From IMG/VR virus record IMGVR_UViG_2925897562_000001: a stretch of 64,000 nucleotides of DNA, one strand, 5' to 3'. The translations under genes were made by a program, and so were the position numbers. This DNA comes from a virus. Its lineage: Duplodnaviria; Heunggongvirae; Uroviricota; Caudoviricetes. Under the pieces are notes generated by a model. The model was not told where the DNA came from and did no database searches. It saw only the letters and a program-made list of their open reading frames with translations. Positions 1 through 64,000 of the stretch are shown here, piece after piece; positions within the stretch are counted from its first letter, which is position 1, and the number at the start of each line of letters is the position of its first letter.

Positions 1-480
1 AACGATGAAAAGATCGTGCGGTCCAGTAAAACCAGCCAGAGACTCTTCGTTATTCAGACAATAGGTTATATAGACGCATCCCCATGTTTCACTGATATGC
101 ACCAACCCTTTGTCAGGGTGTATTCTGAAATAATTGCCAAGAAAAGGGTGTTTTTGGGTAACTCGCTCCCAATAACGGAACATATAGTCAATTATTGTTT
201 TTCGACAATCGTTAATCGCAGGAGAAACAACCACTGTACGGGAACACGAATACAGTATTGTTTGCAGGATGCTAATCACTGCCACAATAGAGGTTTCCCC
301 AATACCATGTGGTGTGGTGGCAGTGATTTTGGCTCCGGTGTTCTTTATCGCGTTAATAATTTTTGCTTGATGAGGTGTTAACTCAATATCAAGCAACTCT
401 TTTGCTGCCAGTTCCCAATTGTCTTTATACCGTTCTATCAGTGCTAACCAGGCAGATTCATTCTGTATACGATTAATCAC
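1..480 (-). CDS. hypothetical protein, partial (C-terminal part lies beyond window start)
   Basis: Own translation: uninterrupted minus-strand frame from GTG near 480 to position 1 (VINRIQNESAWLALIERYKDNWELAAKELLDIELTPHQAKIINAIKNTGAKITATTPHGIGETSIV...); absent from the ORF track only because no stop falls inside the window; start uncertain. Confidence 0.3.
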   Translation of the reverse strand, partial: MINRIQNESAWLALIERYKDNWELAAKELLDIELTPHQAKIINAIKNTGAKITATTPHGIGETSIVAVISILQTILYSCSRTVVVSPAINDCRKTIIDYMFRYWERVTQKHPFLGNYFRIHPDKGLVHISETWGCVYITYCLNNEESLAGFTGPHDLFIV

Positions 481-1261
481 TTTCCACCTCTTCCGTGGTG
501 TTTTCTTGCAGTTCTGTTAATGCAGCACGACATAGGTTCCGGGCATTGGCTATAGCCACACTTTTGACTTCATCCGTCATCGTGCAGGTAATGTACTGAT
601 CGAGTTCTTCAGCGCGGATGATGCTTTTGCCAATCAGAAACTGTATTTGCCATAGCAGATCGGCATCCATAATCAGAATTTCTGCCGGGCCTTCAGGGCC
701 AGCCGGGAAGGAAACATAAGACTGTTTGCCCAGGCCGACAACTCGACAACTTGCTTCAAGAATTGCGCGCTTGAGGTCTGACTTTATAACGGAAACAGGT
801 TGATTTTCACCAGTGATTACGCCGTTGACATGGAAAGGCATGTAGCTTGAAATACGCTCTACTTTCCACACGCCAGCAAGCGATCCTTCATGCAGCACAA
901 TGGGGGTAACCGCGAGTTTCATCTCACCATATAACTGCTGGCAGATAGCTGGATTGCTGAATACATCTAAAGGCTCACATTCAAACAGCTGCGCAATCTG
1001 CATGAGGTCCATCATGGTCATCCCTGGGGTACGAGCAGTAATGAATTTGCGCATACCAGTATCCATTGCGCTCCAGATTGCTACACCATGCTTTTTGCTC
1101 ACTTCTTCAGTAAAGCCAAGGTGGCACATGATGGTTTTTTCGATAGCCAGATCAGAGATAGAAACCTTTTCGCCAGGTACTCCATCATTATTGATGGTCA
1201 CTTCGACACTCTGGCCATTACGTAGGCGGTATTGAATGGTTTTAGTATTTTGTGCTGTCAT
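473..1261 (-). CDS. hypothetical phage protein (262 aa from ATG 1261; frame stays open to 1381)
   Basis: ORF track 473..1381; internal ATG at 1261 (MTAQNTKTIQYRL...) preceded by AGAGAAAAG; no catalytic motif recognised. Confidence 0.5.
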   Translation of the reverse strand: MTAQNTKTIQYRLRNGQSVEVTINNDGVPGEKVSISDLAIEKTIMCHLGFTEEVSKKHGVAIWSAMDTGMRKFITARTPGMTMMDLMQIAQLFECEPLDVFSNPAICQQLYGEMKLAVTPIVLHEGSLAGVWKVERISSYMPFHVNGVITGENQPVSVIKSDLKRAILEASCRVVGLGKQSYVSFPAGPEGPAEILIMDADLLWQIQFLIGKSIIRAEELDQYITCTMTDEVKSVAIANARNLCRAALTELQENTTEEVESD

Positions 1262-1463
1262 AGTCTTTTCTCTGCTTAAAAACTGATGTATTGCGTCTTC
1301 AGGTGGGTTAGGAATGTTTTCCCACCAGCGAAAGCAATATCTCGTGGTGTTCTGTTCGTTAAAAACGCGTGCCATTGCCAACTTTGGCGTTTTTTAGCGA
1401 GTTCGTGCTTTTGTTGGCGTTTGGACCACCGCTTTTCTTTCAGTCGTTTTTTACTCATAAACT

Positions 1464-1952
1464 CTAAAACGGAATATCGTCTTCAAAGTCCATTGGAGGT
1501 TCGTTATTGGCGCTGCTCTGAGGTTTGCCGCCACCGCTGTATTGCTGGTGGTTTTGAGGTTGGTTTGACTGCCCCCAGCCATTTGAGGACTGTGAATCGT
1601 CGCGGCGAGTGTCGATCATTTGCATGGTGCCGCCCTGGCTGACGATAATTTCCGTCGTGTAACGTTCTACACCGGCGTCATCAGTCCACTTACGGGTTTT
1701 AAGTTTCCCTTCGATGTAGACCTGAGAACCTTTTCGTAAATACTCACTCGCAATTTCAGCAAGTTTTCCGAACAAAACGACTTTATGCCATTCTGTTTGC
1801 TCTTTCTGTTGGCCCGTTTGCTTATCGCGCCATGATTCATTCGTTGCGATGCTGAGTCTTCCGACTGCGCCGCCATTTGGTATATACCTGATCTCCGGGT
1901 CTTGCCCCAGGGTACCAATCAGGATGACTTTATTTACACCGCGTTGTGCCAC
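1464..1952 (-). CDS. ssb: single-stranded DNA-binding protein
   Basis: 162 aa; OB-fold N-terminus [23 protein letters not shown], Gly/Gln-rich linker, acidic tail ending DDIPF as in bacterial SSB. Confidence 0.9.
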
Positions 1953-1971
1953 TTTTCTTACCTAATAAAAT

Positions 1972-1988
1972 AAATTAATTAGGGCAAT
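1972..1988 (-). promoter_or_regulatory. C1 operator-like site upstream of ssb
   Basis: minus strand ATTGCCCTAATTAATTT, 15/17 to ATTGCTCTAATAAATTT. Confidence 0.4.
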
Positions 1989-2013
1989 AATGTATATCTT
2001 TGAAACGTGGCTA

Positions 2014-2036
2014 ACAAGTGATTTGCATTATCCTGT
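2014..2036 (+). promoter_or_regulatory. candidate late-type promoter for lyz (AAGTGATTT box plus -10-like hexamer)
   Basis: motif shared with sites upstream of prt, the tail cluster and the major head gene in this window. Confidence 0.3.
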
Positions 2037-2121
2037 GCCTTCTAAAGGGATCGAGTCAGTCGGTATTGGCTGTGAATGAGTGTTTGTCCTGGAGCGTAAA
2101 AAATTCGCTTATGAGGTCTTT

Positions 2122-2679
2122 ATGAAGGGAAAAACAGCCGCAGGAGGCGGTGCAATTTGCGCTATCGCGGTGATGATTACCATCGTGATGGGTAATGGCA
2201 ATGTGCGAACCAACCAGGCGGGGCTTGAGCTGATTGGTAACGCTGAAGGTTGCCGACGTGATCCATACATGTGCCCGGCGGGGGTATGGACTGACGGGAT
2301 CGGTAATACACACGGGGTAACGCCGGGTGTGCGAAAAACCGACCAGCAAATCGCCGCTGATTGGGAAAAGAATATCCTGATCGCTGAACGCTGTATTAAT
2401 CAGCACTTCCGGGGCAAAGACATGCCCGATAATGCCTTCAGTGCAATGACAAGCGCGGCATTCAATATGGGATGCAATAGCTTACGGACCTACTACAGCA
2501 AAGCGCGAGGCATGCGAGTAGAAACGTCCATCCACAAGTGGGCGCAGAAAGGGGAATGGGTGAATATGTGTAACCATCTCCCTGATTTCGTGAACAGTAA
2601 CGGCGTGCCCCTGCGAGGTTTAAAGATTCGCCGTGAAAAAGAACGCCAGCTTTGCCTGACGGGGCTTGTCAATGAATAA
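2122..2679 (+). CDS. lyz: SAR endolysin (T4-lysozyme-like muramidase with N-terminal signal-arrest-release helix)
   Basis: ATG 2122, MKGKTAAGGGAICAIAVMITIVMGNG Gly/Ala-rich weakly hydrophobic N-terminus followed by a lysozyme core; ORF-track frame begins earlier at GTG 2080. Confidence 0.85.
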   Translation: MKGKTAAGGGAICAIAVMITIVMGNGNVRTNQAGLELIGNAEGCRRDPYMCPAGVWTDGIGNTHGVTPGVRKTDQQIAADWEKNILIAERCINQHFRGKDMPDNAFSAMTSAAFNMGCNSLRTYYSKARGMRVETSIHKWAQKGEWVNMCNHLPDFVNSNGVPLRGLKIRREKERQLCLTGLVNE

Positions 2680-2970
2680 ACTCCGGCAGCTCCGCCGACT
2701 TTCGACAATGAAGTTATCGCTGGCGGCGATAGTTTTTGACTCGATTTTCATGGCGGTATATGTGCTCAATGAGACGTGGCCACTGGAACCGCTATTGTAT
2801 GCCGGGCTTCGGCTGTGCCTGACATTTTTGAGCATGGCTGCGAGATTGATGCAGCAGAAAGAAACCGCTTCAGATTGTCCACGCCGCGCGGTGCGCAAAT
2901 ATATGGCACGCAGGCGAAGGCGATAATAGTTAACGAGAACCCCGGCAGCTGCCGGGGTTATTTTTGGTGG

Positions 2971-5701
<2,731 letters not shown>

Positions 5702-5729
5702 TTAATTAGAATAATTCGCATCGTGTTTG

Positions 5730-5756
5730 AACGGAAATTTAACACTAGTCACTTGT
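5730..5756 (-). promoter_or_regulatory. candidate late promoter for prt-pro (AAGTGACTAG box plus TTAAAT)
   Basis: box about 35 nt upstream of prt start; palindromic ACTAGT core. Confidence 0.35.
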
Positions 5757-5768
5757 TAAGGATTACCA

Positions 5769-8700
5769 ATGAACAAGCTATCTATGGGGGTGTTTCGCTG
5801 TTCAAGTGTCAGCGAAATATTGAAATACATTAGGGCAATAACATCTCACCGAGCGCCGATTAAATACGGCGTGGAAAAGGTGGAAGGCAAAAGCTATGAC
5901 CGACTGCGCCGTGAGGCGAATCAGAAGGCGATAGATTTGCTTAATTCGCTGGTGGACGGCGCGACACTGACAGATGAACAGCGCCAGATCCTGGCTGGGT
6001 ACACCGGTGAAGGCGGCATTGGCGGGTCCGTCTCCGAATATTACACACCAAAGCCGATCGCTGAAGGTGTCTGGGAGATCATGAAGCTCTACGGCGCGGA
6101 CGTAGGTAACACTCTGGAACCATCGGCGGGAACCGGCGTTTTTAATGAGACAAAACCGGTTGGTACGGTGATGACCGCGACTGAGATCAGCAGTGTTTCC
6201 GGTCGTATAAACCAGCTGTTGCACCCGGAAGACAGCGTACAGATTTCTCCGTTCGAACAACTGGCTGTAAGCACGCCTAACGATTCATTCGACCATGTTG
6301 TGGGTAACGTTCCGTTCGGTGGTCGTGATAACACACGCAACATCGATAAGCCTTACGCAGAAGAAACGGACATGGGTTCTTACTTCATGCTCCGCATGCT
6401 GGACAAGATAAAGCCAGGCGGATTCATGTGCGTGATTGTGCCGCCGTCCATTGTTTCAGGTTCAAACATGAAGCGGTTACGCCTGCGCCTATCACGGAAA
6501 GCTGAATTTCTTGGTGCCCACCGCTTGCCTACCGGTACTTTTGACGCAAACGGGACCAGTACAGTTGTTGATGTGGTGCTGATGCGCAAACATCCGGCAG
6601 AGATGGCTGAGAAAATCCCCCTGGTGGATGAAAGCACTCTCGAATCGGCAAATGTGCTTTGGCCAACGTTTATTTCTGGCAAGTGGTTTGAAAAGGACGG
6701 CCGCCGGTTTGTTCATGGCACCCAGGAAAAGGGCTTCCAGGGGCGTATTGAGGTTCGTGCCGACGGTCAGATTGATAACCAGGCTCTTAAAGCGAAGCTG
6801 ATTCATCGTTTCGAAAGCCGTATCGACTGGTCTTTGCTCGATATGGCTGAACCGTCACCGACCGCAGACGTTGTTGGTGAAGGGGAAATGCGCCTGATTA
6901 ATGGCGTATGGCAAAAATATGCTGGTGGTCGCTGGATTGAAGCTGATGCCGGGAAGGAACTTAAGATCGATGCTGCCAGTTATGGCGCGGATAGCTGGGA
7001 GGCTCTTCAGCGTAACCTGACTACAACAGAAGGCCGTCTCGGCATGACATTTACCCAGATGGCAAATGTCCGCGATAAGTACACCACATCAATCAGCGAC
7101 GATATGGTGCAGCTGGTGGACTGGATTAACAGCCAGCCTGAAAAATACCGTGAACGCTTGTATCGCGGGGCGATGATTGGCCGGATGTTAATTGAATATC
7201 AGGACATGAAGGCCGCCGGGCATAGTGCTGAACAAATCGAACAGCAGCGCCTTTCTCTGGTATCCCGTTTGCAGGCAGAGATTGACCGTTTTGGTAACCC
7301 CGGTCGCGGTCCGATAGCGAAATTGTCGGGGAGCGGTGCGCGCGCCTGGTTTGCTTTCCGTGGTGCAATTAAGCTGGATGGCACTATTTCTGACGAGCTG
7401 ACAGGGAAGCTGGTTACGCATGATTCCAGCGCAAGTTATGACTCCACCAGCTATCAGGACACCCTGCGTTATCTCTATAGCGATCTCACCCGCGATCCAA
7501 TCCAGCTCGATGATTTCCGCCTTGCGTTTACCGGCGAACTGCCAGCCAGTGATGAAGAGTTGCTTAATTTATTGGCCAGCACCCCTGGTATTGCGGTTTC
7601 ACCGTATGGCGGGATTGTTCCGTTCGCCCGCGCCACCAGCGGCGACATTAACGAGATAGTGGCTCCAAAACAGGAATTCCTCGCCACACTCCCCGACGGT
7701 CCAGTAAAGAACAACGTCCTTAATCAGCTGGCAGCTATCGAAGAGAAGCGCATCAAGACGCCAGCAGAGAATATCCGGTTTAAGCTCAATAGCCGTTGGT
7801 TCGACCGTTCCGTCATTCTGGAATTTTTGCAGGAAAACGGCTATCCGGATCTGCGCTATGTGCAGTCAGTGCAGCTGGAAGGCGACGAAATGGTTTCTGA
7901 CACCTATCACGGTGGTGATGGTCTGTTCGTCGGGCACCGATACGGTGTCGTCCAGCGCAAGGATAAAGAAACAGGTGAGATTCGCTACGAGTGGGACCGT
8001 AAATCAGGTGAAAACGCGACCGGGTTCCCGGCACAGCTGGAAAAGTATCTCAATGGTGCGCGTATCGGTGGCAAAGATAGCGCGACGGCGAACGGCTACC
8101 GCGAGCAGATGGCACTGCTTGAGGACCAGTTCAATAAGTGGATCAAGACGCACGATCGCTACGATGAGCTGGTTGCCAAATACAACGATGTGTTCAATAG
8201 CAATATCCCGTATGAACACTCTGGCGATCCGCTTGGGTTGAAGGGATTAAGCGGTAAGCGCCAGCCATTTGATTACCAGAATAGCGAGGTGCGCCGACTG
8301 TCCGAAGATGGGCGCGGCATCCTGGGCTTCGGCACCGGGCTGGGTAAAACCACGACCGCGCTGGCGCTTGAGGCGTTCAACTATGAGAACGGTCGCTCCA
8401 CCCGTACTGCGTATGTAGTGCCTAAATCAGTGCTGGAAAACTGGTATTACGAAGCAAAAGAATTCCTGAGTGAAGAGGCATTCAGTAACTACCTGTTCGT
8501 CGGTCTTGATGTGCTGATGGATGGCGATCAGATTCGCCAGGTGCCGGTGCTCGATGAGAACGGTAAACCTGTTCTTGGTACTGATGGCACTCCAGTTATG
8601 CGCGATGCCTTAAAACTGGCAGATGAAGCCACTATCACGGCGCGGATGAACGCGATCCCGCACTCAAATTACCGTGCAGTCGTGTTTACCAAAGAACAAT

Positions 8701-11700
8701 ACGCCCGCATTCCGCTACGTGATGACACCGTAGATGAGCATGCACAGGATATGCTTTATGACTTCGTTGCCGCCGGACGCGTAGCCAGCGCAATGGACTC
8801 CGACTCCCACCGCAAAGAGGCCGCGCGTCGCCGGGTATTGTCGGAGTATTCAGATACCGGCACCGAAAAAGCAGAGAAGTATCCGTACTTTGAGGATATG
8901 GGCTTCGATAGTGTGATCGCTGACGAAGGTCACAACTACCGCAATAGCTATAAAAATGGTCGCGAAGCGTCACAACTGGCCTATCTGCCCACCAGCGCGG
9001 TGGCGCAATCGGCGCGAGATATGGCAATTAAAAACGCGTACCTGATGAAAAAGAATGGTGGGCGCGGGCCGGTTCTCCTGACTGCAACGCCAGTCGTTAA
9101 CACCCCGATCGATGCATACAACATGCTTTCTCATGTTCTGCCGAAGGAATACTGGCAGAACATGGGGATCTACGGTCCTGATGACTTCGTTAAATTCTTC
9201 GGCAAGACCAGGCTGGAAACGGTACAGAAAATTAGCGGTGAAGTTGAAGAAAAAATGGCGCTGGTGGGCTTTGAAAACCTTGATGCGCTGCGCGGTATAT
9301 TCCATCGCTGGGTAACGCTTAAAACGGCGGAAGACGTTAAGGATACCGTGGAGATCCCGGAGCTGGACGAACACCAGCAGGATGCACCACTTACTGAAGA
9401 ACAACTGGCGGCGTATGAAGAATTGCGTCAGCAGGCGGAAGCGGCGGCCAAAGCCAACAATGGCGTAACGACCTCGGTCAATGAAGACGGCGTGATTGAG
9501 CACGAGAAAGCCCGTCCGATCTTCTCAATAATCAGGGATATGGACCGCGTATGTACTGACATGGACCTGTACTATCGCCGGATCACCTATCGTTTCCTGC
9601 CGGAGTACGCCGATGCGGTGCAGCAGCTGGCGGACAGTTTGCCTAAACAAGCCACCAGCGAAGACGACGACAGTGATGATTCAATCACGCAGCAATCGCA
9701 ATACTCCCTGATAGATAAGGGCGAGTTTATTCAGTTGCAGGTTCCGGAAGCGTTCGAGCAGGAAGTGAATAAGCGCCTGGCCAGGTTTGGCATTGACGAA
9801 CAGACCGTAACTCACCCCGTTACGCCCAAATACGCGAAGCTGATTGCCACGCTGAAGGAGTTTTTCCCGGAAGGTAAGCAAATCATCTTCACCGATGAAA
9901 AAACGCAGCACCAGAAGCTCAAGCGCATTATCTGCAATGCTCTTAACCTTGAACCTTCAAAGGTGGGGATACTGAATGCTCAGACGGTTGCCGAGGCAGG
10001 TAAAACCGGTAAGAAACTGAAAGCGGTTAAACCGCCGAAAGAGTTACCGGATGAACCAACAGATGCACAGATAGCGAAATACAACGAGCAAATGGCTCTG
10101 TATGACGCCTATATCGCGCAGCAAAATGAAATGTCGTTGGGCGGTCTGGAAAAGATTGCAGCCGACTTCCAGGAGGGCCGGACTCCGATCATCATCTGCA
10201 ACAAAAAGGCAGAGGTGGGTATCAACCTGCATCGAGGAACGACTGACATCCATCATCTGACGTTGCCATGGACTCCAGCCAGTATTGCGCAACGAAACGG
10301 TCGCGGTGCCCGAGTTGGCTCCAACCGTGCAAGCGTTCGCGTTCACTACTACTGCGGCAAGGGGTCTTTCGATGAATACCGACTGAAGACGCTGAAGCGT
10401 AAAGCAGGCTGGATCTCCGATATCCTCCGTTCAGATAAGTCAGAAATGGAGAACGCCGACGCCAACGATATGATCGAAATGCAGATGTATACCGCGAAGG
10501 ATGACGGCGAACGTCTGGCAATGATGCAGGTTCAAATGGATAAGGCGAAAGCTGCGAAACGCGCTCGCCAGAAAGAACAGGCTACTATCGACCTTCAGAA
10601 CTACATCAAGGCGCAGCACGCAGCTGGTGAGGATGTGGAGGTACTTACCGCTGAATTGGAGCGAAGCAAAGCGGAACTTGAAAAGACCACCGCCGACGTC
10701 GCCAAATTCAAACAGGCGGTAATGGCCAAAGCAGCTGATAACGCAGACTGGAAAGCCCGCTGGGGTAGCGTCCATCACACAGACCGTATGTTGTTAGCAC
10801 AGTATCGCGCGTCGTTGAAAAGCGCCATTCAGCGCAAGGCTAATATCTCTCAGGCCATCTCCCGCTATGAGAAATTATTGAACCGTACTCAGAAGGCCGC
10901 GACGGATATCAAACGCCTGCGCCCGCTGGTGGAGGATGCAATAAATAAAGGCATTCTGGATGTTGATCCTGATCTGGTTAACCATGCGAATGAGTTCCTT
11001 GTTATCGGCGATCGCTCATGGCGTGTAGGCCAATACTATGATTGTGCCGGTGATATCGTTCGCATTAAGTCGCTGGACTTCGACAGCCAGCGCGCAGACG
11101 TGGAGATCATCTTTACCTTCAAAGGCACCAAATCGGGTAACTGGGATGTGAAGACGCTGGATAAACAGGTTGATGTAACTCCCGATGAAGATGCTGTTAT
11201 GCAGAAAATCAGTGGTGGCGTCTCCATCGCCGGGATTAACGACATCGTTTCCTGTGACGATTTCTACCGTTTCCAGCAGCGCGGCATGATCAAAATCACT
11301 GACTCATACGGCGTTCAGACTACAGAGTCAGGCTATAGCATTGATTTTGTTGGTACCTATACGGACCCACTGAAGCATGCGGTTTACCCGGATCGCCGTG
11401 ACAGCGCGCTGAAGTCGTCAATTGCAAAATGGGTGCTTGGTATGATGTCGGAAGGGAATAACCGCCAGATCCGTTCGGCAGAAACATTCCTGGTTGAACT
11501 GTTTGGCTCCAATTATGGCGATGTAATCGCGTCATACGGAGATACGCTATCCCCTGAAGCAATTCAGGAGAAAATAGCGGATGCGATCGCCAGAATGCCG
11601 GAAAAAACAAGCCAGGGGGCTACTCGTAACGGGGATTCTGAACTTGAAGTCACCAATGCCATTTTCGGTACCAATGAGTTCCGGGCGTCAGATTATGAGA

Positions 11701-12536
11701 TCACCACAGCACAGTTTGGCACCATTGGCATTTACAGCAATAAAGACGAGATCAAGCAGACAATGGACGCAGCAAGCGCGCGCATTGCAGCAGAACGGAA
11801 AGCCAATCTGAATCATGCAGTCGCCGCGCTGACTCAATCGTGGGTAACAGCAATCAGGAAGGCCGCCACCACAGGGAAAATCACACCGGCAATTGCGGAT
11901 GTCGTAAACGACGGCTCTAAATTTATGGATGCCTATCAAATGGATGCGGTGCAGTTGCCATCAGCCTATGGGCAACTCAGCTATCGCATGACCTACAACC
12001 TGGTATCAATGTTTACCGACCTTGCCATCCTTGGGCTGGTGGACCTTAACGAGGTTACGCCGGAATTGCTCAGCATGCGCAAGAATCATGTGGAGATATT
12101 GCACAGAATTAACACGGTACTTGCCGGGCGCACCGATGAAGAGAAACAGGCAGACGCTGATCGGATAAACCTGGCCCTTGGCAACATCACGGAGGAAGAA
12201 ATTGCCGCCAGAAACGAGAAACAAGAAGAGTTATCATCAATACAGGGTGATGCCACCAGCATAGCTCAGTCTCTTGGTCTGAATTATCGCGTATCCACCG
12301 CCGACCTGAAGATGATGTACGCACCAAAATTCGCCGCTGGCGAGGTATTTGGGCTTCAGGAAGCCTCCGGCATGAAAGGGGTTCTTTTCCGTGCGAAAGA
12401 CGCAATCAAGGCGAAATTCGGCGCTCGCTGGTTGCCAGCGAAGGCGAAGAACAGCGACTTCCCAGGTAACTGGTGGATTATCGAGACAAAACACAACGTG
12501 GCGGACGTTCTGGCCGTCATCCAACAATACGCATAA
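5769..12536 (+). CDS. darB: DarB-like defence-against-restriction protein (N6-adenine methyltransferase domain fused to SF2 helicase)
   Basis: 2255 aa; AdoMet motif LEPSAGTGVF and NVPF(GG) motif IV near N-terminus; Walker A GFGTGLGKTT and DEGH box (VIADEGHNYRN) mid-protein. Confidence 0.85.
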   Translation: MNKLSMGVFRCSSVSEILKYIRAITSHRAPIKYGVEKVEGKSYDRLRREANQKAIDLLNSLVDGATLTDEQRQILAGYTGEGGIGGSVSEYYTPKPIAEGVWEIMKLYGADVGNTLEPSAGTGVFNETKPVGTVMTATEISSVSGRINQLLHPEDSVQISPFEQLAVSTPNDSFDHVVGNVPFGGRDNTRNIDKPYAEETDMGSYFMLRMLDKIKPGGFMCVIVPPSIVSGSNMKRLRLRLSRKAEFLGAHRLPTGTFDANGTSTVVDVVLMRKHPAEMAEKIPLVDESTLESANVLWPTFISGKWFEKDGRRFVHGTQEKGFQGRIEVRADGQIDNQALKAKLIHRFESRIDWSLLDMAEPSPTADVVGEGEMRLINGVWQKYAGGRWIEADAGKELKIDAASYGADSWEALQRNLTTTEGRLGMTFTQMANVRDKYTTSISDDMVQLVDWINSQPEKYRERLYRGAMIGRMLIEYQDMKAAGHSAEQIEQQRLSLVSRLQAEIDRFGNPGRGPIAKLSGSGARAWFAFRGAIKLDGTISDELTGKLVTHDSSASYDSTSYQDTLRYLYSDLTRDPIQLDDFRLAFTGELPASDEELLNLLASTPGIAVSPYGGIVPFARATSGDINEIVAPKQEFLATLPDGPVKNNVLNQLAAIEEKRIKTPAENIRFKLNSRWFDRSVILEFLQENGYPDLRYVQSVQLEGDEMVSDTYHGGDGLFVGHRYGVVQRKDKETGEIRYEWDRKSGENATGFPAQLEKYLNGARIGGKDSATANGYREQMALLEDQFNKWIKTHDRYDELVAKYNDVFNSNIPYEHSGDPLGLKGLSGKRQPFDYQNSEVRRLSEDGRGILGFGTGLGKTTTALALEAFNYENGRSTRTAYVVPKSVLENWYYEAKEFLSEEAFSNYLFVGLDVLMDGDQIRQVPVLDENGKPVLGTDGTPVMRDALKLADEATITARMNAIPHSNYRAVVFTKEQYARIPLRDDTVDEHAQDMLYDFVAAGRVASAMDSDSHRKEAARRRVLSEYSDTGTEKAEKYPYFEDMGFDSVIADEGHNYRNSYKNGREASQLAYLPTSAVAQSARDMAIKNAYLMKKNGGRGPVLLTATPVVNTPIDAYNMLSHVLPKEYWQNMGIYGPDDFVKFFGKTRLETVQKISGEVEEKMALVGFENLDALRGIFHRWVTLKTAEDVKDTVEIPELDEHQQDAPLTEEQLAAYEELRQQAEAAAKANNGVTTSVNEDGVIEHEKARPIFSIIRDMDRVCTDMDLYYRRITYRFLPEYADAVQQLADSLPKQATSEDDDSDDSITQQSQYSLIDKGEFIQLQVPEAFEQEVNKRLARFGIDEQTVTHPVTPKYAKLIATLKEFFPEGKQIIFTDEKTQHQKLKRIICNALNLEPSKVGILNAQTVAEAGKTGKKLKAVKPPKELPDEPTDAQIAKYNEQMALYDAYIAQQNEMSLGGLEKIAADFQEGRTPIIICNKKAEVGINLHRGTTDIHHLTLPWTPASIAQRNGRGARVGSNRASVRVHYYCGKGSFDEYRLKTLKRKAGWISDILRSDKSEMENADANDMIEMQMYTAKDDGERLAMMQVQMDKAKAAKRARQKEQATIDLQNYIKAQHAAGEDVEVLTAELERSKAELEKTTADVAKFKQAVMAKAADNADWKARWGSVHHTDRMLLAQYRASLKSAIQRKANISQAISRYEKLLNRTQKAATDIKRLRPLVEDAINKGILDVDPDLVNHANEFLVIGDRSWRVGQYYDCAGDIVRIKSLDFDSQRADVEIIFTFKGTKSGNWDVKTLDKQVDVTPDEDAVMQKISGGVSIAGINDIVSCDDFYRFQQRGMIKITDSYGVQTTESGYSIDFVGTYTDPLKHAVYPDRRDSALKSSIAKWVLGMMSEGNNRQIRSAETFLVELFGSNYGDVIASYGDTLSPEAIQEKIADAIARMPEKTSQGATRNGDSELEVTNAIFGTNEFRASDYEITTAQFGTIGIYSNKDEIKQTMDAASARIAAERKANLNHAVAALTQSWVTAIRKAATTGKITPAIADVVNDGSKFMDAYQMDAVQLPSAYGQLSYRMTYNLVSMFTDLAILGLVDLNEVTPELLSMRKNHVEILHRINTVLAGRTDEEKQADADRINLALGNITEEEIAARNEKQEELSSIQGDATSIAQSLGLNYRVSTADLKMMYAPKFAAGEVFGLQEASGMKGVLFRAKDAIKAKFGARWLPAKAKNSDFPGNWWIIETKHNVADVLAVIQQYA

Positions 12537-12569
12537 CAGGAGCGCCCGGTTCGCCGGGCGTCGCATAAT

Positions 12570-13010
12570 ATGGCCACACTATCTGATACAATAAAACCGA
12601 ATAAAACATATCTTGAGGCGGTACTCCGTACAGCGTTGTTAGGAAAGACAGAAGACGAATACGTTGATTTCTTCCTGTCAGGGCTACGCGGGCGATTACT
12701 GAAAAATCCCCGCCTGTACCGCAGCTATGGTCCATACTGGCCGGAAATTAAAAAATTATTACTGGAGCGCGGTTATGGTAATTTCGGTCGTCTCGTTGAC
12801 CGTGACGTTCGCAAAATTTACCGTTATGACCGCCCGGCGCTAACACTCATAGCCGCGACGCTCTACAGCCAGGAGCGTTTTGATAATGGTCAGATATACT
12901 CAGCCTGGCATTTACTGCCAGTGCCTGAAGAAGTTGACGACCAGGACTATGAGTTTGAGTCTTACGATTTGGAAGTTGAAGCCTTGGCACAGGCTGGAGA
13001 GAAAACTTGA
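12570..13010 (+). CDS. hypothetical protein immediately downstream of darB (ddrA-like)
   Basis: 146 aa, ATG 12570, same strand, 34 bp after darB stop. Confidence 0.5.
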   Translation: MATLSDTIKPNKTYLEAVLRTALLGKTEDEYVDFFLSGLRGRLLKNPRLYRSYGPYWPEIKKLLLERGYGNFGRLVDRDVRKIYRYDRPALTLIAATLYSQERFDNGQIYSAWHLLPVPEEVDDQDYEFESYDLEVEALAQAGEKT

Positions 13011-13255
13011 AAAAGCGATACTACACAGTAAAGCATGGGACGCTACGAGCATTACAAGAGTTTGCTGATAAGCATAACGTTGAGGTGCGCAGGGAAGGGG
13101 GAAGTAAAGCTCTGCGCATGTACCGCCCGGACGGGAAATGGCGGACGGTGGTCGATTTCAAAACTAACAGTGTTCCCCAGGGCGTCCGCGATCGGGCATT
13201 CGAAGAATGGGAGCAGATCATCATAGATAACGCATTGCTCCTGAATGCAGATTGA
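13007..13255 (+). CDS. hypothetical small protein (ddrB-like)
   Basis: 82 aa, TTG start overlapping the previous stop (translational coupling). Confidence 0.45.
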   Translation: MKKRYYTVKHGTLRALQEFADKHNVEVRREGGSKALRMYRPDGKWRTVVDFKTNSVPQGVRDRAFEEWEQIIIDNALLLNAD

Positions 13256-13257
13256 CA

Positions 13258-13284
13258 ATTTTGCCCGGAATTACCGGGCAAAAT
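13258..13284. terminator. bidirectional intrinsic terminator between convergent ddrB-like and RSH genes
   Basis: TTTTGCCCGG-AATTA-CCGGGCAAAA, perfect 10-bp stem with A/T runs on both sides. Confidence 0.6.
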
Positions 13285-13291
13285 TAAGCAA

Positions 13292-14428
13292 CTATCCTTC
13301 GTTACGAAGATGCTTATCTAAGAATTTTGTAAACTGGTTTGTTGAGCCAAAATAGTTGGGGTAGGCTTTTTTTAGTGACTTAATGTTATCTGTAGCAACG
13401 AGAACAGATATCAATACATTAGGATTAGAATCGTCTTTATTTAAGGCCTCAAGGGCTTCATCTGCTTCTTTTGTTTTAAATGCGCGAACAGACACTAGGA
13501 ACATTTTTTTGTTTTTTGTATTGGGCTTGTTTTCTGCATTTCTCATTGTTACTAAGTAATGCCCCTTATGATTTTTTGGCAACTTCTTAATCAAATTCGC
13601 GTCAGAAGTTAAATTTAAGGCGATGGTGTATGTGCTTAGTTTCCTCCGTACAGATAAAGTCCGTTCCAGCTCTTTAAGCTCGCCTTCATACTGAGATACA
13701 ACTAGCTCATCAAGAGTGCAGGCTTTTTCGTCGTGCGCTACAAGACATCCGGCTAGATAGAAAAATCGTCTCCATTCTGGATGCCCTTCACTTGAAGTTT
13801 TCAGCTTGATACCTTCAAGGGTATCAATTATTTCAAGGCTGGTAGCCCAAGCATGCTGCAATTGAGTTCTTAACTGTATCTCAATCTTTGTTTTTCGCCA
13901 CGGATATTGATCCTCTTTCTGATCGAAGCAACTGTATGCAAGGTGGATTCCACTATAGCCGCTGTCTTTGGGAGTAAGATAATCATACTCTTTAACAATC
14001 CTATGAACAGATTTGCTTTTTAAAAGACGTTCCTTTAGCTGTATCAACTGGTCTAAGTTTCTGACAATGGCCCTACATCCGCCAACGTCCTGCATCCGTG
14101 TTAATTTAATTGCATTGCTAGTTCTGCCTCCATCAAGACTAGGACGCTCTAGTTTATCTATTATGGTAGAAAGTCGCTTAAGTCTTCTTGCAACGAGAAT
14201 CTTTTTGTCCTTGTCAACCTTAGCAGCTGCTCTTGCTAAATGATTTTTCATGAGCATTAATGGATAAAGATGCAGCTCACGGAAATTTTGTATCATTTCA
14301 ATAGATTGCTGCCTTTCTTCGTCACTACACCCGTGCCTTATCAATTGAGCAGCCCTATCAATTTGAGATTTTGAATATTTCAACTTGCATTTTTGACTTT
14401 GATAAACTTCATTCCCCATTGCTTTCAT
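13292..14428 (-). CDS. RelA/SpoT-homologue synthetase-domain protein; CapRel-like fused toxSAS toxin-antitoxin candidate
   Basis: 378 aa; nucleotidyltransferase motifs GGRTSNAIK, DVGGCRAIV, YSGIHLAY and EIQLRTQLQHAWA; ~170-aa C-terminal extension after the synthetase fold. Confidence 0.75.
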   Translation of the reverse strand: MKAMGNEVYQSQKCKLKYSKSQIDRAAQLIRHGCSDEERQQSIEMIQNFRELHLYPLMLMKNHLARAAAKVDKDKKILVARRLKRLSTIIDKLERPSLDGGRTSNAIKLTRMQDVGGCRAIVRNLDQLIQLKERLLKSKSVHRIVKEYDYLTPKDSGYSGIHLAYSCFDQKEDQYPWRKTKIEIQLRTQLQHAWATSLEIIDTLEGIKLKTSSEGHPEWRRFFYLAGCLVAHDEKACTLDELVVSQYEGELKELERTLSVRRKLSTYTIALNLTSDANLIKKLPKNHKGHYLVTMRNAENKPNTKNKKMFLVSVRAFKTKEADEALEALNKDDSNPNVLISVLVATDNIKSLKKAYPNYFGSTNQFTKFLDKHLRNEG

Positions 14429-14521
14429 CCATTTTAAATGATTTACATGCTGTTACATCTAATGATAAAGCGGTTAGAAAATCAATGGAGAATGTAACCA
14501 CAAAATTACTGTATGTAATTG

Positions 14522-15163
14522 TTAAAAATAATTATGCTTGCCTGTTAATACCCCTTTCGGCACTTTTTTTTGTTCCAGTATCTGGGTGCCCAGAATTATG
14601 TTAATCAGTGGACTTAGTAACGATGGTTCTTGGCGGGCCTCAACTTCTCCAGCCATTGCCCTGATGTAGTCGGCGCTGGCAACGTTGTTGTATTCCGTCG
14701 CAAAGCAACATAGTAACGTCAGAACATGCTCTGTCGTTATTTCGCTCCAGTTGATGTTGAAAAATTCATCGCCTTTTTTATCGTGTTCGGAATCGAAGAT
14801 GCTTTGGTGGAGAATGTATTTGCCGGATTCCTTGCGCGGTAACTTGATTGCTTTCTGGCGTTCCAGCTCCTTATAAATCTGCATTGCCTCAATTAGTACC
14901 GGCCTGCCGTTCATGAAGGGATCGCGCAACCTTACACGCTGGCCAACTCGACCAGTAATAAAGCTGTTTTCCTCTTCCACCAGCACGATAAAACCCTTTT
15001 CCTCTTTTTCTCGCAATTCGCGCAGCAGCTGGAGTTCCATATCGCGGCGGCGTTCAGGGTAGCTGGTCCGCTCAGCCATTATCAGCTCGTTATTGATCCA
15101 TGCAGCAGTCATTGACGCCGGTTTGCCGACGCTCATCGAAACAACGCATATTTTCTTATCCAT
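14522..15163 (-). CDS. hypothetical protein, 213 aa (possibly Mat-like; function unknown)
   Basis: ATG 15163 with strong SD (AGGGGG); the longer ORF-track frame to 15310 lacks an SD; between ref and the RSH gene on the same strand. Confidence 0.55.
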   Translation of the reverse strand: MDKKICVVSMSVGKPASMTAAWINNELIMAERTSYPERRRDMELQLLRELREKEEKGFIVLVEEENSFITGRVGQRVRLRDPFMNGRPVLIEAMQIYKELERQKAIKLPRKESGKYILHQSIFDSEHDKKGDEFFNINWSEITTEHVLTLLCCFATEYNNVASADYIRAMAGEVEARQEPSLLSPLINIILGTQILEQKKVPKGVLTGKHNYF

Positions 15164-15284
15164 AGCGCCCCCTACAAAAAAGAAAAGCCACCAGCGGCGG
15201 CTTAGCAATACAACTGAAGGTAGCGCCCGGTACTCAGACTGTGCCGTCCATGGAATATTTGAAAAGGGATCCATCCGTACCGGG

Positions 15285-15312
15285 CATGTGATGATTCTGA
15301 CTGAAGTCACTT
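15285..15312 (-). promoter_or_regulatory. candidate late-promoter box (AAGTGACTTC) upstream of the 213-aa gene
   Basis: same box family as upstream of prt and the head gene; -10 element weak. Confidence 0.25.
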
Positions 15313-15352
15313 GTCAGTTGTCAATCATTTATCATTAAAAATAATATATTTA

Positions 15353-15913
15353 TTAGTGCATGATGTTTGCCATCTCATAGGCGTCAGCCAGTAACTCCAT
15401 CTCTGACTTGTTCAGCAAGGTGAATTCTTTCTTGCCTCCAACCACACCATCGGCATGAACAGGGACCAGCCAGGGGTATTTTGCTCTTACTTCAGCCGGT
15501 GCTGCATGCTGGTGGTGCCATCTGCAAAGGGGCAATTGCTTTTTGTGACAACCCGGCGCGGTACGACCGGAGATATGGTGCAGAGACACCTCTTCAGATA
15601 TTACTCCATGCATGTAGCAGGCAATGCAGGGGAGAGTGCCAAGAGCATTGGCGATAGTCTGTTCCTCCTCCGTCGGTGTTCGCCCCTTCAAGCCACGAGA
15701 TTTTATTTTTACCGCACTTTTCCGCGTTTTGCTGGCTGGTGGGCGCTCTTTCTGTTTAGCGATACGGCGGTCGATAGAATCCCGCATTTTCTGATATTGC
15801 GATTCTCGCCAGGCGGGGTCAGCCAACTTTTCCCGTTGCCGAGCGATCGCTCGTTCTCTGGCTGCCTTCTGCCACTCGCGGCGCTGTTCAAGTTTTTGTT
15901 CGATTGTTTTCAT
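15353..15913 (-). CDS. ref: Ref recombination-enhancement HNH endonuclease
   Basis: 186 aa from ATG 15913 (MKTIEQKLEQRREW...), basic N-terminal arm, HNH-type Cys/His cluster; adjacent to cre. Confidence 0.9.
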   Translation of the reverse strand: MKTIEQKLEQRREWQKAARERAIARQREKLADPAWRESQYQKMRDSIDRRIAKQKERPPASKTRKSAVKIKSRGLKGRTPTEEEQTIANALGTLPCIACYMHGVISEEVSLHHISGRTAPGCHKKQLPLCRWHHQHAAPAEVRAKYPWLVPVHADGVVGGKKEFTLLNKSEMELLADAYEMANIMH

Positions 15914-15918
15914 ATGGC

Positions 15919-15944
15919 AAAAAAAAGGCGGCCTAATGGCCGCC
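15919..15944 (-). terminator. intrinsic terminator-like hairpin 5 nt upstream of the ref ATG
   Basis: minus-strand RNA GGCGGCC-AUUA-GGCCGCC followed by eight U. Confidence 0.5.
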
Positions 15945-15998
15945 AATGATGTCAAGGAGTGAAGTAATGGCAACGTCTTCGTAGTTGACAAAAACTGC

Positions 15999-16028
15999 GG
16001 CCAAATTATAGCAATCAATTAGAGCAAT
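15999..16028 (-). promoter_or_regulatory. pair of overlapping C1 operators (Op2a/b-like) upstream of ref
   Basis: minus strand contains two overlapping ATTGCT(C/A)TAAT cores. Confidence 0.6.
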
Positions 16029-16160
16029 GGTATATATTTTGTTTCTCGCGAATCACATTTTTTCACTTCAGTACCTGTGTGCTATACTCCTTCTTGATTG
16101 ATTGGATGCGGAATACAAACCCGCTCTTTTGTGCAGCCTGGCTCCTTGCCAGGCTTTTTT

Positions 16161-16472
16161 TTATTTCATCATGGAAGCGGTTAACGCTTTGGACCTTGCT
16201 GAACTGATTGAAAGGGCATTGTTTACCTTACCCAGGAGTTCGCCAAATTCCCCCATCACTCTAGTAAGCCCGCGCCGCGCTTCCTCCTCCGTTGCATTCA
16301 TCACAAAATGTTCAGCACTCCGCATGCTTTTAACGGGGAACGCAACAGATATCGAGTCGATATCAGGCATCCTATCGCTCAACTTTACGGTGACAATGAC
16401 AGATGGCGACAGAATATTAGTGCTTACAGACAGCACTACATATTTTCCGTCGATGTTGAAATCCTTTCTCAT
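16161..16472 (-). CDS. hypothetical protein between cre and ref (possible cra)
   Basis: 103 aa, ATG 16472 with SD GGTGG and a C1 operator 17 bp upstream; competing plus-strand ORF 16102..16593 judged less likely. Confidence 0.4.
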   Translation of the reverse strand: MRKDFNIDGKYVVLSVSTNILSPSVIVTVKLSDRMPDIDSISVAFPVKSMRSAEHFVMNATEEEARRGLTRVMGEFGELLGKVNNALSISSARSKALTASMMK

Positions 16473-16488
16473 ATGCCACCATAAATAT

Positions 16489-16505
16489 CAAAGAATTAGA
16501 GCAAT
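16489..16505 (-). promoter_or_regulatory. C1 operator-like site (ATTGCTCTAATTCTTTG)
   Basis: 11-nt core ATTGCTCTAAT exact. Confidence 0.45.
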
Positions 16506-16522
16506 CATTTACGCGTTAATGG

Positions 16523-17554
16523 CTAATTGCCATCTTCCAGCAGGCGCACCATTGCCCCTGTTTCACTATCCAGGTTACGGATATAGTTCATGACAATATT
16601 TACATTGGTCCAGCCACCAGCTTGCATGATCTCCGGTATTGAAACTCCAGCGCGGGCCATATCTCGCGCTGCTCCGACACGGGCACTGTGTCCAGACCAG
16701 GCCAGGTATCTCTGACCAGAGTCATCCTTAGCGCCGTAAATCAATCGATGAGTTGCTTCAAAAATCCCTTCCAGGGCGCGAGTTGATAGCTGGCTGGTGG
16801 CAGATGGCGCGGCAACACCATTTTTTCTGACCCGGCAAAACAGGTAGTTATTCGGATCATCAGCTACACCAGAGACAGAAATCCATCGCTCGACCAGTTT
16901 AGTTACCCCCAGGCTAAGTGCCTTCTCTACACCTGCGGTGCTAACCAGCGTTTTCGTTCTGCCAATATGGATTAACATTCTCCCACCGTCAGTACGTGAG
17001 ATATCTTTAACCCTGATCCTGGCAATTTCTGCTATACGTAGCAGGGTATTATAAGCAATCCCAAGAAATGCCAGATTACGTATATCCTGGCAGCGATCGC
17101 TATTTTCCATGAGTGAACGAACCTGGTCGAAATCAGTGCGTTCGAACGCCAATGCCTGTTTTGCACGTTCACCGGCATCAACGTTTTCTTTTCGAATCCG
17201 CCGCATGACCAGTGAAACAGCATTGCTGTCACTTGGTCGTGGCAGCCCGGACCGACGATGAAGCATGTTTAGCTGGCCCAAATGTTGCTGGATAGTTTTT
17301 ACTGCCAGACCGCGCGCCTGAAGATATAGAAGATAATCGCGAACATCTTCAGGTTCTGCGGGAAACCATTTCCGGTTATTCAACTTGCACCATGCCGCCC
17401 ACGACCGGCAAACGGACAGAAGCATTTTCCAGGTATGCTCAGAAAACGCCTGGCGATCCCTGAACATGTCCATCAGGTTCTTGCGAACCTCATCACTCGT
17501 TGCATCGACCGGTAATGCAGGCAAATTTTGGTGTACGGTCAGTAAATTGGACAT
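16523..17554 (-). CDS. cre: Cre tyrosine site-specific recombinase
   Basis: 343 aa, MSNLLTVHQNLPALPVDATSDEVRKNLMDMFRDRQAFSEHTWKMLLSVCRSWAAWC...; cognate loxP 418 bp upstream. Confidence 0.97.
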   Translation of the reverse strand: MSNLLTVHQNLPALPVDATSDEVRKNLMDMFRDRQAFSEHTWKMLLSVCRSWAAWCKLNNRKWFPAEPEDVRDYLLYLQARGLAVKTIQQHLGQLNMLHRRSGLPRPSDSNAVSLVMRRIRKENVDAGERAKQALAFERTDFDQVRSLMENSDRCQDIRNLAFLGIAYNTLLRIAEIARIRVKDISRTDGGRMLIHIGRTKTLVSTAGVEKALSLGVTKLVERWISVSGVADDPNNYLFCRVRKNGVAAPSATSQLSTRALEGIFEATHRLIYGAKDDSGQRYLAWSGHSARVGAARDMARAGVSIPEIMQAGGWTNVNIVMNYIRNLDSETGAMVRLLEDGN

Positions 17555-17561
17555 TTAACAC

Positions 17562-17783
17562 TCAGATAATGGTTTTAAGTAAAGTGTACAGGATCGGCCC
17601 TGCCTTTACCTGTTTATGGTTCTCGTCATAGAAACGCCAGCGACCGCGCGTGCGTTCTATTTTCTCTTCACCGCGCGATAATGACAGTTGGTAACTATCA
17701 CGATCAAACCCTTTTGCCCGCCAGTAACCACGGTTTTTCTCAAGCTCAAGATGAGTGGACACTTTAGCAGCTGAATATCCCAT
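17562..17783 (-). CDS. hypothetical small basic protein between loxP and cre
   Basis: 73 aa; ATG 17783 preceded by AGAGGTGA at -5; stop 8 nt before the cre ATG. Confidence 0.4.
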   Translation of the reverse strand: MGYSAAKVSTHLELEKNRGYWRAKGFDRDSYQLSLSRGEEKIERTRGRWRFYDENHKQVKAGPILYTLLKTII

Positions 17784-17877
17784 TTTTCACCTCTGATTGA
17801 TTGGTGGTGCTAAGTGCGCTACGCGAAATCTGGAGCACTAACACTGCCAACATTTCGCAGATTTTACGTAGCGCAAC

Positions 17878-17900
17878 CTTGATCAAATGATCAAGTGATC
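17878..17900. promoter_or_regulatory. cluster of three TGATCA (Dam GATC) sites in the cre upstream region
   Basis: TTGATCAAATGATCAAGTGATCAC. Confidence 0.35.
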
Positions 17901-17971
17901 ACTATTTGACCTGATAAGGTATTGAACTGTATGGATTTACAGGTAAATTGATCATGTTCAATAACCCTTAA

Positions 17972-18005
17972 GATAACTTCGTATAATGTATGCTATACGA
18001 AGTTA
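17972..18005. other. loxP recombination site
   Basis: exact 34-bp ATAACTTCGTATA-ATGTATGC-TATACGAAGTTAT (13-bp inverted repeats, 8-bp spacer). Confidence 0.98.
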
Positions 18006-18048
18006 TTAGGTCCGAAGAGGAGTTTACGTCCAGCTGCGCATAAAAATC

Positions 18049-18065
18049 AAGAATTATTAGAGCAA
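18049..18065 (-). promoter_or_regulatory. C1 operator (Op99-type) upstream of coi-c1
   Basis: minus strand ATTGCTCTAATAATTCT, 15/17. Confidence 0.6.
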
Positions 18066-18131
18066 TAAATTTTGAGAGAAAAATCCCACTCCACCAGCCA
18101 AAAACTGGATTGTTTTTCATAGTTGTTTGAC

Positions 18132-18148
18132 AATTGCTCTAATAAATT
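18132..18148 (+). promoter_or_regulatory. C1 operator (Op99-type) upstream of coi-c1
   Basis: ATTGCTCTAATAAATTA, 16/17. Confidence 0.7.
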
Positions 18149-18387
18149 ATAGTTTTGCCGCCGTTTCGTAATACGACTTTGGATTCACTATTTAATGTGT
18201 CTTCAGCGTTGTAGAGCGGCTCAGAAGGAAATGAGCAAACAGGGAAACCTTATACAACGGCATTACAGCTATGCATTGCTCATCTTACACACAGCGCAAT
18301 GTTGTTAGATTACCCCAGCATGGATCATGGGTGAAACAGTAGGTCAGAGCTTCAGGCTCTGTGTTGTCAATACAGTGAGGCATAATT

Positions 18388-18597
18388 ATGGCTTTCATTC
18401 CACCAACCATCGACGACGTTAGACATTGCTCTAACGCTTTATCTGTAGACCCCGCCGAAACCGACGCTGCCCGCGCCATTGCTGAACACTACTCAAAGAT
18501 ATCCAATCAGGAGTACCGCATCACCCAAGACGACCTGGATGATCTCACTGACACAATCGAATATCTCATGGCCACTAACCAGCCAGACTCACAATAA
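18388..18597 (+). CDS. coi: Coi, C1 repressor inactivator
   Basis: 69 aa MAFIPPTIDDVRHCSNALSVDPAETDAARAIAEHYSKISNQEYRITQDDLDDLTDTIEYLMATNQPDSQ; directly upstream of c1. Confidence 0.9.
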   Translation: MAFIPPTIDDVRHCSNALSVDPAETDAARAIAEHYSKISNQEYRITQDDLDDLTDTIEYLMATNQPDSQ

Positions 18598-18707
18598 ATG
18601 CACTAATAAATCTATTATTTTCGTTGGATCCTTCTATAATGGTGGCCAACAACTCCCAGTGTAATCCGCTGTGAGTTGTTGGCCATGTCAATTCTGGAGG
18701 AGGATCA

Positions 18708-19559
18708 ATGATAAATTATGTCTACGGCGAACAACTGTACCAGGAGTTCGTCAGCTTCAGGGATCTCTTTCTAAAAAAAGCTGTTGCACGCGCCCAACAC
18801 GTTGATGCCGCCAGCGACGGTCGTCCTGTACGCCCGGTTGTCGTTCTGCCGTTCAAAGAAACTGACAGCATTCAGGCTGAAATTGATAAATGGACTTTAA
18901 TGGCGCGGGAACTGGAACAGTACCCAGACCTCAATATCCCAAAGACTATTTTATATCCAGTACCTAACATCCTTCGCGGTGTGCGTAAGGTTACGACTTA
19001 TCAGACAGAAGCTGTGAACAGCGTCAACATGACCGCTGGCCGCATTATTCATCTGATTGATAAGGACATTCGCATCCAGAAAAGCGCAGGGATCAATGAG
19101 CACAGTGCGAAATACATAGAGAACCTGGAAGCAACAAAAGAGCTAATGAAGCAGTACCCGGAGGATGAAAAATTCCGTATGCGCGTACACGGCTTTAGCG
19201 AAACAATGCTGCGCGTCCATTACATTTCTAGTAGCCCTAACTACAATGATGGTAAATCAGTTAGTTACCATGTGCCGCTATGTGGTGTGTTTATCTGCGA
19301 TGAAACTCTCCGTGATGGAATTATCATCAACGGTGAATTCGAGAAAGCAAAATTTAGCCTTTATGACTCTATAGAACCGATCATCTGCGACCGCTGGCCG
19401 CAGGCAAAAATATATCGCCTGGCAGATATTGAAAATGTAAAAAAACAAATTGCCATCACTCGCGAAGAGAAAAAGGTCAAATCAGCCGCATCAGTTACGC
19501 GCAGCCGTAAAACTAAGAAAGGGCAGCCAGTAAACGACAACCCCGAAAGCGCGCAATAG
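18708..19559 (+). CDS. c1: C1 master repressor of lysogeny
   Basis: 283 aa MINYVYGEQLYQEFVSFRDLFLKKAVARAQHVDAASDGRPVRPVVVLPFKE...; many cognate 17-bp operators in the window. Confidence 0.95.
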   Translation: MINYVYGEQLYQEFVSFRDLFLKKAVARAQHVDAASDGRPVRPVVVLPFKETDSIQAEIDKWTLMARELEQYPDLNIPKTILYPVPNILRGVRKVTTYQTEAVNSVNMTAGRIIHLIDKDIRIQKSAGINEHSAKYIENLEATKELMKQYPEDEKFRMRVHGFSETMLRVHYISSSPNYNDGKSVSYHVPLCGVFICDETLRDGIIINGEFEKAKFSLYDSIEPIICDRWPQAKIYRLADIENVKKQIAITREEKKVKSAASVTRSRKTKKGQPVNDNPESAQ

Positions 19560-19583
19560 TTTCCATCCGGCATGGTCAATGAG

Positions 19584-21068
19584 TTATTCATTAAGCCATG
19601 CCAGAGCTTCATCAACCTGCGCTTCGTCTTCGACGCTAAGCACTTCATCCTGGGGAACATAATCCGCCAGCATAGCGAAACAATATGTATCCCAATGGTC
19701 TGGTGAGTGCAGGTTGAGTTTTTTCTTCATATCCTCCTTACTCATCACCTTCCATTGACCTGCGGAGTTAATCCCTACAGGGATTTTCGACGCTTCCTCA
19801 ATAGTTTCATTACCCTTATCCAGTCTCATACGACCAGATTTTACGGCCTCTGCGGCTTGAACGTTGGCATAAGCACGTTTATCAAAGTACAGGCTCTTAT
19901 CTTCACGGCTATGCATCTTTTTACCCCAGCGTATACGCTGTACGGTAATACCATAATACTCGTACATCAGATCCGCCGTTGCTTTACCCAGCCCATCGCC
20001 GTCTATCGCTATGGTGATATTTGGGAATCGCTCAGGATTACATTCTGCGAAAATTTTGGCGGCAAGCTGCGTTTCTGTAACGTCTGTGTATTCCAGCATT
20101 CGATAGTTGATTACACGGCGTTTATTTCTCTGGCCGGACACCATCATGATATTGATAACGGACTTATCCCGTCCCGTACCACCAGCAACGTCCACACATG
20201 CAAGCCAGCCCCATCCTTTGGCAATCTTGACTTTCCGCCGCGTCGCACGTTCAACCTCATCACGTCCAAGAAGGAAGCCATCCTGTGATTTAGGGAATAG
20301 TCCGCGTACCTTAATCATGTACATAGGGTTATCACGCCCGCCGTACTCCGCCAGCTTCATTTTGATAAATGCTGGCGTTACCAGCGGTGATTCCTCACTG
20401 TTAAGCGTGATCGCCGTATAAACGCCATCAGGGTTACCAGGACGCTTGGCCAGTTTATGGTGAGTATCGTAGAAATAGCCGCTTGGGCGTGTAGGCTGTG
20501 ACAGTAATAAGATGCGGTTATCCTGTCCGGTAAGAGCACCGGTGATGATACCGAAAGCTCTATCACTGACACCGGAGGCTTCATCGATAATATACAGAAG
20601 ATGATCTGCGTGTTCACCGGCGAGAGCTTCTTCACTTCCCAGACGAAAGCCCTTCGGTACTACAGTCCATACACCTTTACCAGTAACCTCATAGAAAGCG
20701 GTTTCTGTCAGAACAAAATAATCAGCAAGCCATGGAAAACGGCTGGTGGCAGTAGCCCAGTTTATCTTGATGTACTTGAATATACCGGTCATTACCTGCT
20801 GAATTTTGTTCGCAACGATAATGGCGCGGGCACCGGGATACATGATTATGAACAACATGATCATGATAGAAGTCATGTCTGATTTCCCGGTACCGTGACC
20901 AGACGAAACAGATGTCTTGCTACCCTGTTCCTGCACAGACTCAATAATCAGATCCTGCTGCCAGGTAGGTGTTTTGCCGAACAAAACATCAGCGGCAGCA
21001 ATCCAGTCATAACGATATAGCGCCACCAGCTCGCGCCAACGTGGATCCGTTACGCAACTTCTGGCCAT
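19584..21068 (-). CDS. pacB: terminase large subunit PacB
   Basis: 494 aa; adjacent to pacA and the pac site. Confidence 0.85.
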
Positions 21069-22261
21069 TAATCATCATCCCCGTATAGCTTGCGGGTAAC
21101 TTCTTCGTCTTCCTCCTCGTCTTCGTCCAGGTCTTGTTCCAGCCATGGGTCGTTTGATACACCTTCAGTATCAACATCTCCATAACCGCCTGTATCAACG
21201 ATATCGGCGATTTCTTCCCTACGCTGCTCAATCCACAATGCGGCATCGGCGCGGCGGTTGGCGGCCCGTTCTCGCGCAACTTTGTCCAGATCTTCAAGAG
21301 AAGGGCCACCGACGGCTGTTTGCCTTTCCTCATCATCGGTATTGGTCTTAGGAGCACGCAGATCGGCTTTGATTTGCTCCAGCATCAGGGGCGGCACTTT
21401 TCCGCCATGCGCCTCGATGAATTCAGCTGCTTCCAGCACTGACCAGTTATTTTCACGCTTTCGTTCGTATGCCAGCTTAACAATGCCAGCTTGCCCCATA
21501 GATAAAGCGTGCTTTTCCGCCTCCCGGCTTTCTTTTCGATAGTTATTCCGGATGCTGTAAATGGTGTTGATCAGGCTGCTTATCTGCGCGGAACAGCTGT
21601 TTAGCATGCTCGCGATACGATATTCAGGCGGAGTCCCTTCATCATCGTCTTTTTGCTGATCGCGCATTTCCTGCACCAGACGAATACACGTATCCCTGGC
21701 GTTCTCCAGCATAAGGAGATGAGAAAGTGACTTTTCCAGAAGAGTGGTTTCCAGAACATCGGCCCCGGACCGACGCAACATAGCGCGCGCGGCCTTCCGC
21801 GCTTCAACGTTATCTATCAGGTAATCGCCAGCTTCGAATTCAAAGCGTTCACCATCATCATCCAGGGTGTCGCGTTCCAGGCGATCACGTAAGGTCCGGT
21901 GGGCGCGGGTGATCACGTCATGATCATCAGAACGATCATTTATGCGCTTATTTTGGCGCTTCGCATTCTCGACTGCGGCACTGACAACGGCATTAACCCT
22001 TTGTTTTTCCGCTATTTCAGCCGCAATGTGATCACCTGCATGTTGATCATTAGAGTGATCAATGATCATGCTTTTTAGTGGCTTCCTGACTGGCTTATTT
22101 GGCTTGCGGCTGTCCGCTGTCCTGGTGTCTTCTTTGAAGGCACGGAGATAACGACGTGCAGTATTAGGGTTAAGATTAAACTCGGCGGCATACTGTGCGA
22201 TGGTGTAACCACCATCTCGCGCCAGGCGAGCAAAATTCTTCTTGTGATCGTCCCAGGTCAC
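21068..22261 (-). CDS. pacA: terminase small subunit / pac-recognition protein PacA
   Basis: 397 aa, GTG start with SD GAAAGGAAG, acidic C-terminus; contains the pac site. Confidence 0.85.
21910..22068. other. pac packaging-initiation site
   Basis: seven TGATCA-type hexamers, three at 21910-21938 and four at 22029-22068, flanking a ~90-bp cut region inside pacA. Confidence 0.8.
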
Positions 22262-22346
22262 TTATGCTTCCTTTCGTAAAAACTCTTTTTGACGCGAGGG
22301 TAACGAAAGTCACATGTCAAAAGGCCCGGAACGGGCAAGCAATCAA

Positions 22347-22799
22347 TCAGATACGTGCGGATGTGGCATTACCGTAATGACGGTGCTGACGGGCCACCTT
22401 ATTGAAAAGTTGACGCGCCATTACCCAAGGCTGGTGCTCCCGGCGTTCCTTTTCGTCCTGCGTCATATAGAGTTCGTTCTGGAGTTTTTCATCAAACCGG
22501 CGCGGAGCGCGGCTACGGCGAAAGAATTCAGGATTCAGAGAGTGGATCTGAAATCTACGTGGGCGTGTACTGTCATCAATCAAAACAGACGAATACTTAG
22601 ACACAGCGATAGCCTTTAAGCGCAGATAAACATCGCGCTTATCGACATCCAGATGCGGGTATTCCTTTTCAAGAATTGCTGCGAGTTCTTTCGCTGATAG
22701 AAGAGATTTAGTGCGGATCATGTAATCCGCAATCTCGTACGATGTTATTCGTGAGTGATTTATTTCCATGAAGTGGCGTCCCTGCCAGTTAAGTAACAT
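22347..22799 (-). CDS. lpa: Lpa late-promoter activator
   Basis: 150 aa, ATG 22799 with SD AGGTGA; C1 operator pair just upstream. Confidence 0.8.
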   Translation of the reverse strand: MLLNWQGRHFMEINHSRITSYEIADYMIRTKSLLSAKELAAILEKEYPHLDVDKRDVYLRLKAIAVSKYSSVLIDDSTRPRRFQIHSLNPEFFRRSRAPRRFDEKLQNELYMTQDEKERREHQPWVMARQLFNKVARQHRHYGNATSARI

Positions 22800-22861
22800 C
22801 CTGTCACCTACTGATTAGCCCATGTCAACTAATCAACGTGGAATATAATACCCTCGATTAA

Positions 22862-22890
22862 AGAAATAGCAATACATTAGAGCAATTTTA
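22862..22890 (-). promoter_or_regulatory. C1 operator pair (Op88-type) upstream of lpa
   Basis: minus strand ATTGCTCTAATGTATTGCTATTT, two overlapping cores. Confidence 0.6.
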
Positions 22891-23931
22891 TCTAACGCTC
22901 GACGAGTGACTTGTGATAGCGCCGACTCCAAGCGCGTAATCAAAGAACAATCGTTGATGCATCGCCAGCCTACCGTGCGTCTTCTCCCAATTATCGCGGT
23001 CACGCTCAATATCACGCTGGCATGACTGGCACAGAGGAATTGCGTAAATGTCATGCGCGCATAATCGACTATGACGAACGATATAAGGCGTAATGTGAGC
23101 GCCAGCTCCCGCCGCTCCACACCCACAGCATGGACGGGAAGCAACAAAGTCCATGTACTCAGGTAATTTTAGCGATTGCAGTTTTGGTATTTTGAAATGC
23201 GCCATGCCAGGGTCGGAGTCAACATCCACAGGGCATACTTTTGCACGCATCGGCGCGGCGCGTTCTTCCATCATCTGAACATATGCTGTAGCGCGATCGT
23301 CATACGGGCGAATATCCGCCTCTTTCAGAGGTCCGCTATCCTGCGTTGCGGCTTTCATCTTATTTATTGATATACGGCAAACTTCTTCCGGCATCAGGTG
23401 CATCATGTTGCGCATGAAAGCCCACCAGCACAGTTCCTGAATACTTAAATCATGGCCATCTGAAAGCCCCATTTCCTGACGGGCGACATCCAGTATCCAG
23501 TTAACGCGATTATTATGCAGCGTTTCTTTCAGCTCATTAAAACCACGCATCCGGTAATGGTTATCGTGATGCCAGCACAACAACACCGCGCTATTGTCTC
23601 GTTCTGCGTGGACAATATGGTTGTCACACCAGCTACGATCTGCGGCCTGGCATTGCCCCTCTTTCCTGCGCAACCACGCCACCAGCGCGTCAATTCCACC
23701 AATACGGCGAAACAGTTCATCGCTGTTAAAAAACGGCTGCAACGCCTCATTTGTTGCCATAGTTTGCTCGGAAACAACGAGGCCGTCGTCCATGTGCTCG
23801 ATTAACTCACGCGGCACCGGCTCCATAATAAATTTACGGCCAGCCTCCACCAGCTTTCTGACTTCCTGATCCACTTTGAATGTGGCGACGCCAAGCTCTT
23901 TTTGTACAAAGGGAGTAATTACGGCTTTCAC
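22888..23931 (-). CDS. hypothetical Cys-rich protein (pdcB-like)
   Basis: 347 aa, GTG start with SD AAAGGTG; C-terminal CxxC clusters (CCGCG..., CQSCQ); downstream of doc. Confidence 0.5.
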
Positions 23932-23958
23932 ATCACACCTTTCATCACTGATTGGGCT

Positions 23959-24138
23959 TTATCTGCTGCCCGGCATTCTCTGTTTAAGCACAACCATTTC
24001 CTGACGGCATAACACAGCAATAGCAGTCCTGGCTCCAATTTGCTTACCAACCAGGTATTGCTTTACCTTGCGGCGACTCACGCCATCAAGAAGCATCTTT
24101 AACGCTTCACGGGACAATTTGTTGTATTTGCGTGCCAT
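23959..24138 (-). CDS. hypothetical small basic protein (pdcA-like)
   Basis: 59 aa from ATG 24138, 5 nt after the doc stop. Confidence 0.4.
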   Translation of the reverse strand: MARKYNKLSREALKMLLDGVSRRKVKQYLVGKQIGARTAIAVLCRQEMVVLKQRMPGSR

Positions 24139-24142
24139 TAAT

Positions 24143-24523
24143 CTACTCCGCAGAACCATACAATCTACGTAACGTGTCGGCGACAGAAGATACAGATATC
24201 TCGCCAGTCGCAGCGCCTACAGTAAGGTCTGCCAGTTCAGGTGAATCAAATACCTGCACCCCGTTACGGCGTAGAAATAGCAGCGCACTGTTTAGCGCGG
24301 TACGCTTATTGGCATCATTGAATATATGCCCTCTCGCTGTAGCCACCAGGTAGGTGGCGGAGACTTCGAAAAGGTCGGTGATCTCTTCGTAGGCAACTCT
24401 GGCCTGAACTCTCCCGATAATGGCCTCTGCCCTACCCGGATCTGACATTCCCGGCAGGCCGCCGTAGCGGCTTATATTCGCATCATGAAGCGCAATAAGT
24501 TCTTCCGGTGATATATGCCTCAT
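24143..24523 (-). CDS. doc: Doc toxin (Fic-fold kinase) of the phd-doc addiction module
   Basis: 126 aa [40 protein letters not shown]...; start overlaps phd stop. Confidence 0.95.
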
Positions 24524-24744
24524 TATCGGTTAACCAGTTCCTTGTTGGTGGAGTCCAGGGTGTCAAACAGGGATGCAAATTCAGCATCCAGCGCCGCTTT
24601 TTTGTAGGCTTCGAAAGTAGCCTTGCTGACAATTACTGCTGGCTCACGGCCTCTGCGGGTGATTTCAACCTCTTCCCCGGCTTCAACATTGTTGAGCACT
24701 TCAGAAAGGTTGCCACGCGCGGTACGGAAGTTAATGGATTGCAT
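24523..24744 (-). CDS. phd: Phd antitoxin
   Basis: 73 aa [49 protein letters not shown]... Confidence 0.95.
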
Positions 24745-24816
24745 AAACACCTCGTGTACTCGTTATGTGTACACAATTATAAACTTCACAGGCATAAAGC
24801 ACCAGCACTTTGCAGC

Positions 24817-25206
24817 TTAAATAACCGGACAATCATCAAATTCCCCACTTCGGGCATCATTGATGACATGAGTGATCACACCAAAAACAGCATTACTGCC
24901 CGTGTATCCATCGTCATCTACTGGTAACGCCTCTTTCTTCCCGGTGCTTAAATCCTCCAGGTGCTGGCGCGGATACTTCCTGTATCTCTTTATGCGATAT
25001 TCACCCTCCATAGCGCACACAAGCAGAGAACCATCAACCGGAGTAAGCGAGGAATCAACCACCAGCAAAGCACCCTGCAATATTCCCTCACGGTGATGGC
25101 TATCAGCTGCCCGCATGAAGTAGGTCGCTGAAGGATGTCTAATTATCTGCTGATCAAGAGAAATTCGGCTTTCAACATAATCCGCCGCAGGAGAAGGGAA
25201 GCCCAT
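24817..25206 (-). CDS. humD: HumD, UmuD'-like S24 peptidase-fold protein
   Basis: 129 aa; LexA box 19 bp upstream. Confidence 0.85.
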   Translation of the reverse strand: MGFPSPAADYVESRISLDQQIIRHPSATYFMRAADSHHREGILQGALLVVDSSLTPVDGSLLVCAMEGEYRIKRYRKYPRQHLEDLSTGKKEALPVDDDGYTGSNAVFGVITHVINDARSGEFDDCPVI

Positions 25207-25224
25207 AGCGTTTTACCTCAATGA

Positions 25225-25244
25225 TACTGTTTATTCATACAGTA
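25225..25244. promoter_or_regulatory. LexA (SOS) box upstream of humD
   Basis: TACTGTTTATTCATACAGTA (CTGT-N8-ACAG palindrome). Confidence 0.7.
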
Positions 25245-25329
25245 TACATTGAAAAGGCATAGTTTGTGAAAGCGGGGTTTGTAGGCGCGCCACGCTGGGG
25301 GCTAATCACATTTCTCCCCCATCTTGCCG

Positions 25330-25581
25330 TTATTTTTTTGGTGCATCCTCGTTCTGATACACCGGATCGCTCCCTTTTGGCAACTGGAGGCTTAACTGCC
25401 GGTAGTGCCGTAGCCGTTCCATGAAATAGGCGCGCAGGTTTTCCGGTTGCTCACGGGCCACCTGCTCTGCAATCACAGGTATATTCAGCCGTTCTTTGTA
25501 AGCAACGCCGCTGGCGGCAAGGTCTACGTTCACCTTGTCTCGCTCTTCCTGGCTTTTAGCTGCTATATTTCGATCTGACAC
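25330..25581 (-). CDS. hot: Hot, homologue of DNA polymerase III theta subunit
   Basis: 83 aa; [43 protein letters not shown] closely parallels E. coli HolE. Confidence 0.85.
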
Positions 25582-25613
25582 AAGAAACCTCCAGGAGTTA
25601 GTGGATCAGGCAC

Positions 25614-25964
25614 ATGCACAATAACGTTCTCAATGTTAGCCGTTCAATTCAGACAATCAGAGACTGGACCAGTGTGGTGGCATCAATCCCATTGCGGAAC
25701 AGCATAGACGAACTGCAAATTCGTGTATTGAATCCGAATCAGGCTAATAAGCAATTGCGCTTTATTTTGACGCTGAAAAGTGAAACAGAGGGGATAAAGC
25801 ACAGCGTAAAAGTGTTTTCTGAGGCCATTCTGCTTAATGGGAAGCTCCGGCATCTGGTAAGGCCAGAACGTCAATATCCTGACGTCCTGGCGCGTGAAAA
25901 AGACCTTCTTTCTGAAGTTCAGGATAGGGTGATCGATTTCGTCAAATGCTATCCCCTGCATTGA
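25614..25964 (+). CDS. hypothetical protein (weak call)
   Basis: 116 aa plus-strand ORF in a minus-strand gene run; protein-like composition but no SD checked. Confidence 0.25.
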   Translation: MHNNVLNVSRSIQTIRDWTSVVASIPLRNSIDELQIRVLNPNQANKQLRFILTLKSETEGIKHSVKVFSEAILLNGKLRHLVRPERQYPDVLAREKDLLSEVQDRVIDFVKCYPLH

Positions 25965-26233
25965 GGGCAGGTGTTCCCTTCCGCAAAGTAGGGAAAATTG
26001 CTATCAAGTTCATCACACCATCTGCGTTGGTCGTAGCACCAAAACGCCTCCCACGGTGCACGGAAATACTTCATCCACCAGGACACTCGATCAGGTATAT
26101 CTGCTGGTGGCAGTTCTTCTGGCAATAATTTGCCTGATAATTCCCTTTCCGCCCGCGACAGCATTTTTTTGAGGCTCGCGTTCTCTTTTTCAAGCTCATC
26201 TACGCGCACCTGTAATTCAGCTTTCGTTGGCAT
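25949..26233 (-). CDS. hypothetical small protein with C-terminal CxxC (lxr-like)
   Basis: 94 aa from ATG 26233 (MPTKAELQVRVDELEKENASLKK...), coiled coil, ends ...CPQCRG. Confidence 0.4.
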   Translation of the reverse strand: MPTKAELQVRVDELEKENASLKKMLSRAERELSGKLLPEELPPADIPDRVSWWMKYFRAPWEAFWCYDQRRWCDELDSNFPYFAEGNTCPQCRG

Positions 26234-27155
26234 GGTCCACCTCATGCTTTTCAGCCACCAGCGGCAATAAAGCCCTGGCCATCTTATGAACCAATAGTGC
26301 ATCAATAATGCCAAGCGTATGCCCCGGCTTAATGTTTAATGCCGCCTCAAGGTGACACCTTTCCAGGTCACTTTTCTCGGCTTGTTTATGATGATCTGGT
26401 GTAATAACGTCGCCCAAAACACGGCTAATTCTTTCTCGTAATTGCTGGGTGCCAGCACACTTGATCGCTGTATCGTGGAGACGGTTAACCAGTTCGCGAT
26501 AAACATGCGGCTTAATGCGGATACGTTCACCGGTGACGCCCTTTCCTGGCGCTGGCACCGAACTATCCGGAATATCCGGATAGTTGCCAGCCTCGTAAGC
26601 TACCCACAGCCAGTGCATGAATGTTTCAGTGGACACACAACCACAGTCCACATCGATTTTCCCGCGTTGCTGTTCCAGCCATTGCCCAAAATCCAACCTG
26701 TAAGTCTTACTTTCAAGTTCATCACCATTGAACTCGACTTTCTGCGACGCTATGAGAGCTGATTCGTATTGTTCGCGAGTGACAACTGACTGGTATTCAT
26801 CGCTATCAAGGCCACCAATTGGAAGCTCAATCTCACAACAAAAATTGCGCCCAAAGAAAGTGTCTTTTTTGTGGTCTGAGCCAAAAGCAAAAGTCGCGCA
26901 TGGTGCCATTAAATTGACACTGGGTAGGTAACAATAACTCATTCCATCAGGCCACCCGCCGCACTTAGGCAGCTCCTTCACTAACAAGTCGATAAGCTTC
27001 ATTTTTTTATCATCTTTGCAAGCCGCCAAAGCCATTTGGGCAAGTGCCAATACTTCATCTGCCGTATATCCAGCACCGTGACCATACATTTCGATACGGG
27101 AAATAATCTCTGATATACGCTCTTCAGTGATTCTGGTCATTTCTTTTTGCGCCAT
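26217..27155 (-). CDS. hypothetical protein
   Basis: 312 aa ORF; Cys-rich, no motif recognised. Confidence 0.5.
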   Translation of the reverse strand: MAQKEMTRITEERISEIISRIEMYGHGAGYTADEVLALAQMALAACKDDKKMKLIDLLVKELPKCGGWPDGMSYCYLPSVNLMAPCATFAFGSDHKKDTFFGRNFCCEIELPIGGLDSDEYQSVVTREQYESALIASQKVEFNGDELESKTYRLDFGQWLEQQRGKIDVDCGCVSTETFMHWLWVAYEAGNYPDIPDSSVPAPGKGVTGERIRIKPHVYRELVNRLHDTAIKCAGTQQLRERISRVLGDVITPDHHKQAEKSDLERCHLEAALNIKPGHTLGIIDALLVHKMARALLPLVAEKHEVDHANES

Positions 27156-27511
27156 TTCTTTTCACATTCCTTAGTCCATTTTTCAATGTTCATTTTGGCA
27201 ATATCGGTCATTCCATCACCTAAGAAATACTTTCTCCGGTATGTCTTGCACTTAAACCACACTACAACAGCCACCAGCCAGAAAATAAAAGGCCATACAG
27301 CAATACCAACGACTGCCGCGATAAAGCTCAATATCCATAAATGAAGCTCTCCAACTTCTGTTTCCGGCAATATTCTTAAAGAATTAAACAGTAGGCTGAA
27401 CGCATGGTCGTATGCATTGGCAGTATAAGACATGCAATCCATATAATTAAAGTCATAGCCTGCGGCTGCCGCCCATAATGGGCGGTCAAGAAAATGTTTT
27501 AGTGTCATCAT
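27137..27511 (-). CDS. hypothetical membrane protein
   Basis: 124 aa, two predicted TM helices (LHLWILSFIAAVVGIAVWPFIFWLVAVVVWF), Lys-rich tail. Confidence 0.45.
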   Translation of the reverse strand: MMTLKHFLDRPLWAAAAGYDFNYMDCMSYTANAYDHAFSLLFNSLRILPETEVGELHLWILSFIAAVVGIAVWPFIFWLVAVVVWFKCKTYRRKYFLGDGMTDIAKMNIEKWTKECEKKWRKKK

Positions 27512-27517
27512 ATAAAT

Positions 27518-27811
27518 TTAAGGTTCAGACCAGTTATCTTCAATAGCAATGCTTAATCTTTGTAGCCATTCTGCTAATTTCAGCATTGCTTCTCTTTCGC
27601 TTAAACCACGAGGAAAATCATCAAGCGAAATTGTTGGCTTGAAGCCCCCGTAATTATCCATTTCAACTGTCAGATTTTGCTCCAGCACGGTATTCCTTAC
27701 GCGGCTATTGTGCCGAAGCAAATATACTGAACGTGATTTATTGGTTTTATGGTCAAACTGATATTCGGTAAGTATCATCTGGCTTTTGCCATGACTATTA
27801 CCTCTCCACAT
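27518..27811 (-). CDS. hypothetical protein
   Basis: 97 aa from ATG 27811 (MWRGNSHGKSQ...) with SD GAGG. Confidence 0.4.
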   Translation of the reverse strand: MWRGNSHGKSQMILTEYQFDHKTNKSRSVYLLRHNSRVRNTVLEQNLTVEMDNYGGFKPTISLDDFPRGLSEREAMLKLAEWLQRLSIAIEDNWSEP

Positions 27812-27818
27812 ACTTACC

Positions 27819-27941
27819 TCACTTAATAAAACAACTCCATGCGTAGTTGATGATTTTTTCCCACGTAATATAAATCTGCACTCCGGCAGTAAAACCAAAG
27901 CCAACAATTGCTGAAAAAATCAAAACATTTACTTTTGACAT
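27819..27941 (-). CDS. putative small membrane peptide (40 aa)
   Basis: own translation MSKVNVLIFSAIVGFGFTAGVQIYITWEKIINYAWSCFIK; stop 8 nt before next start. Confidence 0.3.
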   Translation of the reverse strand: MSKVNVLIFSAIVGFGFTAGVQIYITWEKIINYAWSCFIK

Positions 27942-27989
27942 TATAAATTTTCTCTCGGTGTCGTAGGTGATAGCACCATAATTGATAAT

Positions 27990-28223
27990 TTAGTGAGTTA
28001 GCAGTTCCATTTTTTGGATGATTTCCGCATGAGCATCATCGTTATCAACACTTAACTCGTTTAATGCCTCTCGCACTACATCAACTTCTTCAGGCTGAAA
28101 GAAGTCGTCGCGGTAATCACCAAATAGAACCGAAACCAGCCTGCCACCAGCAACATCAAGATTGGCGCTAACAGGTGGCTCTTTGCCATCCTCAAATTCG
28201 ACAACAAAAGTTAATTTTCCCAT
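27990..28223 (-). CDS. hypothetical acidic protein
   Basis: 77 aa ORF, Asp/Glu-rich. Confidence 0.45.
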   Translation of the reverse strand: MGKLTFVVEFEDGKEPPVSANLDVAGGRLVSVLFGDYRDDFFQPEEVDVVREALNELSVDNDDAHAEIIQKMELLTH

Positions 28224-28225
28224 CG

Positions 28226-28300
28226 TTACCCCCAGAAGATAAAAATAGCGGCAATCGCCATAGCTACGCCTACAATCGCAAATGCTTCAGGCCAGCTCAT
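28226..28300 (-). CDS. putative small hydrophobic peptide (24 aa)
   Basis: own translation MSWPEAFAIVGVAMAIAAIFIFWG; ATG overlaps upstream stop (TAATG), stop 2 nt before next ATG. Confidence 0.3.
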   Translation of the reverse strand: MSWPEAFAIVGVAMAIAAIFIFWG

Positions 28301-28632
28301 TACCGCACCTCAAGTCTCCATGCCGCCTGACCAATCCGGCTGGCATGGGTATCTTTGGATACTGTTCCGTCTTTAGCCAGCTCCATAAGAATTTTGCGCA
28401 AATCTGCCGAGCGCCATTCTTCATCAGGAAATTCCTTCTCCATTGCCAACCGCAGATTCCAAGTTGCTATCGTGAATGGATATTCACCGCCGAGAGCTTT
28501 CTCTTGTAGGGCAGCACGGGAACGCATCACCTGCAAAACCTTCTCTTTTACATCCATCATTTCGCCTCCTGCGGCGGTTCTGGTAGCGGCATCCAGTGTG
28601 ATGGAATCCACGACGCACCAGGAATTATCCAA
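28300..28632 (-). CDS. hypothetical protein
   Basis: 110 aa ORF, tightly packed in operon. Confidence 0.45.
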   Translation of the reverse strand: MDNSWCVVDSITLDAATRTAAGGEMMDVKEKVLQVMRSRAALQEKALGGEYPFTIATWNLRLAMEKEFPDEEWRSADLRKILMELAKDGTVSKDTHASRIGQAAWRLEVR

Positions 28633-29438
28633 CCATCATTAGCGTCAGGATGTCCCGGTATGTAAGTCGCCCACTTCATTCGCCAGTCACCTTTCCCGTC
28701 AAACTCCCTGGCAACAAGAACAGCTGTTTTGCTATCCGGCATTCGCTCACTACAGCTTATCCAATCATCCAGAGTTACCGGAGAATTGCCATTTACCAAG
28801 TCAGCTCGAACATATAGCGTGTCATCATGGTGCTGATTGTGGCTGCACCACGTTAATTCGCTTAACTCGCCATCTTCTGGCCATACTCCAGCCGTTTGCA
28901 GCCAGATATGGGCTGGCGCATCTTTGCAAGGTGTATTAACTGGCAACTTGTAAGTTTGGCTTACAGGTTCGGCACCATGAAGCATGGCGTCGCTCCGCTC
29001 TATGCCATCCAGCGCGATTCGCAGTGCATGAATTGTGGTAGAGCTATCGTTTGGGGCTATTCCATATCGCTCGAATACAGCTAAATGGTTGCGCATAATC
29101 TCAGGCGTAAGCTCTTTGTAAGCATAAGCAAGAGGCTCTGATGCATTATCCGGCACAACCGACGCAGGCGCGGCAGCATAAACAGGAATAACGTCCGCTT
29201 GCTCTTTATTGCTTTCATCCGTTAAAGCCCAGAATAATTTCCCGGCCGGATGTTTGAAAATATAAGCAACTGGCTCTGCTTCCAGCGATGCCAGCGTAAT
29301 TTCAGCCAGCTTGAGGTGAATAACCGCCGCATCATAAGCGCCTGGGACTCTTCCCACCGCAACGCGAAGAACCTCAATATTCTTCTTAGCCTGCTCAATC
29401 AACTGCTCTTTGGTGAACTCTTTGGTAATCGTGATCAT
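28557..29438 (-). CDS. hypothetical phage protein with DUF551-like C-terminus
   Basis: 293 aa; C-terminal WISCSERMP...WIPSHWMPLPEPP resembles the phage DUF551 signature (from memory). Confidence 0.5.
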   Translation of the reverse strand: MITITKEFTKEQLIEQAKKNIEVLRVAVGRVPGAYDAAVIHLKLAEITLASLEAEPVAYIFKHPAGKLFWALTDESNKEQADVIPVYAAAPASVVPDNASEPLAYAYKELTPEIMRNHLAVFERYGIAPNDSSTTIHALRIALDGIERSDAMLHGAEPVSQTYKLPVNTPCKDAPAHIWLQTAGVWPEDGELSELTWCSHNQHHDDTLYVRADLVNGNSPVTLDDWISCSERMPDSKTAVLVAREFDGKGDWRMKWATYIPGHPDANDGWIIPGASWIPSHWMPLPEPPQEAK

Positions 29439-29950
29439 GCCGCGTTTCCTTCTTTCTTATTAACAATTACACCGTCATATATTTCATTAAGGTGCCCTCT
29501 CAACTCCATGCGCCTTAATGCAGATAACATGTAATCGCATTCAACCTGCTTATTTCCAGTAAATGGCTTATCGTCAGGATTACCCCAACAGCAATTACCC
29601 TTGGGCCACCCATGTACTTTCCGTACTCTTCCGTTAACAACGTGAAGTAATCCCCAGCCAGGTGGTAAATCCTCAATTGAAATAATTCCCGGCTCACTAA
29701 TAAAGAATCGCCAGTCGCCCATTCCAAGAGATGGATTTTTACGAAAACGCTTTTTTCTATCTGCCAACAAGTCAGCACGAGAACATTTCGCCTCTATCAG
29801 GCATGATGCTGAATTTCTGAATCCCATAGCATCTGGCTGTTCTCCGGTACTGGTTACAGCTATAAAGCGGTCATGAAAACAAACCTTGAACCCGTTGCGC
29901 TTAAGGAACTTGTACGCAATCTGACAGAGTTCGCGGTGTGTTAACGCCAT
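29435..29950 (-). CDS. putative PD-(D/E)xK-fold nuclease-like protein
   Basis: 171 aa from ATG 29950 with SD AAGGAG; motif EQPDAMGF...CLIEAKCS. Confidence 0.45.
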   Translation of the reverse strand: MALTHRELCQIAYKFLKRNGFKVCFHDRFIAVTSTGEQPDAMGFRNSASCLIEAKCSRADLLADRKKRFRKNPSLGMGDWRFFISEPGIISIEDLPPGWGLLHVVNGRVRKVHGWPKGNCCWGNPDDKPFTGNKQVECDYMLSALRRMELRGHLNEIYDGVIVNKKEGNAA

Positions 29951-29951
29951 A

Positions 29952-30140
29952 TCACTCTCCTTTAGTGCGCAAGTGGTTTTTCCAGCGGTTTTGCGCCGCG
30001 CTGGGCTTTTTGCAAAAACCACAATCCATCATCCCGTAATATTTCATCAACCCCATCCGTCGGTTGCTGAGTCTCACCCACTGCCAGACGCCAGGAGCGT
30101 TTCTACGAACTAACAGAATCTTTGCTTTACGGTTTTTCAT
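29952..30140 (-). CDS. small Arg/Lys-rich protein (62 aa), paralogue of next ORF
   Basis: MKNRKAKILLVRRNAPGVWQWVRL...; first 7 codons identical to the 30137..30313 ORF. Confidence 0.3.
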   Translation of the reverse strand: MKNRKAKILLVRRNAPGVWQWVRLSNRRMGLMKYYGMMDCGFCKKPSAAQNRWKNHLRTKGE

Positions 30141-30313
30141 CTTACAGCGTACCCTTTCTTCCGCCTGTTCTGTGACGCAGTAGGCTTACGCTTTGCGGCA
30201 AAAGCCACCTGACCAAATGGATGGAGTACCGCTATCTTATGGTTGCTAATAACCAGCTCCACCACACGCACAGGTCGCTGTAAAAAAAGTCGTTTTGCCT
30301 TACGGTTTTTCAT
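30137..30313 (-). CDS. small Arg/Lys-rich protein (58 aa)
   Basis: own translation MKNRKAKRLFLQRPVRVVELVISNHKIAVLHPFGQVAFAAKRKPTASQNRRKKGYAVR; stop overlaps next ATG. Confidence 0.3.
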   Translation of the reverse strand: MKNRKAKRLFLQRPVRVVELVISNHKIAVLHPFGQVAFAAKRKPTASQNRRKKGYAVR

Positions 30314-30405
30314 CGCTTTGCTCTCCTGCGTCTCTTTGCTGCTCGTCGTGCCGCTGCAATACCGGTATGGCGGCGCTTTGGTGCCGGGATGATGTTGTCA
30401 GCCAT
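30310..30405 (-). CDS. small Arg-rich peptide (31 aa)
   Basis: own translation MADNIIPAPKRRHTGIAAARRAAKRRRRAKR; ATGA overlap with next ORF; no clear SD. Confidence 0.2.
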   Translation of the reverse strand: MADNIIPAPKRRHTGIAAARRAAKRRRRAKR

Positions 30406-30485
30406 CAGGACATGTGGCTTTGCAATTAGCGCAGAAGCCCAAAAACGAGTCGGGTACGGTAACAAGCCGATACATGCCACACGCA

Positions 30486-31175
30486 CTACTCACCTCCGTT
30501 GATGCGAATGCCAGCGGCACGGGAATCATTCCATCGCTTTACTTCTTCACGAATTACGTCAATGCATTCTTTCGAATCCATTAGGTAATCTTCATCAAAA
30601 AGCCTTTCCTGTTCGTTTTCTATCGCAACAATGATTGCTTCAACTAACTTTTGTGCCTGAGAACCACTTTCTAACTCTGCAATGCGCTTCTCTGCGGCTT
30701 CCAGCTTCTCGCGCATATCGTCAACGTACTCGACCAGAGATCCGCCAGCAGGAATTTCGCACTCCTCGACCAGTTGGAAGTAGATATCAGCTGCGGCCCG
30801 TGTGTTGCTATGCCTAGCGTCGCCCATCTCACCTTCACGAAGAGCATCGCGTTCGGCGGTAAGATTGGCTATTTTGCTGTCTTTGCCTTCCAGCTCAACG
30901 CGAAGCCTCCCTACCGTTAGCGCAATTTCCTCGTTCTCCTGGTCGCGGGATTTGATGTATTGCTGGTTCCTTTCCCGTTCATCCAGTAGTGCCAGCACGG
31001 TTTCTGGTCCGGCCAGAAATTTGAAGGCGTTGAGCGCATCAATATCCACACCGTAATCTTTAAGTTCCTGTTCACTTAACAAATCATCATCAGCTGGCAA
31101 CATTAACAGGCGTTCCATTGCTGGAATTGCACGTTCCGCCGCCTCACGCAGTGCCTGATAATCAATCTTGCTCAC
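30486..31175 (-). CDS. hypothetical coiled-coil protein
   Basis: 229 aa from GTG 31175 with SD AAGGAGG; Glu/Leu-rich heptads. Confidence 0.5.
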   Translation of the reverse strand: MSKIDYQALREAAERAIPAMERLLMLPADDDLLSEQELKDYGVDIDALNAFKFLAGPETVLALLDERERNQQYIKSRDQENEEIALTVGRLRVELEGKDSKIANLTAERDALREGEMGDARHSNTRAAADIYFQLVEECEIPAGGSLVEYVDDMREKLEAAEKRIAELESGSQAQKLVEAIIVAIENEQERLFDEDYLMDSKECIDVIREEVKRWNDSRAAGIRINGGE

Positions 31176-31411
31176 TGGTTGCCTCCTTTGCGGAGTTGCG
31201 CTTCGATGCACGAAAAAAAAGACTCCCGAGTATGACTGTTAAGAGCTGGTGCGAACGCCGCGTTAAGAACGGCAGCATCACAGCCGTCATCAATATAGAG
31301 CGCAATTTTTTTCTCCAGGCGCGCTTTGGCTTCCTGCAACTGCATACCCCGGCACGCACGCGGGATATAATCAGCAATTTGAGCGATAGCTTTTTCGTTC
31401 TGTTTAAACAT
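31172..31411 (-). CDS. hypothetical protein
   Basis: 79 aa ORF overlapping neighbours by 4-8 bp. Confidence 0.45.
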   Translation of the reverse strand: MFKQNEKAIAQIADYIPRACRGMQLQEAKARLEKKIALYIDDGCDAAVLNAAFAPALNSHTRESFFSCIEAQLRKGGNQ

Positions 31412-31607
31412 GCTTCACCTCGATAGGCTTGATGGTGTCTAACAGCAGTCGACGGCGCGTATTTTCTGCAAAGTGGCGGCGTCCGGTATCTTTGTGGTAA
31501 AACTCATTTTTGCCGACGACCCACATCCGCTCTGTTTGGTGCAGTTTTTTTACCTGCGGACCGTCTTTGGTGATCACGGTGCCGGTATGGGTTTTTACGA
31601 TTGTCAT
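31404..31607 (-). CDS. hypothetical protein
   Basis: 67 aa ORF. Confidence 0.4.
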   Translation of the reverse strand: MTIVKTHTGTVITKDGPQVKKLHQTERMWVVGKNEFYHKDTGRRHFAENTRRRLLLDTIKPIEVKHV

Positions 31608-31690
31608 GCCACTACCTATTCGAACAGATGAACGAGACAGGCTGATGCTCGTCCACCTGAAAAACTGACGATTTGATGCATACTCACGGT

Positions 31691-32419
31691 TTATTCCTGA
31701 ATGCGCTTAAACTCGATTACCCACACCCAGGGATTAGCGTTCCAGCTTTCTTCACCATAGATGGATTCCCACAGGCGCTGGAACGCAACCTTGGCCATTG
31801 CGAAATCCCCCTTGGGAGTAAGGAATGTTCCCGGGTGATCAGGAAGCAAACTTCCAGCAGGCGGAACGCCCTCAGCCCTTGCATCGCATTCGCTGATATC
31901 GTTCAACCGTTCAACGCGCACGTTGGTAATTTCCAACAGAATGCGTGATGCCCATCGCGGCATGTGAATTGATGGACGCCACCCACCATCAAACTTTTCA
32001 TTCACAGTGTGAGGTTTCCAGTCGGCATCATCGGGTATCGACCATAAGCCGTAATCACCAGGTTTTTGCTCGCAACTGGCCCGATAAATCCTTGCTGCGT
32101 TCTTCTCATCGCCACGACAAAGGTTGTCGTTCCAGTCCACACTGCAACCATCCTCATTGCCTAATATCGCCCATGTTTCACGAACCCAAATTCGATCGCC
32201 GACGATACCAAAGGGGCAATTGAAAACACTGCTTACACCATCAGCCCCGTACCACTGAAAACCTGCACCAATTTCCCTAACCATCACTGGTGCTTCTGGA
32301 CCAACTTCCGCAGGCTGATTTTTCATTATCCGCCGCGTCTGCGTTTTCCTTCCTTCGAGGATGGCTCGGACCATCTCATCGTTGAAAATCATGCCGCGCT
32401 CTTTCACTTCGCCTTTCAT
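31691..32419 (-). CDS. hypothetical protein
   Basis: 242 aa, ATG 32419 with SD GGGGGA. Confidence 0.5.
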   Translation of the reverse strand: MKGEVKERGMIFNDEMVRAILEGRKTQTRRIMKNQPAEVGPEAPVMVREIGAGFQWYGADGVSSVFNCPFGIVGDRIWVRETWAILGNEDGCSVDWNDNLCRGDEKNAARIYRASCEQKPGDYGLWSIPDDADWKPHTVNEKFDGGWRPSIHMPRWASRILLEITNVRVERLNDISECDARAEGVPPAGSLLPDHPGTFLTPKGDFAMAKVAFQRLWESIYGEESWNANPWVWVIEFKRIQE

Positions 32420-32428
32420 GCATCCCCC

Positions 32429-55304: not shown

Positions 55305-56189
55305 ATGCCGGAAGAAAGTAAAGGCTTCCTTAGCGTTGAAGAAGTTGCAGGAAATACAGGAGAAATCCACAGCCTGAAGCCCAATAACAACAGCACTATA
55401 CAACCCATCGCTTTGTTGCGTTTAGGTGTGTTTGTGCCAACCTTAAAATCTACCAATGTGGCGCTACGTCGCGGATCGTCAGTTACAACAAACACAACGA
55501 ACGCAACTGAAGAACTATCAAGCCTCAAAATTGTTGAGCAGGAAGGCTATGAGGGAATTGAAATTCATGGTCCACGCCTGGATATGGATACTGATTTTAA
55601 GGTGTGGGTGGGCATAACCTCCGCGTTGTTTGACTATGCACCTGATGATGACGGTATAATCACCCTGCCATTCTCCGAGTTTGCCGATCGATGCGGCTAT
55701 CCACGTAAGCGTCTTTCAAAGGCGTTCCGTAAAAGTATTGATGACTCTCTGACACGCATTCAGCAGACAGTTGTCAAATTCCGCTTCCCGGCGGCAAAAG
55801 GTCATCTCAATAACATTAACGTCAACTTGTTGGCATATAGCAGCCTGAATACCGAGCTTGATGTTATCGAGATCCAGCCGCAGAAACAGCTATCTGAACT
55901 TTACTATGTTGACTATAAGCGAATCCTGAAGCTGAAGATGCTGGATAAACTAGGGCGCAAAGAGACAGCCAAGGTACTGTATACATTCTTTGAGGCTCTA
56001 CCCGCCAACCCGGCACCTGTCAGCATTGAGCGCCTTAGAGCGAGGCTTAATCTCAAATCATCCGTTAGCGTGCAAAATAGCGTTATCAGAAAAGCCATGA
56101 AAGATTTGGAAGCTATTGAATATCTTAAATTTTCAGAGATAAAAAACGGCAGGAAAATCGGCTTCCAGATCCATAAGCGCAATCCATAA
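55305..56189 (+). CDS. repA: RepA iteron-binding replication initiator
   Basis: 294 aa from ATG 55305; TIQPIALLRLGVFVP and GPRLDMDTDFKVW, which I recall as conserved in P1 RepA; flanked by iterons on both sides. Confidence 0.8.
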   Translation: MPEESKGFLSVEEVAGNTGEIHSLKPNNNSTIQPIALLRLGVFVPTLKSTNVALRRGSSVTTNTTNATEELSSLKIVEQEGYEGIEIHGPRLDMDTDFKVWVGITSALFDYAPDDDGIITLPFSEFADRCGYPRKRLSKAFRKSIDDSLTRIQQTVVKFRFPAAKGHLNNINVNLLAYSSLNTELDVIEIQPQKQLSELYYVDYKRILKLKMLDKLGRKETAKVLYTFFEALPANPAPVSIERLRARLNLKSSVSVQNSVIRKAMKDLEAIEYLKFSEIKNGRKIGFQIHKRNP

Positions 56190-56191
56190 TA

Positions 56192-56446
56192 TTGACTATA
56201 TGCGATAGCGAGAAGTTGACTATAGGCGACATTCGTTGACGCTGGTGGATTTTTGCTGGCGTCAATATTCTGCAAGTCGCTATTGAGATGGCTTTTAGGC
56301 CCATTTCATCGCGTATAGTCAACGTTTCTCCCGACAATATCTTACATAGTCGATCTTTGGTGGAGTTAAATCGACTACAGTCAACTTTTGACTGTAGTCA
56401 CATCGCGCATAGTCAACTATTCACATTAACCTTCGCGCATAGTCAA
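56192..56446. repeat. incA-type iteron array downstream of repA (about nine copies, both orientations)
   Basis: TTGACTATATGCGA, TTGACTATAGGCGAC, then inverted CGCGTATAGTCAA, CGACTACAGTCAA, TTGACTGTAGTCA, CGCGCATAGTCAA x2. Confidence 0.75.
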
Positions 56447-56481
56447 CATTTGCGCGACTCTCATCAAGCAGTGGTATTGAT

Positions 56482-57291
56482 ATGCAAGAAGAGAAACAAC
56501 ACTACCTCTACGTTCTGGTGCCAGAGAACGGAGATACTTTTAAAATCGGCATTTCATGTGGTCCATTGGCACGGTTTAAAGGGCTACAAGTGAGTCCCGA
56601 TTTTGCGCTTTCACGGGTCTATCGTGGTACGCGTTTGGCAATGGTTAATCTTGAGCGGGCTTTACACGCAACCTTTTTCCCCTGGAATGCGCCGTGGGAG
56701 AAAAGCGCCGGTGGCGGGCATACTGAATGGTTTACACGAGAGTGTCTTGATAAGGTTTTGGCTCATATCGAATATCTAAATGATATGTGGGGAGGGATTC
56801 TCGAGCGCATCAAGTCGAATGATTTACTTCAGCGTCCAGTAGATGCTGCTTGCTCTTTCGAAAAAGAGCTGGATGTTACTTCTATCGTGACTTTCAAAGA
56901 TGACGCAGGAATGAGGGACGTGGCTTATGTCTCCATATCTGGCTATGAACCGGACGCGATCCGCGCTCAATGTGAATTGCTGAAAGCAATGTTTATGCTT
57001 CGGACTAAATATCCCTGGGAGACAGGGCGGGTGTGCTTCCCTATGGAAGAGTTAACCGCCACCATTGATTCCCAGCTTTACCACGATAATCCAGAGAAGT
57101 TTTTTAGCCTTTTAGCCGGTAATGGGCTTAACTGTGTGTCCGGGCTGGGGCGAAGTAGAATCCAACATGCCTCGCTCTTCGGTCCCTTCTTTTACGATCG
57201 ACACGGGTACTTTGAGGCTGAACTTCCGGCGCTTACGCGTGCTATAGATACTATCGATTTCGAACGATTATTCGCTGCTCTTAGCAAATAA
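56482..57291 (+). CDS. T5orf172 (GIY-YIG-like) domain protein
   Basis: 269 aa; N-terminal YLYVLVPENGDTFKIGIS...RFKGLQ...LERALHATF...GGGHTEWF fits the T5orf172 signature; ~170-aa C-terminal region unassigned. Confidence 0.6.
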   Translation: MQEEKQHYLYVLVPENGDTFKIGISCGPLARFKGLQVSPDFALSRVYRGTRLAMVNLERALHATFFPWNAPWEKSAGGGHTEWFTRECLDKVLAHIEYLNDMWGGILERIKSNDLLQRPVDAACSFEKELDVTSIVTFKDDAGMRDVAYVSISGYEPDAIRAQCELLKAMFMLRTKYPWETGRVCFPMEELTATIDSQLYHDNPEKFFSLLAGNGLNCVSGLGRSRIQHASLFGPFFYDRHGYFEAELPALTRAIDTIDFERLFAALSK

Positions 57292-57298
57292 CACTGAT

Positions 57299-57320
57299 GC
57301 CCCTGAACGGGGCTTTTTTG
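57299..57320 (+). terminator. intrinsic terminator after the T5orf172 gene
   Basis: GCCCC-TGAA-CGGGGC followed by T6. Confidence 0.6.
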
Positions 57321-57459
57321 TGCCCTCCTTGTAACTCTCAATCGTGCAAAATGAACCAAACATGCAGAGAATGCTATGTACAAGCATCTGTGCATACATT
57401 ATTATTTTATGCAGCATTTTTAAGTAAATTCAAAAATACAGCATAAAGGATGACTTTCG

Positions 57460-58656
57460 ATGAGTGATTCCAGCCAGCTTCACAAGGTTGCTCAAAGAGC
57501 AAACAGAATGCTCAATGTTCTGACTGAACAAGTACAGTTGCAAAAGGATGAGCTACACGCGAACGAGTTTTACCAGGTCTATGCGAAAGCGGCACTGGCA
57601 AAATTGCCTCTACTGACTCGAGCGAACGTTGACTATGCCGTAAGTGAAATGGAAGAAAAGGGTTATGTTTTCGATAAACGCCCTGCTGGCTCTTCAATGA
57701 AATATGCGATGTCAATTCAGAACATCATTGACATATATGAACATCGCGGAGTGCCAAAATACCGGGATCGCTACAGCGAAGCGTATGTGATTTTCATCTC
57801 CAATCTTAAAGGCGGTGTGTCAAAAACTGTATCGACGGTTTCTCTGGCGCATGCAATGCGTGCCCACCCTCATCTTCTGATGGAAGATTTAAGGATTCTG
57901 GTTATTGACCTTGATCCGCAATCTTCAGCGACGATGTTTTTAAGCCATAAACACTCTATTGGTATCGTAAACGCAACATCTGCACAGGCTATGTTGCAGA
58001 ATGTAAGCCGTGAAGAGCTGTTAGAGGAGTTTATTGTTCCTTCTGTTGTACCTGGGGTTGACGTTATGCCTGCGTCGATTGACGATGCCTTTATTGCATC
58101 CGATTGGAGAGAGCTGTGCAATGAGCATCTACCGGGTCAGAACATCCATGCTGTCCTGAAAGAAAATGTGATTGATAAGCTGAAGAGCGATTATGACTTT
58201 ATCCTCGTTGATAGTGGTCCTCACCTTGATGCCTTCCTGAAAAATGCTTTGGCCTCGGCCAATATACTGTTTACACCTCTGCCGCCAGCAACTGTCGATT
58301 TCCATTCATCGCTTAAATACGTTGCCCGCCTTCCTGAGTTGGTAAAACTCATTTCGGATGAAGGCTGCGAGTGCCAGCTTGCGACTAACATTGGTTTTAT
58401 GTCCAAGTTGAGTAACAAGGCAGATCATAAGTATTGCCATAGCCTGGCTAAAGAAGTGTTCGGTGGGGATATGCTCGATGTCGTCCTCCCTCGCCTTGAC
58501 GGTTTTGAACGCTGCGGCGAGTCTTTTGACACTGTTATTTCAGCTAACCCGGCAACGTATGTTGGTAGTGCTGATGCATTGAAGAACGCGCGAATTGCCG
58601 CGGAAGATTTTGCTAAAGCAGTTTTTGACCGTATTGAATTTATCAGATCTAACTGA
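57460..58656 (+). CDS. parA: ParA partition ATPase
   Basis: 398 aa; deviant Walker A NLKGGVSKT; N-terminal HTH extension typical of type Ia ParA. Confidence 0.95.
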   Translation: MSDSSQLHKVAQRANRMLNVLTEQVQLQKDELHANEFYQVYAKAALAKLPLLTRANVDYAVSEMEEKGYVFDKRPAGSSMKYAMSIQNIIDIYEHRGVPKYRDRYSEAYVIFISNLKGGVSKTVSTVSLAHAMRAHPHLLMEDLRILVIDLDPQSSATMFLSHKHSIGIVNATSAQAMLQNVSREELLEEFIVPSVVPGVDVMPASIDDAFIASDWRELCNEHLPGQNIHAVLKENVIDKLKSDYDFILVDSGPHLDAFLKNALASANILFTPLPPATVDFHSSLKYVARLPELVKLISDEGCECQLATNIGFMSKLSNKADHKYCHSLAKEVFGGDMLDVVLPRLDGFERCGESFDTVISANPATYVGSADALKNARIAAEDFAKAVFDRIEFIRSN

Positions 58657-58672
58657 GGAGTAAGAAACCCCC

Positions 58673-59674
58673 ATGTCAAAGAAAAACAGACCAACAATTG
58701 GGCGAACCCTTAATCCTTCAATATTAAGCGGATTTGATAGTTCTTCAGCCTCTGGCGATCGAGTCGAGCAGGTATTCAAGTTATCAACAGGTCGCCAGGC
58801 CACATTTATTGAAGAGGTAATACCTCCGAATCAGGTAGAAAGCGATACCTTTGTTGATCAGCATAACAATGGTCGTGACCAGGCATCTCTTACGCCAAAA
58901 TCATTAAAAAGTATCCGAAGCACTATTAAGCATCAGCAATTTTACCCTGCAATAGGTGTTAGACGGGCTACAGGGAAAATTGAAATTTTGGATGGTTCCC
59001 GGCGTCGAGCTTCTGCCATCTTAGAGAACGTAGGGTTGCGGGTTTTAGTCACGGACCAGGAGATCAGCGTTCAGGAAGCGCAAAATTTAGCGAAAGACGT
59101 TCAGACAGCATTGCAGCACAGCATTCGAGAAATAGGTCTGCGTTTGATGCGAATGAAAAATGATGGGATGAGTCAGAAGGATATTGCAGCCAAAGAAGGG
59201 CTATCTCAGGCGAAGGTCACGCGTGCTCTCCAGGCAGCGAGTGCTCCGGAAGAATTAGTCGCCCTTTTCCCTGTGCAGTCGGAATTGACCTTTTCGGACT
59301 ACAAAACGCTTTGTGCTGTTGGCGACGAAATGGGGAACAAGAATTTAGAGTTTGATCAGCTTATTCAAAACATATCCCCGGAAATAAACGACATCTTATC
59401 CATTGAAGAAATGGCCGAAGATGAAGTTAAAAATAAAATCCTGCGCTTGATAACAAAGGAAGCCTCACTACTCACGGATAAAGGTTCTAAAGATAAGTCC
59501 GTAGTTACTGAATTATGGAAATTTGAGGACAAGGATCGCTTTGCAAGGAAGCGCGTGAAAGGCCGTGCATTTTCTTATGAGTTTAATCGACTTTCAAAAG
59601 AGTTACAGGAAGAACTCGACAGGATGATTGGGCATATCCTTAGAAAGAGCCTCGATAAAAAGCCGAAGCCTTAA
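58673..59674 (+). CDS. parB: ParB centromere-binding protein
   Basis: 333 aa; immediately followed by parS. Confidence 0.95.
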   Translation: MSKKNRPTIGRTLNPSILSGFDSSSASGDRVEQVFKLSTGRQATFIEEVIPPNQVESDTFVDQHNNGRDQASLTPKSLKSIRSTIKHQQFYPAIGVRRATGKIEILDGSRRRASAILENVGLRVLVTDQEISVQEAQNLAKDVQTALQHSIREIGLRLMRMKNDGMSQKDIAAKEGLSQAKVTRALQAASAPEELVALFPVQSELTFSDYKTLCAVGDEMGNKNLEFDQLIQNISPEINDILSIEEMAEDEVKNKILRLITKEASLLTDKGSKDKSVVTELWKFEDKDRFARKRVKGRAFSYEFNRLSKELQEELDRMIGHILRKSLDKKPKP

Positions 59675-59678
59675 ACTT

Positions 59679-59763
59679 TCGCCATTCAAATTTCACTATT
59701 AACCTACTGTTTTTAAAGTAAATCTCTCTAAAATTTCAAGGTGAAATCGCCACGATTTCACCT
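59679..59763. other. parS centromere
   Basis: box B TCGCCA and box A ATTTCAC heptamers on both sides of an A/T-rich IHF-like core (TCGCCATTCAAATTTCAC...GTGAAATCGCCACGATTTCAC). Confidence 0.85.
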
Positions 59764-59829
59764 TGGATTTTACCTTCCTCCCCTACTCCCGAAAAAAATA
59801 AAAAAATTGCTTGTCACGAGAAAGTCAAC

Positions 59830-59848
59830 AAGTGACTTTCAATAAAAT
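59830..59848 (+). promoter_or_regulatory. candidate late promoter of head gene (AAGTGACTTT box plus TAAAAT)
   Basis: about 50 nt upstream of the TTG start at 59900. Confidence 0.35.
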
Positions 59849-59899
59849 CTCTTCCGAAAAGGGATTCACACAAGTGCCTTGTGTTTAAGGAAGAGTAAA

Positions 59900-61606
59900 T
59901 TGAGTAACTTACGCGAATACCAGAATCGTATTGCAGATATCGCAAAACGCTCTAAAGCTGTGCTTGGCTGGGCAAGCACTGCGCAGTTCGGTACTGATAA
60001 CCAATTCATTAAAGATGATGCCGCGCGTGCCGCATCTATCCTTGAAGCTGCACGTAAAGACCCGGTTTTTGCGGGTATCTCTGATAATGCCACCGCTCAA
60101 ATCGCTACAGCGTGGGCAAGTGCACTGGCTGACTACGCCGCAGCACATAAATCTATGCCGCGTCCGGAAATTCTGGCCTCCTGCCACCAGACGCTGGAAA
60201 ACTGCCTGATTGAGTCCACCCGCAATAGCATGGATGCCACTAATAAAGCGATGCTGGAATCCGTCGCAGCAGAGATGATGAGCGTTTCTGACGGTGTTAT
60301 GCGTCTGCCTTTATTCCTCGCGATGATCCTGCCTGTTCAGTTGGGGGCAGCTACCGCTGATGCGTGTACCTTCATTCCGGTTACGCGTGACCAGTCCGAC
60401 ATCTATGAAGTCTTTAACGTGGCAGGTTCCTCTTTTGGTTCTTATGCTGCTGGTGATGTTCTGGACATGCAATCCGTCGGTGTGTACAGCCAGTTACGCC
60501 GCCGCTATGTGCTGGTGGCAAGCTCCGATGGCACCAGCAAAACCGCAACCTTCAAGATGGAAGACTTCGAAGGCCAGAATGTACCAATCCGAAAATGTCG
60601 CACTAATATCTACGTTAACCGTATTAAGTCTGTTGTTGATAACGGTTCCGGCAGCCTACTTCACTCGTTTACTAATGCTGCTGGTGAGCAAATCACTGTT
60701 ACCTGCTCTCTGAACTACAACATTGGTCAGATTGCCCTGTCGTTCTCCAAAGCGCCGGATAAAGGCACTGAGATCGCAATTGAGACGGAAATCAATATTG
60801 AAGCCGCTCCTGAGCTGATCCCGCTGATCAACCACGAAATGAAGAAATACACCCTGTTCCCAAGCCAGTTCGTTATCGCGGCTGAGCACACGGTACAGGC
60901 GGCGTATGAAGCACAGCGTGAATTTGGTCTGGACCTGGGTTCCCTACAGTTCCGCACCCTGAAGGAATACCTGTCTCATGAACAGGATATGCTGCGTCTT
61001 CGCATCATGATCTGGCGTACTCTTGCGACCGACACCTTTGACATCGCTCTGCCGGTTAACCAGTCCTTTGATGTATGGGCAACCATCATTCGTGGCAAAT
61101 TCCAGACTGTATATCGCGACATTATTGAGCGCGTTAAATCTTCTGGTGCGATGGGGATGTTTGCTGGTGCTGATGCAGCATCTTTCTTCAAACAGTTGCC
61201 GAAGGATTTCTTCCAGCCAGCCGAAGACTATATCCAGACTCCGTATGTTCACTACATCGGTACCCTGTTCGGTAACGTGAAAGTGTACGAAGTACCTGCT
61301 GGTATTTGTAAGAACTTAACGACAGAGAACATTCAGTTCAGCTCGATGGATGTGCTGTGCTACGTCCGTGATGAAAATCCGGGTAAAGCAGGCTTCGTGA
61401 CTGGTGATGCTGTCCCGGCCATCCCGTTCCAGCATCCGACCACTCCGGCGCTGGTCAACCGTACCACGCTGTGGGGTTCGGCTATCAACGATATGCACCC
61501 ACGCAACGGCGCTGATTACTTCACTCGTGTAACGCTGACAATGGCCAAAAAAGGCGGGCTTAACTTCATTAGCGGCGACACGATTGATGCCGGTGACTCT
61601 GAGTAA
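59900..61606 (+). CDS. putative major head protein (gp23-like)
   Basis: 568 aa from TTG 59900 with SD AAGGAAGAG; position next to parS. Confidence 0.5.
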   Translation: MSNLREYQNRIADIAKRSKAVLGWASTAQFGTDNQFIKDDAARAASILEAARKDPVFAGISDNATAQIATAWASALADYAAAHKSMPRPEILASCHQTLENCLIESTRNSMDATNKAMLESVAAEMMSVSDGVMRLPLFLAMILPVQLGAATADACTFIPVTRDQSDIYEVFNVAGSSFGSYAAGDVLDMQSVGVYSQLRRRYVLVASSDGTSKTATFKMEDFEGQNVPIRKCRTNIYVNRIKSVVDNGSGSLLHSFTNAAGEQITVTCSLNYNIGQIALSFSKAPDKGTEIAIETEINIEAAPELIPLINHEMKKYTLFPSQFVIAAEHTVQAAYEAQREFGLDLGSLQFRTLKEYLSHEQDMLRLRIMIWRTLATDTFDIALPVNQSFDVWATIIRGKFQTVYRDIIERVKSSGAMGMFAGADAASFFKQLPKDFFQPAEDYIQTPYVHYIGTLFGNVKVYEVPAGICKNLTTENIQFSSMDVLCYVRDENPGKAGFVTGDAVPAIPFQHPTTPALVNRTTLWGSAINDMHPRNGADYFTRVTLTMAKKGGLNFISGDTIDAGDSE

Positions 61607-61666
61607 TCAGGGGAAGTTCTCCGTTTAACATAGCGCCCCCGTGCGGGGCGCATAACAGGGAAAGTT

Positions 61667-63256
61667 ATGTCTCAATATTCAATTCAACAGTCATTAGGTA
61701 ATGCATCCGGCGTCGCGGTTAGCCCGATCAATGCCGATGCGACGTTATCTACCGGTGTTGCATTAAATAGCAGCTTATGGGCTGGTATTGGCGTATTTGC
61801 GCGTGGCAAGCCGTTTACTGTTCTTGCGGTTACTGAGTCCAATTACGAAGATGTTCTCGGCGAACCGCTGAAGCCGTCTTCCGGCTCACAGTTCGAACCA
61901 ATTCGCCATGTATACGAAGCTATTCAGCAAACGTCTGGTTATGTTGTTCGCGCTGTTCCGGATGATGCGAAGTTCCCGATTATTATGTTCGATGAATCAG
62001 GCGAACCGGCTTACAGTGCGTTGCCATACGGTTCTGAAATTGAACTTGATAGTGGCGAAGCCTTTGCTATCTACGTTGATGATGGTGATCCGTGTATTTC
62101 ACCTACCCGTGAGTTAACCATCGAAACGGCAACAGCGGACAGCGCGGGTAATGAACGCTTCCTCTTAAAACTGACCCAGACGACTTCGCTCGGCGTGGTA
62201 ACGACCCTGGAGACACACACTGTGTCTTTGGCGGAAGAAGCGAAAGATGACATGGGCCGCTTGTGTTATCTGCCTACGGCTCTGGAAGCCCGTTCTAAAT
62301 ATCTGCGCGCGGTTGTTAATGAAGAGCTGATTTCGACAGCGAAAGTAACAAACAAAAAATCGTTGGCGTTCACTGGCGGTACCAACGGCGATCAGTCGAA
62401 AATCTCAACCGCTGCGTACCTGCGTGCGGTTAAAGTGCTGAATAATGCGCCGTACATGTACACCGCTGTTCTTGGCTTGGGCTGCTATGACAATGCGGCT
62501 ATCACCGCATTAGGTAAAATCTGTGCAGATCGCCTGATTGATGGCTTCTTTGATGTCAAACCGACATTGACGTACACGGAAGCGATCTCTGCTGTTGAAG
62601 ATACCGGTTTACTTGGTACCGATTATGTAAGCTGTGCTGTCTATCACTACCCGTTCTCCTGCAAAGACAAATGGACCCAATCCCGTGTGGTCTTTGGTCT
62701 GTCTGGCGTGGCGTATGCGGCGAAAGCTCGTGGCGTCAAGAAAAACTCTGATGTCGGCGGTTGGCATTACTCACCGGCTGGTGAAGAACGTGCCGTCATT
62801 GCTCGTGCGTCAATTCAACCGCTGTATCCGGAAGATACCCCGGACGAAGAAGCAATGGTCAAGGGCCGTCTCAATAAAGTATCTGTTGGCACCTCTGGCC
62901 AGATGATCATCGACGATGCTTTAACTTGCTGCACGCAGGATAACTATCTGCACTTCCAGCACGTCCCATCCCTGATGAATGCAATCAGCCGTTTCTTTGT
63001 CCAGTTAGCCCGACAGATGAAGCATAGCCCGGACGGTATTACTGCGGCTGGCCTGACTAAAGGGATGACCAAACTTTTAGATCGCTTTGTCGCCTCCGGC
63101 GCTCTGGTGGCTCCTCGTGATCCTGATGCTGACGGTACAGAACCGTATGTGCTGAAAGTTACGCAGGCGGAATTCGATAAATGGGAAGTAGTCTGGGCCT
63201 GCTGCCCGACTGGCGTAGCCCGTCGTATCCAGGGCGTACCGCTGCTTATTAAGTAA
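61667..63256 (+). CDS. putative tail sheath protein (gp22-like)
   Basis: 529 aa, ATG 61667 with SD AGGGAAAG; size fits a contractile-tail sheath; assignment by synteny only. Confidence 0.45.
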   Translation: MSQYSIQQSLGNASGVAVSPINADATLSTGVALNSSLWAGIGVFARGKPFTVLAVTESNYEDVLGEPLKPSSGSQFEPIRHVYEAIQQTSGYVVRAVPDDAKFPIIMFDESGEPAYSALPYGSEIELDSGEAFAIYVDDGDPCISPTRELTIETATADSAGNERFLLKLTQTTSLGVVTTLETHTVSLAEEAKDDMGRLCYLPTALEARSKYLRAVVNEELISTAKVTNKKSLAFTGGTNGDQSKISTAAYLRAVKVLNNAPYMYTAVLGLGCYDNAAITALGKICADRLIDGFFDVKPTLTYTEAISAVEDTGLLGTDYVSCAVYHYPFSCKDKWTQSRVVFGLSGVAYAAKARGVKKNSDVGGWHYSPAGEERAVIARASIQPLYPEDTPDEEAMVKGRLNKVSVGTSGQMIIDDALTCCTQDNYLHFQHVPSLMNAISRFFVQLARQMKHSPDGITAAGLTKGMTKLLDRFVASGALVAPRDPDADGTEPYVLKVTQAEFDKWEVVWACCPTGVARRIQGVPLLIK

Positions 63257-63265
63257 GGGAATACA

Positions 63266-64000
63266 ATGAGCAAAAACTTTTTTCAATCCGGGGCATTTTT
63301 GGGGAATGGACTGTCTCGTTTCGCTTTGAACTCTGATCCTGTGCAGCTGATGGAGTCTGCCCGAGCAAGCGCTGAACCGCCAACAGATCCGGTTATTAAT
63401 AATAATCCGGAACCGGCGGCACAGACTAACGATAACGTTCCATCTGCCCAGGCTCCTGAGCAAATCCTGGAAGGGAAAGACGGTAAAGAATGGACCGTCG
63501 AACAGGCGCACCAGATGATTCTGGAAGCTGCAAATCGAAGTGCTATGCAAAATGCGTTGAGTGATGCGGCCGACGCCGTTTTCGCCTGGGCTGATAGCGG
63601 TGATCTGACTTTCGACTCCCTTGATGGTTTCGTTCAGGCTATCGCTGGTATCTCTGATGACGACGACTCCGAAGTTACAGAAGAACAGGACGATGCCTAT
63701 AACGAAGCATGGGCAAATGTTGCTGACTTCCTCGCAGCATGCGGTGTAGATGATGACCTGATCGAAGCACTGGCTGACGATGAAGACGACGACGCAGCTG
63801 CTGATGTTGGTGCCTCTATCGCTGGTTTAGATAGCGACGACCGCGACGAACTAGAAGCGGCGTTTGTTGTTGCTGGCACTTCTGATGAAATGCTGACTGA
63901 AGCATTTAAGAAGGTTGTTCGTAACGGTGAGATCAAACTCATCCGTAAACGCCTGCGTAAAAAACGTCTGACTGCGGCTCAAAAATCGGCGCTGAAAAAA
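63266..64000 (+). CDS. hypothetical acidic protein, partial (runs off window end)
   Basis: ATG 63266 with SD AAGGGA; own translation MSKNFFQSGAFLGNGLSRFALNSD... open to position 64000; Asp/Glu-rich with basic C-terminal stretch. Confidence 0.45.
   Translation, partial: MSKNFFQSGAFLGNGLSRFALNSDPVQLMESARASAEPPTDPVINNNPEPAAQTNDNVPSAQAPEQILEGKDGKEWTVEQAHQMILEAANRSAMQNALSDAADAVFAWADSGDLTFDSLDGFVQAIAGISDDDDSEVTEEQDDAYNEAWANVADFLAACGVDDDLIEALADDEDDDAAADVGASIAGLDSDDRDELEAAFVVAGTSDEMLTEAFKKVVRNGEIKLIRKRLRKKRLTAAQKSALKK

What the first reader, a model, noticed from the sequence alone, without database searches (positions are those of the whole stretch)
13292..14428. CapRel-like RelA/SpoT synthetase-domain protein in the slot where P1 carries res-mod
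The 378-aa protein has all four synthetase motifs of small alarmone synthetases (GR..NAIK, DVGGCR, YSGIHL, EIQLRTQLQHAWA) and a ~170-aa C-terminal extension. This is the architecture of fused toxSAS toxin-antitoxins such as CapRel, which abort infection by pyrophosphorylating tRNA when a phage capsid protein binds the C-terminal domain. It sits between the DarB anti-restriction module and ref, separated from ddrB by a bidirectional terminator, where P1 (as I recall the map) has mat-res-mod-lxc-ulx-IS1-hxr. A prophage-borne defence gene swapped in for the EcoP1I restriction system is the best candidate for the system of interest.
Basis: partly seen in the sequence, partly recalled or inferred. 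Interest (0 to 1): 0.8.

Follow-up and report, generated by a model that had tools for sequence, protein, structure and literature searches.

The report
CapRel anti-phage toxin-antitoxin gene, known family

Summary
The ORF is real: window 13292-14428, minus strand, 378 aa (375 aa if the start homologous to SJ46's is used). It is a full-length homologue of CapRelSJ46, the founding fused toxSAS toxin-antitoxin defence protein. Against PDB 7ZTB it scores E = 5e-185 at 73.7% identity. All 12 residues shown by mutagenesis to matter in CapRelSJ46 are conserved. These are the catalytic G-loop Tyr, two ATP-binding Arg, the YXXY autoinhibition motif, the interface residues, and L280/L307. An AlphaFold model matches 7ZTB/9ERV over its whole length (TM 0.82-0.93) and reproduces the cysteine-free beta-beta-alpha-beta pseudo-zinc-finger sensor.

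The gene sits in a 1,267-bp AT-rich cassette exactly between the lxc and mat stop codons. P1 carries res-mod (EcoP1I) there, and phage SJ46 carries its own CapRel there. Published work already calls this position a variable region and reports CapRel as common cargo of E. coli P1-like phage-plasmids.

What remains open is the trigger. The sensor is only 61% identical to SJ46's, and this untested allele is about six times commoner in complete E. coli genomes (93 vs 14 of 5,426). The system is known; interest is low.

The parts
13292..14428 (-). CapRel-family CDS of 378 aa plus stop. An alternative start at 14419 gives 375 aa and matches the start of CapRelSJ46.
   Evidence: ORF list. PDB 7ZTB E = 5e-185 over res 4-374. 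PADLOC PDC-S33 6.7e-86 and phrog_4773 9e-148, both full length. Both ATGs are conserved in SJ46.
13604..14419 (-). Toxin part (res 4-275), equivalent to the toxic CapRelSJ46(1-272) construct: N-terminal helices, the toxSYNTH nucleotidyltransferase core and connecting helices.
   Evidence: Alignment to SJ46, 77% identity over this part. Construct boundary from PMC9712102. Model secondary structure.
13841..14185 (-). RelA_SpoT (PF04607) synthetase core, res 82-196. It includes ATP-coordinating R82 and R119 and the G-loop Y158 (codon 13955-13957).
   Evidence: Pfam 3e-12, 47.2 bits against GA 27. R79/R116/Y155 of SJ46 map to R82/R119/Y158. All three are invariant in 45 homologues.
13295..13603 (-). 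C-terminal antitoxin/sensor (res 276-378): end of anchor helix alpha9, the cysteine-free pseudo-zinc-finger domain (strands 289-297, 310-318 and 338-345, helix 319-333) and the C-terminal helices.
   Evidence: AF2 model topology. Full-length Foldseek match to 7ZTB/9ERV, TM 0.82-0.93. 61% identity to SJ46 in the pseudo-ZFD and 45% over SJ46 res 301-320. Highest family entropy, 2.27 bits. No Cys in res 276-378 (sequence).
13352..13363 (-). YPNY (res 356-359), the YXXY autoinhibition motif that plugs the ATP site in the closed state of CapRelSJ46.
   Evidence: Y352/Y355 of SJ46 map to Y356/Y359. A355-Y356-P357-N358-Y359 are invariant in 45 homologues. Role of the motif from PMC9712102.
13254..14520 (.). 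The 1,267-bp cargo cassette that replaces the 6.3-kb res-mod(+IS5) segment of P1.
   Evidence: blastn: P1 homology ends at window 13253 (P1 9752, lxc stop) and resumes at 14521 (P1 3469, mat stop). GC is 34-42% against about 50% in the flanks.
13257..13285 (.). Palindromic hairpin (AATTTTGCCCGG-AATTA-CCGGGCAAAATT) in the 36-bp gap between the convergent lxc and CapRel genes. It may be a transcript-end structure but is not a canonical intrinsic terminator.
   Evidence: RNA fold dG -18.4 (+ strand) and -21.8 (- strand). The terminator scan did not report it and no U-tract follows the stem.
14429..14521 (-). 93-bp spacer between the mat stop and the CapRel start, presumed to hold the gene's own promoter and RBS. 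No terminator separates it from mat.
   Evidence: The promoter scan found no consensus site inside the spacer; the nearest minus-strand site, 14604-14577, lies inside mat. Blocks CCATTGATTT and ATGTAACA are conserved with SJ46. CapRelSJ46 was functional when cloned with its native upstream region (PMC9712102).
13007..13255 (+). lxc (bof), the conserved left flank of the slot.
   Evidence: 97.5% identical to P1 and SJ46 lxc. Annotations.
14522..15274 (-). mat, the conserved right flank of the slot. It is co-oriented with and upstream of CapRel.
   Evidence: 94.7% identical to P1 and SJ46 mat. P1 Mat is 250 aa. The 262-aa ORF starts at an upstream GTG.

Best explanation
The gene encodes a CapRel-family fused toxin-antitoxin anti-phage defence protein, a natural allele of CapRelSJ46. 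It is carried as accessory cargo in the lxc-mat variable slot of a P1-like phage-plasmid.

Inferred mechanism, by homology to CapRelSJ46:
1. In uninfected lysogens the C-terminal pseudo-zinc-finger domain folds back onto the N-terminal toxSYNTH domain.
2. The YPNY motif (res 356-359) inserts between R82 and R119 and blocks the ATP site, so the enzyme stays off.
3. When another phage infects, a phage-made protein, or a phage-host protein complex, binds the pseudo-ZFD and anchor helices and holds the protein open.
4. The toxSYNTH domain then transfers pyrophosphate from ATP to the 3'-CCA end of tRNAs. Translation stops and the infecting phage cannot replicate.

Shown here: family membership, conservation of every functionally tested residue, the fold, and the genomic slot. 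Inferred: enzymatic activity, autoinhibition and defence. Unknown: the trigger and phage range of this allele.
For: Full-length hit to the CapRelSJ46 crystal structure 7ZTB (E = 4.9e-185) and to its Gp54 complex 9ERV, at 73.7% identity.

All 12 residues tested by mutagenesis in CapRelSJ46 are identical: A77, R79, R116, Y155, L280, L307, V338, L339, A341, A351, Y352 and Y355 (roles from PMC9712102).

Pfam RelA_SpoT scores above its gathering threshold. PADLOC PDC-S33 gives 6.7e-86, and CapRelSJ46 hits the same model at 7e-87.

The AF2 model has pLDDT 82 and pTM 0.78. Its best PDB matches are 7ZTB and 9ERV at E ~3e-40 and TM 0.82-0.93 over ~360 columns. Housekeeping SAS enzymes match only the N-terminal half at E ~1e-6.

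The family-wide pattern is as published: conserved enzyme core (entropy 0.81), hypervariable sensor (2.27), invariant YPNY.

The slot is the same as CapRel in phage SJ46, with the cassette precisely bounded by the lxc and mat stop codons.

Identical DNA (100% over the 1,322-bp query) is shared by at least 25 of the matching records, and the allele occurs in 93 of 5,426 complete E. coli genomes, with 95 of 99 places on plasmids. This argues for a maintained, functional gene.

A published survey reports CapRel as common in E. coli P1-like phage-plasmids (bioRxiv 10.1101/2025.09.12.675607).
Against: There are no functional data for this allele. The sensor differs substantially from SJ46's: 61% identity in the pseudo-ZFD and 45% around the beta6-beta7 loop, including a 1-aa insertion. 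Neither the trigger nor defence activity can therefore be transferred from SJ46. The consensus scan found no promoter in the 93-bp upstream spacer, so expression in the lysogen is assumed rather than shown. The closest phage-database copy (vB_EcoM-673R5) carries two 1-nt indels; these could be sequencing errors or gene decay.
Confidence: 0.9

Rival explanations
1. It is an ordinary small alarmone synthetase (RelP/RelQ type) that makes (p)ppGpp and adjusts host physiology for the prophage. On this reading it is not a defence toxin.
For: It has a RelA_SpoT domain. There is a weak match to the NCBIfam YjbM GTP diphosphokinase model and to RelP/RelQ structures. Databases label family members 'GTP pyrophosphokinase'.
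Against: The NCBIfam YjbM score is 35.5 bits against a cutoff of 320. Structural identity to RelP/RelQ is 20-25% and covers only the N-terminal half. The protein is 74% identical over its full length to an enzyme shown to pyrophosphorylate tRNA. The extra C-terminal sensor with its invariant YXXY plug has no counterpart in housekeeping SAS enzymes.
Confidence: 0.02
2. It is a toxSAS that kills by synthesising (pp)pApp and depleting ATP, like FaRel or Tas1, instead of modifying tRNA.
For: Both outputs exist within the toxSAS family (PMC9712102; PMC11782079 abstract). Substrate choice cannot be read from sequence with these tools.
Against: The toxSYNTH part is 77-79% identical to CapRelSJ46, which pyrophosphorylates tRNA in vitro. 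The CapRel subfamily is described as translation-inhibiting.
Confidence: 0.04
3. It acts mainly as a plasmid-addiction or stabilisation module for the phage-plasmid and not as an anti-phage sensor.
For: It is a toxin-antitoxin on a low-copy plasmid prophage. The listed records carrying it are mostly about 92-100 kb plasmids.
Against: Toxin and antitoxin are one polypeptide, so differential decay of the antitoxin after plasmid loss, which is the basis of addiction, is not available. In CapRelSJ46 activation is by ligand binding. P1-like elements already carry phd-doc for addiction. The sensor is hypervariable across the family, as expected for an arms race with phages. The other occupants of the same slot include R-M and candidate defence genes.
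Confidence: 0.03
4. It is an inactive remnant, carried along but no longer functional.
For: The 673R5 copy has two single-base indels. Several database cluster members are truncated or partial.
Against: The ORF in the window is intact. Every catalytic, regulatory and interface residue is conserved. At least 25 independent E. coli isolates from humans, poultry, cattle, meat and water carry 100% identical DNA over the query.
Confidence: 0.02

Closest known systems
CapRelSJ46 (Salmonella phage SJ46; PDB 7ZTB, 9ERV; Zhang et al. 2022 Nature, PMC9712102; 2024 Nature, PMC11578894)
   Same: It has the same single-polypeptide architecture of toxSYNTH, anchors, pseudo-ZFD and a C-terminal helix with YXXY. 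Identity is 73.7% over the full length, and all 12 mutationally tested residues are identical. The predicted fold is the same (TM 0.82-0.93). The host element is the same type (Punavirus, P1-like), and the insertion slot between lxc and mat is identical, in the same orientation.
   Different: The sensor has diverged: 61% identity in the pseudo-ZFD and 45% around the beta6-beta7 loop, with a 1-aa insertion. Two of eight Gp54-contact positions differ (S279->K, R314->K). CDS DNA identity is only ~70%, with saturated synonymous sites, although the flanks are 95-100% identical. This allele is untested. It is about six times commoner in complete E. coli genomes (93 vs 14 of 5,426).
CapRelEbc (Enterobacter chengduensis) and CapRelKp
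   Same: They are fused CapRel homologues that also defend E. coli. They show that swapping the pseudo-ZFD region changes phage specificity (PMC9712102).
   Different: CapRelEbc protects against T7 and senses T7 Gp0.4 only in complex with host FtsZ, not a capsid protein (PMC13423816). Their sequences were not retrieved here, so identity to this allele was not measured.
Bicistronic toxSAS toxin-antitoxin systems (PhRel/ATphRel of mycobacteriophage Phrann; FaRel2/ATfaRel2)
   Same: They have a homologous toxSYNTH toxin that pyrophosphorylates tRNA 3'-CCA ends. PhRel is prophage-encoded and excludes other phages (PMC9712102).
   Different: In those systems the antitoxin is a separate gene. Here no adjacent antitoxin ORF exists, because the neighbours are lxc and mat, and the antitoxin is the fused C-terminal domain.
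EcoP1I type III restriction-modification (res-mod) of phage P1
   Same: It occupies the same lxc-mat slot of the P1 backbone and likewise serves to exclude foreign phage DNA.
   Different: The proteins and mechanism are unrelated: DNA cleavage against a translation block. It has two genes (~6.3 kb with IS5) and the opposite orientation relative to mat.

Membership tests
CapRel (fused toxSAS toxin-antitoxin defence) | N-terminal RelA/SpoT-type (toxSYNTH) nucleotidyltransferase domain | tested here: met
   PF04607 at 3e-12, 47.2 bits against GA 27, res 82-196. The fold matches the 7ZTB toxSYNTH domain and SAS structures.
CapRel (fused toxSAS toxin-antitoxin defence) | Catalytic G-loop tyrosine (Y155 in SJ46) and ATP adenine-coordinating arginines (R79, R116) | tested here: met
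   Y158, R82 and R119 align to these positions. All three are invariant in 45 homologues.
CapRel (fused toxSAS toxin-antitoxin defence) | Antitoxin fused in the same polypeptide: a C-terminal pseudo-zinc-finger domain (three-stranded sheet with a helix between beta7 and beta8, no conserved cysteines) plus a C-terminal helical extension | tested here: met
   The AF2 model shows E289-297, E310-318, H319-333, E338-345, H346-355 and H362-374. The full-length Foldseek match to 7ZTB/9ERV gives TM 0.82-0.93. There is no Cys in res 276-378.
CapRel (fused toxSAS toxin-antitoxin defence) | YXXY autoinhibition motif and the conserved intramolecular interface (A77, R116, V338, L339, A341, A351 in SJ46) | tested here: met
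   YPNY lies at res 356-359. A80, R119, V342, L343, A345 and A355 are all identical to SJ46. The motif is invariant across 45 homologues.
CapRel (fused toxSAS toxin-antitoxin defence) | Full-length sequence homology to an experimentally validated CapRel | tested here: met
   7ZTB at E = 4.9e-185, query res 4-374 against chain res 1-370. The same PADLOC model, PDC-S33, is hit by both proteins.
CapRel (fused toxSAS toxin-antitoxin defence) | Sensor domain is the most variable part of the protein (an arms-race signature) | tested here: met
   Column entropy is 2.27 bits in the pseudo-ZFD against 0.81 in the synthetase core. dN against SJ46 is 0.28-0.35 in the sensor and 0.16 in toxSYNTH.
CapRel (fused toxSAS toxin-antitoxin defence) | Encoded on a prophage or mobile element | tested here: met
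   The window is a P1-like phage-plasmid (darB, cre, mat, ref and others). 95 of 99 E. coli occurrences are on plasmids.
CapRel (fused toxSAS toxin-antitoxin defence) | The N-terminal domain alone is toxic and is neutralised by the C-terminal domain | not testable with these tools
   This needs expression of res 1-275 with and without res 276-378 in E. coli.
CapRel (fused toxSAS toxin-antitoxin defence) | Pyrophosphorylates tRNA 3'-CCA ends on activation | not testable with these tools
   This needs a [gamma-32P]ATP/tRNA assay. It is inferred from 77-79% identity of the toxin part to CapRelSJ46.
CapRel (fused toxSAS toxin-antitoxin defence) | Confers phage resistance and is activated by direct binding of a phage-derived trigger to the sensor | not testable with these tools
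   This needs phage challenge, escape mutants and co-expression toxicity assays.
Housekeeping small alarmone synthetase (RelP/RelQ/YjbM) | Stand-alone synthetase of about 200-250 aa scoring above the family cutoff, with no regulatory C-terminal domain | tested here: not met
   NCBIfam YjbM scores 35.5 bits against a cutoff of 320. The protein is 378 aa with a ~100-aa sensor. Identity to RelP/RelQ is 20-25% over the N-terminal half only.
Bicistronic toxSAS TA (FaRel2/ATfaRel2, PhRel/ATphRel) | A separate antitoxin gene adjacent to the toxin gene | tested here: not met
   The cassette 13254-14520 holds a single gene. The neighbours are the backbone genes lxc and mat.

The most novel reading that the evidence does not exclude
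This allele is the predominant CapRel of E. coli P1-like phage-plasmids. Because its pseudo-ZFD has diverged, it may recognise a different trigger from CapRelSJ46: a different capsid class, an unrelated small phage protein, or a phage-host protein complex as with CapRelEbc. It would then protect against a different set of phages. The two alleles sit in near-identical backbones (flanks 95-100% identical, CDS ~70%). They would therefore form a natural allelic series, exchanged by recombination at the lxc-mat slot, that diversifies the immune specificity of P1-like lysogens.
Probability: 0.5. Interest if true: 0.35.

Novelty: already known. Interest (0 to 1): 0.15.

Why it matters
It matters mainly as a correct annotation. 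Hundreds of database entries call this protein 'RelA/SpoT domain-containing protein' or 'GTP pyrophosphokinase', but it is a CapRel defence protein. PADLOC's unnamed candidate PDC-S33 is the same family.

Biologically it illustrates that the lxc-mat slot of P1-like phage-plasmids swaps between defence cargos: type III R-M, CapRel alleles and other candidates. It also shows that the commonest E. coli CapRel allele is not the one studied experimentally. Testing it against the SJ46 allele would give a clean natural experiment on how pseudo-ZFD sequence sets trigger specificity. No new kind of system is involved.

Tried and rejected
(1) Terminator claim. The consensus scan found no intrinsic terminator in the lxc/CapRel gap. 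The hairpin is strong but has no U-tract after the stem on either strand. I kept it as 'hairpin, function unknown'.

(2) Promoter. The consensus scan found no site inside the 93-bp upstream spacer. Alignment with SJ46 shows only short conserved blocks. No promoter is assigned.

(3) dN/dS for diversifying selection between the two P1-borne alleles. Synonymous sites are saturated (pS 0.81-0.97), so no ratio can be computed and only dN is reported.

(4) Recent domain swap of the sensor. No sampled homologue shares more than 68% identity in the pseudo-ZFD, and N- and C-terminal identities fall off roughly in parallel. There is no evidence for a recent swap.

(5) Literature on 'PDC-S33': zero papers. 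A general 'CapRel' search returned mostly amphipod papers, plus the three known CapRel studies and the toxSAS papers. None is on this allele.

(6) Other defence cargo in the window. The segments with no match at 80% identity or more in a P1-like reference (25.2-31.7 kb and 50.0-50.8 kb) encode DUF551 and Ead/Ea22-like proteins, unknowns, and a fused C5/N6 methyltransferase ORF. PADLOC gave no hits there beyond methyltransferase models.

(7) Rival enzymology. Housekeeping SAS was rejected on score, length and architecture. A (pp)pApp synthetase cannot be excluded by sequence alone, but is unlikely given the homology.
Full report
OBSERVATION. The ORF exists as described. It lies at window 13292..14428 on the minus strand and encodes 378 aa with no internal stops. 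Pfam RelA_SpoT matches residues 82-196 at E = 3e-12, 47.2 bits against a gathering score of 27. A second in-frame ATG three codons downstream, at 14419, corresponds to the start of the SJ46 protein. Both ATGs are conserved in SJ46, so the product is either 378 or 375 aa. Database entries of both lengths exist.

WHAT IT IS. A search against PDB sequences gives 7ZTB as the top hit, at E = 4.9e-185 over query residues 4-374. 7ZTB is 'Structure of the Salmonella tRNA pyrophosphokinase CapRel', that is, CapRelSJ46 of Zhang et al. 2022 (PMC9712102). The next hit is 9ERV, CapRelSJ46 bound to Bas11 Gp54. Housekeeping alarmone synthetases follow only at E ~1e-8 and cover only the N-terminal half.

The protein is 73.7% identical to the CapRel encoded by Salmonella phage SJ46. 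I mapped every CapRelSJ46 residue whose role was tested by mutagenesis onto the window protein:
- ATP-coordinating R79 and R116
- G-loop Y155
- autoinhibitory-interface residues A77, V338, L339, A341 and A351
- YXXY residues Y352 and Y355
- trigger-response residues L280 and L307

All 12 are identical (roles).

An AlphaFold2 model built on a 45-sequence alignment has mean pLDDT 82.2 and pTM 0.78. It matches 7ZTB and 9ERV over ~360 columns, at E ~3e-40 and TM 0.82-0.93. Its C-terminal topology is strand 289-297, strand 310-318, helix 319-333, strand 338-345, then two helices. That is the published pseudo-zinc-finger description: a three-stranded sheet with a helix between beta7 and beta8, plus a C-terminal helical extension. 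Residues 276-378 contain no cysteine.

PADLOC's unnamed candidate model PDC-S33 matches this protein over its full length at 6.7e-86 and matches CapRelSJ46 equally well at 7e-87. PDC-S33 is therefore the CapRel family.

FAMILY PATTERN. The protein database holds 3,549 relatives at E <= 1e-10. In an alignment of 45 of them, at 51-78% identity to the query, the synthetase core is conserved (mean column entropy 0.81 bits). The pseudo-ZFD is the most variable region (2.27 bits), and A355-Y356-P357-N358-Y359 is invariant. This reproduces the published picture of a conserved enzyme and autoinhibitory plug with a fast-evolving sensor.

Against SJ46, identity is 77% over the toxin part, 61% over the pseudo-ZFD, and 45% over SJ46 residues 301-320, the beta6-beta7 loop region, where this allele has a 1-aa insertion. 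Of the residues reported to contact the second trigger Gp54 (PMC11578894), L270, D273, N275, L276, K278 and K316 are conserved. S279 is K and R314 is K here. No sampled homologue shares more than 68% identity with this sensor.

GENOMIC CONTEXT. The window is a P1-like phage-plasmid. Gene order is darB, ulx, lxc (+ strand), then CapRel, mat, ref, c8, cre, cra (- strand). Homology with reference P1 ends at window 13253, at the lxc stop codon, and resumes at 14521, at the mat stop codon. A 1,267-bp cassette therefore replaces the 6.3-kb res-mod(+IS5) segment of P1. The cassette is AT-rich, at 34-42% GC against about 50% in the flanks.

Phage SJ46 carries its CapRel in exactly the same slot and orientation. 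Between the window and SJ46 the flanks are 95-100% identical. The CapRel CDS is only ~70% identical at the DNA level, with saturated synonymous sites. Two old alleles therefore sit in near-identical backbones, which suggests cassette exchange by recombination in the flanks.

Other P1 relatives hold different things in the slot:
- RCS47: nothing
- JL22: a PIN-domain protein
- MH422554: an unannotated DUF2971/PDC-S31 protein
- Ro157c2YLVW: an AraC-type regulator plus an EAL protein

The literature already lists res-mod as 'variable region 1' of P1-like phage-plasmids (PMC9603915). It also states that E. coli P1-like phage-plasmids commonly carry CapRel (bioRxiv 10.1101/2025.09.12.675607).

PREVALENCE. 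This allele occurs in 93 of 5,426 complete E. coli genomes at 95% DNA identity or more, with at least 25 records 100% identical over the query. Of the 99 places, 95 are on plasmids, and the listed records are mostly about 92-100 kb. The SJ46 allele occurs in 14 genomes. The 90%-identity protein cluster has 313 members, named only 'RelA/SpoT domain-containing protein' or 'GTP pyrophosphokinase'.

HOW IT MOST LIKELY WORKS. The following steps are inferred from CapRelSJ46.
1. The pseudo-ZFD docks on toxSYNTH, and the YXXY motif blocks the adenine pocket between the two arginines.
2. A phage-derived ligand binds the pseudo-ZFD and anchors, and prevents this recoil.
3. The open enzyme pyrophosphorylates tRNA 3' ends and halts translation, restricting the infecting phage.

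What is shown here is homology, residue conservation, fold and context. Activity, autoinhibition and defence are inferred. The trigger is unknown. CapRelSJ46 senses a capsid protein and also the unrelated Gp54. CapRelEbc senses T7 Gp0.4 only in complex with host FtsZ. 'Capsid' should therefore not be assumed for this allele.

Expression is also not established. The gene lies directly downstream of mat with no predicted terminator between them, and no consensus promoter was found in the 93-bp spacer. The SJ46 gene is known to work from its native upstream region.

- The neighbour is lxc, not ddrB.
- The 'bidirectional terminator' is a 12-13-bp palindromic hairpin, dG -18 to -22, without a U-tract on either strand, and the scan did not call it.
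- The sensor/antitoxin is about 100 aa. The preceding ~80 aa after the Pfam domain belong to the toxin construct and anchor.
- The P1 order is mat-res-mod-lxc-ulx-darB.

RIVALS. A housekeeping (p)ppGpp synthetase is rejected: the YjbM model scores 35.5 bits against a cutoff of 320, similarity covers the N-terminal half only, and an extra sensor domain is present. A (pp)pApp-making toxSAS cannot be excluded from sequence but is unlikely at 77-79% identity to a tRNA-modifying enzyme. A plasmid-addiction role is unlikely for a single-polypeptide TA on an element that already has phd-doc. An inactive relic is unlikely given the intact ORF, full residue conservation and identical copies in many unrelated isolates.

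VERDICT. The system is a CapRel allele in a published variable slot of P1-like phage-plasmids, so the kind of system, its mechanism and its occurrence here are already known. The residual interest is that this commoner allele, with its diverged sensor, has not been tested experimentally, so far as the searchable literature shows.

Noticed in passing
window 13254-14520; loci L003 (P1), L004 (RCS47), L005 (JL22) 1418-2368, L006 (MH422554) 1409-2449, L007 (Ro157c2YLVW) 1395-2969: The lxc-mat slot of P1-like phages is a cargo hotspot. P1 holds type III R-M there and RCS47 holds nothing. JL22 holds a 316-aa PIN_12 protein with a weak PDC-S34 match. MH422554 holds an unannotated 346-aa DUF2971 ORF matching PADLOC candidate PDC-S31. 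Ro157c2YLVW holds an AraC-type HTH protein plus an EAL-domain protein.
   Followed up: partly
window 13292-14428; L002 4894-6015: PADLOC's unnamed candidate single-gene system PDC-S33 is hit equally by this protein (6.7e-86) and by CapRelSJ46 (7e-87). PDC-S33 is therefore the CapRel family. No paper in the library mentions PDC-S33.
   Followed up: yes
window 12400-15381 vs L002 4001-6986: Between the window and phage SJ46 the flanking genes are 95-100% identical (ulx 100%, darB 98%, lxc 97.6%, mat 94.7%). The CapRel CDS is only ~70% identical in DNA, with saturated synonymous sites. Two ancient alleles sit in near-identical backbones, implying cassette exchange by flanking recombination.
   Followed up: partly
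L001 (phage vB_EcoM-673R5) about 4919-6018: The closest phage-database copy is 99.8% identical in DNA. It has two single-base indels that split it into two annotated CDSs, 'hypothetical protein' and 'RelA/SpoT family protein'. These could be sequencing errors or a pseudogene.
   Followed up: partly
window 14410-14428: There are two in-frame ATG codons three codons apart, MKA-MGNEVY. The second aligns with the start of the crystallised CapRelSJ46. Both are conserved in SJ46, but the two residues between them differ (KA vs LV). Neither has a good Shine-Dalgarno sequence.
   Followed up: partly
window 25260-31696: This is a patchy region with no match at 80% identity or more in the P1-like phage MH422554. 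Its ORFs include a DUF551 protein (28557-29438, -), an Ead/Ea22-like protein (30486-31211, -) and several with no Pfam or PADLOC hit, such as a 312-aa ORF at 26217-27155 (-).
   Followed up: partly
window 48920-51508 (-): An 862-aa ORF fuses an N-terminal C5-cytosine methyltransferase domain to a C-terminal D12-class N6-adenine methyltransferase domain, probably the P1 Dmt homologue. Its middle part (50033-50767) has no match at 80% identity or more in MH422554.
   Followed up: no
window 1-471: This stretch has no blastn match at 80% identity or more in reference P1 positions 1-60000, but it is covered by the P1-like phage MH422554. It lies near where P1 carries isaA-IS1-isaB.
   Followed up: no
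window 14522-15310 (-): The mechanical ORF for mat starts at an upstream GTG and gives 262 aa. P1 Mat is 250 aa, which corresponds to the ATG at 15274 (MDPFSN...). Several P1-like records annotate a shorter Mat of about 213 aa.
   Followed up: no

What the first reader, a model, noticed from the sequence alone, without database searches (positions are those of the whole stretch)
14522..15163. 213-aa unknown protein co-oriented with the RSH gene, downstream of ref
It has a strong SD, no recognisable motif, and is separated from the RSH gene by only 93 bp on the same strand. It could be the P1 Mat homologue (synteny with ref), or it could be a partner of the RSH protein such as a trigger-sensing or antitoxin component. 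A late-promoter-like box (AAGTGACTTC, 15285-15312) lies upstream.
Basis: inference. Interest (0 to 1): 0.5.

Follow-up and report, generated by a model that had tools for sequence, protein, structure and literature searches.

The report
P1 Mat gene, not RSH partner
The 213-aa ORF is the long-known phage P1 backbone gene mat ("maturation control"), not a partner of the neighbouring RelA/SpoT (CapRel-type) defence gene, which is swappable cargo in a hotspot next to it; as a by-product, Mat is predicted to have the fold of a terminase nuclease domain, a new lead on how it works.

Summary
The ORF is real and its coordinates are correct (14522-15163, minus strand, 213 aa, 93 bp upstream of the RSH gene). 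It is P1 Mat: 96% amino-acid identity to P1's annotated Mat, with P1's Omat/Pmat/LPmat control region upstream. Mat sits between ref and lxc in hundreds of P1-like elements, but only about 10-16% carry the RSH gene. The same mat-lxc gap is otherwise empty (RCS47) or holds EcoPI res/mod (P1), SIR2, DUF2971, PIN-like, GNAT-like or JukA genes. The RSH protein is 74% identical to CapRel-SJ46, a published single-gene fused toxin-antitoxin that defends without Mat.

New here:
- The true start is the 213-aa one. P1's 250-aa annotation is probably too long.
- In distant relatives the gene order is pacB-mat-26-25-7-24-6-5.

Best reading: Mat is a non-canonical, probably non-catalytic terminase-nuclease-like morphogenesis factor. 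The gene is already known, so interest is low to moderate.

The parts
14522..15163 (-). mat (maturation control), 213-aa form; P1 backbone gene. Predicted stand-alone fold resembling the large-terminase nuclease domain (RNase H-like).
15164..15287 (-). mat 5' leader, annotated as coding in the P1 reference (ATG at 15274). Contains a terminator-like hairpin plus T-run at 15203-15176.
   Evidence: N-terminal extensions are not conserved between relatives. 1-nt indels in SJ46 and 673R5. Hairpin found; the leader as a whole is not significantly stable (z = -1.2).
15294..15362 (-). mat control region: C1 operator Omat (15362-15345, overlapping the ref stop), sigma-70 Pmat -35 TTGACA (15324-15319), late promoter LPmat -22 box AAGTGACTT (15312-15304), and the shared -10 CAGAAT (15299-15294).
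   Evidence: The operator, -35, -22 and -10 elements are identical to those annotated in NC_005856, as mapped through the alignment. SJ46 has one substitution just 3' of the -22 box.
15353..15913 (-). ref (RecA-dependent nuclease), the upstream backbone neighbour.
   Evidence: Pfam RecA_dep_nuc 8e-48 and phrog_2321. P1 annotation.
13292..14428 (-). RSH gene: a CapRel-type fused toxSAS toxin-antitoxin (PADLOC PDC-S33). AT-rich hotspot cargo, not part of the mat unit.
   Evidence: 74% aa identity to SJ46 J46_0058 (CapRel-SJ46), with the G-loop Tyr conserved. PDC-S33 6.7e-86. RelA_SpoT 3e-12. GC 0.32-0.43 against 0.46-0.54 for the backbone.
13007..13255 (+). lxc, the right-hand backbone border of the mat-lxc hotspot.
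   Evidence: phrog_2160. P1, RCS47 and SJ46 annotations.
19584..21068 (-). pacB, the large terminase, with its own intact nuclease motifs. In distant relatives this gene lies immediately upstream of mat.
   Evidence: phrog_2 TerL over residues 33-474. D293/D301, D356/D358 and D457/D460 motifs invariant in 4 diverse homologues. pacB-mat adjacency in L093, L095 and L097.
38452..43203 (+). P1 genes 26-25-7-24-6-5 (baseplate/tail operon). In distant relatives this block lies immediately downstream of mat.
   Evidence: PHROG tail/baseplate hits. RCS47 gene names. tblastn synteny in 9 of 10 independent distant loci.

Best explanation
The ORF is the phage P1 backbone gene mat, in a P1-like phage or phage-plasmid. 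It is an independent transcription unit under P1's known dual control: a sigma-70 promoter repressed by C1, plus a late promoter. It lies next to the RSH gene only because the RSH gene occupies the variable mat-lxc cargo hotspot.

On mechanism (inferred): Mat is a small cytoplasmic morphogenesis factor built on the RNase H-like fold of the large-terminase nuclease domain. It has lost the motif-I catalytic aspartate, and in the P1 type the motif-III position is Asn. It most likely acts non-catalytically, or through a non-canonical site, at the DNA-packaging or particle-completion step alongside the PacAB terminase. One possibility is that it modulates or terminates PacB's cutting or its release, so that filled heads can mature and join tails. 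This fits its ancestral position directly after pacB and before the baseplate operon.

Shown here: identity with Mat, backbone status, independence from the RSH gene, the fold, the residue pattern and the synteny. Inferred: the step at which Mat acts and that it is non-catalytic.
For: Identity: 95% nt and 96% aa to P1 mat, with the Omat, Pmat and LPmat elements identical.

Backbone status: 702 plasmids match the ref-mat-RSH-lxc query but only 71 contain the RSH part. All 80 IMG/VR loci have Mat, 13 have an RSH gene, 10 have an empty gap and the rest carry about 9 other cargos. RCS47 has mat abutting lxc.

RSH autonomy: CapRel-SJ46 is a fused toxin-antitoxin that works with only 100-200 bp of upstream DNA.

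Residues: position 9 at the end of beta1 is S/T/C in 73 of 81 sequences. The acidic pair at 63/64 is conserved in 78 and 80 of 81. Positions 124, 128 and 138 alternate between D and N.

PacB: it has its own full set of nuclease motifs.

Synteny: pacB then mat with overlapping stop and start codons in L093, L095 and L097. mat then gene 26 in 9 of 10 independent distant loci, with called coordinates overlapping by 1-8 nt in most.

Genetics: P1 annotations call mat 'maturation control', and it is listed as essential on the basis of Lehnherr 2001 in PMC10695390.
Against: - The functional step is inferred only from fold and gene order. No residue-level superposition could be inspected.
- Sequence profiles do not link Mat to PacB (hhalign probability about 1%) or to any Pfam terminase family.
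- The more universal synteny is with the baseplate operon (9 of 10 loci), not with pacB (3 loci). That points equally to a tail or baseplate role.
- CRISPRi knock-down of mat lowered EOP only to 0.28.
- The near-universal acidic pair at 63/64 leaves a non-canonical catalytic activity possible.
Confidence: 0.45

Rival explanations
1. Mat is a tail or baseplate assembly factor (an assembly catalyst or chaperone, or a minor component) for the 26-25-7-24-6-5 module. Its terminase-like fold would then be an evolutionary relic unrelated to packaging.
For: A gene-26 homologue (baseplate wedge, phrog_1269) lies directly downstream of mat in 9 of 10 independent distant loci, and the called mat and gene-26 coordinates overlap by 1-8 nt in most of them, which suggests translational coupling. 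mat has a P1 late promoter like the structural operons. In the CRISPRi screen mat, 25 and 26 were all 'missed' essential genes.
Against: I know of no baseplate or tail assembly protein with a TerL-nuclease fold (my own knowledge, not tested). In P1 itself mat is separated from the operon by tens of kb without apparent harm. mat also has an early, C1-controlled sigma-70 promoter, which is unusual for tail genes. pacB-mat coupling occurs in three distant lineages.
Confidence: 0.3
2. Mat is an active nuclease with a non-canonical active site, for example a debranching or junction-resolving enzyme, or an auxiliary headful-cutting enzyme, needed to make replicated DNA packageable.
For: It has an RNase H, TerL or RuvC-like fold. 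An acidic pair sits after beta4 where these enzymes place a catalytic carboxylate, and it is conserved in 78-80 of 81 sequences. D is the majority residue at positions 124, 128 and 138 across the wider family. Other phages need such resolvases for packaging (T4 gp49, T7 gp3; established knowledge).
Against: The beta1 catalytic Asp is replaced by S/T/C in 73 of 81 sequences. Positions 124, 128 and 138 are Asn in about a quarter of members, and the P1 type has N138. In RuvC and TerL, loss of the beta1 Asp abolishes cleavage (established knowledge). PacB already supplies a complete nuclease.
Confidence: 0.15
3. Mat is a functional partner of the adjacent RSH/CapRel gene, acting as antitoxin, trigger sensor or regulator.
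For: The only support is co-orientation and the 93-bp spacing. No terminator-like site was found on the minus strand between the two genes, so some read-through is possible.
Against: - Mat is present in all P1-like elements, while the RSH gene is in only about 10-16%.
- RCS47 and P1 have Mat without an RSH gene.
- The Mat family extends to distant phages, where it sits beside terminase and baseplate genes and no RSH gene is seen.
- CapRel is a self-contained fused toxin-antitoxin that works without Mat.
- Other cargos in the same gap lie in either orientation.
- Pmat is repressed by C1 in lysogens, whereas a prophage defence gene must be expressed there (inference).
- The GC content of the two genes differs.
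Confidence: 0.02

Closest known systems
Phage P1 Mat (gene 1, 'maturation control'; YP_006475, NC_005856 2716..3468)
   Same: 96% identical protein. Same position after ref. Identical Omat, Pmat and LPmat elements. Same family (phrog_1837).
   Different: The last ~24 residues differ, because the recombination border of the hotspot lies inside the 3' end of mat. The P1 record annotates 37 extra N-terminal codons that are probably not translated.
Nuclease (C-terminal, RNase H-like) domain of large terminases (T4 gp17, SPP1 G2P, P22 gp2, Sf6 gp2, G20c, E217, HK97, HCMV UL89)
RuvC-family Holliday junction resolvases (bacterial RuvC, poxvirus A22-like, Cce1/MOC1)
   Different: Lower structural scores than the terminase domains. 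The catalytic D of beta1 is absent.
CapRel-SJ46 (fused toxSAS toxin-antitoxin of Salmonella phage SJ46), which is the neighbouring gene and not the ORF itself
   Same: The window's RSH protein is 74% identical, has the same length class, occupies the same mat-lxc location, and keeps the G-loop Tyr.
   Different: 26% of its sequence diverges, so its trigger specificity may differ. This has no bearing on Mat.

Membership tests
P1 Mat / phrog_1837 | Full-length sequence homology to P1 Mat | tested here: met
   96% aa identity over 250 aligned residues. phrog_1837 E 1.4e-112 over positions 1-213 of the protein and 1-212 of the profile.
P1 Mat / phrog_1837 | Position downstream of ref, with the Omat, Pmat and LPmat control region | tested here: met
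   Alignment to P1 2625-2840 shows the annotated elements are identical.
P1 Mat / phrog_1837 | Particle-maturation phenotype of null mutants | not testable with these tools
   Known only from annotation and citation (Lehnherr 2001). The primary papers are not held.
Large-terminase nuclease domain (RNase H-like) | Fold: a five-stranded mixed sheet with flanking helices, as in TerL C-terminal domains | tested here: met
Large-terminase nuclease domain (RNase H-like) | Catalytic Asp at the end of beta1 (motif I) | tested here: not met
   Position 9 is S, T or C in 73 of 81 family members, with D or E in 1. PacB has VD293VA at the corresponding motif. The register was inferred from secondary structure and motif comparison, not from a superposition.
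Large-terminase nuclease domain (RNase H-like) | Acidic residue after beta4 (motif II) | tested here: met
   Positions 63 and 64 are D or E in 78 and 80 of 81 sequences.
Large-terminase nuclease domain (RNase H-like) | C-terminal catalytic Asp (motif III) | tested here: inconclusive
   The candidate positions 124, 128 and 138 are D in 38-50 and N in 21-22 of 81 sequences. The window protein has D124, D128 and N138.
Large-terminase nuclease domain (RNase H-like) | Fusion to an N-terminal packaging ATPase, or detectable sequence homology to TerL | tested here: not met
   The protein is 213 aa with no Walker A motif. No Pfam hit in any of 81 members. hhalign against the PacB family gives about 1% probability.
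toxSAS antitoxin or CapRel accessory component | Co-occurrence with the RSH gene across genomes | tested here: not met
   The RSH gene is present in 71 of 702 plasmids and 13 of 80 viral loci that carry mat. No RSH gene appears in the distant Mat contexts.
toxSAS antitoxin or CapRel accessory component | The RSH gene requires it for neutralisation or sensing | tested here: not met
   Published work shows CapRel-SJ46 is a fused toxin-antitoxin. It was cloned with 100-200 bp of upstream DNA, is non-toxic, and defends MG1655. No PADLOC hit for Mat.

The most novel reading that the evidence does not exclude
Mat defines an unrecognised class of phage morphogenesis factor. It would be a stand-alone, catalytically degenerate copy of the terminase nuclease fold, ancestrally encoded between the large-terminase gene and the baseplate operon and translationally coupled to both. 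It would act as a non-catalytic regulator or adaptor of PacAB-type terminases, for instance by controlling the headful cut or terminase release, or by linking the end of packaging to tail joining. This would explain the 40-year-old 'particle maturation' phenotype of P1 gene 1.
Probability: 0.3. Interest if true: 0.55.

Novelty: already known. Interest (0 to 1): 0.27.

Why it matters
For the scan, this ORF should be filed as P1 backbone (mat). The RSH gene next to it should be treated as a self-contained CapRel-type defence gene sitting in a mat-lxc cargo hotspot, so there is no new two-gene system here.

Three by-products are worth keeping:
- The P1 reference annotation of mat probably starts 37 codons too early.
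- The mat-lxc gap is a rich, easily mined defence hotspot in P1-like phage-plasmids, with at least 11 alternative cargos including several candidate systems.
- Mat is genetically defined and listed as essential, yet its mechanism is unknown. The predicted terminase-nuclease-like fold and the ancestral pacB-mat-26 gene order give concrete experiments for a classical model phage used everywhere for transduction.

Tried and rejected
- Pfam, NCBIfam and PADLOC scans of Mat gave no hits. A Pfam scan of all 81 family members also gave none.
- A profile search of the PDB by sequence gave nothing significant.
- hhalign of the Mat family against PacB, and against a 4-sequence PacB family alignment, showed no relationship. 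The only match was a spurious alignment of 'VLVDE' to the Walker B motif.
- The first structure model, from 14 close sequences, was mediocre (pLDDT 67) and was replaced.
- The primary Mat papers (Lehnherr 2001, Lobocka 2004) are not held in the library. The P1 virion and assembly paper does not mention mat. The phage-plasmid recombination paper does not describe this hotspot.
- The search for related loci with the 81-sequence alignment failed because no stretch was conserved enough. With a 10-sequence alignment it returned only close P1-like loci, which I then used for the cargo census instead.
- The afdb50 fold library was unavailable.
- The leader hairpin was considered as an attenuator, but the leader as a whole is not unusually stable (z = -1.2), so it is only noted.
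- The idea that Mat supplies a nuclease missing from PacB was rejected, because PacB has all three canonical motifs.

Full report
**1. Observation**

The window is a P1-like (Punavirus) phage or phage-plasmid. Around the finding the gene order is cre (16523-17554, -), ref (15353-15913, -), the ORF in question (14522-15163, -), an RSH gene (13292-14428, -), lxc (13007-13255, +), ulx (12570-13010, +) and darB (5769-12536, +).

The 'late-promoter-like box' is base-for-base the annotated -22 box (AAGTGACTT, 15312-15304) and -10 (CAGAAT, 15299-15294) of P1's LPmat. It sits together with the Pmat -35 (TTGACA, 15324-15319) and the C1 operator Omat.

**2. Identity**

The ORF's DNA matches the gene annotated mat in P1, P7, RCS47, SJ46 and other Punaviruses at 94-99.5% identity. 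The protein is 96% identical to P1 Mat. It has no Pfam, NCBIfam or PADLOC match, but it matches phrog_1837 over its full length; that family is labelled 'unknown function'.

P1's record annotates a 250-aa product that starts 37 codons upstream, at window 15274. Three observations favour the 213-aa start, which RCS47 and SJ46 also use:
- MDKKIC is invariant down to 40% identity, and the start stays recognisable down to about 20% identity.
- The N-terminal extensions of the longer database entries are unrelated to one another.
- SJ46 and vB_EcoM-673R5 each carry a 1-nt indel between the two ATGs, which would frameshift the long form.

**3. Is it a partner of the RSH gene? No.**

*Distribution.* A query spanning ref-mat-RSH-lxc matches 702 PLSDB plasmids, but only 71 cover the RSH part. 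The others carry SIR2, GNAT, PIN, DUF2971 or DUF4145 genes, or nothing, in its place. In 80 IMG/VR P1-like loci Mat is always present. The mat-lxc gap falls into discrete classes:

| Gap class | Loci |
|---|---|
| Empty, 36-46 bp | 10 |
| ~594 bp | 1 |
| ~880-920 bp, GNAT-like | 10 |
| ~1055 bp, PIN-like (PDC-S34) | 5 |
| 1203 bp, DUF2971 (PDC-S31) | 10 |
| 1273 bp, the window's RSH type | 3, plus 1 truncated locus |
| 1278 bp, CapRel-SJ46 type | 9 |
| ~1410 bp, SIR2 (PDC-S25) | 16 |
| 1705 bp, unidentified 346-aa ORF | 3 |
| ~3570 bp, includes JukA | 3 |
| ~5090 bp, res/mod | 7, plus 1 truncated locus |

In P1 itself the gap holds EcoPI res/mod plus IS5, and in RCS47 mat abuts lxc directly. 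Cargo genes lie in either orientation. The RSH gene is AT-rich (GC 0.32-0.43) compared with the backbone (0.46-0.54).

*The RSH gene is self-contained.* It is 74% identical to SJ46 J46_0058, which lies in the same position, and it keeps the G-loop tyrosine. It also matches the PADLOC model PDC-S33. CapRel-SJ46 is published as a single-ORF fused toxin-antitoxin whose C-terminal domain is both antitoxin and capsid sensor. It was cloned with only 100-200 bp of upstream DNA into MG1655, where it was non-toxic and protective (PMC9712102).

*Expression logic (inference).* Pmat is repressed by C1 in lysogens, whereas a prophage defence gene has to be expressed there.

**4. What Mat itself looks like**

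A profile search of 1.84 billion representative proteins found 142 clusters of mostly 200-225-aa proteins, so the family reaches well beyond P1. With an 81-sequence alignment, AlphaFold2 gives a confident model with pLDDT 90.8 and pTM 0.78.

All three structure searches agree on the fold:
- Foldseek against the PDB: every significant hit is a large-terminase nuclease domain (G20c, P22, E217, D6E, SPP1, T4 gp17).
- The viral structure library is likewise dominated by large terminases.

At sequence level there is no detectable link to PacB or to any Pfam terminase family.

The catalytic set is incomplete:
- The residue at the end of beta1, where RNase H-fold nucleases carry an essential Asp, is Ser, Thr or Cys in 73 of 81 members.
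- An acidic pair after beta4 (positions 63/64) is conserved in 78 and 80 of 81.
- Candidate motif-III positions (124, 128, 138) alternate between Asp and Asn, and the P1 type has N138.

The register is inferred from secondary structure and motif comparison. I could not inspect a superposition.

The phage's own large terminase, PacB (19584-21068, -), matches the TerL PHROG over residues 33-474. It keeps all three canonical motifs, and they are invariant in four diverse homologues: VD293VA..GRD301, IAID356GD358G and SPD457xWD460. So Mat is an extra, degenerate copy of the fold and not a missing nuclease.

**5. Gene order in distant relatives**

I examined ten independent loci that encode Mat homologues of 21-56% identity.
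- In 9 of 10, the gene directly downstream is a homologue of P1 gene 26. It is followed by 25-7-24-6-5, the baseplate/tail operon, which in this window lies at 38452-43203.
- In most of them the called mat and gene-26 coordinates overlap by 1-8 nt.
- In three of the most divergent loci (L093, L095, L097) the gene directly upstream, again with overlapping coordinates, is a pacB homologue.
- In L089 the order is pacA-pacB-[c1-cre-...-ref]-mat-26-25-7-24-6-5.

The ancestral arrangement therefore appears to be pacA-pacB-mat-baseplate operon. In P1 proper the immunity/cre/ref block and later rearrangements have isolated mat.

**6. Mechanism**

Literature access was limited. P1 annotations call the gene 'maturation control'. 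The CRISPRi essentiality map lists it as essential from the literature (Lehnherr 2001), but it was 'missed' by knock-down, with EOP 0.28.

My best-supported reading (confidence about 0.45) is that Mat is a non-canonical, probably non-catalytic protein of the terminase-nuclease fold. It would act with PacAB at the packaging or particle-completion step.

The main rival (about 0.3) is a baseplate or tail assembly role, suggested by the more universal linkage to gene 26. An active non-canonical nuclease is less likely (about 0.15). The RSH-partner idea is effectively excluded (about 0.02).

**7. Novelty and verdict**

The feature as flagged is an already-known, annotated P1 backbone gene, and the proposed link to the RSH gene is wrong. 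The fold assignment, the residue pattern, the corrected start and the ancestral synteny are, as far as the searchable literature shows, not described. They give testable hypotheses for an old, mechanistically unexplained gene. That justifies a modest score and not a high one.

Noticed in passing
window 15176-15203 (- strand): There is a terminator-like hairpin (AAGCCGCC-GCU-GGUGGCUU) followed by UUCUUUUUU in the mat leader. It lies between Pmat/LPmat and the ATG at 15163 and is not annotated in the P1 record. It could be an attenuator, but the leader as a whole is not unusually stable (z = -1.2).
   Followed up: partly
window 15164-15274; P1 NC_005856 2716-2826: The P1 reference annotation of mat (250 aa) probably starts 37 codons too early. 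The extension is not conserved in relatives and is frameshifted by 1-nt indels in SJ46 and 673R5.
   Followed up: yes
window 13256-14521 (mat-lxc gap); loci L009-L088: The gap between mat and lxc is a cargo hotspot with at least 11 alternative contents across P1-like elements: empty, a 132-aa lipoprotein-like ORF, GNAT-like, PIN-like (PDC-S34), DUF2971 (PDC-S31), two CapRel types (PDC-S33), SIR2 (PDC-S25), an unidentified 346-aa ORF, a JukA-containing block, and EcoPI res/mod. I found no description of it in the papers searched.
   Followed up: partly
window 14522-14650: The left recombination border of the hotspot lies inside the 3' end of mat. DNA homology to P1 breaks about 55 nt before the stop. 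Mat residues ~170-200 are hypervariable between lineages, yet the extreme C-terminal P..G.LTG motif is kept, which suggests a docking peptide on a flexible tail (pLDDT < 50).
   Followed up: partly
window 13292-14428 (-): The RSH gene is a CapRel variant only 74% identical to the characterised CapRel-SJ46, with the G-loop Tyr conserved, so its phage-trigger specificity may differ. The start codon is probably M4 of the mechanical ORF (ATG at 14419), by comparison with SJ46.
   Followed up: partly
window 37479-38057 (-): This is PmgM (192 aa, phrog_2363). It shows partial PHROG matches to Holliday-junction resolvase and endonuclease families over residues ~103-176, so it may be an unrecognised nuclease among P1's 'putative morphogenetic' genes.
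   Followed up: no
L002 (ON470615.2, phage vB_EcoM-673R5) 5001-6842: This GenBank record splits both mat and the RelA/SpoT gene into two CDS each, although the DNA is 99.5% identical to the window. These are probably homopolymer sequencing errors and not real pseudogenes.
   Followed up: no
L090/L091 (bacterial chromosome contigs, GCA_053082105.1): A Mat homologue plus homologues of genes 26, 25 and 7 sit among ordinary chromosomal genes (gal operon, MFS transporter). No PacB, C1, Cre or Ref homologue was detected in the ~18-kb loci, so this looks like a decaying prophage remnant or a domesticated tail-like module.
   Followed up: no

What the first reader, a model, noticed from the sequence alone, without database searches (positions are those of the whole stretch)
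56482..57291. T5orf172/GIY-YIG-like protein wedged between the repA iterons and parA
In P1-type plasmids the incA iteron array is followed directly by parA. Here a 269-aa gene with its own terminator is inserted. Its N-terminus fits the T5orf172 signature (YLYVL..KIGIS..RF.GL..LH..F...GG.TEWF), a GIY-YIG-related fold found in homing-endonuclease-like and defence-associated proteins, and the C-terminal 170 aa are unassigned. Placement at the replication/partition junction, where RepA and its iterons differ from what I recall for P1 while ParA/ParB look P1-type, suggests a selfish mobile nuclease gene or a plasmid-competition/defence factor at a recombination seam.
Basis: partly seen in the sequence, partly recalled or inferred. 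Interest (0 to 1): 0.65.

Follow-up and report, generated by a model that had tools for sequence, protein, structure and literature searches.

The report
Nuclease gene riding P1-plasmid replicon cassettes
A real, already-annotated GIY-YIG/T5orf172 nuclease gene sits between the copy-control repeats and the partition genes of a common P1-like phage-plasmid; it is exchanged together with the replication module, is dispensable, and probably acts as a selfish or plasmid-competition nuclease, though nobody has tested this.

Summary
Window 56482-57291 encodes a 269-aa protein with a T5orf172 match above Pfam's threshold and its own terminator. P1 has no gene at this spot. The gene is not a lone insertion. 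It is the last gene of a 2,250-bp cassette (origin iterons, repA of the p0111 type, control iterons, nuclease, terminator) that replaces P1's IncY iterons-repA-incA exactly. Three other, very divergent alleles (25-44% identity) occupy the same position in other P1-like elements, each travelling with its own RepA/iteron type. The start codon always lies 22-30 bp after the last iteron. Structure prediction shows an SLX1-like GIY-YIG domain plus a C-terminal winged helix. The best, but modest, matches of that helix are the WH1 domains of iteron-binding plasmid initiators, which recalls the phage ICP1 origin-directed nuclease Odn. The gene is in 411 of 5,426 complete E. coli genomes. It evolves far faster than its neighbours (pN/pS 0.34 versus 0.02 and 0.00) and is knocked out in about 19% of sampled copies, so it is an accessory gene. 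The best reading is a homing-type or competition nuclease at the boundary between the replication and partition modules. Databases already call it a GIY-YIG nuclease; its function is untested.

The parts
55108..57357 (+). Replicon cassette that replaces P1's incC iterons, repA (IncY), incA and ~170 bp. It holds the origin iterons, p0111-type repA, control iterons, the nuclease gene and a terminator.
   Evidence: blastn window vs P1: the left arm ends at window 55107 = P1 locus L002 3506, and the right arm starts at 57358 = L002 4998. The equivalent cassette boundaries appear between the near-isogenic backbones L003 and L004.
55123..55223 (+). Five direct origin iterons (16-nt core TGTTGACTATACGCGA, 21-22 bp spacing), equivalent to P1 incC.
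   Evidence: the repeat finder family D1; pattern scan.
55305..56189 (+). repA, a Rep_3-type initiator of the p0111 type: 42% identical to P1 RepA and 45-48% to RepFIB initiators.
   Evidence: Pfam Rep3_N/Rep3_C; RefSeq annotation of RCS47; identities; p0111 naming from PMC9603915.
56190..56452 (.). Downstream control iteron array, the incA analogue: two direct copies (56190, 56214) and four inverted copies (56307, 56369, 56401, 56431). The last one ends 30 bp before the nuclease ATG.
   Evidence: The same geometry (22-30 bp from last iteron to ATG) is seen in L003, L004 and L005, which carry three unrelated iteron sequences.
56482..56826 (+). orf269 N-terminal domain (aa 1-115): T5orf172/GIY-YIG nuclease domain with invariant Y10, K21, G23, R31, E58, H62, E82-W83-F84.
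56827..57291 (+). orf269 C-terminal domain (aa 116-269) plus stop codon: predicted winged-helix alpha/beta domain, most like the WH1 of Rep_3 initiators. No sequence-level family.
57299..57323 (+). Intrinsic terminator-like hairpin (GCCCC-TGAAC-GGGGC) followed by a T-run. It closes the cassette.
   Evidence: sequence.
57460..59674 (+). parA-parB partition operon, given as context (P1 type, 100% identical proteins). It marks the start of the backbone to the right of the seam.

Best explanation
orf269 encodes a two-domain, site-specific DNA endonuclease. It has an N-terminal T5orf172/GIY-YIG catalytic domain and a C-terminal winged-helix DNA-binding domain that resembles the WH1 domain of iteron-binding Rep initiators. 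It is an accessory, selfish passenger of the plasmid-replicon cassette and not part of the replication machinery. Proposed mechanism (inferred, not shown): the gene has no promoter of its own and starts 22-30 bp after the last control iteron, so it is transcribed at a low level by read-through from the RepA-autoregulated repA promoter. Expression would therefore peak when RepA is scarce, for example just after entry into a new cell. The enzyme then cuts a related P1-type plasmid that lacks the cassette, near the boundary between the replication and partition modules. Recombinational repair uses the nuclease-bearing plasmid as template and copies the nuclease gene together with the adjacent, non-homologous iteron-repA block (co-conversion), as far as the nearest shared sequence in oriR on the left and Ppar on the right. 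This is homing-endonuclease behaviour at a module boundary, and it would spread both the nuclease and its linked replicon type.
Against: No cleavage activity or target is known. Within the p0111 replicon type the gene is essentially fixed (400 vs ~397 PLSDB records), so the presence/absence polymorphism typical of active homing endonucleases is missing there. No nuclease-less p0111 cassette that could serve as a homing target was found. The IncY-linked allele (L004) is rare and absent from PLSDB and INPHARED. Linkage of adjacent genes alone could explain why nuclease and repA travel together. The protein lacks the Zn-finger DNA-binding domains found in 87% of T5orf172 homing endonucleases. The read-through model rests only on the absence of consensus matches. 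A pN/pS of 0.34 with frequent knockouts also fits a gene that is simply decaying.
Confidence: 0.4

Rival explanations
1. Odn-like origin-directed nuclease used for plasmid-versus-plasmid competition. The Rep-WH1-like C-terminal domain would recognise the iterons, or a RepA-iteron complex, of a rival P1-type replicon. The GIY-YIG domain would then cut it, eliminating a competitor that shares the same partition and immunity functions. No homing or gene conversion is needed.
For: ICP1 Odn has exactly this logic: a T5orf172 nuclease plus a RepA-derived DNA-binding domain, with iteron-dependent cleavage (PMC8263062). Here the top structural matches of the C-terminal domain, in two libraries and by two methods, are iteron-binding initiators. 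The nuclease allele co-varies with RepA/iteron type. IncY and p0111 elements share 100% identical ParA/ParB, so they should compete for partition. The C-terminal domain diverges fast (32% identity between window and L003 although their iterons are the same; pN/pS 0.40), as expected in an arms race.
Confidence: 0.2
2. Accessory replication or copy-control factor. The Rep-like winged helix would bind the plasmid's own iterons or RepA, for example to nick at the origin, resolve handcuffed plasmid pairs, or modulate RepA availability.
For: The gene sits immediately next to the control iterons, in a geometry conserved across four alleles and three iteron types. It is inherited with RepA and the iterons as a unit. 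The C-terminal fold is WH1-like, and WH1 is also the Rep dimerisation domain.
Against: P1 and hundreds of IncY plasmids replicate and are maintained without such a gene. About 19% of natural copies are inactivated while repA and parA never are. Selective constraint is far weaker than on repA (pN/pS 0.34 vs 0.02). Window and L003 share iterons and an 84%-identical RepA, yet their C-terminal domains are only 32% identical.
Confidence: 0.15
3. Stand-alone anti-phage or anti-mobile-element defence nuclease carried as cargo by the phage-plasmid.
For: Some distant N-domain relatives lie in island-like contexts with Mrr, WYL or toxin-antitoxin-like genes. GIY-YIG/T5orf172 domains do occur in conflict systems (established knowledge). 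The gene evolves fast.
Against: No PADLOC model matches. There is no partner gene. The strict position inside the replicon cassette, rather than in the known variable cargo regions of P1-like elements, is not explained by this reading. The full-length family is confined to P1-like elements.
Confidence: 0.1
4. A functionless relic: a formerly active nuclease gene that persists in the p0111 cassette only through linkage to repA and is decaying.
For: Frequent stops, frameshifts and IS insertions, and a much higher pN than the neighbours. The ribosome-binding sites look weak.
Against: pN/pS is still well below 1 (0.27 in the nuclease domain). Catalytic residues are never polymorphic in intact alleles. 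Full-length ORFs with invariant active-site residues persist across alleles that have diverged to 25% identity, which requires long-term selection.
Confidence: 0.1

Closest known systems
Odn (Gp88) of vibriophage ICP1, the origin-directed nuclease (PMC8263062)
   Same: Both are two-domain proteins that combine a T5orf172/GIY-YIG nuclease with a DNA-binding domain of replication-initiator type. Both are linked to the diversity of replicon (RepA plus iteron) modules.
   Different: The domain order is reversed: here the nuclease is N-terminal. Odn's binding domain is 42% identical to a RepA_N initiator, whereas here the resemblance is only structural, to Rep_3 WH1, with modest scores and no sequence signal. 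Odn is encoded by the enemy of the replicon it cuts, whereas this gene lies inside a replicon cassette. No activity is known here.
Free-standing T5orf172 homing endonucleases of ICP1 and other phages (PMC10448857)
   Same: Same nuclease family: nearest phage relatives at 32-37% identity, and a phrog_681 match. Both sit exactly at boundaries of exchanged modules and next to essential genes, with modular and fast-changing binding domains.
   Different: Those proteins almost always use CapR/DUF723/DUF4397 Zn-finger domains, and this one has none. Here the host is a plasmid replicon in a temperate phage-plasmid, and the gene is fixed rather than sporadic within its replicon type.
SLX1 / I-TevI / UvrC-type GIY-YIG nucleases
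   Different: Lys replaces the second motif Tyr ('KIG' instead of 'YIG'), as in T5orf172 proteins. The partner domains and the biology are unrelated.
P1 plasmid replicon (oriR/incC - repA - incA) followed by parAB
   Same: Same overall layout: shared DnaA-box/GATC part of oriR, origin iterons, a Rep_3-family RepA, a downstream control iteron array, then an identical P1 par operon.
   Different: RepA is 42% identical, the iterons are unrelated in sequence, and an extra 269-aa nuclease gene plus terminator follows the control iterons.
CapR of the PLE satellites, a regulator related to T5orf172 homing endonucleases (PMC10448857; bioRxiv 10.1101/2020.11.28.402263)
   Same: It shows that proteins of this lineage can be repurposed as sequence-specific DNA binders, which is one possible non-nucleolytic role.
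   Different: Here the catalytic-type residues are strictly conserved, which argues for an active enzyme. The DNA-binding domain is also of a different type (winged helix, not Zn finger).

Membership tests
T5orf172 (PF10544) / GIY-YIG nuclease superfamily | Profile match above the curated threshold | tested here: met
   PF10544 at E 4.7e-6, 27.5 bits versus a cut-off of 20, aa 8-85; weaker MUG113 and Tox-URI2 matches from the same clan; phrog_681 endonuclease at E 5.5e-9.
T5orf172 (PF10544) / GIY-YIG nuclease superfamily | GIY-YIG alpha/beta fold | tested here: met
T5orf172 (PF10544) / GIY-YIG nuclease superfamily | Conserved active-site residues (Tyr of motif 1, Gly of motif 2, Arg, metal-binding Glu) | tested here: met
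   Y10, K21-I-G23, R31, E58, H62 and E82 are invariant in 23 sequences and in the four full-length alleles. The register for Y10, K21/G23 and R31 is confirmed by the HMM alignment to 1ywl. The assignment of E82 as the metal ligand is by analogy and was not tested.
T5orf172 (PF10544) / GIY-YIG nuclease superfamily | Nuclease activity | not testable with these tools
   Requires purified protein and DNA substrates.
Free-standing homing endonuclease gene | Presence/absence polymorphism at one site among otherwise homologous genomes | tested here: inconclusive
   The gene is absent from P1 and from 359 E. coli genomes with IncY repA-incA, but present with an IncY-like RepA in L004. It is fixed with p0111 RepA.
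Free-standing homing endonuclease gene | Location at the edge of recombination tracts or module boundaries | tested here: met
   Seams lie 63-84 bp after the stop codon in two independent exchanges. Par-module swaps occur at the same junction.
Free-standing homing endonuclease gene | Cleaves the nuclease-less allele near its own insertion site, with co-conversion of flanks | not testable with these tools
   Needs in vitro cleavage mapping and genetic crosses.
Free-standing homing endonuclease gene | Zn-finger DNA-binding modules typical of T5orf172 homing endonucleases (CapR/DUF723/DUF4397) | tested here: not met
   No Pfam match in the C-terminal half, no conserved Cys motif in the 4-allele alignment, and a predicted winged-helix fold instead. 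The feature is as described in PMC10448857.
Odn-type origin-directed nuclease | DNA-binding domain homologous in sequence to a RepA initiator | tested here: not met
   hhalign of the C-terminal-domain profile against the P1-family RepA profile gives probability 0.15%. No Rep hits in PDB or Pfam sequence searches.
Odn-type origin-directed nuclease | DNA-binding domain with an initiator-like fold | tested here: inconclusive
Odn-type origin-directed nuclease | Iteron-dependent cleavage of a replication origin | not testable with these tools
   Needs nuclease assays on origin fragments with and without iterons.
Known anti-phage defence systems (PADLOC-DB v2) | Match to a defence-system protein model | tested here: not met
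   0 families at E up to 1.
Core component of the P1-type plasmid replicon | Present and intact wherever the replicon functions | tested here: not met
   Absent from P1. Disrupted in 8 of 43 IMG/VR copies while repA and parA stay intact. Truncated by IS1 or an IS605-type element in others.

The most novel reading that the evidence does not exclude
The protein is a replicon-warfare nuclease. Its Rep-WH1-like domain would read the iterons, or dock onto the iteron-bound RepA, of a rival P1-type replicon. The GIY-YIG domain would then destroy or convert that replicon at the moment of entry, when the RepA-repressed promoter is open. This would decide which of two partition-incompatible P1-like prophages survives, and it would drive the turnover between IncY and p0111 replicon types seen in E. 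coli. It would be a plasmid-borne counterpart of ICP1's Odn that evolved independently from a Rep_3-type fold.
Probability: 0.15. Interest if true: 0.8.

Novelty: new variant of a known kind. Interest (0 to 1): 0.5.

Why it matters
P1 is the textbook iteron plasmid, and P1-like phage-plasmids are now recognised carriers of resistance genes in E. coli and Salmonella. The nuclease-bearing p0111 cassette is in 7.6% of complete E. coli genomes, and the nuclease-free IncY replicon in 6.6%. If the nuclease drives or polices exchange of the replicon cassette, it would explain how replicon types turn over in otherwise conserved phage-plasmid backbones. It would extend the 'nucleases at boundaries of exchange' idea from lytic phages to plasmid replicons. 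It would also give a second, independent example of a nuclease that borrows an initiator-like DNA-binding fold. The hypothesis is cheap to test with mini-P1 plasmids. If the gene proves to be an inert passenger, the result still clarifies the structure of a widely used replicon-typing target.

Tried and rejected
(1) Defence-system assignment: PADLOC and NCBIfam gave no match. (2) Sequence homology between the C-terminal domain and RepA, as in Odn: hhalign probability 0.15%, and PDB and Pfam profile searches on the domain alone were empty. (3) A remnant of the gene in P1: tblastn and sensitive blastn against the P1 incA-Ppar interval found nothing. (4) The 168-aa cluster P0003 (229 members) looked like widespread N-terminal truncation, but it is an artefact of a contig starting inside the gene, so it was not counted as a pseudogene. 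(5) A general replicon association for the wider N-domain family: three distant relatives lie in unrelated mobile-element or island contexts, so the replicon linkage is specific to the P1-like subfamily. (6) More divergent alleles: scans of GTDB species genomes and IMG/VR returned only the window-type allele, and the L004 and L005 alleles are absent from PLSDB and INPHARED. (8) Foreign base composition: the gene's GC of 0.478 equals the window mean of 0.483. (9) An independent promoter: the consensus scan found no plus-strand site between the repA stop and the ATG. This is weak negative evidence only.

Full report
Observation. The ORF is exactly as described: 56482..57291 on the + strand, ATG start, 269 aa. 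Pfam T5orf172 (PF10544) matches residues 8-85 at E 4.7e-6 and 27.5 bits, above the curated cut-off of 20. Weaker matches go to the related MUG113 and URI-fold models. PHROGs places the whole protein in phrog_2876 (unknown function) and the N-terminus in phrog_681 'endonuclease'. A GC-rich hairpin with a T-run follows the stop codon at 57299-57313. repA is flanked by iterons: five direct copies at 55123-55223, and two direct plus four inverted copies at 56190-56452. NCBIfam and PADLOC give nothing.

What the window is. The region is 98-99% identical to the P1-like phage-plasmids phi456, SJ46, RCS47 and JL22, among others. RefSeq already labels the gene 'GIY-YIG nuclease family protein', and one record labels it 'T5orf172 domain-containing protein'. 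The literature on P1-like phage-plasmids recognises two replicon types, IncY (P1) and p0111. [quoted passage not shown] MOB-suite, as used by PLSDB, calls this replicon 'IncHI1B'.

The gene belongs to a cassette and is not a lone insertion. Homology to P1 runs up to window 55107, which corresponds to P1 just after the Dam-site part of oriR and 16 bp before the first iteron. It resumes at 57358, about 20 bp upstream of the Ppar -35 element. In between, 2,250 bp (origin iterons, repA, control iterons, orf269, terminator) replace 1,491 bp of P1 (incC iterons, repA, incA and about 170 bp). RepA is 42% identical to P1 RepA, while ParA, ParB and the major head protein are 100% identical. P1 retains no trace of such a gene. 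In PLSDB the gene occurs in 400 records, all at least 90% identical, and RepA of this type (at least 80% identity) in about 397. The next-nearest initiators (RepFIB, 45-48% identity) have no such neighbour. Larger plasmids that carry the gene are co-integrates which still hold the P1 backbone.

A small, fast-evolving family tied to P1-like replicons. Searches of 5.8 billion and 1.84 billion proteins found only three other full-length relatives. All three sit between a Rep_3-type initiator with its iterons and parA, in P1-like contigs (L003, L004, L005). L003 and L004 have almost identical backbones (UpfB 98%, ParA 100%, ParB 98%, gp23 99%). Yet L003 carries a p0111-like RepA (84% to the window) and L004 a P1/IncY-like RepA (83% to P1). 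Their nuclease alleles are only 28% identical. The exchanged block between them again starts at the first origin iteron and ends 63-84 bp after the nuclease stop codon. L005 has a third RepA type and a fourth nuclease allele. So the nuclease travels with RepA and the iterons as a unit, and it occurs with at least three iteron specificities, including an IncY-like one, although P1 itself lacks it. In all four alleles the start codon lies 22-30 bp after the last inverted iteron, even though the three iteron types are unrelated in sequence. The consensus scan finds neither a promoter nor a terminator between the repA stop and the ATG. I infer from this that transcription is coupled to the RepA-autoregulated repA promoter, but this is not shown.

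The same junction is a general module boundary. Many IncY plasmids match P1 only up to the last incA iteron and then carry a P7-type par operon (ParA 401 aa, ParB 321 aa) with no nuclease gene. The nuclease gene therefore sits precisely on the boundary between the replication and partition modules.

Population genetics. My sample comprised the window plus 53 window-type loci from PLSDB, INPHARED, GTDB and IMG/VR. In it, repA has pN/pS 0.02 (5 protein variants among 30 nucleotide alleles) and parA has 0.00 (2 protein variants). The nuclease gene has 0.34 (25 protein variants among 29 alleles), split as 0.27 in the nuclease domain and 0.40 in the C-terminal domain. None of the invariant active-site codons is polymorphic in intact alleles. 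In the unbiased IMG/VR subset, 8 of 43 copies are disrupted. These are stops at codon 68, codon 112 (five contigs) and codon 228 (a 103,445-bp contig, the same length as the SJ46 record), plus an IS200/IS605-type insertion. PLSDB adds a frameshift, a stop at codon 93 and an IS1 truncation. repA and parA carry no stop codons in the same loci. The gene is therefore dispensable for plasmid maintenance and only weakly constrained in the short term. Even so, it has kept a full-length ORF and its active-site residues across divergence down to 25% identity. It is common: 411 of 5,426 complete E. coli genomes carry it, compared with 359 that carry the IncY repA-incA.

Interpretation. What is shown: a conserved GIY-YIG/T5orf172 domain with active-site residues intact; a separate winged-helix domain; position on a module boundary; inheritance with the replicon cassette; and dispensability with rapid evolution. 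What is inferred: the protein is a site-specific endonuclease that acts on related P1-type plasmids. Known T5orf172 proteins provide three models, all from ICP1 and its PLE satellites. These are homing endonucleases at boundaries of genetic exchange (PMC10448857), the origin-directed nuclease Odn, whose binding domain copies a RepA and which cuts at iterons (PMC8263062), and the domesticated repressor CapR. I favour a homing-type role (0.4). A cut in a cassette-less relative at the rep/par boundary would be repaired from the nuclease-bearing plasmid. Because iterons and repA are non-homologous between types, the conversion tract would extend to the first shared sequence in oriR and Ppar, which is exactly where the seams lie. 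The Odn-like competition model (0.2) is the more novel alternative and is suggested by the Rep-like fold and the co-variation with replicon type. A role in the plasmid's own replication (0.15) is disfavoured by dispensability. A defence role (0.1) has no specific support. Pure decay (0.1) conflicts with the long-term conservation.

Novelty and score. Four things appear to be undescribed: its constant membership in replicon cassettes of several specificities; the conserved abutment to the control iterons; the Rep-WH1-like C-terminal fold; and the contrast in selective constraint with its neighbours. No paper in the searchable library holds both 'T5orf172' and 'P1-like'. I rate it a new variant of a known kind, of moderate interest (0.5), and readily testable with mini-P1 genetics.

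Noticed in passing
L064 4645-4761 and L065 (IncY plasmids NZ_CP092238, NZ_CP086387); corresponds to the window junction near 57358: Many IncY P1-like plasmids match P1 only up to the last incA iteron and then carry a P7-type par operon (ParA 401 aa, ParB 321 aa). The incA/par junction is therefore a general recombination boundary between replication and partition modules, independent of the nuclease gene.
   Followed up: partly
window 55907-55922: A well-matched iteron copy (TGTTGACTATAAGCGA, 94% to the reference copy) lies inside the repA coding sequence. It is conserved at the equivalent place in L003 (7614).
   Followed up: no
L040 (IMG/VR contig of 103,445 bp, the same length as the Salmonella phage SJ46 record), nuclease codon 228: This copy has a premature stop at codon 228, which may explain the 'hypothetical protein' label in the SJ46 records. 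Five other IMG/VR contigs (L042-L046) share a stop at codon 112.
   Followed up: partly
L060 4295-6057: A 1,763-bp IS200/IS605-type element (TnpA-like 102 aa and TnpB-like 389 aa ORFs) replaces 230 bp of the nuclease gene. The identification comes from reading the ORFs and was not confirmed by a profile search.
   Followed up: partly
L012 (NZ_AP027538.1, 231-kb IncFIB plasmid): A P1-backbone fragment (parAB, head and sheath genes) is embedded in a large plasmid. IS1 has removed repA and all but the last 86 codons of the nuclease gene, and bcsA/bcsB cellulose-synthesis genes lie next to it.
   Followed up: no
OR339795.1 (phage phi456), hits H1 and H162: The nuclease gene is annotated there as 'terminase small subunit', which is almost certainly a mis-annotation. 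PLSDB/MOB-suite types this replicon as 'IncHI1B', whereas the literature calls it p0111.
   Followed up: no
L003 8001-8123: The gene call for P0004 (311 aa) starts 41 codons too early and reads through the inverted iterons (repeated 'AYSQH' peptide). The homologous start is the Met at L003 8124.
   Followed up: yes
window 52857-53141 and 53093-53938: upfC (PAAR-motif protein) and upfB lie upstream, as in P1. UpfB is only 93% identical to P1's while PpfA is 99%. The left arm as a whole is 96.8% identical to P1 against 99.2% for the right arm, so divergence is asymmetric around the cassette.
   Followed up: no
L007 (chromosome CP168302.1) and L008 (JGI contig): Distant relatives of the nuclease domain, of similar length (about 290 aa) but with unrelated C-terminal halves, lie next to Mrr_cat/WYL genes and next to a relaxase-TrbM-UmuDC block. 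This suggests a broader family of T5orf172 proteins with variable C-terminal domains in mobile elements.
   Followed up: partly
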